From contig JAVZLS010000001.1 in assembly GCA_038883715.1 (NCBI GenBank), positions 1 to 64,000 of the forward strand: DNA of 64,000 nucleotides, written 5' to 3'. How positions within the stretch are numbered: position 1 is the stretch's first letter; every line of letters starts with the position of its first letter. The translations under genes and the position numbers were made by a program. Positions 1 to 64,000 of the stretch are shown here, in pieces. The DNA is from Candidatus Bathyarchaeia archaeon (GTDB lineage Archaea; Thermoproteota; Bathyarchaeia; Bathyarchaeales; Bathycorpusculaceae). The notes beneath the pieces are model-generated. The model did not search any database. It was not told the DNA's origin and saw only the letters and a program-made list of their open reading frames with translations.

Positions 1-1
1 G

Positions 2-892
2 AAAGATGTTCTCGCCAATTTTGGGTATAAAGCCGAAGACATAGCTGAACTCGCTGTTGGTTCCTTGTCCATCCGCGGTAAAGCCTTCCTAAACCAGATA
101 ATAAGAAGTTCTATTGATGTTGACAAGCTGGATTTTGTTGTTAGAGACACCTATCACACAGGCGCGGAGTATGGCTTCGTAGACGTTTTTCGTCTAATTC
201 ACACTTTCGATGTTTTGGATGGAAACCTAGCTGTTGATATTGGGGCACTTTCAACCCTTGAATCCTTCATAATAGCCAGAATAGAATCCTTCAAAAGCAT
301 ATACTTCCACCGCGTTGGGAGAGCCGCCCAAATAATGCTGGCAACAGCCCTTGAGAAGGCAGATGAAGAGCTAGGCTTGTCCGCCTTTAAGACACCAGAG
401 GAGTATTTGGCAATGGACGACTACACGGTTTGGACTATGCTCAAAAACTGTAAGAAATCCAGCCCAATAATAAGGAATCTTGAGGGGCGGAGAATGCTGA
501 AATGCGCCTATGAGCAGACTTTCTACGTTAAGGACAAAACAGTTTCAAACATTTTTAGCGCCGAAGAATTCCGCAACCAAATAAAGAACAGAATAGCAAA
601 GGACGCCAAAGTTGACCCAGAAGCCATAATAATTGACGTGCCAACAGTGCCTTCTGTCCCGTATCATCATTCCATGTTCATGGAGCCTATGGAAATCCCA
701 GTTTTCAGCAAAACCCGTGATGGAAGGAAGGAGGCTAAGAGACTCAGCGAGATTTCCGGAATATTTGAGGTTCTAAAGGGTTTCATAAACATTTTAAGGG
801 TTTACACAGACGAGAAAAATCGTGGAAAGGTGGCGGAAGCCGCCTCAAAAATCCTCGGCGAAATCCCATCATCAGCCAAAATATCCTACTGA
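2..892 (+). CDS. HD-domain phosphohydrolase (SAMHD1/dNTPase-like), 5'-truncated by window edge
   Basis: Frame open from base 2; motifs DVDKLDFVVRD and F-KSIYFHR typical of HD dNTP triphosphohydrolases. Confidence 0.85.
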   Translation, partial: KDVLANFGYKAEDIAELAVGSLSIRGKAFLNQIIRSSIDVDKLDFVVRDTYHTGAEYGFVDVFRLIHTFDVLDGNLAVDIGALSTLESFIIARIESFKSIYFHRVGRAAQIMLATALEKADEELGLSAFKTPEEYLAMDDYTVWTMLKNCKKSSPIIRNLEGRRMLKCAYEQTFYVKDKTVSNIFSAEEFRNQIKNRIAKDAKVDPEAIIIDVPTVPSVPYHHSMFMEPMEIPVFSKTRDGRKEAKRLSEISGIFEVLKGFINILRVYTDEKNRGKVAEAASKILGEIPSSAKISY

Positions 893-903
893 AGGCGCCT
901 AAA

Positions 904-1320
904 ATGGCAAGGTGTATAGTTCTGCGCGGGCGCGGAATCGTTGAGGGATACTGTAAAGCGGAGGCGCTTGTCTCCGCCAAACCCATAAGTTTCCTTGGAG
1001 ATGTCGACCCGGAAACTGGAAAGATTATTGAAAAACGGCATGACTTGTTCGGCGAGTCTATAAAAGATAAGGTCTTATGTTTTCCCCATGGACACGGCTC
1101 AACGGTCGGCAGCTACGTCCTATACTCTTTGGCCAAAAAGGGCTTGGCGCCAAAGGCCATAATAAACTACAAGGCTGACCCCGTTATCGTTGTGGGCGCG
1201 GTTATAGCTAATATTCCAATGGTGGACCAAATAGACATCAGCTGGATTAAGAATGGCGACTTGATTGAGGTTGATGCCCATAAAGGAACTGTTAAAATCC
1301 TGAAGTCGGTGGAGGGTTGA
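904..1320 (+). CDS. Aconitase X swivel-domain (DUF126) small subunit, likely phosphomevalonate dehydratase small subunit
   Basis: ISFLGDVDPETG and GSTVGSYVLY motifs; adjacent to AcnX large subunit. Confidence 0.9.
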   Translation: MARCIVLRGRGIVEGYCKAEALVSAKPISFLGDVDPETGKIIEKRHDLFGESIKDKVLCFPHGHGSTVGSYVLYSLAKKGLAPKAIINYKADPVIVVGAVIANIPMVDQIDISWIKNGDLIEVDAHKGTVKILKSVEG

Positions 1321-1326
1321 AAGGGC

Positions 1327-2502
1327 ACGTATCTAACAAAAGAGGAAGAGCGCATTTACGACGGCGAATTCGGCCGGGCAAAGCAAGTTTGCATGAAAAT
1401 ACTTGTCAAACTTGGAGAGCTTTTCAATGCGCCTAGGCTTATACCGATCGACTCTGCCCATGTTTCCGGAGTTTCATACAAAACCCTCGGCGAGGCGCCC
1501 ACAGACTTTCTAGAAGCATTAGCGGATGCTGGCGAAAAAGTCGCTGTTGAAGCCACCCTTAACCCTCAAAGTTTAGACTCCGAACACTTGGCAAAGAGAC
1601 TTCCAAAAAATCTTGTTGAAAGGCAGCTGAAGCTCTGCGAAATTTTCGATAAGCTCGGCTTCCAAAAATCTTTCACATGCACACCCTACTACATTAAAGA
1701 GCCGAGGAGAGGCTCCCACTTGGCATGGGCTGAATCCTCAGCCGTTGTCTACGCCAACTCCGTTTTGGGAGTTTGGACAAATCGTGAAGGAGGTCCAAGC
1801 GCTCTGGCAGCAGCCCTCATTGGCAAAACACCAGACTGTGGAATACATAGAGCTGAGAACCGCAAGCCAAAGGTCGTGGTCGAAGTTAAGGCTTCTTTAG
1901 AAAACAGAGTTGATTACGGAGCCTTGGGAATATTTCTGGGAAAAATTTTGGAAGACAAAATCCCGCTAATCAAAGGCTTAAAAAACCCGTCACCTGAAGA
2001 CTTGAAACAGTTGGGTGCCGCGCTTGCCTCCGCCGGAATGGTAAACATGTTCCATTATAGAGAAGGCGTCAAAGTAGAAGAAAGGCTTGAAAAAATAACT
2101 GTGGAAGCAAAGGGCATCAAAGAAACAGTGGCAGAGTTAACAACAGCCTCAACGCAAAAACCGGACCTGGTCTTTGTTGGGTGTCCCCACTGCTCCCTCC
2201 AGGAAATTAAAGAAATTGCAGATGCCATCGGAAACCGAAAAGTTAGAAATGACGTTGAATTTTGGATTTGCACATCCCACTTAATAAAAGAAAGGGCTAA
2301 AGCTTATATGAATAAAATCGAGGCAAGCGGCGCCAAAATCCTAACAGACACATGCGCCGTAGTTACATGGACAGAAAAGCTCGGAATAAGAACAATAATG
2401 ACAAACTCTGCAAAAACAACTCATTATGCGCCAACCCTAAACAAGGCAGAAACCATCCTAGCACCGCTAAAAGAATGCTTAAAAACAGCCCTAAAAGAAT
2501 AA
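1327..2502 (+). CDS. Aconitase X catalytic (DUF521) large subunit, likely phosphomevalonate dehydratase large subunit; start uncertain (ACG 1327 vs ATG 1393)
   Basis: TCTPY, WAESSA, GCPH, DTC motifs; family-like N-terminus YLTKEEERIYDGEFG lies in frame upstream of ATG 1393. Confidence 0.85.
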   Translation, partial: TYLTKEEERIYDGEFGRAKQVCMKILVKLGELFNAPRLIPIDSAHVSGVSYKTLGEAPTDFLEALADAGEKVAVEATLNPQSLDSEHLAKRLPKNLVERQLKLCEIFDKLGFQKSFTCTPYYIKEPRRGSHLAWAESSAVVYANSVLGVWTNREGGPSALAAALIGKTPDCGIHRAENRKPKVVVEVKASLENRVDYGALGIFLGKILEDKIPLIKGLKNPSPEDLKQLGAALASAGMVNMFHYREGVKVEERLEKITVEAKGIKETVAELTTASTQKPDLVFVGCPHCSLQEIKEIADAIGNRKVRNDVEFWICTSHLIKERAKAYMNKIEASGAKILTDTCAVVTWTEKLGIRTIMTNSAKTTHYAPTLNKAETILAPLKECLKTALKE

Positions 2503-2505
2503 GGT

Positions 2506-2850
2506 TTAAACGAAACCCGAAAATATTTGCATGATGCCAGACCCAAAATAAGGCTCATAGGGCTCCGGTAGTATAGCCCGGTCAAGTATTCCGGCCTTTC
2601 GAGCCGGAGACGCGGGTTCAAATCCCGCCCGGAGCACTCCTCTTTTATCAGAAACTACGTTTCCGATACCTTCCTTTTGGGAAGGCGTTTGATTTTGTGC
2701 TATTTTCTTGAAGCCGTTTGTTAATGTTTGTATTCCAATTTTTAAGGCGTTTTCACAGTATTGTGAAACGTTTAAGCCTAATTCTTGAGCTTGTTTTAAA
2801 ATTGCGTCTTCAATTAGGATTGTTGTTCTAACCTTCACAAACATCACCAT
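2506..2850 (-). CDS. Integrase N-terminal fragment Int(N) with RHH/CcdA-like DNA-binding domain; runs antisense through tRNA-Glu in the integrated state
   Basis: KVRTTILIEDAILKQAQELGLNVSQYCENALK resembles RHH antitoxin-type domains; reads VLRAGFEPASPARK across att in the same frame as Int(C); start could be 2868, 2850 or 2844. Confidence 0.8.
   Translation of the reverse strand: MVMFVKVRTTILIEDAILKQAQELGLNVSQYCENALKIGIQTLTNGFKKIAQNQTPSQKEGIGNVVSDKRGVLRAGFEPASPARKAGILDRAILPEPYEPYFGSGIMQIFSGFV
2562..2636 (+). tRNA. tRNA-Glu(TTC); integration target
   Basis: Cloverleaf: acceptor GCTCCGG/CCGGAGC, anticodon arm CCGGC-CT-TTC-GA-GCCGG, T-arm GGTTCAAATCC. Confidence 0.97.
2596..2639 (+). repeat. 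attL, 44-bp direct repeat (3' half of tRNA-Glu)
   Basis: ctttcgagccggagacgcgggttcaaatcccgcccggagcactc identical to 7305-7348. Confidence 0.97.
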
Positions 2851-2880
2851 GCATATTTGTATATACATTCACGCTTTCAC

Positions 2881-3450
2881 TCATGCCTTTTCACCTTCCT
2901 CTAATTTCTTACTTATTTTTCTGAACAGTCCAAGAAATTTGGGAATCATCTTCTCACCCACTTTAATCCTATGCTTTTCCGCAGCATTTTCGTCCAACAA
3001 CAAATCCCATATGCTTATCTTTTTCAGTTCCTCTTCATATTCAGAGGTTAGAGAGTTTAACTCGCCTCGTAAATCGTCAGGCAACTCTAAAGCTGGAAGC
3101 TCAGTTTTTAGGAGAAGATATAATCGCCTAGTAGCTGATTCAATATTCTTGTTTATAAAATCCTCTTTAATCCGTTCAACTTCAGCCCTAATTTCTGAAA
3201 ATAAGTCTCTAATGGTTGTTTGTTTGGCATTTTTTGGAAACCATAAACCTTTTTCGCTATACACTTTTCCCATAAGCTCTAGAGTGTTAAGGTAGCGGTG
3301 AACAGTGGTTCTATAACTTGGCGGCTTGCCAAGCTCCTCTGCGATTCCAACGGCTGATATTCCCTTTGTGCTACTTTGTTGCACTATTTTGTAGATACTG
3401 TCTAACTTTTCCATGAATTTACGTTTTCTTTTATCCATTTTTGTAGCCAC
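2881..3450 (-). CDS. Winged helix-turn-helix protein (element regulator)
   Basis: GISAVGIAEELG...RTTVHRYLNTLELMGKVYSEKGLW wHTH pattern plus helical C-terminal domain. Confidence 0.75.
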   Translation of the reverse strand: MATKMDKRKRKFMEKLDSIYKIVQQSSTKGISAVGIAEELGKPPSYRTTVHRYLNTLELMGKVYSEKGLWFPKNAKQTTIRDLFSEIRAEVERIKEDFINKNIESATRRLYLLLKTELPALELPDDLRGELNSLTSEYEEELKKISIWDLLLDENAAEKHRIKVGEKMIPKFLGLFRKISKKLEEGEKA

Positions 3451-3502
3451 ACAAAAATAATTTAGAAGATGTAGCTACTTAAATAATTTGCGGTGACAAG
3501 AA

Positions 3503-3643
3503 ATGAACAAATCCATAATGTTAAGAATCCGAGTTGAACCGGAATTCAAACAATTACTTCAAAAGGCGGTAAATGAAGGCAAAGCCGAAAGTATGAGTGA
3601 ACTGATTAGAAAAGCGGTTCTGAAATTTTTGGAAATAGGCTAA
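3503..3643 (+). CDS. Ribbon-helix-helix (CopG/Arc-like) protein, 46 aa, below ORF-track cutoff
   Basis: Manual translation MNKSIMLRIRVEPEFKQLLQKAVNEGKAESMSELIRKAVLKFLEIG; alternating strand plus SMSELIRKAV helix. Confidence 0.85.
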   Translation: MNKSIMLRIRVEPEFKQLLQKAVNEGKAESMSELIRKAVLKFLEIG

Positions 3644-3658
3644 CGGAAGGGTCGTGGA

Positions 3659-3874
3659 ATGGCTAACCTAATTTTAACGGGAAACTGCAAATGCGGAAAA
3701 ACTTTCACCACAGCAGTTGAACTCCCAGAAACCATAACCATCAGAAGTGGAAATAGCGTTTACAACGCCAGATTGGGCGAACACTTAGTTGTCCAATGCC
3801 CAGCTTGCGGCAGGATCTTAAACCTGGGCAACGGGTCCAGGCGAAAAACTGAGGTGAAAAATCCTAATGTCTAA
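3659..3874 (+). CDS. Small zinc-ribbon protein
   Basis: CKCG and CPACG pairs; upstream GGAAGGG. Confidence 0.7.
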   Translation: MANLILTGNCKCGKTFTTAVELPETITIRSGNSVYNARLGEHLVVQCPACGRILNLGNGSRRKTEVKNPNV

Positions 3875-4145
3875 TTGCATTTTTAAAGTTAAGGAGAACC
3901 TTCAGACTCGTAGTGTGTTTTGTGAGAAGCTGCAGCAGTGGGTAAGCTCAAACTATTGCAATTTATGCCTTAACAGGGAAGCTTCCCCATCTACCAAAAC
4001 CACTAGTAATAATATCTATCTATCTAATAGATACGTACCTACCTACCTAAGCTCAAGCACCTACACCAAAACCAAAACACACCAAAACACTCCAAAACCA
4101 AACCTTCCTTCAAACAAAATTTTAATGTGTGATGTTTTGGCGTGA
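3867..4145 (+). CDS. Hypothetical Cys-rich protein; 3' half is low-complexity repeat DNA
   Basis: Overlaps both neighbours; C..C..CNLC in N-half. Confidence 0.5.
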   Translation: MSNCIFKVKENLQTRSVFCEKLQQWVSSNYCNLCLNREASPSTKTTSNNIYLSNRYVPTYLSSSTYTKTKTHQNTPKPNLPSNKILMCDVLA

Positions 4146-4609
4146 GCGAGTCTGAAAAGTCATGGGTTCACAAACTGTTTTTCAATGCCTATTTTGAAGA
4201 TGCTTTGGCAAAATATCGAGCTCAAACAGGGTTTGGCGAAAGCTATGCCATTCTCAATGCTCTAAACGAGTATTGGTTTCAAATAGGCGTAATGAGCAAG
4301 GAAGGATATGAGTACAACAGGAAACGTTATGGAGTCAGCTTAACAGAGAAGCTTAAAAAAGAGCTTGAAGCTGAACAGGAAGCTCAGAAAAAGGCGGATT
4401 TGCAGCAGCAGAAACCAATAGTTACTTCAAAAAGACCAGACTATTTCAATATGACTGATGACCAGCTTCTGGACCAATATTTGTTTGCTCAGAAAGTAAG
4501 TGATACTACGGCAATCCAGCTAATCCAATACGCTGCAATGAGGCGAGGATACAAATTCACACCAGACGGAAAAATAGTCAACATTAAAGGAGAAAAAGTG
4601 CTGGAATGA
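4142..4609 (+). CDS. Hypothetical element protein
   Basis: 155-aa ORF, GTGA/ATGA-type overlaps with neighbours. Confidence 0.7.
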   Translation: MSESEKSWVHKLFFNAYFEDALAKYRAQTGFGESYAILNALNEYWFQIGVMSKEGYEYNRKRYGVSLTEKLKKELEAEQEAQKKADLQQQKPIVTSKRPDYFNMTDDQLLDQYLFAQKVSDTTAIQLIQYAAMRRGYKFTPDGKIVNIKGEKVLE

Positions 4610-4716
4610 ATCAAGATAAAGAGCCTGTTGTTGCTTTGACGTCAAGGGCTAAATATGAGAGGCTATGTTTAAAATTGGCGAAAGAGATTTTGGAGCGTGG
4701 TAAAGCGAATGAATGA
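4606..4716 (+). CDS. Small hypothetical protein, 36 aa
   Basis: ATGA overlap with upstream stop; MNQDKEPVVALTSRAKYERLCLKLAKEILERGKANE. Confidence 0.5.
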   Translation: MNQDKEPVVALTSRAKYERLCLKLAKEILERGKANE

Positions 4717-4849
4717 GCTTTCCGTCATGTTTTTGGGCTTGGTTTCCGGGCTTTTGTTAGGCATGTGGCTTTATCCTAAGCTGATTCGCTTGTTTGATTG
4801 GTTGGAGAGGCGGTTTAGCGGTGGGAAAGGCGGAGAAGGGGAAGCGTAG
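4709..4849 (+). CDS. Small single-TM membrane protein, 46 aa
   Basis: Manual translation MNELSVMFLGLVSGLLLGMWLYPKLIRLFDWLERRFSGGKGGEGEA; overlaps previous ORF. Confidence 0.55.
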   Translation: MNELSVMFLGLVSGLLLGMWLYPKLIRLFDWLERRFSGGKGGEGEA

Positions 4850-4982
4850 GCGAAGCCTGGAGGCTCTGGTGGATAAGCAGCTTCTCATTCAGCTTTGTGT
4901 TGAAAACAAGATTGTTTCTAGAGCTTTTGAGCTTGAGCAGAGGCGTGTTAGGCGTAGGTTGCATAGTCAATACGTGGTTTAA
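4821..4982 (+). CDS. Small basic hypothetical protein
   Basis: Arg/Lys-rich ORF, GTG start after GGAGAGG. Confidence 0.45.
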   Translation: MGKAEKGKRRRSLEALVDKQLLIQLCVENKIVSRAFELEQRRVRRRLHSQYVV

Positions 4983-5422
4983 CTGCTAGTAGCCCTTATG
5001 TATATATACACTACAAGCCAATCCACCACATTAGGGCTATACCATTTAGTTTAAAGTTGTTATACTGTGTTGGACATTACACTCTAATGTCCAATAGATG
5101 AAAGCTTCACCGAAAAGAAGCCAGAAAAAAGCTCCGTTTGAGTCCTTATTAATTGATATAAATATATACGGCTTGATGGTTTCGGTTCTCTAGAGGGAAT
5201 GTTGGTGTTCAACACCAACATTAGTATCTCTGGTTCGATTTTTATGGGTTGTTTTTCTGAAATACGCTCGTTTTGAGCTCCTTTTGGAGCAAATGCTCCA
5301 CGAATAATTTTCTCTATATGCTTTTTATGGTATCCTGAGTATTCACTCAGCAGCTCCACAGCTCTTGCCTTTTAGTAAAGTTTTAATCCGATTGTGAGTT
5401 TCATTTAGTATGGGCTTGCGGT

Positions 5423-5992
5423 TTGAGCTTTTATGAGGAGCTAGCCCAAAGCTTCCCTGAAGACTATGTTGAGCCTTATGGCGCATGCCTCATTATTCCG
5501 CCTCAAGCCTTCAAGTCGGAATGGGCTGAAAAGTTGAAGGCTGAAAACTGTTCGGTTTTTCAGTCAGCCCTTAACAACCGCATGGTTTTTCTTGTCCGTA
5601 AAAAGAACAGCAGCAGTCAAGGCGTTTCTGAACCGCAAGCCCCACAGGCTTCTCAGGATCAGTCTAAGCCTCTTAGACCGTTTGAATGGAATGAAGAGAA
5701 CATTCGCCTTATTCAACGTTTGAGGGCTGAAGGGCTGGGTTTGCGGAGGATTTCTAAGCGTTTGGCTGAGTTGGGTTTTAAACCGCCTGCCCACATAACT
5801 ATCAGCAAAAAATTGAAGGCTTTGCAGAAACCAGCCACAACGGAAGCTGAAGCTGAGCCTCAAGCCTTAAACTGTGAAGATGATAGCCTTTTCAAAGAGC
5901 TTATGGAAGCCTCTCAAATGCTTTATCCAAGATTCAAAAAGGCTTGCGCCCTTCTGCTTAAAGAGGCAAGCCGCCTATTGATGGAAGCCTAA
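5423..5992 (+). CDS. Hypothetical protein with internal HTH domain
   Basis: IQRLRAEGLGLRRISKRLAELGFKPPAHITISKKL HTH-like segment. Confidence 0.7.
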   Translation: MSFYEELAQSFPEDYVEPYGACLIIPPQAFKSEWAEKLKAENCSVFQSALNNRMVFLVRKKNSSSQGVSEPQAPQASQDQSKPLRPFEWNEENIRLIQRLRAEGLGLRRISKRLAELGFKPPAHITISKKLKALQKPATTEAEAEPQALNCEDDSLFKELMEASQMLYPRFKKACALLLKEASRLLMEA

Positions 5993-6059
5993 TGTATCAT
6001 CACTGCAAAGCTTAAACTTTTCAACTTTCGTTTAAATTGTCTTGAGAGGGTTTAAACAT

Positions 6060-6302
6060 ATGCGGTTTGTTGTAACTGCGGTTGTAGGCATCGTCATAGC
6101 CTTCATGATAGGCTTGGTTGTCGTAGGCAACCTGATAAGCAGCGTCAACAGTAGCGGCTGGAGCGCCCAGGCAAACAGCACATGGGAAAGTTTGGTAGGC
6201 AACGTTTGGACAGCCTTCGGATTGCTAGTGATAATCCCGCTTGTCATCGGAGCAGTGGTTCTTCTCCGCATGTTCAGCGGAGGCAGAGGAGAAGGCTTCT
6301 AA
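6060..6302 (+). CDS. Putative spindle-shaped-virus-type major capsid protein (80 aa, two hydrophobic helices)
   Basis: Two long hydrophobic segments separated by polar loop with N-x-S/T sequons (NSS, NST); own TATA-like box and T-rich terminator. Confidence 0.7.
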   Translation: MRFVVTAVVGIVIAFMIGLVVVGNLISSVNSSGWSAQANSTWESLVGNVWTAFGLLVIIPLVIGAVVLLRMFSGGRGEGF

Positions 6303-6452
6303 AGGGCTTACAGCCCTCAAACTCCCCCCTCTTTTTCTGTTTTAGCCTAGACTCATTTAAGAAAGTCAATCGCAAGAATCCAATCCTTAAACTTCTCGTT
6401 TCTCCGTTTCTTACACAACTTCATTACAATATATAAAAGAAAAAGGAGAATG

Positions 6453-7348
6453 TTAAGCGATTCTGTTTTGGATTTCCTTTATCGCTTTAAACACTCTATC
6501 CTTTAAGTCTTCTATCAACTTTGGATTGAAGTAGTTGCTCATGAAAATGTTGCTTGATACTCTTCCCACGAGAAAGTCTATTTCCGGCTGCGACAAATAC
6601 CTAGTTAAAATAGTGTTATGTGCTTCTCTTATGTCGCTGAACCTAACCGGTAAACCTCTATCTTTCAGTCTTTTCTGAACCGCATACTTGCTTTTTAAAG
6701 GCACTTCACAACATATCTTTTCAACAAGCGTTTTGGGAACAAAGCTGATAAACGCCTTTTTAGTGCGTCTAATGAAAACCTCTTTAAACCGGTAATGCTC
6801 CAGGCATTCATTCGCCTCATTATAGTATTGGTTAAGTTTGCCTTCCCTATGCAGCTTGATTATCAAGTTATAACTTTGAACCGCCTCATCTAGTCTTAAA
6901 CCAGTTAAAGCTATGAAATCCATGAACACGCTTAAGTCTTGCCTAACAGCTTTCACTTGCTTAACCCATTGCCAAACCTCTTCCGGATTCTTAACCTTGA
7001 CAAGACGCTCAATCACTAAATCATCAACGCTTTTACCAGTCCAGTCTATCCCATAACATTTAAGCAGACGCTTATAATCCTCATAGACTCCCAAAAATTT
7101 CGCCAAATTACTTAAAGCACTAACAACATGATGACGTAAAGTCTTTCTCAAAATTGCCACTTCACTTAAATCCATCTGGAATAGGCAATGAGCATAACGC
7201 TTAGCATAACTAACAATATCCTTAGCAATCCTTTCCCTGTGACTCTGAAGCAGCCAAATTTCAAACGCTTTCCAGTCAATCGCCTCAAAATCGCCTTCTA
7301 TGCACTTTCGAGCCGGAGACGCGGGTTCAAATCCCGCCCGGAGCACTC
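6453..7348 (-). CDS. int: Integrase C-terminal catalytic fragment Int(C), SSV1-type tyrosine recombinase
   Basis: TGLRLDEA (R), TKKAF (K), DIR (R), FLVGR, NYF (Y); frame begins within att repeat. Confidence 0.9.
7305..7348 (+). repeat. attR, 44-bp direct repeat
   Basis: Identical to 2596-2639; followed by a T-run. Confidence 0.97.
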
Positions 7349-7433
7349 TTTTTTCATGAGTTGTTTGTGTTTGTTTGGTATTCAACAAGCTTTATATTGT
7401 GTATTGCGATATATGGAGGTTTGGTGCAAGCCC

Positions 7434-7754
7434 ATGGGAGGCCCTTCAGAACGCGAGTACATGGAGAAGTTTGGCAAGTTCAAAGAGAAAGTTAACAAGA
7501 AGCTGGCTGATGTCAAGAAGCGGTTTGAAAAAATTGAGAAGGCCAAAGTTGATTTGCTTAGGAAGACTAAGGAGATGAAGCACAACGCTGAACACGAAAT
7601 ATTGAAGATGGAGAATGAAATAGCGAAGTCGAAGGATTTGGCTCCCGAGTCAAAGAGAAGGCTTCGCATGGAGATCGACGCCCTCAAAAGCGAAGTCCTG
7701 AGAAAATGCAGCGAAGTGGAAACGCAGATCGCTGAGGCTATTGCAGCTGCATGA
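7434..7754 (+). CDS. Coiled-coil hypothetical protein
   Basis: Lys/Glu heptad-rich; GGAGGT upstream; the ORF-track 5' extension overlaps Int(C) and is not credible. Confidence 0.75.
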   Translation: MGGPSEREYMEKFGKFKEKVNKKLADVKKRFEKIEKAKVDLLRKTKEMKHNAEHEILKMENEIAKSKDLAPESKRRLRMEIDALKSEVLRKCSEVETQIAEAIAAA

Positions 7755-7781
7755 GCCAGCATAGGACGATGGCCGATTCCA

Positions 7782-8186
7782 ATGAGGAGAATTCTTCGAA
7801 AACAAAAATCTGCATATGCGCTTAGTTTAGCTCTTTGCCTATTGGGAATTGCGGCCATTTTGGTGGTTGTCTGGAAGGCTTATCCAAAAATCTCTGGAAG
7901 CCCTAATCCCTTTTCGTCTTTCCTTTCCCTTCTCTGGACTGAGGAGCTTTCTCTCTTATCGTGGTTTTCTCTTAAACTCATATATCTTGTTGTTTTGGGG
8001 GATGTTCTGCTTATTGCTGGGATAGTTTTGTGGCTTTTAAGTAGGCAATGGTTTGTCGTGCCAGGCGCCACTGTTTGGTTTGAATGTCCCTTCTGCAAGA
8101 AAAAGTGGAGGTCAACTGGCGATAAGGCGCTGGTTCATTGTCCCTATTGTCGCCAACTGGTTCATCCAAGAATTGTCGAAAAATGA
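7782..8186 (+). CDS. Membrane protein with C-terminal zinc ribbon
   Basis: Two TM segments; CPFC and CPYC. Confidence 0.75.
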   Translation: MRRILRKQKSAYALSLALCLLGIAAILVVVWKAYPKISGSPNPFSSFLSLLWTEELSLLSWFSLKLIYLVVLGDVLLIAGIVLWLLSRQWFVVPGATVWFECPFCKKKWRSTGDKALVHCPYCRQLVHPRIVEK

Positions 8187-8561
8187 TGCTTACATCTTTT
8201 CCCTTTTAATCTCGAAAAGTACTGTTCCGCCGTCCGTGTAGGATTTTACAGGGTCTAGCATTGCATGACCCAGTTCCATCTTCCTCTTTTGCCAAGCCCA
8301 GGTTTTTGAAGCTTATTCCGCTGCTTAATGGCACAGGCAAGGAAAGCATGCAACCAAGGGCGTGAACGCATATTTTGCCTGTTCCCTTATTTCCTTGAGG
8401 ATTATGACTAGACGGTACTTTTCCTTAGATGTCATGACCATTTGCCTCGCTAGAACTGTGCATCAATTTTTGTTAATGTTTTATGGTTTAAAGCATTGGT
8501 TTGGCAAACACTTAAAAGCCTTGTTGGAAGGGATAATTGCTACAGTAAGAGGCGTGCAGCT

Positions 8562-9761
8562 ATGGGAAATCGTCCAGTGATTGTTGCGGCTGGTAGGACA
8601 AAGTTTGGGGAGCATTACGAGAAGCAGCCTGAACGCCTTATCGAGGAGGCTTGGCTCAGAGCTTCAGAGGAGGCTGGAATTGAACGTAAAGACTTAGAGG
8701 CATGTTACTTATCGGATTATTTTCTGCCGATAACAAATAAGCTCGGACTTGAAGAGGGTTTCCTATCGGAGTTGACCGAACTACATGTGCCTATGGATGT
8801 TGTGCGCTCTTTCAGTTCAGCCTTCTCCAACGCCTGTAACGCCATTCAAGCGGGAAAGTATGACATAGTTCTTGTAGGCGGCATAGAGAAAATGACAGAC
8901 CGCTGGGACAAAATCCGGGACGACCTAATGCTTCTTGAAGACCCTTGGAGTTACTATGCTGGATGCACACCTGAAGCCAACCATGAGCTTATGCTTAGGG
9001 CTTACATTAAGCGCTATGGAATAAGCGGCGAGAACCTTGAAAAGTTAGGCATCGCCTTAGCACAAATCTCTGTTAAAAATCATTTGAATGCCTTGAAAAA
9101 TGAGTACGCCCAGTTCCAGCGGAAAATAACCGTTGAGCAAGTGCTGGAAGCCAGAAGAAACGCGAGGCGCCCTTTGGGGCTTTATGATTTTGCACCTATA
9201 TCTGACGGCGCTTCCGCAGTGATTTTAGCCAGCGAGGAGGCAGCTAAAAAGTTGACTGACAAGCCAATTTATGTGTTTGGCTCCGCGTCAGCCACCGACT
9301 ACCTAACTTTTCCAGCCCGTGAAGACATGACTGGTTTTATTGCGACCCGCCTGGCTATAGAGAAAGCCCTTAAAACTGCTGGGATAAGCCTATGGAACAT
9401 ACAAGTTTTGGAGGTTTACGACCAATCAACCGTTATGGAAATGATTTCCCTTGAGGATTTAGGCTTCTGCGAGCGGGGGACAGCTTGGAAAATTATCTTT
9501 GAAAGCTGCAAAGACTATAAGGGCTACTACGAGGTGAATGGGAAGAAGCTTTTTGTTAATATGAATGGCGGCTTAAAGGCTGATGGAAACCCGCTGGGCG
9601 CCACTGGCGGAGCCCAAATTTACGAGGTTGTTAAACAGCTCAGGGGCGAAGCTGGTGAACGCCAAATAAAAACTGATGAAGCGTTAAAGTATGGCTGTGT
9701 GCTCGAGCTTGAGGGTTTCGGCACTAAAAGTTATGTTCACATTTTGGGAGGAGGCTTCTAA
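8562..9761 (+). CDS. Thiolase-fold protein (archaeal acetoacetyl-CoA thiolase-like) lacking canonical catalytic residues
   Basis: GRTKFGE, VGGIEKM, APISDGASA, GGLKADGNPLGATG fold motifs; no CASG nucleophile, HDCF->YDQS, GHP->GNP. Confidence 0.85.
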   Translation: MGNRPVIVAAGRTKFGEHYEKQPERLIEEAWLRASEEAGIERKDLEACYLSDYFLPITNKLGLEEGFLSELTELHVPMDVVRSFSSAFSNACNAIQAGKYDIVLVGGIEKMTDRWDKIRDDLMLLEDPWSYYAGCTPEANHELMLRAYIKRYGISGENLEKLGIALAQISVKNHLNALKNEYAQFQRKITVEQVLEARRNARRPLGLYDFAPISDGASAVILASEEAAKKLTDKPIYVFGSASATDYLTFPAREDMTGFIATRLAIEKALKTAGISLWNIQVLEVYDQSTVMEMISLEDLGFCERGTAWKIIFESCKDYKGYYEVNGKKLFVNMNGGLKADGNPLGATGGAQIYEVVKQLRGEAGERQIKTDEALKYGCVLELEGFGTKSYVHILGGGF

Positions 9762-11270
9762 ATGAGCAGCGAACCAATAGAAAGGCGTGTTTCCTATCTT
9801 GGCGATAGGCTTAGGGGTAGAAGATGCCAAATCTGTGGAAAAGAATATTTTGAAATAAGGGATTACTGCGGAAACTGCGGAAGAAAAAGCTTCGGAAAAA
9901 TGGAGGACATTGACTTCTTCTATGAAAAGGGCCGACTTGAGCTTTGCACCCTTGTCAATGAGCCTACAAACAAGTTTACAAAGCTTGGCACTTACATTTA
10001 CGGCATAGTTTCCTTCCACAACGGCAAGATAAGAGTTCCGGGAAGGCTCACAGACAAAATAATAAAGGATGACGAAACCATAGACTTTTCAACCCTTGAA
10101 GGTAGGGAGGTTGTCCCAAGGTTTAGGAGACGCTATTCTGTTGAGAAAAGCGAAATAATCCCAACAATCTCCTTGGCTTTCACCTTCGCCAATGAATATT
10201 ATCCACATCAAGAGTACCATGTAATAAAGCCATGCAAGGAGTATGATGCTCCAGGCATAGTTGGCTACGGCGTATACACGTCCAAGTTTAGAATTAGAGA
10301 GGGCGGCATAGAACGTTCCGTCCCCTTCATAGATGAGGATGCCATAACAGCGGCTGTTGAAGCTGGAAAACTCGCTCTAATTCACTCTGGGGTTGACAGC
10401 TCGCTTATTGGCAAAGTTTACGTTGGCTCAGAATCAAACCCCTATGCTGTTAAACCCATAGCCTCAAAGGTTGCCCAAGTCCTTAAGCTCGGCGAAGAAG
10501 ACGAGGATGTTCAAGGCGTTGACGCCGTTGACACAGAATTCGCCTGTAAAGCGGCTACAAGCATGTTTAAGGACGCTGCATCGCTTGTCAGTTATCCGAG
10601 GATGGGCTTTCCATACGCCATGGTTATTGGAACGGATAACTCGCAAGCGGCTCCAAGAGACTCTCCGGGTGGGGAGCTAGACTTCTTTGTTGGTTATGGT
10701 GGATGCGCCTACATATTTGGAAAAACCGACGTTATAGCGGAGCTTGAAGGATGGTACTCATGCACCTCTGATACGCCAGACTTTTGGCGCAGAGACGGCG
10801 AACCATACCCAATGCATGGCGGGCGGTTCACTGGTGACCCAGCCTACTTCAAACACATAAGAAAAGCTGCAAAGAAGCTTATGGAGAGGTTGGGCTTAAA
10901 GCCGGGCGACATAAACTATTTTGTGGCCCACCAGCCTAACGTCCAGTTTCCGGTCAGAATAGCCCGCGAACTAGGCTTCAAAGAAGAGCAATATGCGCCC
11001 TCGATTCAAGTGGCAAAGTTCGGCAACACATACTCGGGCTCTTCACCAGTAGGCCTGGCAGCAGTCCTCGACATAGCAAAGCCCAACGAACGTATACTAA
11101 TAGTAAGCTATGGCTCTGGAGCTGGAAGCGACGCCTACTCCTTCATAACAACAAGCCAAATTCTTGAAAAAAGGCAGCGTCAAAAACTCACTGTTAAGTA
11201 TCAGGCGGAAAACCCGTTTCTGGAATATGTGGACTACAACACGTATAGGCGACTTAAGGCCGGCATGTAG
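9762..11270 (+). CDS. DUF35 (Zn ribbon-OB) fused to hydroxymethylglutaryl-CoA synthase
   Basis: N-terminal CQICG/CGNCG plus OB; C-terminal GSESNPYAVKP, EFACKA, HQPN, GNTYSG. Confidence 0.9.
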   Translation: MSSEPIERRVSYLGDRLRGRRCQICGKEYFEIRDYCGNCGRKSFGKMEDIDFFYEKGRLELCTLVNEPTNKFTKLGTYIYGIVSFHNGKIRVPGRLTDKIIKDDETIDFSTLEGREVVPRFRRRYSVEKSEIIPTISLAFTFANEYYPHQEYHVIKPCKEYDAPGIVGYGVYTSKFRIREGGIERSVPFIDEDAITAAVEAGKLALIHSGVDSSLIGKVYVGSESNPYAVKPIASKVAQVLKLGEEDEDVQGVDAVDTEFACKAATSMFKDAASLVSYPRMGFPYAMVIGTDNSQAAPRDSPGGELDFFVGYGGCAYIFGKTDVIAELEGWYSCTSDTPDFWRRDGEPYPMHGGRFTGDPAYFKHIRKAAKKLMERLGLKPGDINYFVAHQPNVQFPVRIARELGFKEEQYAPSIQVAKFGNTYSGSSPVGLAAVLDIAKPNERILIVSYGSGAGSDAYSFITTSQILEKRQRQKLTVKYQAENPFLEYVDYNTYRRLKAGM

Positions 11271-11321
11271 GCAACCTTTAATAGTGGTGCTGGCGACAAA
11301 ATACAGCGGAGCTCAAAATAA

Positions 11322-12488
11322 ATGTCTATGCGTGAAGTCTTACGCGTCATATATGCACCCCACAAAGCCTTCAAAGAAATAATACAAAAACCACAGTACA
11401 AAGGACCACTAATAATCATGCTCTTATTCGTATTATCCTTCTCCGGATTTTATTACGTCCTCTCTACACGAGTTTACTATGATCAAACAGCTCCATCATT
11501 GTCAGAATCAGATAAGTGGACGGAAAATGTCAACTTCTGGTCTTCAAATGAAAAAAATGCAGCCGTATCCGTAAATACTACAGATTATATTAAAGGCGAC
11601 CGTTACGGAAACAAAAGCATCCAATTCAAGCTAGAAAACAGCAGCTTAATTTCCATGGAACTAAAAATTCCAGAAGCATTAAACTGTATTGAGCCAAACC
11701 ACTATACAAATTTGACATTTAGGATAAAGATAGTTGAGCCTTCGGATGCTCCTCCTTCAAACATGAGCATTTATTTGTTCTCAGAAAATTCCACAGGTAA
11801 ATACTTTAACTATTCCCTGCAGAGCAGCCCCATAAGGGTTGGCGTTTGGGATAACAGAACAATCTTGTTAAACGATTTTTCAAGCTTTAATGGTAACTGG
11901 TCCAATATTACTAGTTTAGTGTTTAAATTAGAATGGCCATCTAACAAAAACATTACAGTTCGGGTTGATGGAGTTTTCTTTCATGGTTTTTACAGAACCG
12001 AGTTTGAAATTTATGGTGGCACAATGGTTTTATACTCTATGGTTAATGCATTTATGATATTCTTTATGCAATGGTTCATTTTCGGGGTTATCCTCTACCT
12101 GTTCTCGCGCTTTTTTAAAGCTCAGCCTGTTTGGAAAACCATGCTCGTGATATCTGGGTTCGCGCTTGTAACCCTCTTTGTGCAGAATCTGATTCTCACA
12201 GGGATTGTTCTGGCGTATCCTGAAATACGTCTATCTTTGAAAACATTGGGTGGGGTTCCGGGAGAGGGATTAACAGCGGATGTGCAGAACTATATGTCCA
12301 TATTCTTCATTCAATACAACATCTTAGAGAGAATAGTATACTATGTTTGGGTTGTAGTTTTATGCACCATTGCCGTGCGTTTGTTGTTTAATTTTTCGTG
12401 GACAAAAGGCGTTTCTATCTCGCTTCTGAGTAGCATAGTCAGCGTGTTGGCATTTCGTTTCTTAGCCTTTGGAATGGTTTGGCTCTGA
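11322..12488 (+). CDS. YIP1-like membrane protein with inserted extracellular N-glycosylated domain
   Basis: VIYAPHKAFKEI N-terminus, several C-terminal TMs, many N-x-S/T. Confidence 0.7.
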   Translation: MSMREVLRVIYAPHKAFKEIIQKPQYKGPLIIMLLFVLSFSGFYYVLSTRVYYDQTAPSLSESDKWTENVNFWSSNEKNAAVSVNTTDYIKGDRYGNKSIQFKLENSSLISMELKIPEALNCIEPNHYTNLTFRIKIVEPSDAPPSNMSIYLFSENSTGKYFNYSLQSSPIRVGVWDNRTILLNDFSSFNGNWSNITSLVFKLEWPSNKNITVRVDGVFFHGFYRTEFEIYGGTMVLYSMVNAFMIFFMQWFIFGVILYLFSRFFKAQPVWKTMLVISGFALVTLFVQNLILTGIVLAYPEIRLSLKTLGGVPGEGLTADVQNYMSIFFIQYNILERIVYYVWVVVLCTIAVRLLFNFSWTKGVSISLLSSIVSVLAFRFLAFGMVWL

Positions 12489-13700
12489 TTATTCGTATCT
12501 TAGGGCTACCACTGGCGGGATTTTTGAGGCTCTGTAAGCTGGGAGGATTCCGCCCACTAAGCCAATAAGGATTGTTAGAGCTAGTGTTTGGGTTATGAGG
12601 GTTGGCGTTATTAAGGGGCTTAGTTGTAGGGTTATTCCGCCTTCGCCTATTCCTCCTATTGTGAAGCCTCTTGAGGCTAATATGTAGGCGCCCACCACGC
12701 CTGTTGATATTCCAGCTGTTCCGCCGACTAGGCTCATGACCATCGACTCCATAAGGATTAATAGGAGAATCTGCCTGTTTGTGTAGCCTATCGCCTTCAT
12801 CACGCCTATTTCTCTTGTGCGTTCCATAACGGATGTTATCATTGTTGCTGCTACTCCGGCTATAGCGACGGCGAAGGCTGAAAGTGATGTTGAAAAGTTT
12901 ATGAAATTTATCGCCCCAGTTACACTGGAGACAGCCTCAGCTATGGAGCTGAAAGCGATTATTTGGGCTTTATCCTCATAATACTGCCTTAAGGTTGAGA
13001 CGACTGGCTTAACGTCAGCAGGGGTATTCACTAAAACGAGAATCCCAGACCATCTACTCATTCCCAGAAGCCTTCTGCCAGCTTCTAGGCACATGAAAAT
13101 CGTCGAGTCTGGATCGACTATTAATGCGCCGCCATATTCTTCAAGGATGGCGCTTATCATTATGGTTCGCGGTATTTTACCGGTTATCTTCCCTTCCTCA
13201 ATCTTTGGGACTATTATAGATACACCATCGCCTAAATCAAAGCATTTTGCTCCATCTTTGTAGGCTATTTTTCTTCCAATTATTGCGTATGAGATTTCAG
13301 TTTCTGGCGGAATAGAGCCTTCTCCAATTTTTAGGCTTCCTACAGCCTCAAAAAGTAGGCTATAATCGACTGCGAATATTGACACTTTAACCTCTTCGGT
13401 GCCTCTTTTCACTATGCCTTGCGTGTTGTAAAAGGGTTCAGCCCTTCTAACAGTTTCCACAGCTCTAATATAGTTTAGGTCTTCTTCGTCGAGTCGATAG
13501 TTTTCTGTTGGAAAAATGGCGATGGTGTTTTGACCCAGCGATGTTATCCTTTCCTCTATATAGTTTGAGTAGCTTCCAACAACTGAGCTCATCATGACTA
13601 GAACTAGGGGACCGATGGCTATACCAACTATTGTTAGTGTGGCCCTCATTCTCCTCTCACTTAGAGCTTTAAGCGAAAGCCTAACGAAGTCCGCGAACAT
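12489..13700 (-). CDS. ABC exporter permease (MacB/FtsX family)
   Basis: SVMERTREIGVMKAIG and PAYRASKIPPVVALRYE motifs. Confidence 0.93.
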   Translation of the reverse strand: MFADFVRLSLKALSERRMRATLTIVGIAIGPLVLVMMSSVVGSYSNYIEERITSLGQNTIAIFPTENYRLDEEDLNYIRAVETVRRAEPFYNTQGIVKRGTEEVKVSIFAVDYSLLFEAVGSLKIGEGSIPPETEISYAIIGRKIAYKDGAKCFDLGDGVSIIVPKIEEGKITGKIPRTIMISAILEEYGGALIVDPDSTIFMCLEAGRRLLGMSRWSGILVLVNTPADVKPVVSTLRQYYEDKAQIIAFSSIAEAVSSVTGAINFINFSTSLSAFAVAIAGVAATMITSVMERTREIGVMKAIGYTNRQILLLILMESMVMSLVGGTAGISTGVVGAYILASRGFTIGGIGEGGITLQLSPLITPTLITQTLALTILIGLVGGILPAYRASKIPPVVALRYE

Positions 13701-13719
13701 TGAAGTTTCACCTTGCTAT

Positions 13720-16700
13720 TTAGGAGCTGCCTTCCACCAGCTTTGATTTTTTAACAGTCCTATATATTAGGACGGCTGCCACGGCCAAGAATATAATGAC
13801 GCCAGTCACAATAATCCACCTTTCAACAGTGAATTCTCCACCTTGCACCGTTGGAGGTGCAGTCTCTTGAAGTGTGATGGTTATGTTTGTTGCTTTTGAT
13901 TCCAGCTTGTTGAATACGTCGTAGTATTTAATGGTTAAAATGGCAGAATCGCTATACTTGTTCATGTCCACTCTGAAGGCTATCTCTGAGCCTGGCTCAA
14001 TATCGCCTACGAAGGAAGATTGTGAGACATCGCCTATTTTAAGTTCTACCTCGACGCGGTAGGCCATGGCAGAACCATAATTAACAATTATGCCTGAAAC
14101 CGTTGAAGTTGCACCGGTGCCGGTTGCCTTAACATTCCTTAATGCAAGGTCGATGAAGGGTTCAACAATAACGACTATTGAATTGTTGAAGACACGCTGG
14201 TAGCCACATGCATCCCTATAAATTACCGAGACCATAAATGGAACCGGCCCATACGTTACAGTTGCGGTCCCGCCAGTTTGTGTGTAAAAGCCGAGTGGAT
14301 TATATGCCAACGTCAGCGGGATTTTAATGCTTCCTCCAGAAGGGATTTCATCAATGTAGTTTAACGCTGGCGAGGCTATGAGAATCGGTGTTCCTTGGTA
14401 TGGTGAAATGGCCACGTATGCGTCGAGGACCGGTGAGCTTCCATGGTTGACAAGGGTTAAGGAAGCGTTTGTGAAGCGGCTTCTCACGCTAATGGTTTCT
14501 TCCATGATTATTTCGATGTATCCAGCCTTTCCGAGGACGAAAACAGGCACTTTAATCGGGATTTGTCGATTGCTGCCCCACCCGTCAATATAGGATAGGC
14601 GTCCCTCAAGAACGTAATTTCCAACGTCAATATCAAACAAGTTGAGGCTGAACATGAAGGTTAGGATATCGCCTCTGCCGTAAACTTGCGCTGGGCTAGC
14701 TTGCTGGGCACTTAAGAAGGCGTTTAGAACTTCTGCAAGGTTCTGCTGTTGCAGGGGAAGTTGTAGCTGCACCGATAACGGTGTAGCCCTAACAATGCTT
14801 GAGTTGTCTACAGCATTGTAAATGCCTTCTGGCAATTCTAATTCAAGCACTGCGCCGTGAAGCCCATCCACATAAACATTTCTGATGAGCACTATTAGGT
14901 GGGCGCCATAGGTGTTTGGTCCAACAGAACCCTCATACCATCTTGCATCTAAAACCTCTAGGGCTGGGCTATCATCATTTACGTTTATTTTCACGGTGAA
15001 GTTTTCAATGCGCCTAACTCCGGGACCGCCAGAAAGCAACATATAGTCAACTGTTAAGTTAGCGTTGTAGCTTCCGGGCTGCACGTCGCCGACCGAAATC
15101 ATAAAGGAAGCTGTGAAGGTGGCTAAGCTTCTAACGGGTCCTTCAAAATAGGCTGCAGCCTCATTTTGTCCTTTTGAGGTTATTCCGATTGGAAGTTTGA
15201 GTTTGAGGTTTATTCCTGCAATTGAGTAGGGTGCCCTATTCGCCAAGGTCACCTGATATGTGGCGTTGCTTGTTCTTGGAAAAACGTTTACGTTATTTTG
15301 CCATCCGGCATCTACTAGGGAGAGGATGCTTTCAGAGGCTGGATAACTTTCAATGGGCAAGGAAACTGTGAAGTCCCTTATCGTGGTGACGTGGGTTCCG
15401 AACTCGGTGTATATGTAGCTTGCAAAAACTTTTACCGGCACGTTTAGGGATGTGGTGTTTATGTCAAAGTAGAGAACCGCTGTGCATGAACCGCCTTGTG
15501 CAACTGTTGTGGCACAGGCTTCAGAATCTTTTATGGGCTTGAGATGAGGCGAAGAAGCGTTTACCACGACTCCCCAAATGCTGTACCTTCCGTAATTGAC
15601 AAGCCTTATTGTTAATGGCACATAACGTGAATTTGAATAGACTGGCGTCGGGTCTGGGTAACCCCAGTAAGCGTCAACAAGGACAAGCTCCGGCATGTAG
15701 CTGTGAACAGTTTCAACATTTAATGGAAAAGGTAGCGTCTGTTTCATAAGGAAGGACGAGCCGGAAACAATTTTAAGATAGGTTATGTTCAATGTGCCTT
15801 TATACAGCCCTCCAGCAACATCCGCGCCCACGTCAAGAGTTAAGTCGACGTAGCACGTGCCACCGGCAGCCATCCCGTTAATGTAAGTTCCGGAAATGGC
15901 TCTAACATTTATCCCGTTTGGGACTGTGGCATTTACAATTATGGCACTTACGGCTTCTGGAAGTCTATTGATAAGGTAGATTCGCAAAACAACGCCCCTA
16001 GCGGATGGAAGCAGTGGAGCTGATTGCCCATTATAAAGTGTGTTTACAGCCGCTATCATGATAGGTTCTTCCGGAGGCGGGCTCTCCACCATAACCGTGA
16101 CATTGAAGGATGCTGTAGTGCTGTAGGCTACTCCGTCTTCTGTTCTGGCACTATAATCCGCATAAATGGTTGCATTGTATGCTCCCAATTGGGCGTCAAG
16201 TGGTATAGACACCCCGGTAAATGTTACAGTGAAACGGTCTCCCCTATTGACAGGTCCGATGCTCGCCCTAGGATTCTTAACCGTGAAGCCTTCTGGGAGT
16301 GTAACATTAAAATTTGCAGAGTTTATGGCGCTGCTTCCATTATTCTCTAATACCGCATAAAGGTTTGTGTCAATCGACCCCGGGTAGGAAGTTGGCGAGA
16401 AATAAGCGTCAACAATCCTCAAGGAAATTTCTGGGTAAGGCTGAACTTCAATTATTATTTCGTCTCGATGCAAATCGTAGGCGGGGGTGGAACCCTTCAG
16501 ATAAGTTATATTCAATGTCAAATAGTAATTTGATGGCGATAAACTACTTGAAATATCAAGTAAATACTCAAAAGTCACAACCATGCCCAAGCTAACCTCT
16601 TTGACCACGCTTTCGTTGAATTTTGCTGGTGGAGACGCGTCACTGCCGGAGCTGAAGCCTATGCCATCTGGTGTTCTAAGCCATCCAAAAACTATTGTGG

Positions 16701-16923
16701 CGTTGGCTGTGCTGTTTTGATAGGCTACTTCAACTTTCAAATAAACCCTCTTGCTGCCGGGGTAAATGTTCGGCGTGTCTGCTGAAGACCTAACATAATA
16801 ATTCCTTATAACAAAATCACTTGAGAGCTCGCCGAAGGCTATATGTGGGACAAGTATAGATGCGGACTGTAACGTGAGAGTTATCACCAACATAAGGGTT
16901 AAAATCTTTTTTAGGTTTCTCAT
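13720..16923 (-). CDS. Large surface protein with repeated Ig-like domains (COG1361/S-layer-like), C-terminal TM
   Basis: Signal peptide, beta-rich repeats, C-terminal anchor; lies between ABC ATPase and permease. Confidence 0.8.
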   Translation of the reverse strand: MRNLKKILTLMLVITLTLQSASILVPHIAFGELSSDFVIRNYYVRSSADTPNIYPGSKRVYLKVEVAYQNSTANATIVFGWLRTPDGIGFSSGSDASPPAKFNESVVKEVSLGMVVTFEYLLDISSSLSPSNYYLTLNITYLKGSTPAYDLHRDEIIIEVQPYPEISLRIVDAYFSPTSYPGSIDTNLYAVLENNGSSAINSANFNVTLPEGFTVKNPRASIGPVNRGDRFTVTFTGVSIPLDAQLGAYNATIYADYSARTEDGVAYSTTASFNVTVMVESPPPEEPIMIAAVNTLYNGQSAPLLPSARGVVLRIYLINRLPEAVSAIIVNATVPNGINVRAISGTYINGMAAGGTCYVDLTLDVGADVAGGLYKGTLNITYLKIVSGSSFLMKQTLPFPLNVETVHSYMPELVLVDAYWGYPDPTPVYSNSRYVPLTIRLVNYGRYSIWGVVVNASSPHLKPIKDSEACATTVAQGGSCTAVLYFDINTTSLNVPVKVFASYIYTEFGTHVTTIRDFTVSLPIESYPASESILSLVDAGWQNNVNVFPRTSNATYQVTLANRAPYSIAGINLKLKLPIGITSKGQNEAAAYFEGPVRSLATFTASFMISVGDVQPGSYNANLTVDYMLLSGGPGVRRIENFTVKINVNDDSPALEVLDARWYEGSVGPNTYGAHLIVLIRNVYVDGLHGAVLELELPEGIYNAVDNSSIVRATPLSVQLQLPLQQQNLAEVLNAFLSAQQASPAQVYGRGDILTFMFSLNLFDIDVGNYVLEGRLSYIDGWGSNRQIPIKVPVFVLGKAGYIEIIMEETISVRSRFTNASLTLVNHGSSPVLDAYVAISPYQGTPILIASPALNYIDEIPSGGSIKIPLTLAYNPLGFYTQTGGTATVTYGPVPFMVSVIYRDACGYQRVFNNSIVVIVEPFIDLALRNVKATGTGATSTVSGIIVNYGSAMAYRVEVELKIGDVSQSSFVGDIEPGSEIAFRVDMNKYSDSAILTIKYYDVFNKLESKATNITITLQETAPPTVQGGEFTVERWIIVTGVIIFLAVAAVLIYRTVKKSKLVEGSS

Positions 16924-16946
16924 GCTTTCACCTTTTATGACAGATT

Positions 16947-17681
16947 TTATGCTTTGCTAATAAGGGATTCTGCCTTATTAGGCATAAATTCTCCCACTAT
17001 TTCTCCATCTCTTATAACATATATTTTTTCCATACAGTTTGCCACTTCAGGGTCGTGTGTCACAACAACTATTGTGTGCCCAGCCTTGTTAAGGTTTAGA
17101 AAAGTTTCGACAACAACTTTGGCTGAAGCTCTGTCCAAATTGCCAGTTGGCTCATCAGCTAACAAAACAACCGGTTTCCCAACAATGGCTCTCGCAATCG
17201 CCACGCGTTGCTGTTGCCCGCCGGAAAGCTGATTAGGCTTTTTGTGAAGCCAACTCTCGTCGCCGCCAACCTTTGTTACCGCTTCCAAAACCATCTTCGC
17301 CCTAACGTTACGGGAAATCCCACGAGGTATTAAAGGTAGCTCAATGTTTTCGAAAACGCTTAACCTATTAACCAAATTAAAGGTTTGAAAAACGAAGCCA
17401 AGCTTTGTGTTTCGTAAATTAGCCAGTGTTCTATCGTCAAGCCTTGAAACATCAAACCCGTCAAAGAAGATTTTGCCTTTTGTGGGTCTGTCCAAAAGTC
17501 CAATCATGTTAAGAAGTGTTGTCTTCCCCGAACCCGATGGTCCCATTATGGCGGTTAGCTGCCCCCTAAAAACTTGGAAGTTAACCTTCTTTAGTGCCAT
17601 GGTTGAGATGGTTCCAACTCTGTATTCTTTGTAAACATCCACCAGTTGTATTATTGGTTTCTGCCGGGTTTGTTCAGGCAA
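16947..17681 (-). CDS. ABC transporter ATP-binding protein (LolD/MacB type)
   Basis: GPSGSGKT, LSGGQQQR, DEPTGNLD, VTHD. Confidence 0.95.
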   Translation of the reverse strand: MPEQTRQKPIIQLVDVYKEYRVGTISTMALKKVNFQVFRGQLTAIMGPSGSGKTTLLNMIGLLDRPTKGKIFFDGFDVSRLDDRTLANLRNTKLGFVFQTFNLVNRLSVFENIELPLIPRGISRNVRAKMVLEAVTKVGGDESWLHKKPNQLSGGQQQRVAIARAIVGKPVVLLADEPTGNLDRASAKVVVETFLNLNKAGHTIVVVTHDPEVANCMEKIYVIRDGEIVGEFMPNKAESLISKA

Positions 17682-17818
17682 ACCTAGTCCTCAGCATCCA
17701 TTACTTGGCATCATAGCAAATAACACAAGACCCTATATACCATTTACTCTCCTAACCAAGGCTGAATATTGTGAGCCATCTAGCAAGATTTATATGCATG
17801 GCTGCTGTTTGTGATGCT

Positions 17819-17890
17819 AACTAGCCTCTGCTGGAAACTCGGTGTTCAGCAAAAGCGGGACACTTGAGTTTTTGGCGTTTGAGGCTGGTT
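17819..17890 (+). promoter_or_regulatory. Long G.U-rich hairpin in the 5' leader of the TRAM-SSB-TRAM cluster
   Basis: Stacked stems CUAGCCUC/GAGGCUGG, CUGGAAACUC/GAGUUUUUGG, GUGUUC/GGACAC; TATA-like TTTATATG at about 17789. Confidence 0.6.
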
Positions 17891-17914
17891 CCGCGATAAG
17901 GACGAAAAAACAGT

Positions 17915-18199
17915 ATGCCAAGAAGGCTTCCAGAAAAAACAAAAAACATCCAGAGAAAACCAAGAAGGTTTGGGAGTAGCAGACGCTTCAACCCCGGCAA
18001 ACCCCTTTTCCAGATGGCGCCAGTCAAAGAAAATCAGGAACTAGAGGTTGTTATAGACGACATTGGGAGCAGAGGAGACGGCATAGCCCGAATACAGGGA
18101 TATTTGATTTTTGTTCCAAACAGCAAGATAGGTGAACGCGTTAGAGTGCGCATTGTTTCGGTTGGCGGAAAATTCGCTGTCGCGGAGAGAATAGCCTAA
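17915..18199 (+). CDS. Single TRAM-domain RNA-binding protein
   Basis: PVKENQELEVVIDDIGSRGDGIARIQG motif. Confidence 0.9.
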   Translation: MPRRLPEKTKNIQRKPRRFGSSRRFNPGKPLFQMAPVKENQELEVVIDDIGSRGDGIARIQGYLIFVPNSKIGERVRVRIVSVGGKFAVAERIA

Positions 18200-18218
18200 A
18201 AGGGGATGGTGAAAAAGG

Positions 18219-18509
18219 TTGAAGATTAAGGAGCTGCGAAATGGAATGAAACGAGTAAACATTGAAGCCAAAGTCGTAGAAAAATCCGCGCCGCGCGAAG
18301 TTCTATCAAGGTTCAGCGACACAACCCACAAAGTGGCAACAGCCATAATAGCAGACGAAACAGGCACTATAAAGCTGACCCTGTGGAACGACCAAATAAA
18401 CCAGGTAAACGTCAACGACACGGTTAAAGTGGAAAACGGCTACGTGACAAGCTTCAAGGGAGAAATCCAGCTGAACGTTGGAAAATACGGAAAACTCACA
18501 GTCGAATAA
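18219..18509 (+). CDS. Single OB-fold single-stranded nucleic acid binding protein (SSB-like)
   Basis: KIKEL...DETGTIKLTLWND...ENGY...GEIQLNVGKYG. Confidence 0.88.
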   Translation: MKIKELRNGMKRVNIEAKVVEKSAPREVLSRFSDTTHKVATAIIADETGTIKLTLWNDQINQVNVNDTVKVENGYVTSFKGEIQLNVGKYGKLTVE

Positions 18510-18549
18510 CACGCGGAAATTTTAAACCAATAAGGAGAGGTGAAAACGT

Positions 18550-18816
18550 ATGGAAGAAAGAAGAAGGTTCGGCGGAAGAAGAGAATTCGGAAAAGGACCA
18601 AGAAGGTTCCCGCCAAAACCAGTTGAGCTAGGAAAAGAATACGAAGTAGACGTCACAGAAACAAGCCGAAGAGGTGAAGGAATAGCCCGCATCCAAGGAC
18701 TGGTAACCTTCATACCAAACACAAAACCCGGAGACCATGTTAAAATAAAGATAACTAGGATAAGCCGAAGATTCGCAGAAGCCGAAGTTGTAGAAGCCGG
18801 AGCAACAGAAGAATAA
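18550..18816 (+). CDS. Single TRAM-domain RNA-binding protein
   Basis: KPVELGKEYEVDVTETSRRGEGIARIQG. Confidence 0.9.
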   Translation: MEERRRFGGRREFGKGPRRFPPKPVELGKEYEVDVTETSRRGEGIARIQGLVTFIPNTKPGDHVKIKITRISRRFAEAEVVEAGATEE

Positions 18817-18857
18817 ATAAATTGCACACTAGAACGCGCTCGCAAATTTTCAATTTT

Positions 18858-19301
18858 CTATTTTAGGGCGGGCCAGCCAAACCTAAAATTAAGGCTTCCC
18901 TTTCCTTTTTGCCTTTTCTCGCAACGTTCATACCACAATCTTTCATAATCTCTTTGAGATACAATCCTATTCTCAAGGTCGGCTATAGTGCGTATTCCTT
19001 CCCTTTTGCACCATTCAACACAGATTTTGTAGGCGTCCCAGTTCAGCTCCTCATTCTCCCAATAGACAGGAACCTCTGAAAAACCGCACAGAAAAGCCGC
19101 AAAAGCCCTGGTATGACCATCAACAAAGATGACGTCTTCTCCGAGCTTCTTAACTGGTACAGGCTCCATCGCCATAGGGTTATTTCCATCAAAAGTTTTC
19201 ATAACCTCAGATAACTTCTCAGAGCAAATGTAAAGCTGACTTGGCTGAATTTCGCTTAACTTCATCATAAACACTTTTCTAGCCATAAACCAAGCCCACA
19301 C
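18858..19301 (-). CDS. ParB/Srx-like domain protein
   Basis: IQPSQ and DGHTRA motifs. Confidence 0.7.
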   Translation of the reverse strand: MWAWFMARKVFMMKLSEIQPSQLYICSEKLSEVMKTFDGNNPMAMEPVPVKKLGEDVIFVDGHTRAFAAFLCGFSEVPVYWENEELNWDAYKICVEWCKREGIRTIADLENRIVSQRDYERLWYERCEKRQKGKGSLNFRFGWPALK

Positions 19302-19320
19302 ATCATACCATGAATTTTAT

Positions 19321-19498
19321 TGGTGGGGCCGGCCGGATTTGAACCGACGACCTTTCCCCGAAACAGCCTTTGAGGCTGTTTCTACGGGTTTCTCTACTGC
19401 TGACCGCTCCAGAACCTCTTCATTCCGCTTGGCGGTCCGCAAACCCGTTTGGTAAATGTTCTGGAGCCCGTCGTCATACCTGCCTAGACTACGGCCCC
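19321..19498 (-). tRNA. tRNA-Trp(CCA) with two introns (71 nt at 37/38, about 19390-19460; 30 nt at 43/44, about 19354-19383), encoded CCA
   Basis: Acceptor GGGGCCG/CGGCCCC, anticodon stem ACGGG/CCCGT with CT-CCA-G, T-arm GTCGG-TTCAAAT-CCGGC; relaxed BHB junctions. Confidence 0.88.
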
Positions 19499-19599
19499 TT
19501 TTGGCTTTACGGCATTAGAATTTTGCTTAAAATTGGATATATGCGTTATTCTTTTCTTAACAGGTAAAGTTTAAACAATGGTTAAGATTTGCTGAGAGG

Positions 19600-20601
19600 C
19601 TATTCTCGTCTAGTTTGGTTTAATACTTCGGGATTTGCGATGAATTTTGGGTTTTCCCCTTTAAGCACTCTTAAAACTTCTTCTGCGGCCAAGAGCGCTT
19701 CTCTTTGGTATGCTTCATAGGTGCAGGATGCAAAGTGAGGAGTAACTATAACATTGTCCATTTTGAGTAGAGGATTGTCTTGGCTTGGTGGTTCCTTTTC
19801 AAAAACGTCTAATGCGGCTCCAGCAATCCATTCCTTTTTTAAGGCTTTAATTAAAGCCTTCTCATCTATTATTGCTCCCCTTGCAGTATTTACGATGAAG
19901 GACGTCTTTTTCATGGATCCGAGTTCCCTCTCCCCTATCAAGTGTTTAGTTTCTTCTGTTAAAGTTGCATGGATAGTAACAACATCTGATTCTTTCAATA
20001 GCGTGTCTAGATCCACCAGCTTCACACCAATCTTTTTGGCAGTTTCCTTCTCAACGTATGGATCATACGCAAGCAGCTTCACTTTAAATCCTGATATCTT
20101 TTCAGCCACTTTGCGTCCGACACTTCCTAACCCAATAATTCCTACAGTTTTCCCAAGAAGCTCATTTCCCAGTAAGCTTTTGTCTCTCCATTTCCCTTGC
20201 CTTAGCTGGGAGCATGTAATGTATAATTTTTTCATTAAAGCTAGGATTAGGGCTATTGTGTGCTCGGCCACGCTGTCGGAGTTAGCATATGGAGTATAAC
20301 AAACAAGGATTCCTTTTCTGGTGGCAGCGTCTAAATCTACATTATCAATTCCTGGTTTTGAACCGTATTTGACTATCACTTTTAATTTGTTTGCAGCTTC
20401 TATGACTTTCTTTGTTATATGTTGTTGGGATGTTATTATTAAGGCATCAACATCTTTTATCTCTCTTACGAGTCTATCTTCAGTATATTTCACACTTGGT
20501 TCGCTTACTTTTACTTGAGCTATTTCCTCGAGAATTTTGTGGGATTCTTCCCATTCTGGCTCTGGAATGAATACCTTAAATTTCTTCTCCATGTTATTCA
20601 C
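19600..20601 (-). CDS. D-isomer-specific 2-hydroxyacid dehydrogenase
   Basis: GIIGLGSVG, NTARG, DVFEKEP, TPH. Confidence 0.92.
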   Translation of the reverse strand: MNNMEKKFKVFIPEPEWEESHKILEEIAQVKVSEPSVKYTEDRLVREIKDVDALIITSQQHITKKVIEAANKLKVIVKYGSKPGIDNVDLDAATRKGILVCYTPYANSDSVAEHTIALILALMKKLYITCSQLRQGKWRDKSLLGNELLGKTVGIIGLGSVGRKVAEKISGFKVKLLAYDPYVEKETAKKIGVKLVDLDTLLKESDVVTIHATLTEETKHLIGERELGSMKKTSFIVNTARGAIIDEKALIKALKKEWIAGAALDVFEKEPPSQDNPLLKMDNVIVTPHFASCTYEAYQREALLAAEEVLRVLKGENPKFIANPEVLNQTRRE

Positions 20602-21074
20602 CTAGTTTGGATAATTTTCCATCGCTCTTTGAAGTGTTCATTATCCTCGTCGAATTCCACATCTTCAAGTTTTGCTTTGATGTCGTACCTTTTTAATGCG
20701 GCAATCATCGTGTTTGTCATGAAGTGGGAGGGCTGTTTTCCTTCTCTTATAATTTTGGCTGAGGATTTTGTGACTGAGACTCCAAACATTTCAACCAGCG
20801 CTTCGTCATCGCTGAGCTTGTGAATGACTATTTTCTTCATGTAGCCAACAGACTCTAAATACCTAGCAATTTTTATTAACACATCGAGAGGCTTATCCTC
20901 TTCATCAATCTTGATTAGGCCTCTTTCTAGTGCTTCGTTTAGGTGGTGTTCGCCGACCCTTCTAAAGAAGTCAACAGCTTTTTCGCTTAAATATTCATTG
21001 ACCGCTTGGCATATGGCGTAGTTAATAGTGTCAAAAAATTCCGGCTTGATACATCTTTCCTTCATCATAATCAC
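20598..21074 (-). CDS. Hypothetical protein (possible V4R/H-NOX-like ligand-binding fold)
   Basis: 158-aa ORF overlapping the dehydrogenase start; fold call is tentative. Confidence 0.6.
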   Translation of the reverse strand: MIMMKERCIKPEFFDTINYAICQAVNEYLSEKAVDFFRRVGEHHLNEALERGLIKIDEEDKPLDVLIKIARYLESVGYMKKIVIHKLSDDEALVEMFGVSVTKSSAKIIREGKQPSHFMTNTMIAALKRYDIKAKLEDVEFDEDNEHFKERWKIIQTR

Positions 21075-21220
21075 GCCTCTATAATTTGATTTCTAGGTAA
21101 TTGATTTTGCTCTAAAAACTTGCCGTTTTTGGCTAGTAATTACCGACTATCTGTGAAAGTCTTTTTAAACTGTCCGGAGTGAGCGAAAAGTTAATGAGTA
21201 ATGGTTTATGGTGTATTTTG

Positions 21221-21345
21221 GGGTTTGCCGGCCATAGGGCGCGGGTTCCACCCGATCCCATTCCGAACTCGGAAGTTAAACCGCGCTCCGTTCCCGGTTG
21301 TAGTGTGGTCTTCGGCCACGCGAAGCCGGGAAAGCTGGCAGCCCC
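21221..21345 (+). rRNA. rrf: 5S rRNA
   Basis: GGCCATAG...CCCGATCCCATTCCGAACTCGGAAGTTAA conserved 5S motifs; terminal helix. Confidence 0.93.
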
Positions 21346-21418
21346 ACTCCTTTTGAAGGGCTATACTGTTTTAAGGTTTAAATTGGCAGTATTATGTGCG
21401 GTTGGGTTTCCTTTGGAC

Positions 21419-22789
21419 ATGGAAGTGGTAGCCGAGCTTAGGAAGATTGTTGGCTGTGAGAATGTTCTTGTGGGCGACGATATAGGCGAGGAGTATGGGC
21501 GTGATGAGGCGCTTGCCGTTAATCCTTGCATACCAGAAGTTGTCGTTAAGTCCAGAAACGCTGAGGAAGTTGCAGAAATACTGCGGCTAGCCAATGAAAG
21601 GCGGATTCCGGTTACTCCTAGGGGTGGTGGAACAGGCCTAAGCGGGGGCTGTGTTCCATCTGCGGGTGGGATTGTTTTATCTCTTGAGCGTTTGAATCGG
21701 ATTTTGGAAATAGATGAGGATAACCATGTGGTTGTTGTTGAGGCCGGCGTTACCCTATCAAGTCTTATGAGGGCTGTTGAGGCGCGTGGTCTTTGTTACC
21801 CAATTTACCCCGGAGAGGAGAGCGCAACTGTTGGTGGTAATGTTGCCACCAACGCCGGTGGTATGATGGCGGTTAAGTATGGGGTTACCCGCAACTTTGT
21901 TTTAGGTTTGGAGGCTGTTCTGCCGACCGGCGAAATCATTAGAACTGGCGGTAAATATGTGAAGGTTTCGTCGGGCTACGACCTAACGCAGTTGATTGTA
22001 GGTTCTGAGGGAACTTTAGCCGTTGTAACCAAGGTTATTTTGAAGCTTTTGCCCAAGCAGAAGACTAGATTGACCCTTTTTGTTGCGTTCAAAGAGCTTA
22101 GGCAAGGTGTGGCGACTGTTCCGCTTTTGTTGAAGTGTGGTGTTACACCCCTAATAGTCGAGTTTATTGATAAGGTTGGGCTTGGCGCCATGGAAAATTA
22201 CACCGGAATAACCGTTCCAATGGATGAGCGTGTGCGCGACAAGTCGGAAGTTTTTCTCCTAATCGTTTTGGAGGGTGAAAGTCGAGAAAAACTTTACAGG
22301 GACGCCGAGCTTGTCAGCGAAATCTGTATGAAGAACGGCGCAATTGAGGTTCTTGTTCCATCCACTGAAAGGGCTGGGAGGGAGCTTTTAGAGTTGAGGG
22401 AAAAATCCTTTTACGCCGCTAGAGATGCTGGTGCAACTTTTCTTGTCGACGTGGTTGTTCCACGAAGTCAAATCCCAGAATTCATGGAGGAGGTTAAGAA
22501 AATTTCCATGGAACATTCAATGGTTATAAGTGGTGCTGGACATGTTGGTGATGGGAACGTACACCTAGCCATATTCGAGAAAAATCCGGAGAAACTGTCA
22601 GCCATTTTGAGGGAGATTTACACTTTGGGAAAAGCTTTGGGAGGCGCTGTGTCGGCTGAACACAGCATAGGCTTGGAGAAAAAGGAGCTTTTCCTAGAGT
22701 TTGAGGATAAAGCAAAAATTGAGCTTATGAGGAGGATTAAGAGGGCTTTCGACCCCAACAACATCTTAAACCCGGGAAAAATTTTCTGA
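21419..22789 (+). CDS. FAD-linked oxidase/dehydrogenase (GlcD/D-lactate dehydrogenase family)
   Basis: RGGGTGLSGG, ATNAGG, GSEGTL, GHVGDGNVH, SAEHSIG, NPGK. Confidence 0.92.
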   Translation: MEVVAELRKIVGCENVLVGDDIGEEYGRDEALAVNPCIPEVVVKSRNAEEVAEILRLANERRIPVTPRGGGTGLSGGCVPSAGGIVLSLERLNRILEIDEDNHVVVVEAGVTLSSLMRAVEARGLCYPIYPGEESATVGGNVATNAGGMMAVKYGVTRNFVLGLEAVLPTGEIIRTGGKYVKVSSGYDLTQLIVGSEGTLAVVTKVILKLLPKQKTRLTLFVAFKELRQGVATVPLLLKCGVTPLIVEFIDKVGLGAMENYTGITVPMDERVRDKSEVFLLIVLEGESREKLYRDAELVSEICMKNGAIEVLVPSTERAGRELLELREKSFYAARDAGATFLVDVVVPRSQIPEFMEEVKKISMEHSMVISGAGHVGDGNVHLAIFEKNPEKLSAILREIYTLGKALGGAVSAEHSIGLEKKELFLEFEDKAKIELMRRIKRAFDPNNILNPGKIF

Positions 22790-22865
22790 AAAGAGGTTAC
22801 GCCTTAAATATGAGGTCGGCGGATGCATTACTTCTTTCCGAAAGTTGCCTTTGGAGAACTATGAC

Positions 22866-23663
22866 ATGTGGGAGTTGATGCTTCCCCTCTTCGGCTTTTT
22901 GATAAGCATAGCCGCAGCCTTAACGGGCGTTGGAGGCGGAATATTCATAGTTCCTCTCTTAACGCTTCTCTACAACTTTGAGCCGGTGGTAGCGGTGGGC
23001 ACAAGCTTGGCTACAATAATCATCACGTCTATAGCATCCTCCGCAAATTATCTAAAACAAAACCGCGTTTACGTTAAGGCTGGTTTGGCTTTGGCTTGCG
23101 CCACTGCACCTGGAGGCTATGTTGGAGCATCCATCACGGCTGTTCCAACTGTAAAGATGTGGCTTGGCGTTATTTTCGGCGCTTTTCTGATTTTTGTTGC
23201 CTTTCAAATGATTTACAAAGCCTTTACCACAGAATCCGTAAAAGCATGTGGTGTAGTTGATGCCGCCTTTGAAAAAGAGCTGCTGTTTAACAGGCGGAAA
23301 ATGCTTTATGGCTTATTCTTAAGTTTCTTCGGCGGGGTAACCTCTGGGCTTTTGGGAATAGGTGGAGGAGTTATTCTCGTCCCAGTCATGTGCTACGCGC
23401 TTAGTTTTCCAATACATTTCGCCATACCAACATCTATGTTCATAATGATTTTTACATCGATTTCCGGCGTGGTCAGCCACGTGCAGCAGGGAAACGTGAA
23501 CGCTTTGTATGCATTTTATCTTGGAGTAGGCTCTGTTGTTGGGGCGCAAGTTGGCGCTTATACGAGTAGGAGGCTTTCAAGCAGAAGCCTAAACCTTGTT
23601 TTTGCGGCTATGCTCCTTGTGGCGAGTGTCAACATGATACTTAAAAACTTGCATTACATTTGA
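22866..23663 (+). CDS. TauE/SafE sulfite-exporter family membrane protein
   Basis: Two GVGGG/GIGGG..VP repeats, AVGTSL. Confidence 0.88.
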   Translation: MWELMLPLFGFLISIAAALTGVGGGIFIVPLLTLLYNFEPVVAVGTSLATIIITSIASSANYLKQNRVYVKAGLALACATAPGGYVGASITAVPTVKMWLGVIFGAFLIFVAFQMIYKAFTTESVKACGVVDAAFEKELLFNRRKMLYGLFLSFFGGVTSGLLGIGGGVILVPVMCYALSFPIHFAIPTSMFIMIFTSISGVVSHVQQGNVNALYAFYLGVGSVVGAQVGAYTSRRLSSRSLNLVFAAMLLVASVNMILKNLHYI

Positions 23664-23739
23664 CTCCATTGTGCGAGTAAACTTGGAATATCCTAAAATT
23701 TATAACTAGGCTTTTGCTAGTTTTTCGGAAGGTGAGTAT

Positions 23740-24882
23740 GTGAATCTAGTGGCAGCGCTGTTCGTTCTTAACAATCAGCTCTTGCAGCTCCCAGGAGGGG
23801 ATATCTTCTCACAAATTTTAACCCTAATCATTTACGCTTTCATATTCATCTCCATATTTTATGGTCAGCGTATTCAGCTTTATATTATGCTTAGGGAGGT
23901 TGAGGGCAGTCTATACAAGCTTAAGTACATCCGCGACGAGGGGCGAAGAATAGCCATAGAAACTATCAAGGAGATTGGAAAGCCCCAAATGGACCCGTCA
24001 GCTAGGGTTGACCGCTTCCTAGAATATTTTACGATTGCTCCTCAAAGCCTTGACCCGGCTGGAATTGTTTGGAAGCTTGAACATATACTGGACGTTAGGG
24101 ACGCCCGCTTTAAGGATGAGGTTAAGCTTATTGCCCCAGCGGCTGACGAAACTCAGGCGAATAATTTGGAGAACACTCTTGAGGCGGCTATGGCTTTAAA
24201 CTACATTTACAAGGTTATAAGGCATTATTATTTGCTTGGGAAGAAGACGTTAAGCCTCTATATTATAATGCAGATTCAGATGATATTGCCGCTGGTCATG
24301 CGGGAAGCCGAAGCCTACGCAAGCGCCCTTAAAGCCTTCGCCTACGGTCAGCCCATTGGTGACGGTGTCGGCGCGCTGGTTGCAGCAAAACTCATGCACG
24401 GTCACCCAATAAGAAAAGTTCCCAAGGACTGTGTTGTGGCTGAGGTTCCCTTTGAGGGAAGAACAGCCTACGTAATAAAGGCTGAAGGTCCAGGCGGGAA
24501 CGTTGGTAAACCCGGAGACGCCATTAAAACAATTATTGAAGAGAATGAGGGCAAAATAGCCAACATAATAATGATTGACGCCGCTTTGAAGCTTGAAGGC
24601 GAGGAGGTTGGCGAAGTGGCTGAGGGTGTTGGTGCAGCCATAGGGGGTCCAGGCGTAGACCAGTTCAAAATTGAGGAAACCATTCTGAAGTATCGCATTC
24701 CAATAAACGCTGTTATAATTAAGGAGGATATTGGCGATGCTGTTTCGCCGATGCGCAAGGAGATTTTCGAGGCTGCCGACAAAGCCATCGAGAGGATTAG
24801 ACAAGTGGTGTTGGAGAGGACTAAGGAGGGCGACAAGGTTATTATTGCCGGTGCTGGGAATACCATAGGCATAGGACAATAA
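23740..24882 (+). CDS. DUF1512 family protein
   Basis: PIGDGVG, KAEGPGG, IDAALKLEGE, GAGNTIGIGQ. Confidence 0.85.
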   Translation: MNLVAALFVLNNQLLQLPGGDIFSQILTLIIYAFIFISIFYGQRIQLYIMLREVEGSLYKLKYIRDEGRRIAIETIKEIGKPQMDPSARVDRFLEYFTIAPQSLDPAGIVWKLEHILDVRDARFKDEVKLIAPAADETQANNLENTLEAAMALNYIYKVIRHYYLLGKKTLSLYIIMQIQMILPLVMREAEAYASALKAFAYGQPIGDGVGALVAAKLMHGHPIRKVPKDCVVAEVPFEGRTAYVIKAEGPGGNVGKPGDAIKTIIEENEGKIANIIMIDAALKLEGEEVGEVAEGVGAAIGGPGVDQFKIEETILKYRIPINAVIIKEDIGDAVSPMRKEIFEAADKAIERIRQVVLERTKEGDKVIIAGAGNTIGIGQ

Positions 24883-24891
24883 GAGAGGGCG

Positions 24892-25314
24892 ATGACAATG
24901 AGCAGTAGCAGAAGTAACGCGTCTGCGGCAACGAGGGTTTCGTCCTTCGTCCTCCTCATAATATTTGTCACTTTGGCCTTAGCCTTGGCGGCGCTGGTGC
25001 TTGCGATTTACCTCTACAACACCGCACCGGAAATCGCCGTTTACTGGCTTCTTTTGGGTTTTATAGGCTTAGCCTTGTCAACTTATGTGTTGTTCCAGAC
25101 GCGGCAGCGTATACTCCGCTTGAGAATTGAGGCTCCACCGATCACTACAACTATTGAGTGTAGGAGGTGCGGCTTCAAAAGCGTCCGAGAGTTTCAACGC
25201 GGCGACTACGTTTTCAAAGAGGTTGAGCCATGCCAGAAGTGCAACGAGAAAATGATTATTACAGCTATTTACCGAGAGGTTCGTGAGAAGGGTAAGGCGC
25301 CTTTTCCCTATTAA
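24892..25314 (+). CDS. Membrane protein with C-terminal zinc ribbon
   Basis: Two TMs; CRRCG..REFQRGDYV..CQKC. Confidence 0.8.
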   Translation: MTMSSSRSNASAATRVSSFVLLIIFVTLALALAALVLAIYLYNTAPEIAVYWLLLGFIGLALSTYVLFQTRQRILRLRIEAPPITTTIECRRCGFKSVREFQRGDYVFKEVEPCQKCNEKMIITAIYREVREKGKAPFPY

Positions 25315-25319
25315 TAGGG

Positions 25320-26225
25320 CTAGGTTAGGACTAGGCATCCGTCCTCAACCACTAGGACTGTGTGTTCAGCTTGGGCTACTGGTTTTCTGCTGGCTTCTAC
25401 GAAAACTGGATAGCTCATAATAGCCTTTGAAGTTAGAAGCTCTTTGAAGGCTTCCCTATAATGTTCTTTTGGGATTATGACTTGAAGCCAGCGCTCCGTA
25501 AAGGGCAGTGTTTTAAAGTTTTCCTCGATATATTTTAGAAGCTTCTTCGCGTAGGCGTTTTTGAGGGGCTTCTGTTTTACAAAACGGAATATTGTGGCTT
25601 CTAGGCTATTTTCCACCTTGCCGACGGCGTTTTGCACCGTCACGAAGGGTTCTATGGCGTAGGCTTCGCCTATCTTAACTTTTGTGAAGGACAAGTGTGC
25701 CACGTTTGGAAGTGATGTTCCGGCATGCACCAAGTATCTGCCAACGCTGTGCCCTGTTAAGTTTGAGATGGGCTTAAAGCCTTTGGACTTTATTGTCTGT
25801 TCTATTAGTGCGCCAAGCCTTGAGGTTGGTGTTTCTGGGCGTATGGCTTCCACAGCCTTTTTTAGGGCTTGTTCTGCCGCGTCCACCATTTCACGGTATT
25901 CTGGGTTAAAGCATATTGTCACTGCTGTGTCTGTTACATAGCCGTCCACATGGGCACCAATATCCACTTTCACAAGAGACTTTTCCGGAATTCTCCTTGT
26001 GTCGTTTGGCGGTGAGGTGTAGTGGGCTGCAATCTCGTTTATTGAGACGTTGCATGGGAAGGCTGGTTTACCGCCTTTACGCCTAATCAGCTCCTCTGCC
26101 TTTTCACAAACCTCTATTATTGGCATGTTTTCGCGGACAAAGCCCTTCAACTCTTCTCGGGTTTCGCGGAGAATCCTACCAGATGAACGGAGCTTCTCAA
26201 AGGCTTCCTCGTCTATGGCTTTCAT
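25320..26225 (-). CDS. map: Methionine aminopeptidase type II
   Basis: AFPCN, AAHY, DIGAHVDG, NLTGH, AIEPF, AQAEHT. Confidence 0.96.
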   Translation of the reverse strand: MKAIDEEAFEKLRSSGRILRETREELKGFVRENMPIIEVCEKAEELIRRKGGKPAFPCNVSINEIAAHYTSPPNDTRRIPEKSLVKVDIGAHVDGYVTDTAVTICFNPEYREMVDAAEQALKKAVEAIRPETPTSRLGALIEQTIKSKGFKPISNLTGHSVGRYLVHAGTSLPNVAHLSFTKVKIGEAYAIEPFVTVQNAVGKVENSLEATIFRFVKQKPLKNAYAKKLLKYIEENFKTLPFTERWLQVIIPKEHYREAFKELLTSKAIMSYPVFVEASRKPVAQAEHTVLVVEDGCLVLT

Positions 26226-26304
26226 TTATGGGGCACTTTAACCTTTTAACTTTATAAACTAAACAGTATTAAAGGGTTTAAAGATTTAGCGGGAGGCTTG
26301 ATGT

Positions 26305-26976
26305 TTGGCGAAGGTTACGTGGTTTGGACACGCCTCATTCAAAATTGAAATGGGCGGGAAAATTGTGCTGATTGACCCTTGGCTCGATGGGAATCCAGCC
26401 TCGCCAGTGAAGGCTTCTGAAATCGACAGGGCTGACATTGTTTACGTGACCCACGACCACGGCGACCATCTTGGCGACGCCATAAACATTTGCAAGCAAA
26501 CCAACGCCACTTTTGTTTCAACATTTGAACTTGGCAATTACGCCAGCAAAAACGGCGTCAAAGACGTTGTTGGACTAAACATTGGTGGATGCGCAGAGGT
26601 TAAAGGTGTAAAACTTTACATGGTTCAAGCCTTCCACACATGCTCAAGGGGTGCACCAACAGGCGTTGTTGTCGAAGCTGAAGGAAAAAGGGTGTACCAT
26701 GCCGGAGACACCGGCCTTTTCGGAGACATGAAGCTTATTGGGCAGCTTTACAAGCTTGATTTGGCGCTATTGCCAATAGGCGGATACTACACTATGAGCG
26801 CTTTGGAGGCAGCTGAAGCCGTCAGACTGTTGAAGCCCAAGGTCGTAATTCCGATGCATTATAAGACTTTTCCTGTTCTAGCCCAATCGGCAGACGAGTT
26901 TGTCAAAAAAGTGAAGGGGAAGGCGCCGAAAGCCAAAGTGGTGGTTCTGAATCCGGGAGAAAGCTACCAGCTCTAG
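26305..26976 (+). CDS. Metallo-beta-lactamase-fold hydrolase (UPF0173)
   Basis: THDHGDHLGD, HAGDT, PMHY. Confidence 0.9.
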   Translation: MAKVTWFGHASFKIEMGGKIVLIDPWLDGNPASPVKASEIDRADIVYVTHDHGDHLGDAINICKQTNATFVSTFELGNYASKNGVKDVVGLNIGGCAEVKGVKLYMVQAFHTCSRGAPTGVVVEAEGKRVYHAGDTGLFGDMKLIGQLYKLDLALLPIGGYYTMSALEAAEAVRLLKPKVVIPMHYKTFPVLAQSADEFVKKVKGKAPKAKVVVLNPGESYQL

Positions 26977-27552
26977 TTAGGCTCTGGGCTTGAAAATTTT
27001 TGGCTGGAGGGTTGCAAACTCGTCTCCGCCCAAATGGAAGACCATTTTTGCTTTTTCTAGGTCGTAGCCAGCGCTTGTGAAGCAGTCTTTGTTTGCGTAG
27101 GCTTCTAGGATTTCGCCTACAAAAATTGTGTGGTCCCCGGTTTGGAATTGGCTGTGAAGCCTACATTCCAAGTAGGCGATGCACTCCTTAATTATTGGCG
27201 GCTTAACCTTTCTGGCTGGAAGGGGCGTTAATCCAGCCTCCTTAAACTTGTCGCGGTCTCTTCCGCTAACCCGACCACAAAAGAATGTGGCGTCCAATAT
27301 CTCCATTGTTGGAATGTTAACGACAAATTCCTTTGTTTCTTGGATTAGGCTGTGGGAGTGTCTTCGTGGCGCAATGCTTACAGCCACAAGCGGTGGATTT
27401 ATGGATGTTGGCATAGCCCAAGCCAAAGTGATAATGTTTGGTTTTCCGTCTTTGCCAACGCATGAGACTAGAACCGTGTGCATTGGGTGGACAAGCCTAA
27501 AAGCGTTTGAAGGGCTTACATCGACAACTTCTTTCCCATTCATTCTTTGCAC
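26977..27552 (-). CDS. Flavin reductase-like protein
   Basis: EFVVNIP, GRVSGRDRDKF, GDHTIFVGE. Confidence 0.9.
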   Translation of the reverse strand: MQRMNGKEVVDVSPSNAFRLVHPMHTVLVSCVGKDGKPNIITLAWAMPTSINPPLVAVSIAPRRHSHSLIQETKEFVVNIPTMEILDATFFCGRVSGRDRDKFKEAGLTPLPARKVKPPIIKECIAYLECRLHSQFQTGDHTIFVGEILEAYANKDCFTSAGYDLEKAKMVFHLGGDEFATLQPKIFKPRA

Positions 27553-27564
27553 GCCTCCAACTTT

Positions 27565-28695
27565 CTAGCGTTTTATGTGAAACTTGTCTAAAATGTTTCT
27601 TGCTTTCTCCCGCTTCTTCCTATGGTCTTCGAGGAAACTGTTAATTCTATCCGTCAACTCGTTTTTGCATTCGCCGCACAAAATTTCCCCAGCCTTGCAT
27701 TGTCTCTCCCTCTCGGCAAGCTTATCGTCATCTTCCTCAAACATGAATAGGAAGTACTGAAAAACCGTGCATATGGACGGATCTCCACCCATTTTCCGCT
27801 GCTCCGCCACCGTTGGCTTACCACCAGTGAAGGCGTTCCAAACCTTGCGCTTGACAACTTCCGGCGGGTCTGTTGTGAATATGCATGTTTCGGGTTCTGA
27901 AGCGCTCATTTTCCCGCCAACGCCCAAGCCCGGAAGAAGGCGACAGTGAATCTGCGCTGGCTTATAATAGCCAAGCTTTGGAGCAACATCACGTGTAATC
28001 CGCCAATAGGGGTCTTGGTCTATGGCTGCAGGAATAAGCACCGGAACATTTTCGCCTGTTAGTTTGGCGTGGATGAAGCATGGGGCCGCCTGAATGGCTG
28101 GCCAGAAAACCCATCCAATGTTTGTGCTTTCTTGAAAGCCGAAAGTGGCTCTGGCTGTTGAGTAGGTTATGCGTTTGGCAACCTCCAAGGCTAAATCGTA
28201 CAGCAAGTCTATGTCCTGCACGTCATATATTATGAAGGTGTTTTCCGGCTTGAAGCCCAAGGCTATGAGGTCTAAAGCGTTCTCATAAGCGAAGTTTGTT
28301 GCCTCTTTAAGCTCCAACTCGTCCTTAACCAAGAATTTTTCGTCATCCGTCATTTGGAAATAGAGCCTCGTCTTGAAATGGTCTTGAAGGTGCTTTGTGA
28401 AAATCCAAGGAACCAAATGCCCCAAATGAACTGGGCCGGATGGACCCCGACCAGTGTATAACACAAATTTTGTTCCTTTCTCGTATAGGTCTAAGACAAC
28501 ATCTAGGTCGCGGTGCGAAAAGAAGAGGCCCCTCCGCAGTTGAAGGTGAAGCCCGCCTGTGTGTTTTGCCAGTTTTTGGATTAGCTCCGTTGTTAGGGGC
28601 TGGGTTCCAAACTCGCGGATTAGGCGTTCGTAGTCTACTTTGCCCCTAACCTCCCATGGAGTGACAACCATCTCGTTTCTTTCTTCGCCCACCAA
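27565..28695 (-). CDS. trpS: Tryptophanyl-tRNA synthetase
   Basis: YTGRGPS-HLGH, AIDQDPY, KMSAS. Confidence 0.96.
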   Translation of the reverse strand: MVGEERNEMVVTPWEVRGKVDYERLIREFGTQPLTTELIQKLAKHTGGLHLQLRRGLFFSHRDLDVVLDLYEKGTKFVLYTGRGPSGPVHLGHLVPWIFTKHLQDHFKTRLYFQMTDDEKFLVKDELELKEATNFAYENALDLIALGFKPENTFIIYDVQDIDLLYDLALEVAKRITYSTARATFGFQESTNIGWVFWPAIQAAPCFIHAKLTGENVPVLIPAAIDQDPYWRITRDVAPKLGYYKPAQIHCRLLPGLGVGGKMSASEPETCIFTTDPPEVVKRKVWNAFTGGKPTVAEQRKMGGDPSICTVFQYFLFMFEEDDDKLAERERQCKAGEILCGECKNELTDRINSFLEDHRKKREKARNILDKFHIKR

Positions 28696-28955
28696 TCTTT
28701 ACACTTTCCAAGCCTTTTCTGGCTTCCTTATACAATTCCCATAAGGCGTATTAAATTTTGTGAAAACGCCTACGGAATAAGCTATAAATATGGGTTGGCA
28801 TTTCCATTCAAATGCTGCTGGTGAAGGGATGCCCAGCCAATTTACATAAGAAGCGGCTTTGCTTTCGCTTTTAAAGGGCATAGTTTTAAAACTCTCCAGA
28901 GACTCTTATGTAAGCATCATAGCGCGCTAAACAGCTTAAACCATAATCTGGGTGT

Positions 28956-30470
28956 TTGAAGATGGTTGGTTTGCGGCTTCATGAAAGAAAAACCTTGATA
29001 GCACTGCGAGAGCTTGGCGGAAAAGCCTCTGTGGAAGACATAGCCGAAAAAAGTGGCTTGGCACACGCTGCTGTTATGAGAGCCGCCTTAACCCTTTCAG
29101 CGCGTAACCTTGTAAAAGTTCATGAACGGAAATGGAATGTCGCCACGTTAAATGAGGAAGGCGAGGGCTATGTGCAGTACGGCTTGCCAGAGCGGCGTCT
29201 TCTCCGCGCTTTGTTGAGGCTTGGCGGCGGGGCAGGTGTGGATGAAGCTGCCAGAGAGGCTGGTTTAGATGCTGGTCTTGTACCGATAGCTTTGGGCTGG
29301 CTGAAGAGGAAGGGCTGGGGAACAATTAGGGGCGAAAAATGTGAGTTAAATGTGGAAGCCGAGCCGCCGCTTGGGGGTGATGAGAAGCTTTTAGCCACAA
29401 TTTTCGAGAAGCGCTCCATCGCCGTTGAGGGTTTAAGCAGAGAGCAGAAAGAAGCCTTAGACATTATCCGAAGGCGCAAGCTTGTGGATTTAGAGGAGAA
29501 AACTTACCGCGAACTGGAGCTAACAGCGGAAGGATGGAAGACCGTCAAAAAAGGCTTAGAAATAGTTGAGGAAGTGACACAGCTAACCCCAGAACTCATA
29601 ATAACTGGGCGTTGGAAAAGCGTGAAACTCACAAGGTTCGATGTGGCGGCTCCTGGACCAGCCGTTTATCCTGGCAAGATGCACCCGCTTCAGCAGATTA
29701 TCAAGCGCGCCCGCGAAATCTTTTTGGAGATGGGCTTCACGGAAATTCGTGGCCCACTGGTGGAGACGGCCTTCTGGAACTTTGACGCTTTGTTTCAACC
29801 TCAAGACCATCCAGCCCGCGAAATGATGGACACTTTTTATTTGGCTAATCCGCAGACGGGACGGTTGCCATCCCGAAGGCTTGTGGAGGCTGTTGCAAAA
29901 ACCCATGAAGACGGTTGGGTTACCGGCTCTAAGGGTTGGCGTTACAAGTGGAATCCAGAAGAAGCCAAGAGGCTTGTTCTGCGAACCCACACCACAGCCG
30001 AAACAATAAAGTATTTGGCTACACGCAAAAAGCCACCAATAAAAGTTTTCTCCGTGGACAGAGTTTACAGGAACGAGCAGGTCACCTACAAGCACTTAGC
30101 CGAATTCCACCAGATTGAGGGCATAGTTGTCGACAAAAAAGTTACACTCCGCGATTTGATGGGAACTCTGAAAACCTTCTACACAAAGTTTGGCCTTGAA
30201 AAGATAGAGTTTTGGCCAAGCTACTTCCCTTATACGGAGCCTTCAGCTCAAGCTGTGGCTTACCATCCCAAGCTTAAGCGTTGGATAGAACTTTGCGGCA
30301 TGGGGATTTTCCGACCAGAAGTTTTGGCGCCCGTTGGCGTGAAATGTCCAGTTTTGGCTTGGGGAGGCGGACTGGAACGCCTTGCCATGATTGAGCTCGG
30401 CTTGGACGATGTTAGGCTGTTGTACGCGAATAATTTGGGATGGTTGAGGAGGACACCGCTATGCCAGTGA
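28956..30470 (+). CDS. pheS: Phenylalanyl-tRNA synthetase alpha subunit
   Basis: FWNFDALFQPQDHPARE, LRTHTT, YFPYTEPS. Confidence 0.96.
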   Translation: MKMVGLRLHERKTLIALRELGGKASVEDIAEKSGLAHAAVMRAALTLSARNLVKVHERKWNVATLNEEGEGYVQYGLPERRLLRALLRLGGGAGVDEAAREAGLDAGLVPIALGWLKRKGWGTIRGEKCELNVEAEPPLGGDEKLLATIFEKRSIAVEGLSREQKEALDIIRRRKLVDLEEKTYRELELTAEGWKTVKKGLEIVEEVTQLTPELIITGRWKSVKLTRFDVAAPGPAVYPGKMHPLQQIIKRAREIFLEMGFTEIRGPLVETAFWNFDALFQPQDHPAREMMDTFYLANPQTGRLPSRRLVEAVAKTHEDGWVTGSKGWRYKWNPEEAKRLVLRTHTTAETIKYLATRKKPPIKVFSVDRVYRNEQVTYKHLAEFHQIEGIVVDKKVTLRDLMGTLKTFYTKFGLEKIEFWPSYFPYTEPSAQAVAYHPKLKRWIELCGMGIFRPEVLAPVGVKCPVLAWGGGLERLAMIELGLDDVRLLYANNLGWLRRTPLCQ

Positions 30471-32128
30471 TAACACTTCGTGTTGAACGTTTTTCAAGGT
30501 TTTTGGGCAAGCCTGTGACCGTTGAAGACTTGACAAAGTGGCTTCCATGGATAGGCTTCGACTTAGAAGAGATTAGCGAAGACTATGTGAAGGCTGAGTA
30601 TAACCCAAACCGCATAGACTTCTGCAGCTATGCGGGCGTGGCCCGCGCATTAAAAGGCTTCTTGGAACTGGAGACTGGAATGCCAAAATACCATGCGGAA
30701 GAGCCCAAAACAACACTTAGAGTGGACGGCGCCGTTGCCACTGTTAGGCCATACATGCTTGCCGCCATAGTTCGAGATGTAAAGCTGGATGAAGGCGCTG
30801 TTGTTGAGCTAATGGATATGCAGGAAGACCTCCACTGGGGGGTTGGCAGAGACCGTAAAAAGGCGTCTATCGGCATCCACAACTTGGACGTTGTTGAGCC
30901 GCCCTTCACTTATACCGCTGTGGAACCAACAAGCGTCAAATTTGTTCCCCTTGGCAAAACAGAGGAGATGACACCCAAAGAGATTCTTGAAAAACATGAG
31001 AAGGGTGTGGCTTACCGCCACCTAATCGACTGGTCGCCAAAATACCCACTGTTAATCGATAGGCATGGGCAAGTTTTGTCAATGCCGCCAATAATAAACG
31101 GTGAACTTACAAGAGTAGACGCCAATACGCGCAATCTCTTTTTGGATGTTACTGGACCAAATTTTGAGGCTGTGGAGAAAAGTCTAAAAGTTTTGGCGAC
31201 CGCCCTAGCCGACATGGGCGGCAAACTTGAAAAGGTTATTGTGCATTATCCAGACCGAACGGTGGTTTCGCCGAATCTTGAACCAGAAAAGATGAGGCTT
31301 AGGCTGAGCTACGCCAACCGGATGTTGGGCTTAAGACTTTCAGAGGCTGAAGCCATAAAATGCCTGCAAAAGTGTCGATTGGACGCGGAAACCATTGAAA
31401 AGGGCGTTTTGGAAGCTGCCATTCCACCCTACCGCATTGACATAATGCATGAAATAGACCTCGTCGAGGAGGTCGCCATAGGCTACGGCTACTACCGCCT
31501 AGAACCAACAATGCCCACCACAGTGACTGTTGGCGAAAAGCACCCGGCCAACAAGTTGGCAGACACCGTACGCCAAATAATGACCGGTTTAGGCTTCTTG
31601 GAAGTTATGAACTTCACCCTAACAAACGAACGCGTCCACTACGAGCTTATGAGGCTTAAACCAGAAAACCCGGTGCGTCTCGCAAACCCAGTGTCAGCCG
31701 AATACACAATAATGAGGGAGATGCTCTTACCAGGACTTTTGAAGAACCTAGCGGAAAACAAGCATGAAAGCTACCCCCAAAAGCTTTTTGAAGTTTCAGA
31801 CGTGGCAAAAATAAACCGCCGCCAAGAAACCATGTGCGAAAGATGTTTACATATGGCAGCAGTGATATCCCACTCAACAGCCAACTACACAGAAATAAAA
31901 TCCACATGCGAGGCTCTCCTTGCCAACCTAGGCTTAACAAACTGGCAAATAAAAGTGGCAAAACATCCAAGCTTCCTGCAAGGCAGAACAGCCGCTATCC
32001 ACATTGGGAAAAAGCGAATAGGGATTCTAGGCGAAGTCCACCCACAAGTCCTAAACAACTTTGAACTGGAAAACCCAACAGCAGCCCTCGAAATAGACCT
32101 AGAATGGGCCAAAGCGCTAAAAATCTAG
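30461..32128 (+). CDS. pheT: Phenylalanyl-tRNA synthetase beta subunit
   Basis: MPVI start, PNRID, RIDIMHEIDLVEEVAIGYGY. Confidence 0.95.
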   Translation: MPVITLRVERFSRFLGKPVTVEDLTKWLPWIGFDLEEISEDYVKAEYNPNRIDFCSYAGVARALKGFLELETGMPKYHAEEPKTTLRVDGAVATVRPYMLAAIVRDVKLDEGAVVELMDMQEDLHWGVGRDRKKASIGIHNLDVVEPPFTYTAVEPTSVKFVPLGKTEEMTPKEILEKHEKGVAYRHLIDWSPKYPLLIDRHGQVLSMPPIINGELTRVDANTRNLFLDVTGPNFEAVEKSLKVLATALADMGGKLEKVIVHYPDRTVVSPNLEPEKMRLRLSYANRMLGLRLSEAEAIKCLQKCRLDAETIEKGVLEAAIPPYRIDIMHEIDLVEEVAIGYGYYRLEPTMPTTVTVGEKHPANKLADTVRQIMTGLGFLEVMNFTLTNERVHYELMRLKPENPVRLANPVSAEYTIMREMLLPGLLKNLAENKHESYPQKLFEVSDVAKINRRQETMCERCLHMAAVISHSTANYTEIKSTCEALLANLGLTNWQIKVAKHPSFLQGRTAAIHIGKKRIGILGEVHPQVLNNFELENPTAALEIDLEWAKALKI

Positions 32129-32167
32129 AGAGGGGTATCCAATTCTAGCAACAACCCACAACCTAAA
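32125..32167 (+). repeat. Dispersed ~43-bp repeat, copy 1 (contains the pheT stop)
   Basis: Matches reverse complement of 54542-54583 with 2 mismatches and 1 indel. Confidence 0.8.
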
Positions 32168-32335
32168 ATTGGCGCACGGGTGTAACGATGACTACCCATA
32201 ACTTTCTGAATGGTTTGTTTAGAAATGTAGAAGAACAAAATAGCCCTCGTAATTCCTCTCCTCAATAGAATAGAAGATTTTTCCGAAAATTTTAAGCCAA
32301 CATCGATAGATTAATGACCGAGGAGATGGGAAAGA

Positions 32336-32812
32336 ATGAAGGTTGCAAGTGAAAAATGGAAGAAGATATTTGAAGGACATAGGCTTGAAATTCTGGTGGT
32401 ATCTATTTGCGTTTTACTGTCGGCCTCAATAATAGTTTACGCCTTGAATTACCTTTGGTCTGGTTCAGTTGGTGCTACAATCACCACAGAAGTGGAAAAC
32501 ATCAAAGTTTATGATCAGCTTGGAAATGAGGTGACTTCAATAAACTTCGGCAATTTAAATCCAAGCTCAATTATAAGCGTGACATTAAAAATAAAGAATA
32601 TTAGCCCAAACGCAACAATCACAATAACTTGGGAGTCAACCGCTTCGAGCGTCACTAACAACAAAATAACAGACTATTGGACATACGGCGGAAACAATCT
32701 TCATGTGTCGCTATCTCCAGGTCAAGAAATAACAACCACCTATAGAATTTATGTTGCTTCGGATTGCCCATTGCAATCCTATTCTTGGACACTTTACATT
32801 ATACCTGGATAA
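32336..32812 (+). CDS. Secreted beta-rich protein, TasA/bundling-pilin-like (tentative)
   Basis: Signal peptide; INFGNLNP..VTLKIKN motif. Confidence 0.65.
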   Translation: MKVASEKWKKIFEGHRLEILVVSICVLLSASIIVYALNYLWSGSVGATITTEVENIKVYDQLGNEVTSINFGNLNPSSIISVTLKIKNISPNATITITWESTASSVTNNKITDYWTYGGNNLHVSLSPGQEITTTYRIYVASDCPLQSYSWTLYIIPG

Positions 32813-32839
32813 AAATATCCAAGAAGCGCGGGGCTTTAA

Positions 32840-34324
32840 ATGGATCGCAAGACTACAATAGTGACATGTGCAATTCTTATTCTAATCTTTATCAGCGCTA
32901 CAGTTTACGGTGCTTTTGTAAGTCTTTGGAGAGCTTCTGTAACTGTCACCGTTACGGCTGCATCCTTTAAAAAAAGTCTGCAGATTCTTACAAGACCTTA
33001 CGTGCCAATCGCAAATTTAACCGTCAACTATGAATTAATTGGCCAAAGTGGCGGAGAAAATGTTTATAGAATAACTGGGATTCAATTACGTTTAATAGGG
33101 TATACCGGCTACTACCGAGTTTTTATCCGCGATTCCAACAAAAACATAATCTGGTCAACATGGGGTTTCTGCGGAACAGGTTTTATCAAGAGTTTTACGC
33201 CTACATCAAATGTTAAAAGTTCATACGAGATAGGCATATCAATTAAAGGGGTAGACGATATCGCTGCGATTGTAAAACCATTTCTTAAATTCACAGACTG
33301 GTATGTGGAAGCCGCAGAGAAGCTGAGTGAAAACTCGTTCCTCCTATCACTTATTCTCGATGTTATCAGCAATCTAGCCGATATGCTCAAACCAGAAGAC
33401 GTCGACTTATGGAAAGCCACTCCAGTAGCTGTCGCCAAATCTTCCGCGGCTCAATTTGACCCGGAAACTCCGCAATGGTCGGAACCAACAAGTTTGGCCA
33501 GTCTCCTTCTGTCCTACTTACACAGCCCCGGCGAGTTGAGAGTTTACGATTCCATTGGACGTGTAACAGGCCTAATTAGTGGGGAAATTGTAGAGGAAAT
33601 ACCAAACTCAGTATACTTTAACAACACCGTAATTATATTTCCAGCAAATGATTCATACATTTATGAAGTTGCAGGTATAGAAGAAGGAGTATACGGAATC
33701 GTCACAGCTCATATCCCAGAAGAAGAAGGCAGCGCGTTCATCGCCGGAGACATACCTGTTTCATCAAGCACCATACACCAATTCATCATCGATTGGGCTG
33801 CCCTTACCCTGAATGAAGGAGGCGTAATTGTGAAGGATGACTCTAATGCAGATGGAATTTTCGAGCGCATTTTTGCTTCGGATAATGAACTGGACCAAGA
33901 GGAGTTTGAATTAGCCGCTATAAGATTTCAGGCAATTTGGGAAAACATTTCCTATTCAGTGTTCATTTCAACCAACTCAACCGTGTCAAACTTCGCTTTC
34001 AATCAGAACCAAGCAATTGTCCGCTTTAATCTAAAAGGGACATCCGGTTCGCACGGCTACTGTAACGTCACTATCCCAGCGACGCTTCTTAAAGGAGAGC
34101 CGTGGGCTGTCTTGTTAAATGGAACAAACTGGAGTTTTACAGCGACACAAAATGAAACCCATAGCTTCATACGCTTCAATTATACTCACACGAGCACATA
34201 CGAAGTTATAATTCAGGGAACATGGGTCGTGCCAGAATTTCCATCAACTCCAGTTTTACTATCCTTTATCCTTATGATCTCCACCACAATAATTCTGCTG
34301 AAGAAAAGAAGGCAAAAACTCTAA
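32840..34324 (+). CDS. Surface protein with C-terminal PEF-CTERM sorting signal
   Basis: Signal peptide; VVPEF + TM + KKRRQK tail. Confidence 0.85.
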   Translation: MDRKTTIVTCAILILIFISATVYGAFVSLWRASVTVTVTAASFKKSLQILTRPYVPIANLTVNYELIGQSGGENVYRITGIQLRLIGYTGYYRVFIRDSNKNIIWSTWGFCGTGFIKSFTPTSNVKSSYEIGISIKGVDDIAAIVKPFLKFTDWYVEAAEKLSENSFLLSLILDVISNLADMLKPEDVDLWKATPVAVAKSSAAQFDPETPQWSEPTSLASLLLSYLHSPGELRVYDSIGRVTGLISGEIVEEIPNSVYFNNTVIIFPANDSYIYEVAGIEEGVYGIVTAHIPEEEGSAFIAGDIPVSSSTIHQFIIDWAALTLNEGGVIVKDDSNADGIFERIFASDNELDQEEFELAAIRFQAIWENISYSVFISTNSTVSNFAFNQNQAIVRFNLKGTSGSHGYCNVTIPATLLKGEPWAVLLNGTNWSFTATQNETHSFIRFNYTHTSTYEVIIQGTWVVPEFPSTPVLLSFILMISTTIILLKKRRQKL

Positions 34325-34590
34325 ACACCCCAAACTTTTTCCCATTAAATTATTGCTAAAAGTGAAATGACACCAGTTAAGCTCGTTGAAGACCTAACAG
34401 AAATAGGATAGAGCTTTTGCCCTTAACAATACCAGTGTCCTTTCAAAATTTCTAGAAAGGCTACCCCCAAAATCTAGAAGGATATTAACTCATTATCTTT
34501 ACATTTGGCTGCATTAAATTTATCTTCACGTTATATAATAGCCCCTCAACAGAAGTAAACGCAATTCATATTGCTTTCTTCAAAGTCGAA

Positions 34591-34895
34591 GCAAAGAGAA
34601 TAGCGCATAAACTTGCTAATCCAAGGCGTTAAAGAATATCATTTCATACTTTGCATCATTGGAAAGTCACAATGGAATACGCAAAAACAAAGGACATACT
34701 ACATGTCATGCGCATGCTGGGACATAAAACATAAAGAACACCCTAATTTACACCCATCTTGTTGAAGGCTTAAGAGAAGACGAGTTCACATGTAAAGTGG
34801 CACGCACGCCTGAAGAAACTATCCAGCTTATAGAGGCCGGATTCGAATATGTCTGCAGTGACGGCGACCTAAAATACTTCAGAAAAAGGAAGTGA
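34591..34895 (+). pseudogene. Degraded tyrosine integrase C-terminal fragment
   Basis: RIAHKLANPRR*RISFHTLHHW...LGHK/(frameshift)IKNTLIYTHL...FRKRK*; in-frame stop and 1-bp frameshift; abuts tRNA-Met 3' end. Confidence 0.85.
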
Positions 34896-34933
34896 GCGGA
34901 ATGTCGTGGACTCATTCCAAACTATATAAAGAA

Positions 34934-35043
34934 TGCCGGGGGCGGGATTTGAGCCCGCGACCTCCAGATCTCTTATCTTCTGAGCCCCATTCAAGCCTTT
35001 TGATTATGAGTCTGGCGCCCATTCCAGGCTAGGCTACCCCGGC
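34934..35043 (-). tRNA. tRNA-Met(CAT), elongator-like, with 35-nt intron at 37/38
   Basis: GCCGGGG/CCCCGGC acceptor, CCAGA-CT-CAT-A[intron]A-TCTGG; Ile2 identity not fully excluded. Confidence 0.88.
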
Positions 35044-35080
35044 ACCACCACTTCAATAATCAGATGAAAGTTGCTTCTTG

Positions 35081-35791
35081 TTATTTCTTTCGCTTCAGCC
35101 TTTCAACTCCGTCACGTTTTCCGAGGTAAACCAGATCAGCCATATCCACGAAAAGTCCAGTCTCCACTATTCCAGGAACCATTTTCAGCTTCTTCTCTAA
35201 TTCTGTCGGATTCTTTATTAATCCGAAGTCCACGTCTATTATGAAGTTGCCATTGTCTGTTATAATTGGGCCGACTTTTCCGCTGCCTTCTCTTATTTTC
35301 GGCCTTCCGCCTAACGCGCTTAATTTCTGTGCTACAAAGGATGCGGCGAAGGGTAAAACTTCTATTGGTAGTCTTTGGCCATTTTCGCCTAAGATTTTGG
35401 CTTTCTTTCTCTCATCCGCTATTATTATTAGGGTTTTGGATGCCGCAGCAACTATTTTTTCGCGGGTTAGGGCGCCGCCCATGCCCTTAATTAGGTTTAG
35501 ATTTTCGTCTATTTGGTCTGCTCCATCTATTGTCAAGTCTATTGTGGGGTTCTCCTCTAATGTCGTTGTTGGAATGCCATTCTTTACTGCCAGCATAAGG
35601 GCTTGGTATGATGTTGGCACTGCCTTTACACGTAATTTGTTGGCTCTTATTCTTTTTCCAATTTCTTCGGCGGCGTAGGCTACTGTGCTTCCGCTGCCGA
35701 GCCCTAATACAAATCCGTCTTTAACGTGTTTGACTGCTTCTAGTGCGGCATTCCTCTTTGCCTTTTCCACATCTTCTTCTCTAAGTTTCAA
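35081..35791 (-). CDS. rpiA: Ribose-5-phosphate isomerase A
   Basis: GLGSGST, DGADQ, KGMGGALTREK, TDNGN. Confidence 0.96.
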   Translation of the reverse strand: MKLREEDVEKAKRNAALEAVKHVKDGFVLGLGSGSTVAYAAEEIGKRIRANKLRVKAVPTSYQALMLAVKNGIPTTTLEENPTIDLTIDGADQIDENLNLIKGMGGALTREKIVAAASKTLIIIADERKKAKILGENGQRLPIEVLPFAASFVAQKLSALGGRPKIREGSGKVGPIITDNGNFIIDVDFGLIKNPTELEKKLKMVPGIVETGLFVDMADLVYLGKRDGVERLKRKK

Positions 35792-36491
35792 TTTCCATCT
35801 GCCCCAGTCTTTCCAGAACTTTTTCCACTTCGGCTCTAATCTCTTCTATGCGCTTTTCAGCTTCAGTCCTCGGAGAGGGCTTGGCGGGTGGTTTCCTCCT
35901 CTTTTTCGCTTTTTCTTCAGTTTCCGCTGCTTCTGGTTTTTCCTCAATCTCCGTGGGTTTCGCCGGTTTTGGTGCCGGTATTGTTATCTCCTTCACTGGT
36001 TTGGCCTCAACCTTTGAGCGGAGTTCCTCGATTTTTGAGCTTATCTCGTCAAAGCGTTCGCTGAAAAGTTTTATTAGGTCTTCCTGCATGGCTTCAAGCT
36101 CATGTAAGGCCACAAGAGACTCGTCCTTTGCAATAGCCTCCTTAACGATCATCATTCGCTCCTTATATGTTTGGGCGAGTCTATCCCGCTCTTCCTCAGT
36201 TATTTTGCCCTCGGCATGAGCCTCGTAAAGCTTCCTTATGGCGTCGCTTAAAATCTCCCTCTCCAAGTCCAGTATCCTAAGCTCTTCTCTGGCGCGGGCA
36301 GCCTCCTCCGGAGAAACAGTCTTAACAATTTTAAATGGCAAAGCCTCCTCAGGCTTAACTTCAATTTTTTCGGAAGCTTTCTTCTCCCCCTTCCCCCTCC
36401 GCCCCATAGCGTAAAAAACTATCAGAAGGGCAGCAACCACTCCCACCACTGCTATTACGAGCGCGTAGGTTTGGGGCTCATCAAGGGGCAA
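35781..36491 (-). CDS. Membrane-anchored coiled-coil hypothetical protein
   Basis: N-terminal TM, Glu/Lys-rich helices. Confidence 0.75.
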   Translation of the reverse strand: MPLDEPQTYALVIAVVGVVAALLIVFYAMGRRGKGEKKASEKIEVKPEEALPFKIVKTVSPEEAARAREELRILDLEREILSDAIRKLYEAHAEGKITEEERDRLAQTYKERMMIVKEAIAKDESLVALHELEAMQEDLIKLFSERFDEISSKIEELRSKVEAKPVKEITIPAPKPAKPTEIEEKPEAAETEEKAKKRRKPPAKPSPRTEAEKRIEEIRAEVEKVLERLGQMEIET

Positions 36492-36611
36492 AAAGCTTCT
36501 CCCTCTTAATCTCCATTAGAGTTTCTTTTTGGATATATAAATTATCCAGAGCATGGTACATGTGAAACTTTATAACTTTTGAGATCTAAAATTGAGGGCT
36601 AGGTGTAGTAT

Positions 36612-38033
36612 ATGAATCGAGAGAAAGTTTTTAAATATATCGAAGACCATTTTGAGGAGCATCTTGGACGATTGCAGGAGCTTGTCAGACAGCCTTCCAT
36701 ATCAGCTGAAAACCTTGGAATACGTGAATGTGCAACCCTCCTCAGGGATTATTTGAAGCGTTTGGGCTGTAAGGACGCTCGTCTTGTGGAGACTTCTGGC
36801 AATCCAGTGGTTTACGGATATTATGATGCTGGCGCCGATAAAACAGTCATAATTTACATGATGTATGACACACAGCCAGTGGACGAGCCTGGCTGGACTG
36901 TTCCGCCACTGGAAGGACGTGTTGTTGAGATGCCGCCTTTTGGAAAATGCCTTGTCGCCAGAGGCGCCATAAACACTAAAGGGGAGCTCGGCGCCTTTTT
37001 GAATGCTTGTGAATCTATAACAGCTGTTGGCGAAGAAATTCCGCTTAACTTAATTTTTGTGGCTGAAGGCGAAGAAGAGCTTGGAAGCCGCCACCTACCG
37101 GAGTTCATAAATGAGTACTTGAATGTTTTGAAGGAGGCGGATGCTGTTTTCTTCCCAACAGCCGACCAAGACGAAAAAGGCAAGGTTCAAATGACATTGG
37201 GCGTCAAGGGAATAGTCTATTTCGAACTTGAGCTCGACGGGAAAAGTTGGGGTTACGGACCAACAGAGTTTGACATCCATGGCAGCAACAAGGCTTGGGT
37301 TGACAGCCCAGCGCTGCGCATGATACAGGCCCTCAGCACCTTTACATCAAAGGATGGAAATAAGGTCTTGGTTGAAGGCTTCTACGACAATGTTGCTCCT
37401 CCAAGTCCTGAAGACATGGAATTAATAGAGAAGCTGGAAAAGACCTTCGATGAAGAAACCATCAAAAAAGAGATGAAGGTTGAGCGTTTTATCGACGACG
37501 TTCATGGAAAAGAGGCGCTGCTAAAATATCTCTATTCGCCAACTCTAAACATTGATGGCATATGGAGCGGCTACATTGGCCCAGGCACTAAAACCGTTTT
37601 ACCCCACAAAATAACTGTAAAAATAGATGTTCGCTTAGTGCCAAACATGACTGTTGAAGAAGTTATACCAAAGATAAGGAGACACTTGGACAAACATGGC
37701 TTCAAGGAGATAAAAATAATTCAGCTTGAAGAAGGGTATGGATGGGCAAAAACAAGTGTGCGCGAACCAGCCGCCCAAGCTGTTATAAAGACCTACCGCG
37801 AGTTCGGCTACGAACCCGAAATATGGCCCCACATGGCTGGAAGCGCACCCTTCTGTATGTTCAACAGAGAGCCACTAAACCTTCCATTCGTTGAGGGAGG
37901 CATAGGCCACGGCGGAAGAGCCCATGCACCAAACGAATACATAGTCGTTGGGGAGGAGGGACCAACGGGAGGCCTAATAACCCTCGAGAAATCCTATGTT
38001 GCCATATTGGATAATCTCTCAAAAATGTTATGA
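36612..38033 (+). CDS. M20 family metallopeptidase/amidohydrolase
   Basis: YDTQP, EGEEELGS, HGS, AHAPNE. Confidence 0.9.
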   Translation: MNREKVFKYIEDHFEEHLGRLQELVRQPSISAENLGIRECATLLRDYLKRLGCKDARLVETSGNPVVYGYYDAGADKTVIIYMMYDTQPVDEPGWTVPPLEGRVVEMPPFGKCLVARGAINTKGELGAFLNACESITAVGEEIPLNLIFVAEGEEELGSRHLPEFINEYLNVLKEADAVFFPTADQDEKGKVQMTLGVKGIVYFELELDGKSWGYGPTEFDIHGSNKAWVDSPALRMIQALSTFTSKDGNKVLVEGFYDNVAPPSPEDMELIEKLEKTFDEETIKKEMKVERFIDDVHGKEALLKYLYSPTLNIDGIWSGYIGPGTKTVLPHKITVKIDVRLVPNMTVEEVIPKIRRHLDKHGFKEIKIIQLEEGYGWAKTSVREPAAQAVIKTYREFGYEPEIWPHMAGSAPFCMFNREPLNLPFVEGGIGHGGRAHAPNEYIVVGEEGPTGGLITLEKSYVAILDNLSKML

Positions 38034-38096
38034 AAGCCAAGAAAACTTAATAAATCAACATTTTCCTTCTATTCATCTTGGCATCTCGCCCTAAAA

Positions 38097-38174
38097 GCCC
38101 TGGTAGTATAGTCCGGTCTAGTATAGGCGGCTGTCGCCCGCCCGACCCGGGTTCAAATCCCGGCCAGGGCGCCA
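38097..38174 (+). tRNA. tRNA-Asp(GTC), encoded CCA
   Basis: GCCCTGG/CCAGGGC, GGCGG-CT-GTC-GC-CCGCC, GGTTCAAATCC. Confidence 0.96.
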
Positions 38175-38184
38175 AAACCAAAAA

Positions 38185-39369
38185 CTAACATGAGCTGCCT
38201 AGCCTTTTTCGATGAGAGTCTAGGAAATCTTTGAATCTCGATAATCCTTCTTTTAAGGCTTCAGTTTTGCATCCATAACCGATGCGTAGGTATCCTTCCA
38301 TTTCGAAGCATGAGCCCGGGACTAATAGTGTTCTCTTTTCTTTTATGAGGCGAAGGCAAAGGGCTTCTGATGGCATTTTTAGGCTATAACGAAGGAAGGC
38401 TATGCTTCCCGCCCTTGGAGGAATCCAATTGATTAATGGTTCATTTTCAATCCATTTGGAGAGAATCTGGTGATTGGTGCGGACGATTTTGAGGTTGCGT
38501 TTAAAGATCTTATCCACGTTTTTAACGGCTAGAGTCGCGAGGGCATCATCTATTAAACCATTGCTAATTGTTGTATAATCTTTATGAAGCTTGCATTCCT
38601 CAATAATCTCCTCGCTGGCGGCTATCCACCCTAACCTCAAACCTGTAAGCGAAAAAGCCTTAGAAAAAGAACCGGTTGCTATGGCATTATCACTTAAATC
38701 GGCAACGGATGGAACGTAATCGTCTGGGTTTATGTATAAACCCCTATAGGCTTCGTCGCAAAGTAAATAGGCCCCTGCATCTTCTGCAAGGGAGCAAATT
38801 TCTTTCAAAAACTTATCGTCAAAAAGAGCTCCGGTGGGATTGTGGGGATTTATAAGCACGATGAGTTTGGTTTTGTCGTCGACAAGTTCAGATAATTCGT
38901 TAATATCTGGAAGCCAGCAGTTTTCTTCTCGCAATTTTAAAAATTTAACGTTGGCGCCGAAGGATTTGGCTACGCTGTAGAGCTGCTGATAGGCTGGAAA
39001 AATGGAAATAACCGTATCTCCGGGTTCAACAAGAGTGTAGAAAACAAGGAAGTTTGCGCCTATAGCTCCACCAGAAATGAGAATGTTTTCTGGTTTCATG
39101 CGCTTGTATAGTCTCGCAATTCCCTCTCTGAGCTCTGGAGAACCGTCAACGAAGCCGTATGTAAGTTGTGTTCCTTTGAACTCTTCAAAAAACTTTTCTC
39201 TGCCCATAAGGATTAGAAATTCGCCTAAGGTGAATGGATTGACACATGTTTCTGCAAGGTTGAGCTCCACTTCATGTTCGTAGGAGCCTATGAATCTTTC
39301 AACTAGGAATTTATCCACTTTCATGTTTTTCAGCTCTTTTGAACTTTCAAATTTTGACATGTAAGACAA
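38185..39369 (-). CDS. PLP-dependent aminotransferase class I/II
   Basis: NPHNPTG, DEAY, SFSKAFSLTGLRLGW. Confidence 0.92.
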   Translation of the reverse strand: MSYMSKFESSKELKNMKVDKFLVERFIGSYEHEVELNLAETCVNPFTLGEFLILMGREKFFEEFKGTQLTYGFVDGSPELREGIARLYKRMKPENILISGGAIGANFLVFYTLVEPGDTVISIFPAYQQLYSVAKSFGANVKFLKLREENCWLPDINELSELVDDKTKLIVLINPHNPTGALFDDKFLKEICSLAEDAGAYLLCDEAYRGLYINPDDYVPSVADLSDNAIATGSFSKAFSLTGLRLGWIAASEEIIEECKLHKDYTTISNGLIDDALATLAVKNVDKIFKRNLKIVRTNHQILSKWIENEPLINWIPPRAGSIAFLRYSLKMPSEALCLRLIKEKRTLLVPGSCFEMEGYLRIGYGCKTEALKEGLSRFKDFLDSHRKRLGSSC

Positions 39370-39441
39370 TTAAGTTTTCTGGTGAATGCTGGTTAACATA
39401 AAGCATATGAATGTGTTTTAATCAGATTTTGATGAGCAACC

Positions 39442-40803
39442 TTGCGGTTTTCTCAAAGGCTTGTAGATAGGTGTTCGCCAAACGTTTGGCTATTTGATGT
39501 TCTAAGGGATTCAGGTGTGGCTGCGGATGTAAGTTATAATGGAAGTCAGGTTGTTGTTAAGGCTTCTAGAAGCGGTTTATGTGTTGCTTGTAAGGGTTCA
39601 CGTTTTCTCTGCGGAAAGACTCGTTGTCCAATAATTGTTAGGGCTAACTACTTCTTGAAAAGTGTTCCGTTGATGCAAAGTGAGGATATTGCTGGGGCTT
39701 CTCCTCCAAGTGTTTTTGTTGGTAGGATTGGCTATCCATATGTTTACGCTGGACCCCTTGTTCCGCCTGTGCAAGAGGACACAAGCCTTTATGACCTGCC
39801 GGAATACTGGTTTGGAAAATCTATCGACGAAATTGTTGGTTTCCGCTCTATGCTCATTCGTGGTAAGCATCGTGTTCATGTGCAGAAGTTTTTGGAAGCT
39901 GGAAAAATTATTGAGAAAACCAGGGAGCTTGCCTTAGCTGTTAAACCCGTTGATGTCGAGCTTCTTTTGAAGAAAAAACCTAGAGGCTTCATAGTTTTGG
40001 ACGATGAAGTTCAGCCTTTTGGTCCTTCTGCGCCCATACGCGACTTAAGGGTTGGATATGCCCGGTGGGATCATCAAATTGAGAAAGCCTATTATGATAC
40101 GGATTTGAAGGCTGCGGAGGCGGTTTTAGAGCTTTACAACAAAGGTGTTTTGGTAACGAAGATTCAAAGAGCTTTTAGCGTTGGCGCCTTTGGTATGGAA
40201 AAGAATAGGCGTCTTGTGCCAACCCGCTGGAGTATAACAGCCGTTGACAGCATAATCTCAAAGGAGCTTATGGAAAAAGTGAAGACTTTTCCAGAAATAA
40301 GCGAATATCGCGTTTACGAGTCTCGCTATTTGGACAACATTTTTGAAGTTTTAATGATTCCGGGCAAGTGGAGCTATGAAGCCATAGAGGCTTGGTATCC
40401 GGGCACCGTTTGGAACCCCCATGGAAGAAGTGTTATAATGTTTTCCGACTGGGAAGGCTATGAGGGGCGAACAACATATGCTGAAATTGGTGGATGCTAC
40501 TACGCGGCGCGTTTGGCTGTCTGCGAACAACTCGTTAGGGAGCAGCGCCAAGCAACGGTCATAGTGCTTCGGGAGGCTCATCCTGGCTACATAATGCCGG
40601 TCGGCGTCTGGCAAGTTCGTGAAAACGTTAGGAATGCCATGCGCCAGAAACCCTACACTTTCAAAACTTTAGATGAGGCCCTAAAGTTTATTGCAAGCCG
40701 CTTTAAGATTCCTATTCGCCAGTGGATTATGCGCAGCGAACTTTTAAAGGATGCCCTTTTCCAGAAAAGGATAACGGATTTCTTGGAAAAAGTTAAAGGC
40801 TGA
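39442..40803 (+). CDS. nreA: Nre family DNA repair protein
   Basis: CVACKG..LCGKTRCP, SPPSVFVGRIGYP, LVPTRWSITAVD, C-terminal PIP-like QKRITDF. Confidence 0.9.
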   Translation: MRFSQRLVDRCSPNVWLFDVLRDSGVAADVSYNGSQVVVKASRSGLCVACKGSRFLCGKTRCPIIVRANYFLKSVPLMQSEDIAGASPPSVFVGRIGYPYVYAGPLVPPVQEDTSLYDLPEYWFGKSIDEIVGFRSMLIRGKHRVHVQKFLEAGKIIEKTRELALAVKPVDVELLLKKKPRGFIVLDDEVQPFGPSAPIRDLRVGYARWDHQIEKAYYDTDLKAAEAVLELYNKGVLVTKIQRAFSVGAFGMEKNRRLVPTRWSITAVDSIISKELMEKVKTFPEISEYRVYESRYLDNIFEVLMIPGKWSYEAIEAWYPGTVWNPHGRSVIMFSDWEGYEGRTTYAEIGGCYYAARLAVCEQLVREQRQATVIVLREAHPGYIMPVGVWQVRENVRNAMRQKPYTFKTLDEALKFIASRFKIPIRQWIMRSELLKDALFQKRITDFLEKVKG

Positions 40804-40814
40804 CGGTTAAAGCC

Positions 40815-41420
40815 ATGTCGAGGATAAGAAAGTTTTTGGCAACATTATATCACGCCTTTTTCAACTTTGTACTCAACTCGTTTAAGAGCATCAACCGAAA
40901 GATTAGGTCGAAGCTTCCAGTTTGGCGCATGAAAGAGGAAACAAGAGAGCACGTCCAGTCATCCATAAAGGTTTTCAAGTGGATAATCTTGCCTGCAAGC
41001 CTCCTCTACGTTTTCCTAGAGTTCTACTTTTTCGGCGAAAATGCCCTGGACACAATGCTCTGGGGGTTGGCGGTTTTCTTTTACAGCAACTTCCTACCAG
41101 ACTTACCGTCCATATACAGAAGAAAAGCCAAAAACAATGGTGGGAAAGATCTTTCATGGTATAAACGCTACGCCATACTTTTATTCGCGCCATTGCTTGT
41201 TTGGATTTTGTTTTCGGGTATACGACTAAACTGGAGAACCACGGAAACCTACCATAACTTCAAATCTTTAACAGTTTACTGCGTTTTCCTCTTTTTTGTT
41301 GGCTTTTTCGCCTTCGTGAAATTTCCCGTACAAACTGGGAATTTTATTAAAATTCTTGTCTTTCCGCTTTATGGTTTAGCTGGATATCTGACGCATTTAA
41401 AAGTGGATAAAATCTGGTGA
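40815..41420 (+). CDS. Membrane protein, possible metal-dependent hydrolase
   Basis: Multiple TMs; LPDL, HNF, HLKVD motifs. Confidence 0.65.
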   Translation: MSRIRKFLATLYHAFFNFVLNSFKSINRKIRSKLPVWRMKEETREHVQSSIKVFKWIILPASLLYVFLEFYFFGENALDTMLWGLAVFFYSNFLPDLPSIYRRKAKNNGGKDLSWYKRYAILLFAPLLVWILFSGIRLNWRTTETYHNFKSLTVYCVFLFFVGFFAFVKFPVQTGNFIKILVFPLYGLAGYLTHLKVDKIW

Positions 41421-41536
41421 GGTATTAGACAATGGTTGCTAAAACTTCCCAAACTATGCTGCTTTACGGAGAAAATAATTTATAAACGCTGACGTAGTTA
41501 GTTTTGGTTTTCCAGAGTTTACATTTGGTGCATTTA

Positions 41537-42472
41537 ATGGTAGAGATAATCATTCAAGCTTTGGCGCTGTTTGCCTCTTTGGCTGTCTTAGCGACAGCCA
41601 GCTTTTTCGCCATAAAACATATTGAAGATTTTATGGAAATCATCCGTCTAAGCGAAGTTGCAGCTGGATTTGTGATCTTGGCGATTATGACTTGTATGCC
41701 TGAAATAACTGTAGCGGTTTTTTCAGTGCAACATGGCACAGCAGGAATCAGCATAGGCGACATTTTAGGTTCACATCTCTTTAACATTGGTGTAGTGGTC
41801 GGGTTATTAGCAACGTTCGGTTCTTTAAAAAAATGCAGGACAGAAGCGCTGGTAGAACTTATTGATTTACTTTTTCTCGCTTCTATCATACCTTTACTTC
41901 TCGTTGCATTCAAGGCAGCCAGTTCCATTATCGGTGTTCTATTAATAGTCATTTTTGTTCTAAGTTTTTATAGGATGAGCAGAAAGCGGCGACCTCCCAC
42001 TTTCGACCATATTAAAGATAGACGCGTGGAAAGGAAAAAACCACTTATAATCCTCATTACAATCCTCATTACAGTTGCTATTGTTGTGTTGTCCGCTAGA
42101 ACCACCATCACATCAGCTATTGAAATTATTAAATTAGTGGGCATCTCTCAGCCCGAAATCGGTGCCAAGATAGTGGCAGTGGGCACATCTCTCCCTGAAC
42201 TTGCTTTTGGGCTGGTAGCTCTCAAAAGAGGAAGAGTACACCTTGCTTTGGGCGACGCCATTGGCGCAAACCTTACAACTATAACCTTAGTCTTGGGCAT
42301 AGTTTTACTTTTCGCGCCGTTTGCAATCGAACAGCTAATGTTCACTGAAATTCTCATATTCGTGCTCATAATGAACCTCATTTTATGGAGGTACTTGACA
42401 AAGGGAGGAGTAACACAACTTGGCGGAATAATCCTCATAACGGTCTACATAGTGTTTCAAGCAATTTTCTAG
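41537..42472 (+). CDS. Na+/Ca2+ antiporter (CaCA family)
   Basis: TCMPE/GTSLPE and GDILGS/GDAIGAN alpha repeats. Confidence 0.9.
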   Translation: MVEIIIQALALFASLAVLATASFFAIKHIEDFMEIIRLSEVAAGFVILAIMTCMPEITVAVFSVQHGTAGISIGDILGSHLFNIGVVVGLLATFGSLKKCRTEALVELIDLLFLASIIPLLLVAFKAASSIIGVLLIVIFVLSFYRMSRKRRPPTFDHIKDRRVERKKPLIILITILITVAIVVLSARTTITSAIEIIKLVGISQPEIGAKIVAVGTSLPELAFGLVALKRGRVHLALGDAIGANLTTITLVLGIVLLFAPFAIEQLMFTEILIFVLIMNLILWRYLTKGGVTQLGGIILITVYIVFQAIF

Positions 42473-42556
42473 TTGTTGGTAGGTTAAAATAAACATGCAT
42501 ATTTTAGAGCAAAGATTTTAAGGCAAATTATTAAACTAAGTGAAAGGTTTCATAAA

Positions 42557-43786
42557 ATGCTTGACCCGGTAACACTTGCGTTGGCTTTGGCTGGCTCAAT
42601 AATTGTGATAGGATTTTTAGGCAACTACTTCTTTGAGCGCACCGGTTTCCCTGACATGATTTTCCTTATAATTTTGGGCATGCTGGTTGGACCCGTAACA
42701 AAATTGGTGGACACCGAGCAGTTCATAATGCCGCTGGCTCCATACTTCGCTGCCCTAGCCTTAGTCTTCATATTATTCGACGGTGGAATGGCTATGAATA
42801 TTTACCGCGTTTTCACCGAAAGCCCTAGAGCCACTGTGTTGGCTGTTGGGGGTTTTGGTTTAAGTGTTGCAGCCACAACATTGTTTGCGGCTTTGTTGTT
42901 GATGCCGGACAAACCAGTAACATACTCGTTATTGTTAGGAACCATTCTCGGAGGAAGCAGCAGCATAGTCGTGATTTCACTTGCATCAAAGATAGGGGTT
43001 AGCGAAAAATGCTCAACAATACTCAGCCTCGAATCGGCGCTGACGGACATTTTATGCATTGTTTTCTCATTAACAATTATTGAGATAATTCTGGGAAGCG
43101 CCGTTGAACCTATATCTATTGGGCAGGCGATTGCAAGCAAATTCTCGATAGGAATTGTGCTTGGAATATTTTTCGGACTTTTATGGCTAAGTGTACTAAA
43201 AAAGATTGTGAAGGCGCCATACGCTTACATTCTCACACTAGCTGTTGTGCTACTATCCTATGCTGTTTCAGAAACCCTAGGCGGCAGCGGAGCACTATGC
43301 TGCCTACTTTTCGGTATAGTGTTAGGGAATGAAAAGGAGATTTACAGAATGCTTCGAATGGAAAGGCCAACGGAAACTGTTATTGATGCTGGGCTGAAAA
43401 GGTTTGAGTCTGAAGTGGCATTTCTACTGAGAACATTCTTTTTTGTTTACATAGGCTTAATATCAACAATAAGCGACGTAAAAATAGCCCTTCTAGGCAT
43501 AATCCTCTCCTTCATACTATTACTAGCCAGATTTGGCGCCGTGCGATTAGCAACAGCCCGCTGCAGCGAACTCGCCGAAGAACGTCCAATAATGAGTGTA
43601 ATTCTAACAAGGGGTTTGGCGGCCGCCGTATTAGCAACATTGCCTTTGCAGTATTCTGAAGCGAACCCCACTTTTAAAGAGCTGTATAAAATCTACATCA
43701 ACATAGTTGTTTTGGTGATTCTTGTAACGGCGGTAATTGCCACAATAGGCATACCAATAATAAAATGGAGAGCCAAGAAGGGATAG
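42557..43786 (+). CDS. Cation/proton antiporter (CPA1/NhaP-like)
   Basis: ILFDGG, LESALTD, FFFVYIG, RGLAAA. Confidence 0.88.
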   Translation: MLDPVTLALALAGSIIVIGFLGNYFFERTGFPDMIFLIILGMLVGPVTKLVDTEQFIMPLAPYFAALALVFILFDGGMAMNIYRVFTESPRATVLAVGGFGLSVAATTLFAALLLMPDKPVTYSLLLGTILGGSSSIVVISLASKIGVSEKCSTILSLESALTDILCIVFSLTIIEIILGSAVEPISIGQAIASKFSIGIVLGIFFGLLWLSVLKKIVKAPYAYILTLAVVLLSYAVSETLGGSGALCCLLFGIVLGNEKEIYRMLRMERPTETVIDAGLKRFESEVAFLLRTFFFVYIGLISTISDVKIALLGIILSFILLLARFGAVRLATARCSELAEERPIMSVILTRGLAAAVLATLPLQYSEANPTFKELYKIYINIVVLVILVTAVIATIGIPIIKWRAKKG

Positions 43787-45468
43787 TGGCAAGACATTTA
43801 AAGGATTCACGTAATACCTTCATTAACGGTGAAGAATTGTCGCATAAAATTGTAAGGTTAATGCTTCCTTTTTCGGTTCCAGCTGAAAACCGCAAAGAAC
43901 CCTTCACGGCAGACATGGAAAAGGCAACCATCTATTGCTTTGCAGAAGCAGAAAGGGAAAAGGGTGGAGGCCTAATATTAAGAAAGACAGAGGAGAAAAC
44001 GGTTTTCTTAACAAAGTTTTGTTATCCCTTTTGGCTTGCACCATGGAATACGTTAAGCCTAGTCTTTGATGGATTAAAGCAGTCGGCTTATACGGCAACC
44101 TATAAGATTATACCAGACGCTAAAGCATTCATAGAAAACGCCCATAGAAGCGCAAAATCCTTGGAAACCTACATGGCCTTTCTGTCTGACAATCTAAACT
44201 ATTTTCAAGTACCAAGCGGCGACAGAAGAGTCACAATAGATGGACTAGTCAGCGAAACCCAGTTTCTCAGCGAGTTTAACAAATATCTTTCAGAAGTCAG
44301 ACAAATAGAGCCGACGCCCTCCGAAGCTGTTCTGCTAAACCCGCTGGTTGACGAGTCGGCGATCTTGTCAGCAGTTGAGGAGCTTGGAAGATTAAGAGAG
44401 GATTTCGAAGTCGAAGTTGCTACGCTGAAAGAAAGTATAAAGCTCCTTAACAAGACCACAAGAAACTTCGTAAAAGAGATACGTGGAAAAATTAGGGCTG
44501 TCAGAGCAGAGTTTGAAGAAGTTATTAGAAAGGAAGAGGAGATTGCAGCGCAAAGGATCAACAAGGTAAATGAGGAATATGAAGAGCAGAGAGCCAAACT
44601 GATAAAGAATTTTGAGAAGCAGCTTCTGCCATTGCAAAAGGAGAAGGTTAAACTTGAAAAGATGAAAGAGCAGACGCTTAGAAAAATCGAGCAATACAAT
44701 TTAGAAGCCAAAACATGCGCAGCTAAAAAAGATAATGTTGGAGAGAGAAAATGGAAGGAAAAAGCCAACGAGGCGAAAAGGGAGCTGTCTGAAATAAACA
44801 GGAAAGTCGAAGAAGTGGAGGAAAAAATTAAGGAAGTGGAGGAAAGCGAATCCGCTGAAACCTTCAAACTAAGGTCTGAATGGGAGGCGAAAATTAAAGA
44901 GGCTAGAAAAAATCTACTTGAACTGGAATCCACTCGCGACGCGAAAATACAAGTCCACAAACAAGAAATGGAAAAGTTGGAAAACATGGCTACTCACATA
45001 ATTGCACAAATAAATAACACAATGAAGTTGAGGGAGGCGGGTTTAGCAAACATAAAGGGGCTAGGAATCCAACAAGAAAACAAACAGCTAAGCCTGGTTT
45101 ACATTCCATTCTATATGGTTTGTTATGAAGCGGAAATGAAGAAGCGCTACCTGATTTTTGCACCATCCACGGTGAACAGCATAGGCTTCACTGCAAGGCT
45201 TAAAGGCGCCCTTGGAAGGGCAAAAATTAAGCACCTATTGACTCCTAGGTTTAAGGCAGTAACGACGCTTCTGGAGAGGCTCCCAGCATTAATGGAAAGG
45301 GATGCAGCCTTTGCTAGGGAAATTCACGAGTTTGGAGATAAAACAAGCATGCTTGGCGAAGGCTCTAAATGGAAATCATTGGAACAAGGATTAAAGAAGC
45401 TGAAAGAAGAGGGTTGGCTTTCGGAAAAGGAGTTTGAGGCTTTTAGCCAAAGGCTGACAACACTTTAA
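43765..45468 (+). CDS. Long coiled-coil hypothetical protein
   Basis: Central heptad region flanked by YPFW and YIPFY domains. Confidence 0.75.
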   Translation: MESQEGIVARHLKDSRNTFINGEELSHKIVRLMLPFSVPAENRKEPFTADMEKATIYCFAEAEREKGGGLILRKTEEKTVFLTKFCYPFWLAPWNTLSLVFDGLKQSAYTATYKIIPDAKAFIENAHRSAKSLETYMAFLSDNLNYFQVPSGDRRVTIDGLVSETQFLSEFNKYLSEVRQIEPTPSEAVLLNPLVDESAILSAVEELGRLREDFEVEVATLKESIKLLNKTTRNFVKEIRGKIRAVRAEFEEVIRKEEEIAAQRINKVNEEYEEQRAKLIKNFEKQLLPLQKEKVKLEKMKEQTLRKIEQYNLEAKTCAAKKDNVGERKWKEKANEAKRELSEINRKVEEVEEKIKEVEESESAETFKLRSEWEAKIKEARKNLLELESTRDAKIQVHKQEMEKLENMATHIIAQINNTMKLREAGLANIKGLGIQQENKQLSLVYIPFYMVCYEAEMKKRYLIFAPSTVNSIGFTARLKGALGRAKIKHLLTPRFKAVTTLLERLPALMERDAAFAREIHEFGDKTSMLGEGSKWKSLEQGLKKLKEEGWLSEKEFEAFSQRLTTL

Positions 45469-45998
45469 ATGGTTTTTAATTCCTTGAACTTTTTGATGGC
45501 GTATTCGACGATTTTCATGGCTTCTTTTGCGTTTTTCCATTCTTTAAACCTAACCCACTTGTGAGGCTCAAGACGCTTGTAGGTTTCGAAAAACTCTTGA
45601 ATTTCTTTAAGCTTGTGGGGGTGGATGTCACCTATATCTTTGTAGCCGTCGAATCTGGCGTCGTCCACAAGCACTGACAAGATTTTGGGGTCTTCGCCTT
45701 TTTCATCCTCAATGATTAATGCGCCTATAACCCTAACCTTCACTAGGCATCCTACCTCGAGGGGCTCATAGCTTAGCGCCATTATGTCCAGCGGGTCTTC
45801 GTCGTCAAACCATGTTTGGGGCACAAAACCGTACTCAACAGGGAAAACCACCGATGATGGTATTATGCGGTCCAGAACGAAAGTTTCCCATTTAATGTTG
45901 TATTCATACTTGTCCCTCGAGCCGCTGATAACCTCAATGATCATGTTTAAGATTTCTGGTGGTTTTTCTCCGCATGGGATATCACGCCAAAGATTCAT
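45465..45998 (-). CDS. ppa: Inorganic pyrophosphatase (family I)
   Basis: KYEY, YGFVPQT, DDEDPLD, FFETYK. Confidence 0.95.
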   Translation of the reverse strand: MNLWRDIPCGEKPPEILNMIIEVISGSRDKYEYNIKWETFVLDRIIPSSVVFPVEYGFVPQTWFDDEDPLDIMALSYEPLEVGCLVKVRVIGALIIEDEKGEDPKILSVLVDDARFDGYKDIGDIHPHKLKEIQEFFETYKRLEPHKWVRFKEWKNAKEAMKIVEYAIKKFKELKTI

Positions 45999-46045
45999 AA
46001 CAGACGCCGAAAGTCAAACTGTCCAACCGAATATTTAGGCTTTTG

Positions 46046-46957
46046 TTATTCCTCTCTAAGCGGCCTCTTCTTGACCTCGAATTTTTCCGTGCCGTATTTT
46101 GCGTAGAGCTCCTTTCTCAAGGCTTCGAGCATCTCTATCTTTCTACCAGAAAACTCGGCTGCTGTAACAACCTTGACGCCGCGTTTTTGGGCTTCCTCAT
46201 AAACTGGTTTTATTCTCATTTTATAGTTTAGGTCGCGTAGGAAATGGTGGTCTAAAACGATTGTGTGGACGCTTGTCTCTTTTATAGCTTTGATAAGGTT
46301 ACTACTGGATATTTCAAGGCTTTTGAAAGAGAAGCGGTAACCAAGCATATACGTCATTGGCCCATCAACAAAGAGCACGTCCGGCTTCTCGTTTAAGATG
46401 AAGACTATTTGATCATCAAGCGACAGTCCCTCTACGTCTGAGGTGTGAAGGAACTTTTCGCCACCACTTTTTATGCATGTTTCAGTTACATAGCCAAGTC
46501 TTGGGTTTGTTCCGTGGCAAACAGCCTTTGAAAATGTTATGGCGGTTTCGCCAAACTGGAAGCTTTTGCCGTCCGCAATCTCCAGCCTTTTCGGCAAGTT
46601 TCTGATGGCTGCTAGGAAGTAGGCAACCCTATCCCTTTGGCTTCTGTTTATATTTTCCGTCGGATGCTTTATGAAAACCGTTTTTCCGCTATAAAGCTCC
46701 GGATAATCTGGGTCATGATGGTCATAATGATAGTGTGTTACAACAAGCACTTCTGATTCTTCTGCGTACTGCTTTATAATGTTCCATGTCTCGTCCAGCC
46801 TCTGCCACTCGAGTGGATGCGGCTCCAAGCCATAGCGCAAGGGCGCAAGAGAAACGCCCGGGTCTATTAGGATTTTTAAGTTGTCAGTTTCTACAAAAGT
46901 CGCCATTGAACGAACTCCAAAACTGTCAAAGGCTAAGGGCAATATCTGCCTAATCAT
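46046..46957 (-). CDS. MBL-fold metallohydrolase (UPF0282)
   Basis: DSFGVRSMAT, THYHYDHH, DHHFLRD. Confidence 0.88.
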   Translation of the reverse strand: MIRQILPLAFDSFGVRSMATFVETDNLKILIDPGVSLAPLRYGLEPHPLEWQRLDETWNIIKQYAEESEVLVVTHYHYDHHDPDYPELYSGKTVFIKHPTENINRSQRDRVAYFLAAIRNLPKRLEIADGKSFQFGETAITFSKAVCHGTNPRLGYVTETCIKSGGEKFLHTSDVEGLSLDDQIVFILNEKPDVLFVDGPMTYMLGYRFSFKSLEISSSNLIKAIKETSVHTIVLDHHFLRDLNYKMRIKPVYEEAQKRGVKVVTAAEFSGRKIEMLEALRKELYAKYGTEKFEVKKRPLREE

Positions 46958-47757
46958 TTGGTTTCCTCCCCAAAGAAGGCTTCAAGCCTTTTTATTTCAG
47001 CCCTTTTCAGAATTTCCGCGCACTTTTTAGGGTCTAAAGCCCTGAACTCCAATCCAAGGGTTTCAAGAAGTCTCTGCACGTCTTTAGCTATGTTTGGCGC
47101 TACAAGGATGCCGCGCACCTCGCGGTTTGTTCTACTTTTGACAGCCTCTATGTATTTGGCTAATTGGAAAACAGCCTCTTTACCAGCTGTTTTGCGCTTA
47201 ATCTCAACAACAACAAAACGTCCATCCTTGTCAACGCCGTAAACGTCCACGAACCCGGGTTCCACCTTCTTTTCATAGCTTACGGGTTTGAAGCCCTTTT
47301 CCAAAAGGGATGGCTCTAAAAGTATGGCTTTGTGCATGTCCTCTTCGCTGGCGTAGAGTGAAAATTCTCCAGAGTCTGCGAGCGCCATAGCCGAAACCAA
47401 ATGAATTTTGTCAAAGAAAACTCTCACGGATTCCGAGGGTTTTCGCCTCACAGCGTGAATTTCCAATATTCCGTCTTTAACTTGTGTGTGGAATAGGCAT
47501 CCGGGCGGTTGCCAGTTTACTGGTTCATATCCCACTGAGCGGTGCACGAGCAATGAGCCGTCCTCCTTTATGATTAGTATACGCTCGCCTGGTTCAAGCT
47601 CTGACCTAGCTCTGCCGAGGTAATGAACCCAGCAATTGCCAACCAAAAGGAGAGTTTTCCTTTGGGATAGCGCCTCCCTAACTACTTCTCCAGCCTCAGC
47701 CGTATTTGGGCTTACGAGAACGTTAAGGGGCCTTGAAGTGGACAAGCTTTCAGCCAA
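46954..47757 (-). CDS. nucS: Endonuclease NucS/EndoMS
   Basis: YLGRARSEL, KEDGSLLVH, EPVNWQPP, VVEIKR, QLAKY. Confidence 0.93.
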   Translation of the reverse strand: MAESLSTSRPLNVLVSPNTAEAGEVVREALSQRKTLLLVGNCWVHYLGRARSELEPGERILIIKEDGSLLVHRSVGYEPVNWQPPGCLFHTQVKDGILEIHAVRRKPSESVRVFFDKIHLVSAMALADSGEFSLYASEEDMHKAILLEPSLLEKGFKPVSYEKKVEPGFVDVYGVDKDGRFVVVEIKRKTAGKEAVFQLAKYIEAVKSRTNREVRGILVAPNIAKDVQRLLETLGLEFRALDPKKCAEILKRAEIKRLEAFFGEETK

Positions 47758-47803
47758 ATAGTTTTAGAATCCCTTATGCTAGATAAAACTTCTGAAGATC
47801 CTC

Positions 47804-48373
47804 ATGAGCGAGTGGGAGCTGAAACGCGATAACATCCAGCACTATGATTTGACGGCGAAAAGCTACGATGAACAGTATGCCGAGGAGCAAAAAGCTAAAA
47901 TCGAAACCGCCTTAAAAAGCGTAAAAATCGGCACAAATTGCCTGATCTTGGATTATGGCTGCGGGACAGGCCTGCTTTTTAAGTACGTTGCTGAAAAAGC
48001 CGCCATGGTGGTGGGGCTGGATATTTCAAAGAAGATTTTGGCGGAGGCTAAAAGGCGGGCTAAAGCCCTCGGTAATGTATATTTGGTTTTGGCTGACGCT
48101 GATTATCCGCCCTTTAGGGATAATGTTTTCAGCCATGTTTTTGCTGTAACTTTACTTCAGAACATGCCAAATCCGGAGAGAACTTTGGCGGAAATTTGCA
48201 GAATAGCAAAAAAAGACGCTTACATAGTTGTTACGGGGCTGAAGAAGAAGTTTTCTTTGGAGGTTTTTGATGGTTTATTACGCAAGCTTGGATTAAATGT
48301 AATTGAAATTTCAAAAGGTAATGAAAGCCTAAAATGTTATGTGGCTGTTTGCAAAAAGCCCAGTCATCATTAA
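47804..48373 (+). CDS. Class I SAM-dependent methyltransferase
   Basis: ILDYGCGTG, GLDIS. Confidence 0.9.
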   Translation: MSEWELKRDNIQHYDLTAKSYDEQYAEEQKAKIETALKSVKIGTNCLILDYGCGTGLLFKYVAEKAAMVVGLDISKKILAEAKRRAKALGNVYLVLADADYPPFRDNVFSHVFAVTLLQNMPNPERTLAEICRIAKKDAYIVVTGLKKKFSLEVFDGLLRKLGLNVIEISKGNESLKCYVAVCKKPSHH

Positions 48374-48474
48374 ATTTTGTGGCTGCTTAACCTAAACTAT
48401 ATATGAAAGTGGAGGTTAGAGCTATACTCTTACATGTTCACTGATGGAAAATTTGGGGACCTGGTGGTTGACAG

Positions 48475-49407
48475 ATGCCCCTTAAAACCTTGAAAAGGGA
48501 AACCGCGGAAGCTCTAATCCTTGAATGGGTTTTGCACGCGAAAAATTATAGGTTAACCCTTGACAGAAGGCTGTGTGTTGGATGTGAAATTTGCACTTTA
48601 GCATGTCCAAAAGAAGCCATAAAACTTGAGAAACAGCCAAAAACCCCTGATGGAAGAGCACAGCGGGCAAGGGTTGACATAACCCTTGAAAAATGCAACT
48701 TCTGCGGAATATGCGATATATTATGCCCGTATGGAGCAATCAGAGTGACAATTAATGGAGAACACGTTTTGAATGTTGTCGAGAAGGAAAGTTTTCCACA
48801 GCTAATCCGCGACATTCAAGCGGATACAAGCAAATGCCCAGTGGACTGTGTTGAATGTGAGAAGGCTTGCCCCCTAAACCTTATTAAGGTGACACGGCTT
48901 ACTCCGGAAGGAAAGATTGTTGAAGATTTAGGCTCTTTAACGAAGAAAGAGAGGAAGGGCTTAAAGGTTAATGTTGATGTCGAGAAGGAGCTTTGTCCAT
49001 GCTGCAGAATATGCGAATTCAAATGTCCGGAAGGGGTTCTCCATGTCCGCAAGAGTTTCTATGGAAAGATAAGCATAAATCAGGATAAATGTCCAGAGGG
49101 TTGTAAAGACTGCCTTGATGTCTGCCCAATAACTGGGGCGCTATATTTGTCCGAAGCAGATAAGAAAGTTCACGTGAATGAAACTTTCTGTGTTTATTGC
49201 GGAGCTTGCAAGGTTGTTTGTCCGGTGCCAGAAGCCTTAGAGCTTAAAAGAACCAAGATTATGCACACTCCTGTTCGCTCTGGGGCTTGGAACAAGGCCT
49301 TGGAGCGTTTGGCTTCTCCTCTTGAAATTACTAAGGAGTTGAAGGCTAAAGGTTCTCAAAAGGCTTTGGAATCCGTTGAGAAAAGATTGGGTTGGAGGGT
49401 CCCATAA
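48475..49407 (+). CDS. Polyferredoxin (FwdF-like)
   Basis: About six CxxCxxCxxxCP-type motifs. Confidence 0.88.
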   Translation: MPLKTLKRETAEALILEWVLHAKNYRLTLDRRLCVGCEICTLACPKEAIKLEKQPKTPDGRAQRARVDITLEKCNFCGICDILCPYGAIRVTINGEHVLNVVEKESFPQLIRDIQADTSKCPVDCVECEKACPLNLIKVTRLTPEGKIVEDLGSLTKKERKGLKVNVDVEKELCPCCRICEFKCPEGVLHVRKSFYGKISINQDKCPEGCKDCLDVCPITGALYLSEADKKVHVNETFCVYCGACKVVCPVPEALELKRTKIMHTPVRSGAWNKALERLASPLEITKELKAKGSQKALESVEKRLGWRVP

Positions 49408-49408
49408 A

Positions 49409-51859
49409 ATGGTGGAGAGGCGAGCTGAAAATAAGCCTGAAGAGCTTCGCATTGGCGTTTTCATATGCCACTGTGGTTTGAACATTGCTGGGGTCATTGA
49501 TATAAAAGAGCTTGTTGAGTTTGCAAAAACCATTCCAGACGTTGTTTATGTGAAGGATAACCGCTACACATGTGCGGACCCGGGACAGGAGGAGATTAGG
49601 AAGGCCATAAAGGAGCATAGGCTTAACCGTGTTGTTGTGGCTGCTTGTTCGCCCCGCATGCACGAGGTCACATTCCGGCGGACGGTTTCAGAGGCTGGCT
49701 TAAACCCGTACCTTTTTGAGATGGCTAACATCCGTGAGTTTTCATCCTGGTGCCATCCAAGCACTCCTAAGGAGGCCACTGAAAAGGCTAAGGACTTAAT
49801 CAAGATGGCTGTGGCAAAGGCTAGGCTTCTGATGCCATTGCAAACAATCGAGGTGCCTGTGACTAACAAGGCTTTGGTTATCGGCGGCGGCATAGCTGGA
49901 ATGAATGCGGCTTTGGACTTGGCTGAGATGGGCTTCAAGGTTTACCTTCTGGAAAAAGGTGAAAGCATAGGCGGGCACATGGCGCAGTTGGACAAGACTT
50001 TTCCAACATTGGACTGTTCCATCTGCATTGAAGGACCAAAAATGGTGGATGTTGGGCGGCATCCAAACATCGAAATAATCTCTTATGCAGATTTGCTTAG
50101 CGTCAGCGGTTTTATAGGCAACTTTAAGGTTCGCATTAGGAAGAATCCACGCTACGTTATCGCCGAAAACTGCACTGGCTGCGGCGAATGCAAAGACGTT
50201 TGCCCAATAGAGTATCCAAACGAGTGGGACATGGGGCTCGGCGTTAGGAAAGCCATATCGGTGCCCTTCGACCAAGCGGTGCCCCTTGTTTATACGATTA
50301 ATCGTGACTATTGTATTGAGTGCTACAAGTGTGTGGATGCTTGCGGCGCAAGACAAGCCATAAACTTTGACCAGAAGCCGGAAGAAATCGAGCTTGAAGT
50401 TGGCGCCATAATTGTGGCGACTGGCTACGATATTTACTTGCCCTACGACAATCAGCTTTATGGTTATGGCAAATACACAAACGTGATAACATCCCTAGAG
50501 TTTGAGAGGCTTATTCTTGCGGCTGGTCCAACTGGCGGAAAAGTGGTGCGGGCTTCTGATGGACAAAAACCCCATAGCGTAGCCTTCATCCAGTGTGTTG
50601 GTTCACGGGACACAAACAAGTATCCATATTGTTCAAACTTCTGCTGCATGTACACGCTCAAGCATGTTGTCCAGCTTAAGGAGAAGTACAAGGAAGACAT
50701 CGAGGTTTACGTCTTCTACATGGATATGCGAACCAACTTCAAAGGCTTTGAGGAATTCTACCAAAGGGCTCGTGAACTCGGCGTGAACTTTATCCGTGGG
50801 CGGGTGAGCCGCATATTCGAAGACCCGAAAACCAAAAACCTCATCATTCACGCTGAAGATGCCAACTTGGGCATGCCAATAGAAGTTGAGGCGGAAATGG
50901 TTGTTTTGGCAACGGCAGCCATACCCAAGAAGGGCACAGAGGATATAGCCCGCATCCTCAACTTAACGAGAGGCGCGGACGGCTTCTTCATGGAGAGTCA
51001 CCCGAAGCTAAAACCATTAGACGCACCCACAGACGGCATATTCTTGGCTGGAGCATGTCAAGGACCAAAGGACATACCGTATAGTGTCTCGCAAGGCTGC
51101 GGTGCAGCAGCCCGCGCAGCCACAGTCTTGTCCAAGAAAACTTGGAAGATTGAGCCCATTATTGCTGTTGTTGACCCGACTAAGTGCCGGAATGTCACGA
51201 CAAAGTGTGGGATATGTGCTGAACGCTGTCCATATGGCGCTATAAAAGCTGAGGAGAAGAAGCCAGCCCAAGTTATAACAGCCATGTGTCATGGCTGCGG
51301 AACATGTGTGGCAGAATGTCCAGCGGACGCCATACAACAAATGCACTTCACAGATGCCCAAATATTGGCTCAGCTGCGAACAGCCTTGGAAAAGAACCCA
51401 GAAGATAAGATTTTGGCTTTCCTATGCAACTGGTGCAGTTATGCGGGGGCGGACCTAGCCGGAACAAGCCGCTTCGAGTATCCGCCAACAATACGCCCAA
51501 TAAGGGTCATGTGCTCTGGAAGGGTGGACCGCGACTTTGTTTTGGAGGCCTTTAGGCTTGGGGCTGGCATGGTTCTGGTGGCGGCATGCCACCTGCCCTA
51601 CGACTGCCACTATATTAGTGGAAACTGGAAGATGAAAGCAAGAATGGATGCTTTGGCGCCTATGCTCCATAAGCTTGGCTTAAGCCCTGAAAGATTCAGA
51701 GTAGAATACGTTTCAGCGGCTGAAGGCGTAAAGTTTGCAGAGCTTATCCGAGAAATGACTGAGCAGATGCGAGCCCTTGGTAAAGAGCGGATAAAAGCGG
51801 AAAATGAGAAGCTGCGCCCAGTGCTGGAAAACATGCTGAAGAGGAAGGAAAAGAGATAA
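49409..51859 (+). CDS. hdrA: Heterodisulfide reductase subunit A fused to MvhD
   Basis: GVFICHCG, AACSP, KTFPTLDC, QCVGSRD; C-terminal FLCNWCSYAGAD, RVMCSGRV MvhD domain. Confidence 0.94.
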   Translation: MVERRAENKPEELRIGVFICHCGLNIAGVIDIKELVEFAKTIPDVVYVKDNRYTCADPGQEEIRKAIKEHRLNRVVVAACSPRMHEVTFRRTVSEAGLNPYLFEMANIREFSSWCHPSTPKEATEKAKDLIKMAVAKARLLMPLQTIEVPVTNKALVIGGGIAGMNAALDLAEMGFKVYLLEKGESIGGHMAQLDKTFPTLDCSICIEGPKMVDVGRHPNIEIISYADLLSVSGFIGNFKVRIRKNPRYVIAENCTGCGECKDVCPIEYPNEWDMGLGVRKAISVPFDQAVPLVYTINRDYCIECYKCVDACGARQAINFDQKPEEIELEVGAIIVATGYDIYLPYDNQLYGYGKYTNVITSLEFERLILAAGPTGGKVVRASDGQKPHSVAFIQCVGSRDTNKYPYCSNFCCMYTLKHVVQLKEKYKEDIEVYVFYMDMRTNFKGFEEFYQRARELGVNFIRGRVSRIFEDPKTKNLIIHAEDANLGMPIEVEAEMVVLATAAIPKKGTEDIARILNLTRGADGFFMESHPKLKPLDAPTDGIFLAGACQGPKDIPYSVSQGCGAAARAATVLSKKTWKIEPIIAVVDPTKCRNVTTKCGICAERCPYGAIKAEEKKPAQVITAMCHGCGTCVAECPADAIQQMHFTDAQILAQLRTALEKNPEDKILAFLCNWCSYAGADLAGTSRFEYPPTIRPIRVMCSGRVDRDFVLEAFRLGAGMVLVAACHLPYDCHYISGNWKMKARMDALAPMLHKLGLSPERFRVEYVSAAEGVKFAELIREMTEQMRALGKERIKAENEKLRPVLENMLKRKEKR

Positions 51860-51862
51860 ACA

Positions 51863-52599
51863 TTGAAGGTTAAGGCTGTACTATTCGACCTATTTGACAC
51901 GCTGCTCCCAATTGAAGGCGGCAACGCCTTTTACACTCCGTGTCTTCAAAGGCTCCACGAATTTCTGATAGGAAGAGGCGTTGATGTCTCCTTTGAAGAG
52001 TTTAGGAAGGTCTATTTTGAGGTTAGGGACGCCATATACGCGGATGCAAACAAAAATCTTGAGGAACCACACTTTAACATTCGCGTTTGGAAAACCCTCC
52101 AAAGGCTGGGCTACAATTATGACCTTTACAACACCATCATTGCTAGGGCTACTGAACGCTTCGCTAAAGAGTTCATGAAATATGTCAGCCTCGATAGAGA
52201 CGCTATGGATGTGCTGCAGCGGCTTTACGGCAAATATAAGCTTGCTTGATTTCCAACTTCGCCATACCAGAGTGTGTTTGGGCGCTCCTTGAAAAATATG
52301 ACTTGAAAAGGTTCTTTGACGTCGTTATTATTTCTGCTGAGATTAACAAGCGCAAGCCGAGCCCTGAAATCTTTCAAAAGGCACTAGAAAGCCTAAATGT
52401 GGCTCCTTTTGAGGCTGTTTTTGTTGGCGACACGCCGAGCATGGACGTTGATGGCGCAAAAAATGTTGGGATGAAAGCCATCCTAGTCCTTCGAAAGACG
52501 TCAGCGACAGACACGTCTAAACCAGACAGCACAAATATTAAGCCGGACTTTGTTGTGGAAAGTCTAAAAGAGGTTCCAAAGATAATTAGTGATTGTTGA
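51863..52599 (+). pseudogene. HAD-family hydrolase split by a 1-bp frameshift near 52245
   Basis: Motif I FDLFDTL in 51863-52249; motifs II-IV (ISN, KP, FVGD) in 52246-52599. Confidence 0.75.
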
Positions 52600-52815
52600 T
52601 TCAGAAATAACAATACATATTAGGATGGAAAGAAACATTTATATCCGCTGAGCCATCTTCACATCTATCTTGGTGAAGTTGAGCTGCCCGCATTTACGGC
52701 GGCGGCCCAACCTAGACCATAAAGGCGTTTAAACGCCTAAAACGGGGATGAAAAGGGTTGGCCTCCACTTGCGGGCACAAAAATGTGGACCTGACGCCAA
52801 CGTGTTAGGTCTGAA

Positions 52816-52859
52816 ATGGGCTTTGGCATGTGGATCCCCCTCCAAATCCAGTCGGCTTT
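52816..52859 (+). other. 5' strand of pre-16S processing stem with bulge-helix-bulge motif (pairs with 54418-54462)
   Basis: atgggctttggcatgtggatcc / ggatccacatgccaaagcccat; CTCC/GGAG 4-bp helix flanked by AAA bulges. Confidence 0.85.
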
Positions 52860-52908
52860 GCGGCCGTATGCCAATAAGCGTCTCCGGCAGACGGCCAGGA
52901 GTTCGTTA

Positions 52909-54403
<1,495 letters not shown>

Positions 54404-54541
54404 AAGCCAAGAGCCGGAAAGCCGACTGGAGGAGAAAGCCGGATCCACATGCCAAAGCCCATCCTTGCACTTTCCAACCTTTTAAATGTCAATTTTGTTA
54501 CTGGTGTCGAACTGCAAAATTGACTAGTCCCCTCTATAGAA

Positions 54542-54583
54542 TTTAGGTTGTGGGTGGTTGCTAAATTGGGTACCCCTCTCTAG
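54542..54583 (-). repeat. Dispersed ~43-bp repeat, copy 2 (downstream of rqc2)
   Basis: Reverse complement matches 32125-32167. Confidence 0.8.
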
Positions 54584-54596
54584 TTTTCGGCGGTCT

Positions 54597-56708
54597 TTAG
54601 AAAATGGAGCTGTTTTTAACCCTATTTTCTCTAGCCCCCTCTAAAAATTTCGGCGGGTCCTCTGCTGTTATTGTGCCTTTGCAGTAGGGGATGAGCTCCC
54701 TGATTTGTTCTATGGAGGCTTTCAGTATTTTTTCGCGCTTCTCTTTTGGCGCTTTTTCGGCTAGAGCCTTTAAAACTTGTTTTAGGAGTTGTTTTCCGCT
54801 GTTTTCTCCAGGGACAAGGACGGTGTAGATTTTTGTTTTTGCTTTTATAGCGTCTACTGGTCCGCCTATGAAGGTGGCTTCGTCGGCTTCGTTAAATTGG
54901 ACGCCTATGGCTATTTTTAGTGGTGTGTTGCGCATCCAGTTTCGGGTTCCAGTTATGGTGAAGGCTCCTCGTGGCACGTATTCGCCTGAGGCTCCAGCCT
55001 TGCTTAGCTGTTCTGGTTTAACCCAGTAGACGTCTACTGTGGCGAAGCCTTCCCGCCATCCTCTTGAGTGGGCTGCGGCGAATTCTGCTGCTTCTTGTAG
55101 GCATTTTTCTGTTGGCTTCTTGCCTTCAGTCTTAACGACTACGAAGGGTGCTCCGACCAAGTCCGCGTGGAAGACGATGTCTTCTGGTGTTGTGTACTTC
55201 TTGATGAGGGCTTCGTTGCTTGTGGCATCTTTTCCAGCCAAAACCAGAAAGCCGTCAGAAGTTGTGAACCATTTGAACTTTTCAAACCACTTGCGGGGTT
55301 TAACCTTTCTTTTGGCGAGCTCTTCTATAGCTCTGGCTGGTATAGCCCTTTCTAGGGCTTCAGCTTCTCGGATTTTGGCTTCTATCTCTGAAAGCTTCCT
55401 TCTGGTTTCTTCCAGTGCCGCTTTTGCGCCCTCCAGCTTACGCTTTGCAAGCTTCGCTTTTTCATAGAATTTTGCAGCGTTTGCGAACAAGTCTTTTTGG
55501 ATGTCTATGCCAAAATGTAAGTCGTCAATGCATAGGTTAAGAACAAGCCTTTGCTTGTCAAAGGATTCAAAAAACGTGTATGGTTTTAAGCCTTCACGCT
55601 TTTTAGAAAGCGTTTCAGAAACTATTTCGTCCCACTCTTTCCCAGTCCTTTTCTCGGTTAAAAATTTGTTTAGAAGCGTTTGAAGCTCGCCGGAATAAGC
55701 GTAAATGGTGTCGCCCATCTGTCTATACTTTTCTGCCTTCTGCTCAGCGTCCTTTAATGCTTTTTCTTGTTCGGCTAAAACCCTTTTTAGGCGCTCCGCC
55801 TCCTGAGTTAGCTGTTCTGCAGCCTTCTTTTCGGCGGCAGCCCTTTCTAAAGCCTCCGTCTTGGCGTAAAACTCGTCTAGGGCTTCATTGAAGCTGTTAA
55901 ATGGCTGATGCTTAAGCCCGTCATAGCGCTTAAGCCTTAAAGGGATGACGTCTACAAAGGTGCCATCTTCGCCTAAAACTATGCATGGTTCAAGCTTCTC
56001 CTCAAAGACTTGGGAAAGCATTCCGTGCAAACAGTTATGAATGGCTTCAACTTGCTGAGGGGATAAGCTCGTACACTTGGTTGTCTTCTCTATCCCAAGC
56101 CTTAGCAATACTTCTTCAGCGTAAACGCCGCCTATTCCCAGAAAGCGGGCGAGAGCCCTTACAACCTCAACTTCGCCAAAACCTTTTAATCCCTCAGCGA
56201 GGTTTTGCACGCTAACCTTGACGGGGTTTTGCCCGCTTGGAGGGGCAAAGCGAAAAGTCTCCCCCCTTATTATGTTTCTGTCCCGCATCCGCCTATAATG
56301 CAGTGCTTGCACAATCTTGTTTTCGCCATCTACAAGGATTATGTTTCCCTCGCCGAAAAGCTCCAAAACAAGCCTAAAATTGCCCAATTTACCACTAAAA
56401 TTGAGGAGGATAACCCTCTCAAACTCGTATTGTTCAATGTTTGTTAGTAGGCTGTTTCTGAGAAACTTTCTCAAAGCCATGCAGAAAGCTGGAGGGACGA
56501 GGGGCTTTTCTAAGGCGTAAGAGGTTAGGTTTAGACGTTTTCCAGCCTCTAAAACAAGCCTATAAATAGTTTCGCCACTTCGCAGCTTGAAAAGCAGTGT
56601 TTTTTCATCCAGCTGGTAAACGTTGCTTACTCTAGCGTTTAGAATAGCCTCTTTCAACTCGCGGACGGCGGCAGCCACATCAAAGCTGGTGAACTCCTCT
56701 TTGTGCAA
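54597..56708 (-). CDS. rqcH: Ribosome quality control factor Rqc2/NEMF (NFACT)
   Basis: FTSFDV, FCMALRK, LELFGEGNIIL, WFEKFKWF, GKDATSNE, FHAD. Confidence 0.92.
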   Translation of the reverse strand: MHKEEFTSFDVAAAVRELKEAILNARVSNVYQLDEKTLLFKLRSGETIYRLVLEAGKRLNLTSYALEKPLVPPAFCMALRKFLRNSLLTNIEQYEFERVILLNFSGKLGNFRLVLELFGEGNIILVDGENKIVQALHYRRMRDRNIIRGETFRFAPPSGQNPVKVSVQNLAEGLKGFGEVEVVRALARFLGIGGVYAEEVLLRLGIEKTTKCTSLSPQQVEAIHNCLHGMLSQVFEEKLEPCIVLGEDGTFVDVIPLRLKRYDGLKHQPFNSFNEALDEFYAKTEALERAAAEKKAAEQLTQEAERLKRVLAEQEKALKDAEQKAEKYRQMGDTIYAYSGELQTLLNKFLTEKRTGKEWDEIVSETLSKKREGLKPYTFFESFDKQRLVLNLCIDDLHFGIDIQKDLFANAAKFYEKAKLAKRKLEGAKAALEETRRKLSEIEAKIREAEALERAIPARAIEELAKRKVKPRKWFEKFKWFTTSDGFLVLAGKDATSNEALIKKYTTPEDIVFHADLVGAPFVVVKTEGKKPTEKCLQEAAEFAAAHSRGWREGFATVDVYWVKPEQLSKAGASGEYVPRGAFTITGTRNWMRNTPLKIAIGVQFNEADEATFIGGPVDAIKAKTKIYTVLVPGENSGKQLLKQVLKALAEKAPKEKREKILKASIEQIRELIPYCKGTITAEDPPKFLEGARENRVKNSSIF

Positions 56709-56768
56709 TCTCTAACCACTTTATGGATGGCGGGTTAAGCTATAAATAGGCAGCTTTAAATTTAAGCG

Positions 56769-57116
56769 ATGTTAAACTGGAAGGCGTTGGAGAACATGAA
56801 GCCCCTTGAAAAGTTGTATTGGTTAAGGTTCGCCCTAGGCATAGTGGCAGCCCTCGTTTGTGTCGGGTACGAATGGGCTGTGGGATTAATCAGCCCGGAG
56901 TTTAACATGGCCATCTTGTTGAACGGCATATCCTTCGCATTAATTGTTTACATTTTATCCTATTACATAATTAAGCCGAAGTTTATACTCAAAGTCGAGA
57001 AGCCTCAAAAAGTTTTCACAACGGGGATGGGCATTTTCTTTCTTTCATGGCTCGTTTTCTGGGTGCTCCTATACACTGTGGCTCTTTGGCTGTCTGGCAC
57101 CCTTCAAAGCATCTAA
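56769..57116 (+). CDS. Three-TM membrane protein, Rab5ip/EMC6-like (tentative)
   Basis: KLYWLRFALG...TGMGIFFLSWLVFWVLLYT pattern. Confidence 0.65.
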   Translation: MLNWKALENMKPLEKLYWLRFALGIVAALVCVGYEWAVGLISPEFNMAILLNGISFALIVYILSYYIIKPKFILKVEKPQKVFTTGMGIFFLSWLVFWVLLYTVALWLSGTLQSI

Positions 57117-57559
57117 TCTATAAAGTCTTCTATCGTCGCCTGATTCTTGTCTTCTAAAAGCTTTCGCGCTTCTTCTTTTTCTAAAGAGGCGTTTTTGTTT
57201 TCTGCAACATTAACAATGTTTAGTCTGCTTGCCACACGGGTGAAGTCCGCCCATGCCGCGAAAAAGCCGCGGTCAAAGTCTCCGTGAAGCCTATTCTTCA
57301 CGTGGTTCAAGAATTCCCGCCTATAGCTTTGTAGGGCTTCTTTGTCGGATGTGTCCAGTTTTGCGAAGAAGGAGTAGGAGTCGCTGTTGTTGGTGCGTCT
57401 TACGAGAAGCATGCCATACAAAGCTCTAAAGTAGCCCCTGTTCCACTCTGTTTTCTGCATTTTCTGCTTAAGCCTCTCCAGTTCGCGTTCCGCTTCAGCA
57501 AACTGTTTGTTGAGGATTAATTGGAAGAACCTTGTGACTAGGGCTTGTGGCACAGGCAT
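57113..57559 (-). CDS. Hypothetical helical protein downstream of radA
   Basis: ATG 2 bp after radA stop; WNRGYFRALYG and FDRGFFAAW internal repeat. Confidence 0.7.
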   Translation of the reverse strand: MPVPQALVTRFFQLILNKQFAEAERELERLKQKMQKTEWNRGYFRALYGMLLVRRTNNSDSYSFFAKLDTSDKEALQSYRREFLNHVKNRLHGDFDRGFFAAWADFTRVASRLNIVNVAENKNASLEKEEARKLLEDKNQATIEDFID

Positions 57560-57560
57560 T

Positions 57561-58568
57561 TTAGCGCCCACTTGACTTGGTTTTCTCCTCTTCGGAAACG
57601 TCCTCTATACCGTTCTCTGTTATTTTAAAGATTTCCTCCCCTTCGGGCAGGTATGGACTTGAAACCAAGCGGGCTATGCGCACTGGACCATGAGAGGCCC
57701 TTCTAAGGTATATGCGCGTGTGACTTGTATGCCCAACAATGTGTCCGCCAACCGGGTGGATGGCGTCTCCAAAGAACATGTCTGGCTTAGCCATAACCTG
57801 GTTTGTTACAACCGCCACGGCGTTGAAGGCTCTTGCCAAACGTATGAGTTTATGCATGTGCTTGTTGAGTTTCTGCTGCCTAGCCGCAAGCATCTCCCGC
57901 CCTAAATATTCACTTCTGAAATGTGAAGTTAAAGAGTCAACTATGATGAGTTTAACGTTGTTTTCCTTTATAACTTCGTCCGCGTTTTCCAAAAGGAACA
58001 TTTGATGGTCCGACGTGTAAGCCTCTGCATAAATAATGTTCTTAACAACATTTTGTGGGTCAAGTCCCAAGTGGCGAGCCATCTGCACTATACGTTCAGT
58101 TCTGAAGGTGTTTTCTGTGTCTATGTATAATGCTGCGCCGTTAAGCCCGCCCCGCTCCGGCGGAAGCTGAACATTCACGCATAGCTGGTGGCAGATTTGG
58201 CTTTTTCCACTTCCATATTCGCCGTAAAACTCCGTTATGGTCTGCGTTTCCAAGCCGCCGTCCAAAAGCTTGTCCAAGGCTTTGCTTCCAGTGGTGAGTC
58301 TCAAAACGTTTTGACGCATTTTCAAAAGCTCGTCAGCGCGGATGAAGGCTATGCCAATTGATGAGCGGGCGGCACTTATTATGGCTAAAGCCTTTTTCTC
58401 ACTTATGCCGGCTGGCTCAAGCTCGCGAACCGTTGCCATTGCAAGAGACTCGACTGTGTGGAAGCCAAGCTCCCTCAACTTCTGGGCTGTTGACGGACCA
58501 ATTCCAGGAAGGTCTTCAAGGGTTTCGTATCGTGGTTTTTCTGCGCCTTCGCCTTCTTCCTCTGACAT
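57561..58568 (-). CDS. radA: DNA repair and recombination protein RadA
   Basis: HhH N-domain, [25 protein letters not shown]. Confidence 0.97.
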
Positions 58569-58758
58569 AAATTTTCCCGTGTGAGTTTTATTTTTAGCAG
58601 TATTTAAAGCAAACGAGAAACGTTGCGCTTCTACACGTGGAGAGATAAGTTAAAGTGAATGGGCTCCACGTTTGGAAACTCCAAAGCCTTTGGAAACTTT
58701 TTTATAAACTGGAATAGAGAAGGACTCGCTGAAAAGCATCATATTTGAGGGATAAAAC

Positions 58759-59643
58759 TTGGAAATCGCCAAAGTTGTGGAAGATGTGGCTTTTAACCTT
58801 CTGAAACAAGCTGTCATATACCTTCCCGAAGACGTAAAAAAAGCCTTGAAAAAGGCTTATGCTGAGGAAACAAGCGAAACCGGAAAAACCCAGTTGAAGG
58901 CTATATTAGACAACATTGAGCTTGCGGAAAAATACAAGGCGCCAGTGTGCCAAGACACAGGCACAATAATATTCTATGCCCAAGCGGGGGCCAATGTCAA
59001 AAATCTTGACAAAATTGAGGAAGCTCTTGTTAAGGCAACGAGAAGAGCTACAAAAGAAATTCCGTTAAGGCCTAATGCTGTTGACCCCTTCACCCAAAAG
59101 AACAGCGGGGACAACACTGGAAGATTCATACCATACATAAACTGGGAAATAGTGCCCGGAGACAACCTAGAATTAACGGTTATGACGAAGGGCGGGGGTT
59201 CAGAAAACGTCTGCCTAACCGGAATGCTTGTGCCTGGCGAGGGCATAAACGGGCTGAAAAAGTTCGTAATAGAAGCCGTCATAAAGGCTGGAGCCCAACC
59301 TTGTCCGCCGACAATTCTGGGGGTTGCCATGGGCGGAGGCGCGGACATAGCCATGAAACTCGCAAAAAAGGCTCTTTTAAGGCCTCTAGACCAGCCTAAC
59401 CCTAATCCGGAGATAGCGAAACTTGAAAAAGAGCTTTACGAAGCCGCTAACATGACTGGAATTGGACCGATGGGTTTGGGTGGCAAAACAACAGTCTTGG
59501 GCGTGCATGTTGAATATGCTTTTAGGCACCCAGCCTCTTTTCCGGCAGCAGTTGCCTTTAACTGTTGGGCTGCTAGGAGGGCCACAGCAAGAATCCACGC
59601 TGATGGAACTGTTGAATATTTAACCCATAAAGGTTTGGTGTGA
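58759..59643 (+). CDS. Fe-S hydro-lyase (fumarate hydratase/tartrate dehydratase) alpha subunit
   Basis: CQDTG, KGGGSEN, PCPP, GIGPMGLGG, NCWAAR. Confidence 0.93.
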   Translation: MEIAKVVEDVAFNLLKQAVIYLPEDVKKALKKAYAEETSETGKTQLKAILDNIELAEKYKAPVCQDTGTIIFYAQAGANVKNLDKIEEALVKATRRATKEIPLRPNAVDPFTQKNSGDNTGRFIPYINWEIVPGDNLELTVMTKGGGSENVCLTGMLVPGEGINGLKKFVIEAVIKAGAQPCPPTILGVAMGGGADIAMKLAKKALLRPLDQPNPNPEIAKLEKELYEAANMTGIGPMGLGGKTTVLGVHVEYAFRHPASFPAAVAFNCWAARRATARIHADGTVEYLTHKGLV

Positions 59644-59654
59644 GGTGAAAAGAG

Positions 59655-60260
59655 ATGGCGATTTACCACCTTAAAACACCCATTTCAGAAGGGGAAATCC
59701 GTAAGCTGAAGGTCAATGATGTCATATACATAACTGGAACTATAGTGACAGCCAGAGACCAAGCCCACAGGCGAGCCCTAGAATACTTCAAACAGGGAAA
59801 ACCCTTGCCCATAAACCTTGAAGGATTGGCGGTTTTCCACTGCGGACCAGTGGTAAGCAAGGAAGGCGACAAATGGGTTGCCGTTGCCGCTGGTCCAACA
59901 ACAAGTACAAGAATGGACATATTCGAAGACGAGTTTATCAAAAACTTCAAGGTCCGAGTCGTAATAGGCAAGGGTGGAATGGGAAAAAGGACAACAGACG
60001 CCATGGCAAAATACGGAGCCGTCTATGGAGCCTTCACAGGCGGAGCAGCAATACTAGCCGCTAAAGCCATAAAAAATGTTAGGGGCGTTGAGTGGCTTGA
60101 CCTCGGCACGCCTGAAGCCCTATGGATTTTCGAAGTTGAAGACTTTGGACCATTAACAGTGGCTATAGACTCCCATGGAAACAACCTGTTCATGGACGTG
60201 GCAAAAACAGTAGAAGAAAACAGGAAAAGGATTTACGAGAAGCTCGGGCTACAGCCCTAA
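59655..60260 (+). CDS. Fe-S hydro-lyase (fumarate hydratase) beta subunit
   Basis: TARDQAH, GPTTSTRM, IGKGG, IDSHGN. Confidence 0.93.
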   Translation: MAIYHLKTPISEGEIRKLKVNDVIYITGTIVTARDQAHRRALEYFKQGKPLPINLEGLAVFHCGPVVSKEGDKWVAVAAGPTTSTRMDIFEDEFIKNFKVRVVIGKGGMGKRTTDAMAKYGAVYGAFTGGAAILAAKAIKNVRGVEWLDLGTPEALWIFEVEDFGPLTVAIDSHGNNLFMDVAKTVEENRKRIYEKLGLQP

Positions 60261-60289
60261 ACCTTCCCACATTTTTCTTGTTGTAAAGG

Positions 60290-60766
60290 CTATAGTTCTC
60301 TGCTCATTACGTAGGCGTCTTCACCATCCGAATAATAGCCACGGATTGTCCTTGTAACCTTAAAGCCCAATTTTTTGTATAGGCTTATGGCTGGCATGTT
60401 GGAAACCCTAACTTCCAAGAAGGCTTGTTTGGCGTTGTATATGCGCATCCCTTCCAAGGCTTTTGTCACCAGGGCTTCGCCTATGCCCCTTCGTCTATGT
60501 TCTGGCAGGACTGCAATAGAGACTATGTGCCCCTTCTTTATGAAGCCGCTAAAGCCAAAGTTTGACAAGCCCAACTCGATGCGGCACATGACATAGCCAA
60601 CAATTTCGCCGTTCCCCTCAGCTACTATGAAGGTTTCTGGAAAACGGTTATACAAGTCCATGAAGAAGTAGTCGCCATAATTTTCCGGGAGGCAGACACG
60701 GTTGATATACATTACGCGTTCAAGGTCTTTTGGTGTAAACTTCCGCAGGGTGTATGTCTGTTGCAA
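60290..60766 (-). CDS. N-alpha-acetyltransferase (RimI/Ard1 family)
   Basis: CLPENY, GHIVSIAV, LEVRVSN, YYSDGEDA. Confidence 0.92.
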   Translation of the reverse strand: MQQTYTLRKFTPKDLERVMYINRVCLPENYGDYFFMDLYNRFPETFIVAEGNGEIVGYVMCRIELGLSNFGFSGFIKKGHIVSIAVLPEHRRRGIGEALVTKALEGMRIYNAKQAFLEVRVSNMPAISLYKKLGFKVTRTIRGYYSDGEDAYVMSREL

Positions 60767-60842
60767 GCTCCCTTTACTCCCACGGTTTTAATGGTTAGGT
60801 TTGCATTCCTACTTTAAAGTTTTTCCGAAACAGATTAAGCAT

Positions 60843-62114
60843 TTATTCGCTTGCCTTAACCTCTGGAAGTGTTAAATTCCCGTAAGGCATAACCCAAACC
60901 TTCGCGTTTTCCCCTACTATCTTGAACGCCTCGTTAAGGGCTTCATTCACTGTTCGCGCCGTTTTGAGTCTAAAAACGTTTGTGGCGTAATAGTCTGGCA
61001 TGGCTGAGACGAGGATTATTTGGGCTTTTTGCAGAGCCTTCATCAAATAGTAGGCTTTATGCCCACCCACAACAAAGTTGCGCTTAATCTCCCTTTCCAC
61101 AGCTTTTATATCCTTAAACTTAACCATCCAATCATAAAACGCTTGATTTCCATATCCTTCTGGGCATTCAGCCGCCAAAATTATGACGCCGCCACGCTTT
61201 ACAACCTCTAAAGCGCTGTCAACGCCCTTATAGGCTTGGAAGAGGTTCACGTCAAACGGGTGCCCGCCGGGGCTTACAACAACGATGTCGGCTCTCCGAT
61301 CCACTGGTATACGGTACATTTCATCTACAAGCTTAACGCCCTCGTAGAAGGCTTGCTCCAAGTCGCCAGCAAAAGCCCTCACAACTTCGCCTTTGCTGTT
61401 AATCACAACATTTAGGATAAAGTCAACCTTCGCCATCCTTGCGGCTTCAACCATATCCTCATGAACCGGATTTCCATCCAAGACACCAGTCCTAGCGTTT
61501 GGATGCAGAAGCATGGCATGATTAGCCTTAATAGTCTCCTCGCCTGCAACACCGGGCAAGACGCTCTTTCTACCACCGCCATAACCAGCATAATAATGGA
61601 AACACACGTCACCAGTCAAAATCTTCAAGTCAGCCTCAGCGAAAATGCGATTCAAATAAACTTTTGTTCCATATTTAGGCGTGGTGCCCACGTAAACAAG
61701 ATCTGGAGCCTTGCAGTCGTGGCTTACGGCTTTCACACGCTTTAGGACGCCCTCGCCTAAAAGTCTAACAGCCTCCTCGCTGGTGACAGCCCTATGCGCG
61801 CCACAACCAAAAACAATGGTCATGTTTTCATCCTTGACGCCAGCGCTGTTCAGCTCATCCAAAAGCGGAGGCACCATAACATGACTTGGCGCCGGCCTAG
61901 TGGCATCATCAACAACAATTGCCACCTTATGCTCAGGCTTGGCAATTTCGCTTAACCTCCGCGTGCCAATTGGCTCTTTTAAGGCTCTTTCAACCTCCGC
62001 CCGCGCATCCGGAACACCAGATTTCTCTTTCGGCTCAATAGAACCTAAAAAGTTCCGAGCTGGAACGCGAAGGCAAACCTCAGTCTTACCATAAGGAAGC
62101 CAAACATCAACCAT
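60843..62114 (-). CDS. larA: LarA-family nickel-pincer racemase/epimerase
   Basis: DATRP, GAHR, HYYAGYGGGRKS, FQAYKG. Confidence 0.88.
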   Translation of the reverse strand: MVDVWLPYGKTEVCLRVPARNFLGSIEPKEKSGVPDARAEVERALKEPIGTRRLSEIAKPEHKVAIVVDDATRPAPSHVMVPPLLDELNSAGVKDENMTIVFGCGAHRAVTSEEAVRLLGEGVLKRVKAVSHDCKAPDLVYVGTTPKYGTKVYLNRIFAEADLKILTGDVCFHYYAGYGGGRKSVLPGVAGEETIKANHAMLLHPNARTGVLDGNPVHEDMVEAARMAKVDFILNVVINSKGEVVRAFAGDLEQAFYEGVKLVDEMYRIPVDRRADIVVVSPGGHPFDVNLFQAYKGVDSALEVVKRGGVIILAAECPEGYGNQAFYDWMVKFKDIKAVEREIKRNFVVGGHKAYYLMKALQKAQIILVSAMPDYYATNVFRLKTARTVNEALNEAFKIVGENAKVWVMPYGNLTLPEVKASE

Positions 62115-62260
62115 TCATCATCACTTATGGTCTATCTAACACGGCAAACAACGTTATTAAGCATTTACAAGTAAGCTTCAATAAAATTTTATGGAAGAAC
62201 AGCCAAATCTTATATTCTTAAAGTCGTCTTGTTTCGGGAAGACAAGTGGAAAAAGTGGCT

Positions 62261-63487
62261 ATGGGGCTTCGAGAGATCCTCCGGCGGGAATTCTCCTTCA
62301 TAAGCGGCAACTACAAGGTCCTAGTAGTAAGCTGGATAATAATGGACCTTGCAATGGAGATGCCAGCCCCAAACTTTCAATACTATGTTCAGCATTTGGG
62401 AGGAACGGGCCTAGCATTAGGCGTTATAGGGTTGGCCAACTGGATTGGGATGGCTATTGTGGCTTTTCCAGGAGGCTACTTGGCGGACAAGTATGGTAGG
62501 CGCTGGCTCATAACAACCATGACCTTCATAATGGCTTTGTCAAACCTTTTCTTTGCGCTCGCCCCAACATGGCACTTCATACTAATAGGCACAATAATTC
62601 ACAGCCTATGCCTAATATATCAGCCAGCCCTCTTCGCAATGGTTCAAGACTCATTGCCTCCAGAACGAAGGGGAATGGGCTCCTCCATAATACAGCTAAT
62701 CCACGGCGCCTTCAACACTCCCGGCCCAATCATAGCGGGCTTTCTAATGATGAAATTTGGACTGGAATTGAGCATGAGGATAATCTACTTCATCGTCACA
62801 ACCCTCTTCCTCATAGCAGCCGCTTGGCGACTAAAGCTGAAAGAGACAATAGTTAATGCTGAACCCATGCGCTTCAGATACTTTATAGAGGCTTATCCAA
62901 AAGCCATCAAGGAAAGCGTCAGCGTCTGGAAGAAGGTGCCCCGCACAACCTTTTGGATTTTCGCAATAGAGACACTAATCATGTTTGGAGTGTCGCTTAC
63001 AAACGTGATAAACGCCGTTTATGCAAGGGATGTTCTGGGCATAGCTGAGAACCAGTGGTGGCTTGTCTACATACCCCTACTATTGACAATGATAATTGCC
63101 TCGCTCCCGATAGGCAAAATAGTGGATAAGTTTGGCAGGAAAATTCCGCTTGTCACTGGCTTAATCATTTTTGGCATCGCAACAACAATCTTCATGTTGG
63201 GCAACCTCCCGATGCTAATGCTTTCAATGGCACTGTTCGCCGTCGGCCAACTACTAGTCATGTCATCCGCTATGGCTCTCTCCACAGACCTCGTAAACCC
63301 GGAAAACAGAGGGAAAGTGGTCGGCTTTAGAAACTTCGTCAGCTACATTCTTTCAGGCTTAGGCATGTTGCTGGGCAACTACTTATACGTAAGCATTCTC
63401 CCACAACTTCCCTTTTATGCGGCTTTAGCACTGGTTGTTCCAGCACTTTTAATAGCTACATTCCTGGTTCAAGAGCCCAAAAAATAA
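62261..63487 (+). CDS. MFS transporter
   Basis: GYLADKYGRR and GKIVDKFGRK motif A, about 12 TMs. Confidence 0.92.
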   Translation: MGLREILRREFSFISGNYKVLVVSWIIMDLAMEMPAPNFQYYVQHLGGTGLALGVIGLANWIGMAIVAFPGGYLADKYGRRWLITTMTFIMALSNLFFALAPTWHFILIGTIIHSLCLIYQPALFAMVQDSLPPERRGMGSSIIQLIHGAFNTPGPIIAGFLMMKFGLELSMRIIYFIVTTLFLIAAAWRLKLKETIVNAEPMRFRYFIEAYPKAIKESVSVWKKVPRTTFWIFAIETLIMFGVSLTNVINAVYARDVLGIAENQWWLVYIPLLLTMIIASLPIGKIVDKFGRKIPLVTGLIIFGIATTIFMLGNLPMLMLSMALFAVGQLLVMSSAMALSTDLVNPENRGKVVGFRNFVSYILSGLGMLLGNYLYVSILPQLPFYAALALVVPALLIATFLVQEPKK

Positions 63488-63496
63488 AGAAAAAGG

Positions 63497-64000
63497 CTAG
63501 GAGGCGCATTTAAGCTCACGTATTTTCCTGTCAAAGATCCTGCGAAGCATGGATATAGGCAGATAACCATTAGCAGTTATGGTATCATGGAAAAACTTCT
63601 CGTCAAACCTTTCACCCATCTTCTGTTTAACCTCCTCCCTCAGTTTTAAGATCATATGTTTTCCCAGCAAATAGGACAGTGGATATCCGGGCGTCTGAGT
63701 GTAGCGGTTAACCTCCGCCACTGCAGCTTCTCTGGACATGCCAGCTTCTCTAACGAGCATGTCTACGGCTTCTTCAAAGCTCATTTCGCCTCTTGAAAGT
63801 TTAACATCAACTATTATGCGGACAGCCCGCCATATCATATCATTAATCTGTATTAGGCGTGTTTCCAAATCCGTTATGAAGCCCTTCTCCCACATAAGCT
63901 CCTCACAATAATGCGCCCAACCCTCGACAGTTTCGGAGCCTTCAGCTAAAAGCCTAATTACGCTTCCACGGTTCGAAACGGAACCTTGAAGGAAGTGTCC
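63497..64000 (-). CDS. DUF885 family protein, 5'-truncated by window edge
   Basis: Frame open to 64000; GHFLQ, EGWAHYCE, RAVRIIVD, EVNRY, SYLLG. Confidence 0.85.
   Translation of the reverse strand, partial: GHFLQGSVSNRGSVIRLLAEGSETVEGWAHYCEELMWEKGFITDLETRLIQINDMIWRAVRIIVDVKLSRGEMSFEEAVDMLVREAGMSREAAVAEVNRYTQTPGYPLSYLLGKHMILKLREEVKQKMGERFDEKFFHDTITANGYLPISMLRRIFDRKIRELKCAS

Follow-up and report, generated by a model that had tools for sequence, protein, structure and literature searches.

In haloarchaea and nanohaloarchaea, small satellites of spindle viruses that bear capsid genes, the SRCEs, have already been published (bioRxiv 10.1101/2025.02.15.638363). According to the parts of that preprint drawn on here, SRCEs measure 2.7-9.0 kb (median 3.6 kb), encode a major capsid protein (MCP) and/or an ATPase, and possess swappable replication modules, either an RC Rep or one of several primase-helicase families. 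They are read there as satellites that provide part of the virion module, the MCP-bearing small circles being regarded as encapsidated. In the same parts, pSSVx is described as encoding a fusellovirus-type ATPase but no MCP, and the capsid-forming PICIs of bacteria are cited as an analogy (bioRxiv 10.1101/2025.02.15.638363).

As far as those parts go, the haloarchaeal SRCE satellites (2025) represent the closest published kind to the element analysed here, EL1, which occupies positions 2596-7348 of a 64,000-nt window (the whole stretch of DNA that was analysed; contig JAVZLS010000001.1, positions 1 to 64,000). An earlier note on this DNA had put EL1 forward as an arrangement different from that of pSSVx and pSSVi, a candidate capsid-encoding satellite or minimal provirus. 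This arrangement is neither a lone one nor the first capsid-bearing satellite of its sort: SRCEs are in print, and EL1 belongs to a Bathyarchaeia family whose members measure 4-8 kb, represented by 12 loci. The reading that we favour, at roughly even confidence, is that EL1 represents an apparently intact, reduced and mosaic satellite-like virus-plasmid hybrid with its own coat subunit and borrowed replication.

Integration site and integrase

EL1 is a 4.75-kb insert in a hot-spring Bathyarchaeia genome, and its G+C content (40.7%) is lower than that of its flanks (44.7-45.6%). The direct repeats at its borders (2596-2651 and 7305-7360) are 93% identical over 56 nt, and their first 44 nt are identical (repeat search and blastn, 100% over 44 nt), giving the perfect 44-bp cores of attL (2596-2639) and attR (7305-7348) that the earlier note had reported. 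A perfect 44-mer occurring twice within 12 kb lies far beyond what chance can explain. The attL core forms the 3' part of the integration target, a host tRNA-Glu(TTC) gene on the plus strand (2562-2637; ARAGORN; Rfam tRNA, 65.7 bits), and the host tRNA is therefore kept whole after EL1 insertion. In relatives, homologous integrase N-terminal parts adjoin other tRNAs.

The integrase gene lies on the minus strand in two parts. The N-terminal part (2596-2868, 91 codons) has an RHH/CcdA-like start (CcdA-like, E 4.5e-4) and shares its reading frame through the att core with the C-terminal, catalytic part (6453-7348), which extends into attR. This C-terminal part matches Pfam PF16795, 'Archaeal phage integrase' (29 bits, cut-off 27; E 1.2e-6) and the PHROG integrase phrog_5127 (E 6.8e-12), and shares 95% identity with its counterpart at this site in G009, a relative of EL1's genus. 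Joined in silico across attP, the two halves give a single 374-aa open frame whose sole stop is terminal. As had been claimed, the gene would thus re-form on excision: the joined frame shows an integrase of the SSV type, split by integration and rejoined by excision, with a predicted circle of 4,709 bp.

Gene content and the capsid-protein homologue

Besides the MCP homologue, EL1 encodes several small DNA-binding proteins and one small membrane protein. A divergent regulator pair had been noticed before and was found again, with Pfam matches under the curated cut-offs: a predicted winged-HTH regulator of 189 aa (2881-3450, minus strand; HTH_11 E 0.0034, HTH_IclR E 0.0058; PHROG transcriptional regulator E 0.018) and a 46-aa ribbon-helix-helix (RHH) protein (3503-3643, plus strand; RHH_1 E 9e-4; NCBIfam YlcI/YnfO E 3e-5), the latter with homologues in four related loci. 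All further genes described in this section lie on the plus strand. The RHH gene opens a chain of small ORFs (3503-4982) that had been described as overlapping; this holds from 3867 on, where successive ORFs overlap by 4-56 nt, but not for the first two, which are 15 nt apart. The second ORF encodes a 71-aa zinc-ribbon protein (3659-3874; weak Zn-ribbon matches) with 48% identity to an 84-aa ORF of a sibling element on contig C7 of the same genome and 73% in metagenome locus L082. It is followed by a Cys-rich 92-aa protein with a low-complexity tail (3867-4145), the partner of the next gene; in metagenome loci, its homologues (47-80% identity) are found directly upstream of the homologue of that gene. 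The partner encodes a conserved 155-aa protein (4142-4609) for which no family was found in Pfam, NCBIfam or PDB searches. A second set of tiny integrated elements has this protein, with 23 homologues at 48-86% identity and presence in 32 metagenome loci, as its hallmark. The chain ends with a candidate ORF of 36 aa (4606-4716), which shares 4 and 20 nt with its neighbours and has no homologue among the related loci compared, a 50-aa single-pass membrane protein (4697-4849; homologues in three related elements, 52% identity to the C7 copy) and a 62-aa basic protein (4794-4982; homologues in L022, L040 and L053).

Downstream lies a noncoding region (4983-5422), a candidate promoter and/or origin, in which two palindromes (5070-5094 and 5198-5222; self-complementarity 88% and 96%) flank a conserved A+T-rich core. 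Near 5113-5170, this core is 85% identical to a 59-nt noncoding stretch of the C7 sibling; it can be aligned in eight elements, and the segment is found in the opposite orientation in L022, L053 and L054. The next gene (5423-5992) encodes the 189-aa hallmark protein of the EL1 family, modelled by AF2 (pLDDT 72) as an N-terminal alpha/beta domain, an HTH and a C-terminal helical hairpin. Only nine homologues were found among 5.8 billion proteins, and all six with a named source are from Bathyarchaeia. Its HTH shows a weak likeness to the DNA-binding domains of GcrA and small terminases.

The capsid-like gene (6042-6302) encodes 86 aa from TTG 6042 or 80 aa from ATG 6060; the ATG is probably the start, and relatives measure 79-80 aa. 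Its family comprises 51 representative relatives with the majority loop consensus W-S-x-x-A-N-x-T, which contains an N-x-T sequon. Searched against 177,635 PDB sequences, the family profile had SSV19 VP1 as its top match (E 2.5e-4; profile positions 1-75 aligned to residues 1-78 of the 84), followed by a partial match at E 0.068. In hhalign, it matched ORF8 of the Nitrosopumilaceae spindle-shaped virus NMM1 with 95.3% probability (E 2e-8, 68 columns), and four of nine weak tblastn matches in a phage collection were to the same virus group. The AF2 model is a two-helix hairpin (pLDDT 90.8), for which Foldseek gave no match at E <= 0.001 in PDB or BFVD. Pfam His1_capsid reached 12.6 bits with the EL1 protein (cut-off 27) and was touched by 3/54 family members, unrelated membrane families being touched by 8/54. 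The capsid-like character that the earlier note had proposed is therefore supported at the level of profiles, as homology to the two-helix major capsid proteins of spindle viruses.

The Bathyarchaeia family, replication and the helper

The family to which EL1 belongs is restricted to Bathyarchaeia and marked by the ~190-aa HTH protein in all 12 loci inspected. A primase-helicase, helicase-like ATPase or PolB-like gene is found in 8/12 loci (one copy decayed); among them are a PriCT_1 primase-helicase and, with a weak DNA_pol_B_2 match, a protein of 1183 aa. In EL1, as stated earlier, no Rep, primase, helicase, polymerase or AAA ATPase was recognised in any ORF with Pfam, PHROGs or NCBIfam, and PDB profile searches recognised no replicase in the 155-aa and 189-aa proteins. 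The right module of EL1 (membrane protein, basic protein, control region, hallmark HTH protein and MCP) is common to siblings with a primase-helicase, ATPase or PolB-like gene; the left module (zinc ribbon, 92-aa gene and 155-aa gene) is common to other tiny replicase-less integrated elements, some of which have neither MCP nor hallmark protein. By gene content, EL1 is a mosaic of these two modules. L082 carries, in order, MCP (77% identity), winged-HTH, RHH, zinc ribbon, a 96-aa gene and the 155-aa gene, with no integrase between MCP and regulator, i.e., in circular gene order.

The MCP gene is present in 8/12 loci and absent from 4/12, so the family can do without the coat gene. It could be, though we find it unlikely, that these elements are integrative cryptic plasmids with SSV-type integrases, whose two-helix protein is a captured viral accessory that does not serve encapsidation and might act in superinfection exclusion or vesicle-mediated transfer. 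Such plasmids would agree with a family hallmark that is a DNA-binding protein rather than the MCP, whose presence requires at least two changes on the hallmark-protein tree, with the plasmid-type replication modules of siblings (e.g., the PriCT_1 primase-helicase), with the sharing of the left module by elements that lack both MCP and hallmark protein, and with at least two more small integrated primase-helicase elements in the EL1 genome. However, the MCP is 68-77% identical among the nearest elements and its gene, where carried, always lies directly 3' of the hallmark gene, suggesting that a core-linked function is under selection. The MCP family is also present in larger virus-like structural gene clusters with many membrane and secreted proteins (Bathyarchaeia G359:C172 and G183:C191), and analogous MCP-bearing small circles are interpreted as encapsidated in the parts of the SRCE preprint considered (bioRxiv 10.1101/2025.02.15.638363).

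Three short, replicase-less, MCP-positive members have perfect att sites (4.08, 4.75 and 5.33 kb, EL1 being the second). The other two are from G381, another genus, where the 4.08-kb element occupies the same tRNA-Glu att and the 5.33-kb element a different att; both encode the HTH protein, the MCP and a complete integrase and are bounded by perfect repeats of 43-44 bp. At EL1's own att site within its genus, the longer sibling G009:C35 carries an ATPase of at least 464 aa in place of the EL1 small ORFs, and the G012 primase-helicase has five in-frame stops, indicating that replicase loss is under way in the family. Longer members with replicase-type genes and this decaying copy indicate that the short form is a reduced, mosaic derivative. 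The same facts, together with the lack of an excision product in the source-run contigs, could also be explained if EL1 were an immobile remnant, left when a 7-8 kb sibling lost its replicase by deletion and now a passive passenger of the chromosome. We consider this quite improbable: the two att cores match perfectly, the integrase can be read through the junction without a break, and all EL1 ORFs are open with no sign of decay, as had been seen before. Moreover, the replicase region is replaced by a different conserved module, that of the 155-aa gene, and in G009 the site of EL1's nearest relative was assembled in two states, occupied (C35) and as an empty attB (C116). Because neither att sites nor integrase are damaged in any of the three short forms, the comparison with relatives that the earlier note had called for argues for reduction but against a dead remnant.

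In the EL1 genome, the 7.9-kb sibling (C7, 28958-36840) has perfect 42-bp att sites, an 823-aa primase-helicase, no MCP and an HTH protein 42% identical to the EL1 hallmark protein; it is a possible replication donor. In G381, a hallmark-protein query found no sibling bearing a replicase, and dependence on such a sibling thus cannot be obligate. Dependence on a helper virus, which the earlier note had proposed alongside dependence on the host, gained no support: no helper-type provirus was found in the EL1 genome (1.33 Mb, 90.3% complete), in which the MCP profile matched only the EL1 gene and Pfam His1_capsid matched nothing. Nor was an attB or attP joint listed among the assembled contigs of the likely source run, which drop rare forms, and no empty site, circular form or raised copy number was seen for EL1; its unitigs had depths of 216-258, not above the flanks (~345, of which 270 belong to the matching strain). 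No CRISPR spacer matched EL1.

Aeropyrum pernix bacilliform virus 1 is an archaeal virus with a dsDNA genome of roughly 5.3 kb and a small helical coat protein. As a precedent in size, it brings to mind a minimal autonomous temperate virus, in which the 4.7-kb genome would be complete, copied by the host replisome and packaged without a helper by the MCP together with the 50-aa membrane protein and, perhaps, further small proteins; the same virus is used as a structural comparator in the part of the literature consulted (PMC10866085). The intact ORFs, integrase and att sites, the retention of the MCP in each of three independent short forms and the failure to find a helper-type provirus in the EL1 genome, or in G381 with the hallmark-protein query, accord with such autonomy, and host-replisome use is in line with the many crenarchaeal viruses that lack replicases. 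We nevertheless hold it doubtful. EL1 has no candidate adsorption or tail protein, its other membrane protein being just 50 aa, whereas spindle viruses with related MCPs possess large structural modules. The four otherwise alike members without MCP agree better with an optional coat gene on a plasmid backbone than with a virus core. Three scans of 2.9 million viral contigs turned up no close relatives.

If EL1 is instead the satellite-like hybrid that we favour, its excised circle would be copied by borrowed machinery: EL1 DNA-binding proteins would draw the host replisome to the conserved control region, or a sibling in the same cell would lend its primase-helicase. The EL1 MCP would then coat the circle to form a small particle, spindle- or rod-like in shape, and a helper spindle virus would have to supply the parts needed for adsorption and egress.

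Comparison with known systems

Like spindle-shaped viruses, EL1 has an SSV-type integrase, an attP inside the integrase gene and a tRNA target, and it shares with Fuselloviridae, Nipumfusiviridae, Thaspiviridae and Huangdiviridae a homologous two-helix MCP with a loop sequon. Their genomes are several times larger (27-38 kb in Nipumfusiviruses) and carry large structural and tail genes, of which EL1 has none; a Huangdivirus, with genes numbered up to 40, encodes VP1-3 and an AAA+ ATPase. The Saccharolobus fusellovirus satellites pSSVi and pSSVx resemble EL1 in size (about 5-6 kb); they spread with spindle-virus help. pSSVi integrates by an SSV-type integrase, and the pair formed by integrative EL1 and integrase-less L082 mirrors that of pSSVi and pSSVx. 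However, both satellites use the helper's coat, whereas EL1 encodes a coat subunit and no ATPase.

With SRCEs, EL1 shares a very small size and a hydrophobic alpha-helical spindle-virus MCP on a plasmid-like backbone. In the passages considered, SRCEs are free circles assembled from hypersaline metagenomes and are described with plasmid replication proteins and, in many cases, an AAA+ ATPase; in contrast, EL1 is integrated in a tRNA gene by an SSV-type integrase, no AAA+ ATPase was found in it, and it and two relatives have no recognisable replication proteins, a distinction drawn from passages of a paper whose tables may include SRCEs that have an integrase or lack Rep. EL1 also differs in its hot-spring Bathyarchaeia host and in its hallmark 189-aa HTH protein, found only in Bathyarchaeia. 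Capsid-forming PICIs would be alike in function only, being integrated satellites with a capsid protein of their own that depend on a helper for the other virion parts; they are much larger, have a bacterial host and use unrelated proteins (HK97-fold capsids and terminases). If our reading is correct, EL1 works as a capsid-encoding satellite, comparable to haloarchaeal SRCEs and, in outline, to capsid-forming PICIs.

Integration and gene content of EL1

Within the first 12 kb of the window, a direct repeat was found at 2596-2651 and 7305-7360, the first 44 nt of which are identical; a tRNA-Glu(TTC) gene (2562-2637) has its 3' part in the left copy. The 4.7 kb between the repeats, which belong to the element designated EL1 (2596-7348), have a G+C content of 40.7%, as compared to 44.7-45.6% in the flanks. 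A minus-strand ORF at 6453-7348, which ends inside attR, matches PF16795 with 29.0 bits (above the Pfam cut-off of 27) as well as the PHROG integrase phrog_5127 (E 6.8e-12), and a short minus-strand ORF at 2596-2868 enters attL in the same repeat frame as this C-part. Joined over the excision junction by a script, the two parts yielded a single frame of 374 aa with one terminal stop. EL1 resides in a hot-spring MAG of Candidatus Bathyarchaeia. It is site-specifically integrated in tRNA-Glu with an SSV-type split-gene integrase arrangement, in which attP lies inside the integrase gene; the excised circle would measure 4,709 bp.

The genes of EL1 include a winged-HTH candidate of 189 aa on the minus strand (2881-3450), divergent from a 46-aa RHH protein. 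Next come a zinc-ribbon protein and an overlapping chain of small ORFs of 92 (3867-4145), 155 (4142-4609), 36, 50 and 62 aa, and a noncoding region of 440 nt (4983-5422) precedes a separate 189-aa HTH protein (5423-5992), referred to here as the marker. The marker gene is followed by the gene for a two-helix protein (6042-6302) of 86 aa, or 80 aa if translated from the ATG at 6060. Searches of EL1 with Pfam, PHROGs and NCBIfam recognised no replicase, helicase or ATPase, neither an RC Rep nor a primase-helicase of plasmid type was found, and Rfam returned nothing besides the tRNA. The earlier note had described perfect 44-bp att repeats, an integrase that re-forms on excision, a divergent regulator pair, a chain of overlapping small ORFs, one capsid-like gene and the lack of a recognisable replicase, helicase or ATPase, and all of these descriptions are borne out.

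The host DNA beside attR contains a gene (7782-8186) for a membrane protein of 134 aa that bears a double CxxC motif at its C-terminus; the gene is kept at the equivalent place in G009, a genome of the same genus (L022, contig G009:C35, 5186-5590). Because this flanking gene is conserved in both genomes, the insertions in the window and in G009 are at one locus. Further into the host DNA, a thiolase-like protein is encoded at 8496-9761; the region 8496-11270 also holds a 502-aa protein in which an N-terminal Cys4 zinc-ribbon motif precedes a synthase-like body, and this protein is read, from its translation alone, as a fused DUF35/HMG-CoA-synthase arrangement.

A two-helix capsid protein homologue

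Major capsid proteins (MCPs) of the SSV1 VP1 and His1 VP21 type were taken to be proteins of approximately 70-100 aa with two hydrophobic helices and a short turn. HMMER, run in full over 1.84 billion representatives, identified 51 relatives of the EL1 two-helix protein at E <= 1e-3, and the alignment of the family (54 sequences) has the order helix, short loop, helix, with the consensus loop motif W-S-x-x-A-N-x-T, which contains an N-x-T sequon. When this 54-sequence profile was compared with all PDB sequences, the top match was SSV19 VP1, the solved MCP of a fusellovirus, with an E of 2.5e-4 over almost the full length; the second-best match was partial (E 0.068). A tblastn search of a phage collection gave weak matches only, four of the nine being to Nitrosopumilaceae spindle-shaped viruses. 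In hhalign, the profile matched ORF8 of the Nitrosopumilaceae spindle virus NMM1 with 95.3% probability (E 2e-8) and gave nothing with the adjoining ORF9. For the Nitrosopumilaceae spindle viruses, an MCP candidate of 89 aa with a relationship to SSV19 VP1 has been reported (PMC10866085); at 88 aa, NMM1 ORF8 fits this candidate, although the available part of that text does not name ORF8 as the MCP. Homology of the EL1 protein to spindle-virus MCPs is taken here as well supported, and its capsid function within EL1 is an inference.

The AF2 model of the EL1 protein is a helical hairpin with helices at residues 4-34 and 42-79 (pLDDT 90.8). Foldseek with this hairpin as the query gave nothing at E <= 0.001 in PDB or BFVD; below significance, a Nitrosopumilus spindle-virus protein ranked 21 and 7xdi_A ranked 36. 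The fold comparison is uninformative, since helical hairpins carry little fold information. The Pfam family His1_capsid (PF25665), a model limited to a single divergent branch of the superfamily, was missed by the EL1 protein (12.6 bits against a cut-off of 27) and matched by 3 of the 54 family members (best E 0.003), and unrelated membrane families were touched by as many of these relatives.

More distant members of the MCP family were found in two other Bathyarchaeia genomes (contigs G359:C172 and G183:C191), in one-directional gene clusters that also encode numerous membrane proteins and secreted proteins of large size (303-602 aa). These clusters probably represent the structural modules of spindle-type viruses of Bathyarchaeia that are larger and as yet undescribed, and this context adds to the case for MCP homology.

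Marker-bearing elements and their modules

Relatives of the marker are rare, with only 9 proteins found among 5.8 billion; all six that carry a source name are from Bathyarchaeia, and the marker was detected in 5 of 401 sampled Bathyarchaeia genomes. Comparison of its AF2 model, which has an N-terminal alpha/beta domain besides the HTH, with 48,161 chains in VIA-align gave Z values below 8 throughout, the best weak resemblances being to the HTH part of the phage G20C small terminase (Z 6.3) and the GcrA DNA-binding domain (5.9), and Foldseek against PDB gave nothing. Matches of the marker and the 155-aa protein to unnamed viral clusters in the ESM Atlas were discarded, as their scores of 0.78-0.81 are at the level of shuffled controls.

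Twelve marker loci were inspected, namely those in the window, G009:C35, G021 (three), G012:C31, G381 (two), three named MAG contigs (L039-L041) and contig C7 of the window's own genome (L051); a weak match in G162, a relative in G454 and four proteins without context were left outside this count. The marker is present in all twelve and the MCP in eight, each time directly after the marker gene; the loci without MCP are L051 and L039-L041. A replicase-type gene was found in 8 of the 12 loci. These genes encode PriCT_1 primase-helicases of 822 and 823 aa (L025, L051), an 1183-aa protein with a weak DNA_pol_B_2 match (L023, L040) and P-loop ATPases of 461 aa (L024), 518 aa (L041) and at least 464 aa (L022). 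The three ATPases group with the primase-helicases in one protein family (F3), and that of L022 aligns to the C-terminal part of the primase-helicase; the L024 and L022 ATPases matched no Pfam family. The eighth case is the primase-helicase of an MCP-bearing relative (L052, G012:C31, 5095-7296), which is interrupted by five in-frame stops (1 TGA, 3 TAG, 1 TAA) and looks like a replicase caught in decay. Both replicase clusters are absent from the window, both G381 elements and L039. EL1 could alternatively be an integrative plasmid in which the MCP-like gene is an accessory; this appears unlikely to us. The marker loci without an MCP speak for it, and the fixed position of the MCP gene behind the marker speaks against it.

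In each of three short MCP-bearing forms (4.08, 4.75 and 5.33 kb) the integrase is whole and the att repeats are perfect over 43-44 bp, and the 4.08-kb form uses the tRNA-Glu core that is also used in the window. At the window's site, G009 carries a sister element with identities of 95% for the integrase, 72% for the MCP and 64% for the marker. This MAG assembles the occupied tRNA-Glu site (C35) as well as an empty attB (C116; L028 1-200) with an identical right flank, indicating that the sister element is polymorphic or excising in the G009 population. That EL1 itself is an immobile remnant seems improbable given its continuous integrase frame, even though no excised form of EL1 was seen in the contigs described below.

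EL1 is also a mosaic. Its right half, in which the membrane (50 aa) and basic (62 aa) proteins are followed by the control region and the marker and MCP genes, is common to the family, whereas the zinc ribbon and the 92-aa and 155-aa genes of the left half are not. For the 155-aa protein, 23 homologues and 32 metagenome loci were found, and none of the libraries searched assigned it to a family. Longer metagenome contigs place it with its 92-aa partner inside other tiny tRNA-integrated elements; four of these (L067, L068, L075 and L078) are bordered by tRNA-derived sequence and have no MCP, no marker and no large gene, and the one that could be measured, L078, is approximately 4.9 kb. The closest relative of EL1 is a 2-kb metagenome contig (L082) with the order MCP (77% identity), winged-HTH, RHH, zinc ribbon (73%), 96-aa gene (80%) and 155-aa gene (87%), a gap of 85 nt between MCP and regulator and no integrase. 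The genes are thereby arranged as in the excised circle, and the contig shows that an integrase-less lineage exists.

A 7.9-kb sibling of EL1 is found on C7 at 28958-36840 (L051 8959-16841), with perfect 42-bp att sites in tRNA-Leu and an SSV-type integrase. It shares with EL1 the marker (42% identity), the membrane protein (52%) and the zinc ribbon (48%), and encodes the 823-aa primase-helicase. The two elements also have in common a noncoding stretch of 59 nt, 85% identical, upstream of the marker gene. The conserved noncoding core can be aligned in 8 elements and is a candidate promoter and/or origin; in the window, palindromes at 5070-5094 and 5198-5222 bracket its A+T-rich part of approximately 100 nt. 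The bracketed segment (5070-5222) has the opposite orientation with respect to the marker gene in L022, L053 and L054, and may be a control or origin element that can invert or whose orientation does not matter. An ORF within it (5098-5193) was rejected as a gene because its frame is not conserved in the relatives.

A third small integrated element in this genome, with another integrase type, lies on C7 at approximately 58.6-64.2 kb. It encodes a 395-aa integrase with an N-terminal zinc ribbon, an 872-aa primase-helicase, an AbrB-like 86-aa ORF and a 241-aa HTH protein, and it has neither marker nor MCP.

Propagation and comparison with known systems

A second MCP or a larger spindle-type provirus was not found in the 90.3%-complete genome. 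Neither an attB nor an attP joint nor any excess depth was present in the assembled contigs of four runs, although such contigs cannot show rare forms, and contigs of the likely source run gave no raised copy number for EL1 (depth 216-258, against approximately 270 for the matching-strain flank). The small-share runs (X2-X4) contained diverged relatives only; a joint in X2 and X3 that skips 2463 was set aside, as one side supported it with 23 nt. A k-mer screen found no CRISPR arrays in the 41 contigs, and a DNA search of 151 related genomes found no spacer-like matches to the element at full identity; matches of 30-32 nt at 97% fall in the conserved integrase N-part. Scans of IMG/VR viral contigs with the MCP, an MCP-family alignment (A6) and the marker alignment confirmed no relative.

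The reading preferred here, to which we give about an even chance, is that EL1 is a satellite with its own MCP coat, borrowed replication and helper-supplied adsorption and release. EL1 would excise to the 4,709-bp circle, which would be replicated by borrowed enzymes, either the host replisome, which DNA-binding proteins of EL1 would recruit to the conserved control region, or the primase-helicase of a co-resident sibling. The circle would then be coated by the MCP of EL1, and a helper spindle virus would contribute adsorption and release. A minimal virus that needs no helper is a rather doubtful alternative; in its favour, no resident helper candidate was found in the genome, and against it, EL1 has no large structural protein. 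A more speculative and quite improbable proposal is that EL1 and the C7 sibling are complementary halves of one divided virus-plasmid system, integrated, bipartite, archaeal and virus-like. EL1, with a coat gene and no replicase, and the sibling, with a primase-helicase and no coat, would trade their missing functions in trans and recognise each other through the shared marker and the conserved noncoding core.

Genomes of Fuselloviridae are about 15 kb or more. They encode an AAA+ ATPase and tail or adsorption proteins beside the MCP, whereas the 4.7-kb EL1 has neither ATPase nor large structural protein. The only spindle virus described for Bathyarchaeia is the much larger Huangdivirus provirus, and the provirus screen of the Huangdivirus study used a minimum length of 5 kb, so that a 4.7-kb element such as EL1 would have escaped it. 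No description of small MCP-bearing integrated elements in Bathyarchaeia was found in the open-access full-text literature.

The closest published kind are the SRCEs of haloarchaea and nanohaloarchaea, circles of 2.7-9.0 kb in which plasmid replication proteins are joined with the MCP of spindle viruses, an AAA+ ATPase or both, and for which a satellite lifestyle has been proposed (bioRxiv 10.1101/2025.02.15.638363). Their authors compare them with pSSVx, which has the ATPase and no MCP, and with bacterial capsid-forming PICIs (bioRxiv 10.1101/2025.02.15.638363). The new arrangement proposed in the earlier note stands in part: EL1 is integrated, carries a capsid-homologue gene and has no recognised replicase, but it is one of a family and has comparable published elements in the SRCEs. 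In circle size and in its MCP, EL1 falls within the SRCE definition. Unlike the SRCEs as described there, it has no plasmid replication protein, although such a gene is present in 8 of the 12 family members (one decayed). The family further differs in its host and habitat (hot-spring Bathyarchaeia rather than halophiles), its chromosomal integration, the absence of the AAA+ ATPase, its own hallmark protein, the marker, and the inclusion of members without any replicase. If the satellite reading holds, the 4.1-4.7-kb forms would be among the smallest dsDNA elements with their own coat gene, and the family would provide a natural series (replicase and coat, replicase only, coat only, decaying replicase) that bears on the interconversion of viruses, satellites and plasmids. 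Capsid-encoding spindle-virus satellites, so far from halophiles, would then extend to thermophilic Bathyarchaeia, adding SSV-type integrase-mediated chromosomal integration and replicase-free forms to the SRCE account as available.

Follow-up and report, generated by a model that had tools for sequence, protein, structure and literature searches.

A spindle-virus capsid-like hairpin protein encoded by a small integrative element in a tRNA-Glu gene of Bathyarchaeia

The element at tRNA-Glu and its genes

The window, meaning the whole stretch of 64,000 nucleotides that was analysed, belongs to a hot-spring Bathyarchaeia genome. Our analysis showed that it contains an integrative element of 4,709 bp with about eight genes, bounded by 44-nt direct repeats, and that the gene of an 80-aa hairpin protein, P0001, sits within this element (Table 1).

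Table 1. Features of the integrative element and its insertion site (window coordinates).
Feature	Coordinates	Strand	Basis
tRNA-Glu (TTC), target of integration, with the attL core formed by its 3' part	2562..2637	+	ARAGORN; direct repeat
attL core, 44 nt, identical to attR	2596..2639	.	repeat search; exact core length measured
N-terminal fragment of split integrase gene (RHH-like)	2640..2868	-	ORF 2506-2868 (-), reads out into the tRNA when integrated
189-aa winged-HTH-like protein, putative regulator	2881..3450	-	weak HTH_11/IclR/HTH_24 matches, E 0.003-0.1, all sub-cut-off
71-aa zinc-ribbon protein	3659..3874	+	weak Zn-ribbon Pfam matches; homolog in L008
92-aa protein	3867..4145	+	ORF list; 80% identical homolog in L008
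155-aa protein, conserved in related elements	4142..4609	+	homologs in L008, L011, L012
p189, 189-aa conserved neighbour of the capsid-like gene	5423..5992	+	adjacency in loci; alignment; AF2
BRE/TATA-like box AAAGCTTAAAC	6007..6017	+	conserved upstream; presumed promoter role
SD-like GAGAGGG	6044..6050	+	GAGAGG/GGAGG-type motif at equal distance in 8/8 loci
P0001, 80-aa alpha-helical hairpin protein, probable homolog of spindle-shaped-virus major capsid proteins	6060..6302	+	translation, profiles, AF2, dN/dS
Putative terminator: short inverted repeat, then T-rich run	6303..6343	+	read from sequence
C-terminal (catalytic) part of SSV-type integrase gene	6453..7304	-	PF16795, phrog_5127; integrated ORF continues to 7388 via attR
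attR core	7305..7348	.	direct repeat; empty site in G375

The two att cores are identical at 44 of 44 positions. The element has the features of SSV-type integrase elements, namely an att site inside the integrase gene, a gene split by insertion into a tRNA, and flanking direct repeats. The C-terminal part of the integrase matched PF16795 (E=1.2e-6, 29 bits against a cut-off of 27) and phrog_5127 (6.8e-12), and PF16795 was matched nowhere else in the genome. Upon in-silico circularisation the two integrase parts were fused in frame into a single ORF of 374 aa. Homologs of the N-terminal fragment (family F4) adjoin tRNAs in seven loci, and an exact empty site was found in G375, a genome of the same genus, the two flanks overlapping there by 43 nt. 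The assembled contigs of four sequencing runs showed no clean joint of either the circular-junction or the empty-site kind. Contig depth in run X1 was similar for the element (~216-270) and its flanks (~270-345), such depths not being equivalent to copy numbers. Separately, a joint from 2640 to 5104 with 10 extra letters was observed in runs X2 and X14; its sides are 20-23 letters long and make it unreliable.

Among the remaining genes, the 155-aa protein had no family in Pfam or PHROG. The layout of p189 comprises an N-terminal alpha/beta domain, a low-complexity linker, an HTH and a C-terminal helical hairpin (AF2 pLDDT 73.6). A profile search with p189 against PDB gave weak HTH-type matches only; Foldseek found no fold match in PDB, and the ESM Atlas scores (0.78-0.79) were below a meaningful level. 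The p189 gene adjoins the capsid-like gene in 15 of the 36 loci examined. No recognisable replication protein was found in the element with Pfam or PHROG, and no AAA+ ATPase or tail genes were recognised in it from the ORF list, Pfam and PHROG. Conjugation or pilus-assembly genes were seen neither in the element nor in its relatives.

The P0001 reading frame and its signals

The first-pass annotation had proposed an 80-aa, two-helix hydrophobic protein with its own TATA-like element and a T-rich terminator, and the frame translates to exactly the sequence quoted there. Pairwise dN/dS among eight homologous genes was 0.12-0.37 in 26 of the 28 pairs (dS being saturated in the other two), and P0001 is therefore a conserved coding gene rather than a chance ORF.

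The proposed layout was borne out by AlphaFold2 (pLDDT 92.8 with a 47-row alignment), which placed helices at residues 2-28, 36-56 and 58-73, the break between the last two falling at a Pro. With 80 aa and two helices (2-28 and 36-73) joined by a short loop, P0001 has the size and layout of hairpin major capsid proteins (MCPs). Both sequons that had been noticed, N30-S-S and N39-S-T, lie within the loop, and Pro60 lies within helix 2, as read from the sequence. In the family alignment, at least one N-x-S/T was present in the loop of 107 of the 110 members, while Pro occupied the Pro60 column in 54.

The claimed TATA-like element also appears in relatives: a box of the form AAAG[CT]TTAAA[CT] is located about 50 nt before the start in six of the eight aligned homologous loci, L002 and L003 differing from this consensus. 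The conserved region upstream of the gene contains TGTATCATCAC. In-frame stops occur directly upstream of the start in four of the eight loci (L002, L046, L047 and L003), and because of these the start at 6060 was favoured and a start at TTG 6042 rejected. Downstream of the stop codon, the expected T-rich signal is indeed there, with an inverted repeat at 6303-6318 and a T-rich run at 6330-6343, although its role as a terminator is putative.

Relationship to spindle-virus capsid proteins and distribution of relatives

Three sets of P0001 family sequences were used in the comparisons, consisting of 13 sequences, 47 sequences and 110 clusters. With hhalign, the 110-cluster family matched the predicted MCP family of Nipumfusiviridae (ORF5) at 96.7% (E 3.6e-10, 73 columns), against 6-10% for reversed-sequence controls. 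No closer sequence family was found for P0001, and the capsid function of this one is itself a prediction (PMC10866085). Against the mature part of fusellovirus VP1/VP3 the P0001 family reached 56.5%, rising to 79.2% when a merged profile was used (reversed controls 2.6-11%), and against His1 ORF21 (VP21) about 10%. The fusellovirus VP1 and nipumfusivirus capsid families each match the 110-cluster family better than they match one another.

Profile searches pointed in the same direction. With the 13-sequence profile, 7xdi_A 'VP1' was the sole match at E<=10 (E=0.054) among all PDB sequences, and with the 47-sequence profile it headed 23 matches (E=0.0045); this protein is named SSV19 VP1 in PMC10866085. 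Individually, 14 of the 47 family members matched phrog_11172 (best 4.7e-5), which is the fusellovirus VP1 family, SSV1 VP1 matching it at 1.9e-73. A tblastn search against 50,697 phage records matched nine, and the five with 79-83% query cover were all Nitrosopumilaceae spindle-shaped viruses (BK067782 etc.) at E 1-6. A decoy test ranked 6,987 ORFs. Directly behind P0001 itself, at ranks 2-4, came NMP1 ORF5, NMP1 ORF6 and SSV1 VP1, so that these three viral capsid proteins stood above every one of about 6,800 host ORFs; His1 ORF21 ranked ninth.

P0001 resembles the VP1/VP3 proteins of Fuselloviridae (PF06281, phrog_11172; 7XDI) in its two hydrophobic helices, its loop sequons and the Pro in helix 2. 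Alignments showed loop motifs common to the family and the spindle-virus capsid proteins, beyond hydrophobicity. Many family members also have an N-terminal extension ending in [KR]G before helix 1, as in SSV1 VP1, which has KLTKG before its mature N-terminal Glu; some of the distant members carry such [KR]G-ended leaders. However, profile similarity to VP1 is weak (hhalign 56-79%), P0001 itself has no propeptide, and PF06281 was absent from its Pfam matches at E<=1. The His1_capsid family gave E 0.25 for P0001 and at best E 0.003 among the 47 members.

Single-sequence Pfam searches mostly returned generic membrane families below their cut-offs, such as FtsX (12 of 13 members) and DUF4064 (10 of 13), together with sub-threshold matches to a holin family (7 of 47) and TrbC/VirB2 (2 of 47). 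Fold searches with P0001 gave generic helical hairpins only, with nothing at E<=0.001 by Foldseek against PDB and BFVD, an alpha-hairpin not being discriminated by its fold. The second PDB match was 6w8u (E=0.062), which we take to be a type IV pilin; it covers helix 1 only. Identity as a conjugative or type IV pilin was considered and rejected, since P0001 begins directly at helix 1, homologs have stops upstream and no pilus genes were seen.

Taken as homology, which is probable from these comparisons, the resemblance to capsid proteins claimed in the first-pass annotation stands firmly for the predicted nipumfusivirus family, while for the verified capsid proteins, SSV VP1 and His1 VP21, it is weak. 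The best profile matches were not pilins or cellular membrane proteins lacking viral context; the pilin matches were marginal, P0001 lies within an integrase/att element, and relatives occur in ATPase-bearing contigs.

These contigs, L015/L016 and L028, each encode a family member plus an ATPase matching phrog_5484 (L015 6.4e-27; L028 3.8e-7), a family that SSV1 B251 matches at 5.2e-101 and His1 ORF16 at 2.8e-62. The hallmark AAA+ ATPase of this B251/ORF16 family is thus encoded together with the capsid-like gene in L015 and L028 but not in the window element. Integrase-like, beta-helix and lyase-like proteins are encoded there as well, and a divergent RHH-TM gene beside the capsid-like gene is common to the virus-like L015 and the small element L003. 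Larger relatives with structural modules are L013, L015, L028 and L049.

More often than in virus-like contigs, relatives were found in plasmid-like, tRNA-integrated elements of 4-8 kb, with the 189-aa HTH protein as their constant neighbour. Similar 4-8-kb elements occur at tRNA-Glu, -Ala, -Lys and -Thr, and the smallest recurrent ones are about 4.1 kb. Replicases of the prim-pol/PriCT/helicase type were identified in L045 (PriCT_1, 2e-9) and L048 (Prim-Pol, 8e-4, below cut-off), and a 464-aa protein of L002 clusters with them. L002, the nearest relative, occupies the same insertion site and carries this replicase, whereas none was recognised in the window element. Two pattern-based scans of IMG/VR built from the family alignments found no relative.

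No helper virus was found resident in the six carrier genomes. In the element's own genome (90.3% complete, 41 contigs) there was no second family member, and the search for a spindle-virus ATPase gave only two short P-loop matches; such an ATPase was absent at E<=1e-5 from all five of the other carrier genomes. The contigs that are candidates for a helper type, L015 and L028, derive from other samples.

A satellite-like reading, its alternatives and its significance

The reading that we favour, and to which we give roughly even credence, is that P0001 is a capsid subunit, an MCP homolog, of an integrative, satellite-like plasmid-virus hybrid element residing in tRNA-Glu. As the sequence shows, excision by the integrase at the two 44-nt cores would restore one intact integrase gene. 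The hairpin protein would be made from its own promoter, insert into the membrane N-in/C-in with the sequon loop outside, and polymerise around the excised DNA to give a helical, hydrophobic lattice such as is characteristic of spindle-shaped virions. Its neighbour p189, an HTH protein, may mark or condense the DNA. Since the element has no ATPase, tail or adsorption proteins and no recognisable replicase, it would borrow these from a co-infecting spindle virus of the L015/L028 type, and would thus be a satellite with its own coat gene. A genome of 4,709 bp with only part of a morphogenetic module (an MCP homolog, with no ATPase or tail recognised) is as expected of a satellite; a plasmid-type replication module is present in relatives but was not recognised in the window element.

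Known satellites offer partial parallels. The plasmids pSSVi and pSSVx measure about 5-6 kb; pSSVi encodes an SSV-type integrase and is itself integrative. Both are plasmid-virus hybrids, satellites of fuselloviruses in Sulfolobales that are transmitted in spindle-shaped particles with the aid of a helper (PMC1635272; bioRxiv 10.1101/2025.02.15.638363, as far as the available text goes). Their host phylum differs from that of the window element, and pSSVx encodes an ATPase homolog and no MCP, the reverse of the situation here (bioRxiv 10.1101/2025.02.15.638363, in the text available). The same partial text describes SRCEs, haloarchaeal elements of 2.7-9 kb in which plasmid replicases occur alongside an MCP and/or ATPase of the spindle-virus type and which are proposed to be satellites. 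The window element is similar to these in its small size (4.7 kb against 2.7-9.0 kb), in carrying only part of the morphogenetic module of spindle viruses and in being interpreted as a satellite, and plasmid-type primase-helicase replicases occur here in its relatives. However, SRCEs are described there as episomal circles of hypersaline Halobacteriota and Nanohaloarchaeota, whereas an SSV-type integrase has placed the window element in a chromosomal tRNA-Glu gene of hot-spring Bathyarchaeia, and this element has an MCP homolog with neither ATPase nor recognisable replicase. It also has the conserved partner p189, and the available description of SRCEs mentions none.

As for full-size viruses, the Huangdiviridae (Xuanyuanvirus yandi) include a spindle-shaped provirus of Bathyarchaeia, the host class of the window element (PMC10541130; PMC12451623). 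According to the available parts of these sources, it has two-helix, sequon-bearing VP1/VP3-like capsid proteins, a tyrosine integrase, an AAA+ ATPase and a polysaccharide lyase, a gene content that, compared by description, resembles that of L015. It has more than 40 numbered genes, in contrast to about eight and no ATPase in the window element.

The homology evidence would be identical if the MCP homolog served instead as a decoy that either co-assembled with and poisoned the capsid of a related spindle virus on its arrival or blocked viral entry at the membrane. Host and element would be protected in this way while the element itself went unpackaged, a reading that we consider unlikely. The conserved promoter-like box would make the gene expressible while integrated, no resident helper was found in the six carriers, and SRCE satellites have been proposed to titrate helper structural proteins (bioRxiv 10.1101/2025.02.15.638363, in its available text). 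At the sequence level a decoy and a functional subunit look alike, but the tight linkage to the integrase, the att sites and, in relatives, to plasmid replicases fits the element's own spread, and the pairing of p189 with the MCP homolog in 15 of 36 loci would be left unexplained.

It is a still slimmer prospect that P0001 and a DNA-binding p189 are enough to wrap a 4-5-kb circle, giving a small particle or vesicle associated with lipid that passes between cells independently of any helper. This would agree with the small elements having p189, the MCP homolog and the integrase as their conserved core, with the recurrence of ~4.1-kb elements at different tRNAs and with helper genes not being found in the six carriers. 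However, we know of no precedent for such a minimal particle, and to our knowledge all described spindle-shaped viruses also have dedicated adsorption proteins, of which the element has none. Nor does it have the hallmark AAA+ ATPase, which all described spindle-shaped viruses have according to the available parts of two sources (PMC10866085; bioRxiv 10.1101/2025.02.15.638363). If the reading were true, few dsDNA virus-like agents of archaea would be as small as this element. We hold it to be very unlikely that the conserved trio of integrase, p189 and hairpin protein needs nothing else, a 4-5-kb dsDNA circle moving between Bathyarchaeia with no helper, in its own coat of the spindle-virus type or in a vesicle studded with it; in that event no smaller dsDNA mobile element encoding a capsid protein would be known from archaea, and it would represent a present-day link between plasmids and spindle-shaped viruses.

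Little credence is also given to a decaying remnant of a larger spindle-shaped provirus with a non-functional capsid gene. Larger relatives with structural modules do exist, and the window copy does not have the replicase of L002 at the same site, but the identical att cores, the integrase intact upon circularisation, the low dN/dS, the precise empty site in the congener and the repetition of the small architecture at four tRNA species in different genomes all argue against decay. That P0001 is an unrelated pilin-, holin- or toxin-like membrane hairpin with a merely compositional resemblance, as the generic Pfam and fold matches and the second-ranked pilin might suggest, is improbable given the far lower reversed-sequence controls, the rank of the three viral capsid proteins over the host ORFs, the common loop motifs, the family members in contigs with a spindle-virus ATPase and the lack of recognised conjugation or pilus-assembly genes in the elements.

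Before the 2025 proposal of MCP/ATPase circles in halophiles, pSSVx and pSSVi were the only archaeal virus satellites described, according to the available text of that report (bioRxiv 10.1101/2025.02.15.638363). With the satellite-like reading, tRNA-integrated, MCP-bearing mini-elements in Bathyarchaeia would extend the satellite idea to another phylum, to hot springs and to an integrative lifestyle, and would show the capture of a spindle-virus coat gene by plasmids in another phylum. In this setting p189 is a candidate packaging or recognition factor, and the 110-cluster family, which bridges fusellovirus VP1 and the nipumfusivirus capsids, should aid the detection of spindle-shaped viruses in metagenomes.

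Capsid-like gene and flanking signals

The capsid-like gene of the window translated into the same 80-residue product (P0001) that the first-pass annotation had given, and its observation of the gene is confirmed. In-frame stops lie immediately 5′ of the aligned start in four homologous loci (L002, L046, L047, and L003), which supports the start at 6060. A TTG at 6042, the start of a listed ORF six codons longer, was rejected for the same reason.

AlphaFold2 modelled P0001, with a 47-row alignment, as a confident hairpin (pLDDT 92.8; helices 2-28, 36-56, and 58-73). The two helices noted at first pass are thus reproduced, and so are the sequons N30-S-S and N39-S-T in the loop and the proline (Pro60) that interrupts helix 2. 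Since Arg2 and Arg70/Arg76 flank the helices, the loop would point outward by the positive-inside rule. Fold searches with P0001 and oligomer prediction were uninformative. Pairwise dN/dS among eight homologous genes was 0.12-0.37 in 26 of 28 pairs, those without saturated dS, and the gene is under purifying selection.

The TATA-like element proposed earlier is kept at equal distance in six of eight aligned upstream regions, while L002 and L003 read differently there; it would serve as the promoter. A GAGAGG-type motif was found 10-16 nt upstream of the start. The T-rich stretch after the gene is also present, 3′ of the stop codon and preceded by a short inverted repeat, and is a putative terminator. 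The stretch that separates the p189 stop from the promoter-like box holds a non-coding motif, TGTATCATCAC, which is conserved in the window and at the same position in L002, L007, L009, L046, and L047; several loci also have a partial copy of it (GTGTAATCACTG). The motif may act as an operator or recognition site.

Features in and around the window element
Feature	Position	Strand	Remark
RHH-like ORF	2506-2868	-	runs through left repeat
tRNA-Glu(TTC)	2562-2637		integration target
Left repeat, identical part	2596-2639
p189 gene	5423-5992	+	189-aa protein
Conserved motif	5993-6006		non-coding
TATA-like box	6007-6017		AAAGCTTAAAC
Capsid-like gene	6060-6302	+	P0001
SSV-type integrase ORF	6453-7388	-	PF16795 29 bits (cut-off 27); phrog_5127 6.8e-12; continues through right repeat
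Right repeat, identical part	7305-7348

Probable homology to spindle-virus capsid proteins

P0001 has 12 close homologs with 54-84% identity which, where named, are a 'hypothetical protein' of Bathyarchaeia, with one spurious transporter label. An exhaustive profile search gave a family of 110 clusters at E≤1e-3 (18 at E≤1e-10), and 107 of the 110 members have a loop sequon, a likeness to the capsid proteins that goes beyond hydrophobicity. Pfam by itself is not decisive on the identity of P0001, as per-sequence scans gave only sub-threshold matches to generic membrane families, for example FtsX in 12, DUF4064 in 10, and His1_capsid (E≥0.22) in 9 of a 13-member set, and His1_capsid (best E 0.003) in 5 and TrbC/VirB2 in 2 of a 47-member set.

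Against all PDB sequences, the 13-sequence profile matched only 7xdi_A 'VP1' (E 0.054). The same entry, named SSV19 VP1 in PMC10866085, headed the 23 matches of the 47-sequence profile (E 0.0045), and the second was a pilin at E 0.062, aligned over helix 1 only. The most frequent PHROG was phrog_11172, matched by 14 of 47 members (best 4.7e-5) and by SSV1 VP1 at 1.9e-73; the runner-up, a 'membrane protein' family, was matched by 6. Nine of 50,697 phage records were matched by tblastn with P0001, and the five covering 79-83% of it were all 'Nitrosopumilaceae spindle-shaped virus', at an E of 1-6 that is insignificant singly.

The profile comparison suggested at first pass was made by hhalign against nipumfusivirus, fusellovirus, and His1 proteins. 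The 110-member family scored 96.7% (E 3.6e-10, 73 columns; reversed-sequence controls 6-10%) against the nipumfusivirus ORF family, whose MCP is itself a computational assignment (PMC10866085). Against mature fusellovirus VP1/VP3 the score was 56.5%, and it reached 79.2% when a merged profile was used (controls 2.6-11.2%); against His1 ORF21 alone it was about 10% (controls about 1%). As yardsticks, fusellovirus against His1 gave 19.9% and nipumfusivirus against fusellovirus 5.5%. We also ran the family HMM on a decoy set of 6,987 ORFs (every six-frame ORF ≥45 aa of the host genome, SSV1, His1, and 8.6 kb of a nipumfusivirus). After self, nipumfusivirus ORF5 (5.7e-9), ORF6 (0.038), and SSV1 VP1 (0.04) ranked ahead of the best host ORF (0.12); His1 ORF21 was ninth. 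Taken together, these results make it probable that P0001 is truly homologous to the capsid proteins of spindle viruses.

In archaea, prepilin (class III) signal peptidases cleave at a [KR]G that precedes a hydrophobic helix. Of the 110 family members, 70 have an N-terminal extension of ≥10 aa, and P0001 has none. Among the 74 members passing the extension filter, [KR]G lies at most 14 residues ahead of helix 1 in 50, and [KRS]G[QE] is present in 21. This recalls the SSV1 VP1 precursor (L004:12567-13001), which reads ...KLTKG|E..., and a similar motif occurs in 55 of 59 long fusellovirus VP1s. Mature SSV1 VP1 begins at Glu66, and a conserved patch directly before this residue is essential (PMC5748691). 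The likeness of the family and VP1 motif to the prepilin motif would suggest a prepilin-type signal peptidase as a candidate VP1-processing protease.

The integrated element and the loci of relatives

The gene lies within 4,709 bp bracketed by a 56-nt direct repeat whose first 44 nt are identical. Circularisation of the element in silico gave a single uninterrupted 374-aa integrase ORF, which is the hallmark of integrases with attP inside their own gene. In the same-genus genome G375 the two flanks abut with a 43-nt overlap, which makes a precise empty site. By the repeats, the restored integrase, and the empty site, this is a bona fide integrated mobile element; its integration machinery and mobility are shown at the sequence level, as are the homology and the selection on the gene. 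It encodes a wHTH-like protein, a zinc ribbon, three small or unknown proteins, p189, the hairpin protein, and the integrase; no recognisable replicase was found in it. Going by the names of close homologs, the host is a Bathyarchaeia MAG. In this genome, which is 90.3% complete, only one family member and one SSV-type integrase occur. Parts of the window are present in hot-spring metagenome runs.

In the congener G396, with flanks ~98% identical, the same tRNA-Glu is occupied by a different ~16-kb island, and insertions seem to favour this tRNA. In the island (L069, G396:C1:108000-127000) a 367-aa integrase adjoins the tRNA; it also holds two DNA methyltransferase-like proteins, a 608-aa protein, a 518-aa helicase-like protein, and a 431-aa protein resembling a prohead protease fusion, all labelled from translations alone. 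L002 is inserted where the window element is. Its integrase is 95%, p189 64%, and capsid-like protein 72% identical to those of the window, and it carries a replicase-like gene with no counterpart in the window element. These differences suggest that modules are exchanged by recombination among the elements.

The comparison covered 36 loci. Besides the window, 2 came from genomes, 24 from metagenomes, and 9 from scanning 401 Bathyarchaeia genomes, of which seven, the window's own included, had a match. A family member was found in 33 loci and an adjoining p189 homolog in 15, but many loci are <2.5 kb, so that absence of p189 there is uninformative. The contexts fall into two types, virus-like loci and small tRNA-adjacent integrated elements.

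In L015/L016, the hairpin gene lies among membrane and secreted proteins (beta-helix; LamG/polysaccharide-lyase-like), alongside ParB-MT-A70 and integrase-like proteins and an ATPase that matches phrog_5484 at 6.4e-27. L028 has the hairpin, membrane proteins, an integrase, and an ATPase of phrog_5484 (3.8e-7). As SSV1 B251 (5.2e-101) and His1 ORF16 (2.8e-62) match phrog_5484, this is the spindle-virus hallmark ATPase. Such gene content resembles that of Huangdivirus, a Bathyarchaeia spindle-shaped provirus, as described in PMC10541130.

The small elements (~4-8 kb, with split or Zn-finger integrases) lie beside tRNA-Glu (window, L047, L003), tRNA-Ala (L011, L048), tRNA-Lys (L044), and tRNA-Thr (L043). 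Several have plasmid-type replicases. L045 encodes an 822-aa protein with PriCT_1 (2e-9) and a P-loop, L048 a Prim-Pol (8e-4, below cut-off) and a 486-aa protein, and L002 encodes a 464-aa P-loop protein that falls into one cluster with the L045/L048 replicases. The two types share family F6 (115-128 aa), and a divergent RHH-TM gene beside the hairpin gene is common to L003 and the virus-like L015.

p189 always adjoins the capsid-like gene in small elements. Aligned with 14 homologs (A4), this conserved protein has three parts: an alpha/beta domain of novel type at the N-terminus, an HTH, and a helical hairpin at the C-terminus. It had no match in Pfam, PHROG, PDB, or fold searches. A 1,183-aa protein encoded at L043:11469-15020 (G288) matched PF03175, the protein-primed family-B DNA polymerases, weakly and below threshold (E 0.0037). 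L003 (JAPDJO010000089.1), a tRNA-Glu(CTC)-integrated mini-element with a 55%-identical homolog, is on a contig binned as Thermoplasmatota, by either cross-phylum spread or binning error. Three metagenome contigs (L024-L026) hold only the C-terminal two thirds (residues 25-78) of a family member, and a 219-aa ORF overlaps it from the opposite strand; this copy looks like a remnant.

Proposed role

The element seems to be an integrative element of plasmid origin with a captured spindle-virus coat gene, and it has neither the spindle-virus ATPase nor the adsorption module. Its published analogues are pSSVx/pSSVi and the SRCE elements of halophiles, circles of 2.7-9 kb that combine MCP and/or ATPase with plasmid replicases and have been proposed as satellites (bioRxiv 10.1101/2025.02.15.638363). 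Spindle-virus MCP homologs in Bathyarchaeia (Huangdiviridae; PMC10541130), small satellite-like circles with MCP (SRCEs), and integrative fusellovirus satellites (pSSVi) are in print; in the main texts of openly accessible papers, we found no description of tRNA-integrated, MCP-bearing Bathyarchaeia mini-elements with a conserved p189 partner.

From the captured gene, the missing modules, and these analogues, we give an even chance to P0001 being a capsid subunit that packages the excised element with the help of a co-infecting spindle virus. No resident helper was found in its own genome, where the spindle-virus ATPase had short P-loop matches only, and this ATPase was absent at E≤1e-5 from all five other carrier genomes. 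The lack of a resident helper, and of a recognisable replicase in this copy, counts against a satellite.

That P0001 acts as a capsid decoy or in superinfection exclusion is unlikely, and a helper-independent minimal particle is a little harder to credit. A decaying provirus remnant is improbable, given that the att sites and integrase are intact, the gene is under selection, and the architecture recurs. An unrelated membrane protein is improbable too, as both the reversed controls and the decoy test speak against it.

As a capsid subunit, P0001 would be expressed from its own promoter, inserted into the membrane, glycosylated, and assembled, with p189 playing a part and a helper needed.
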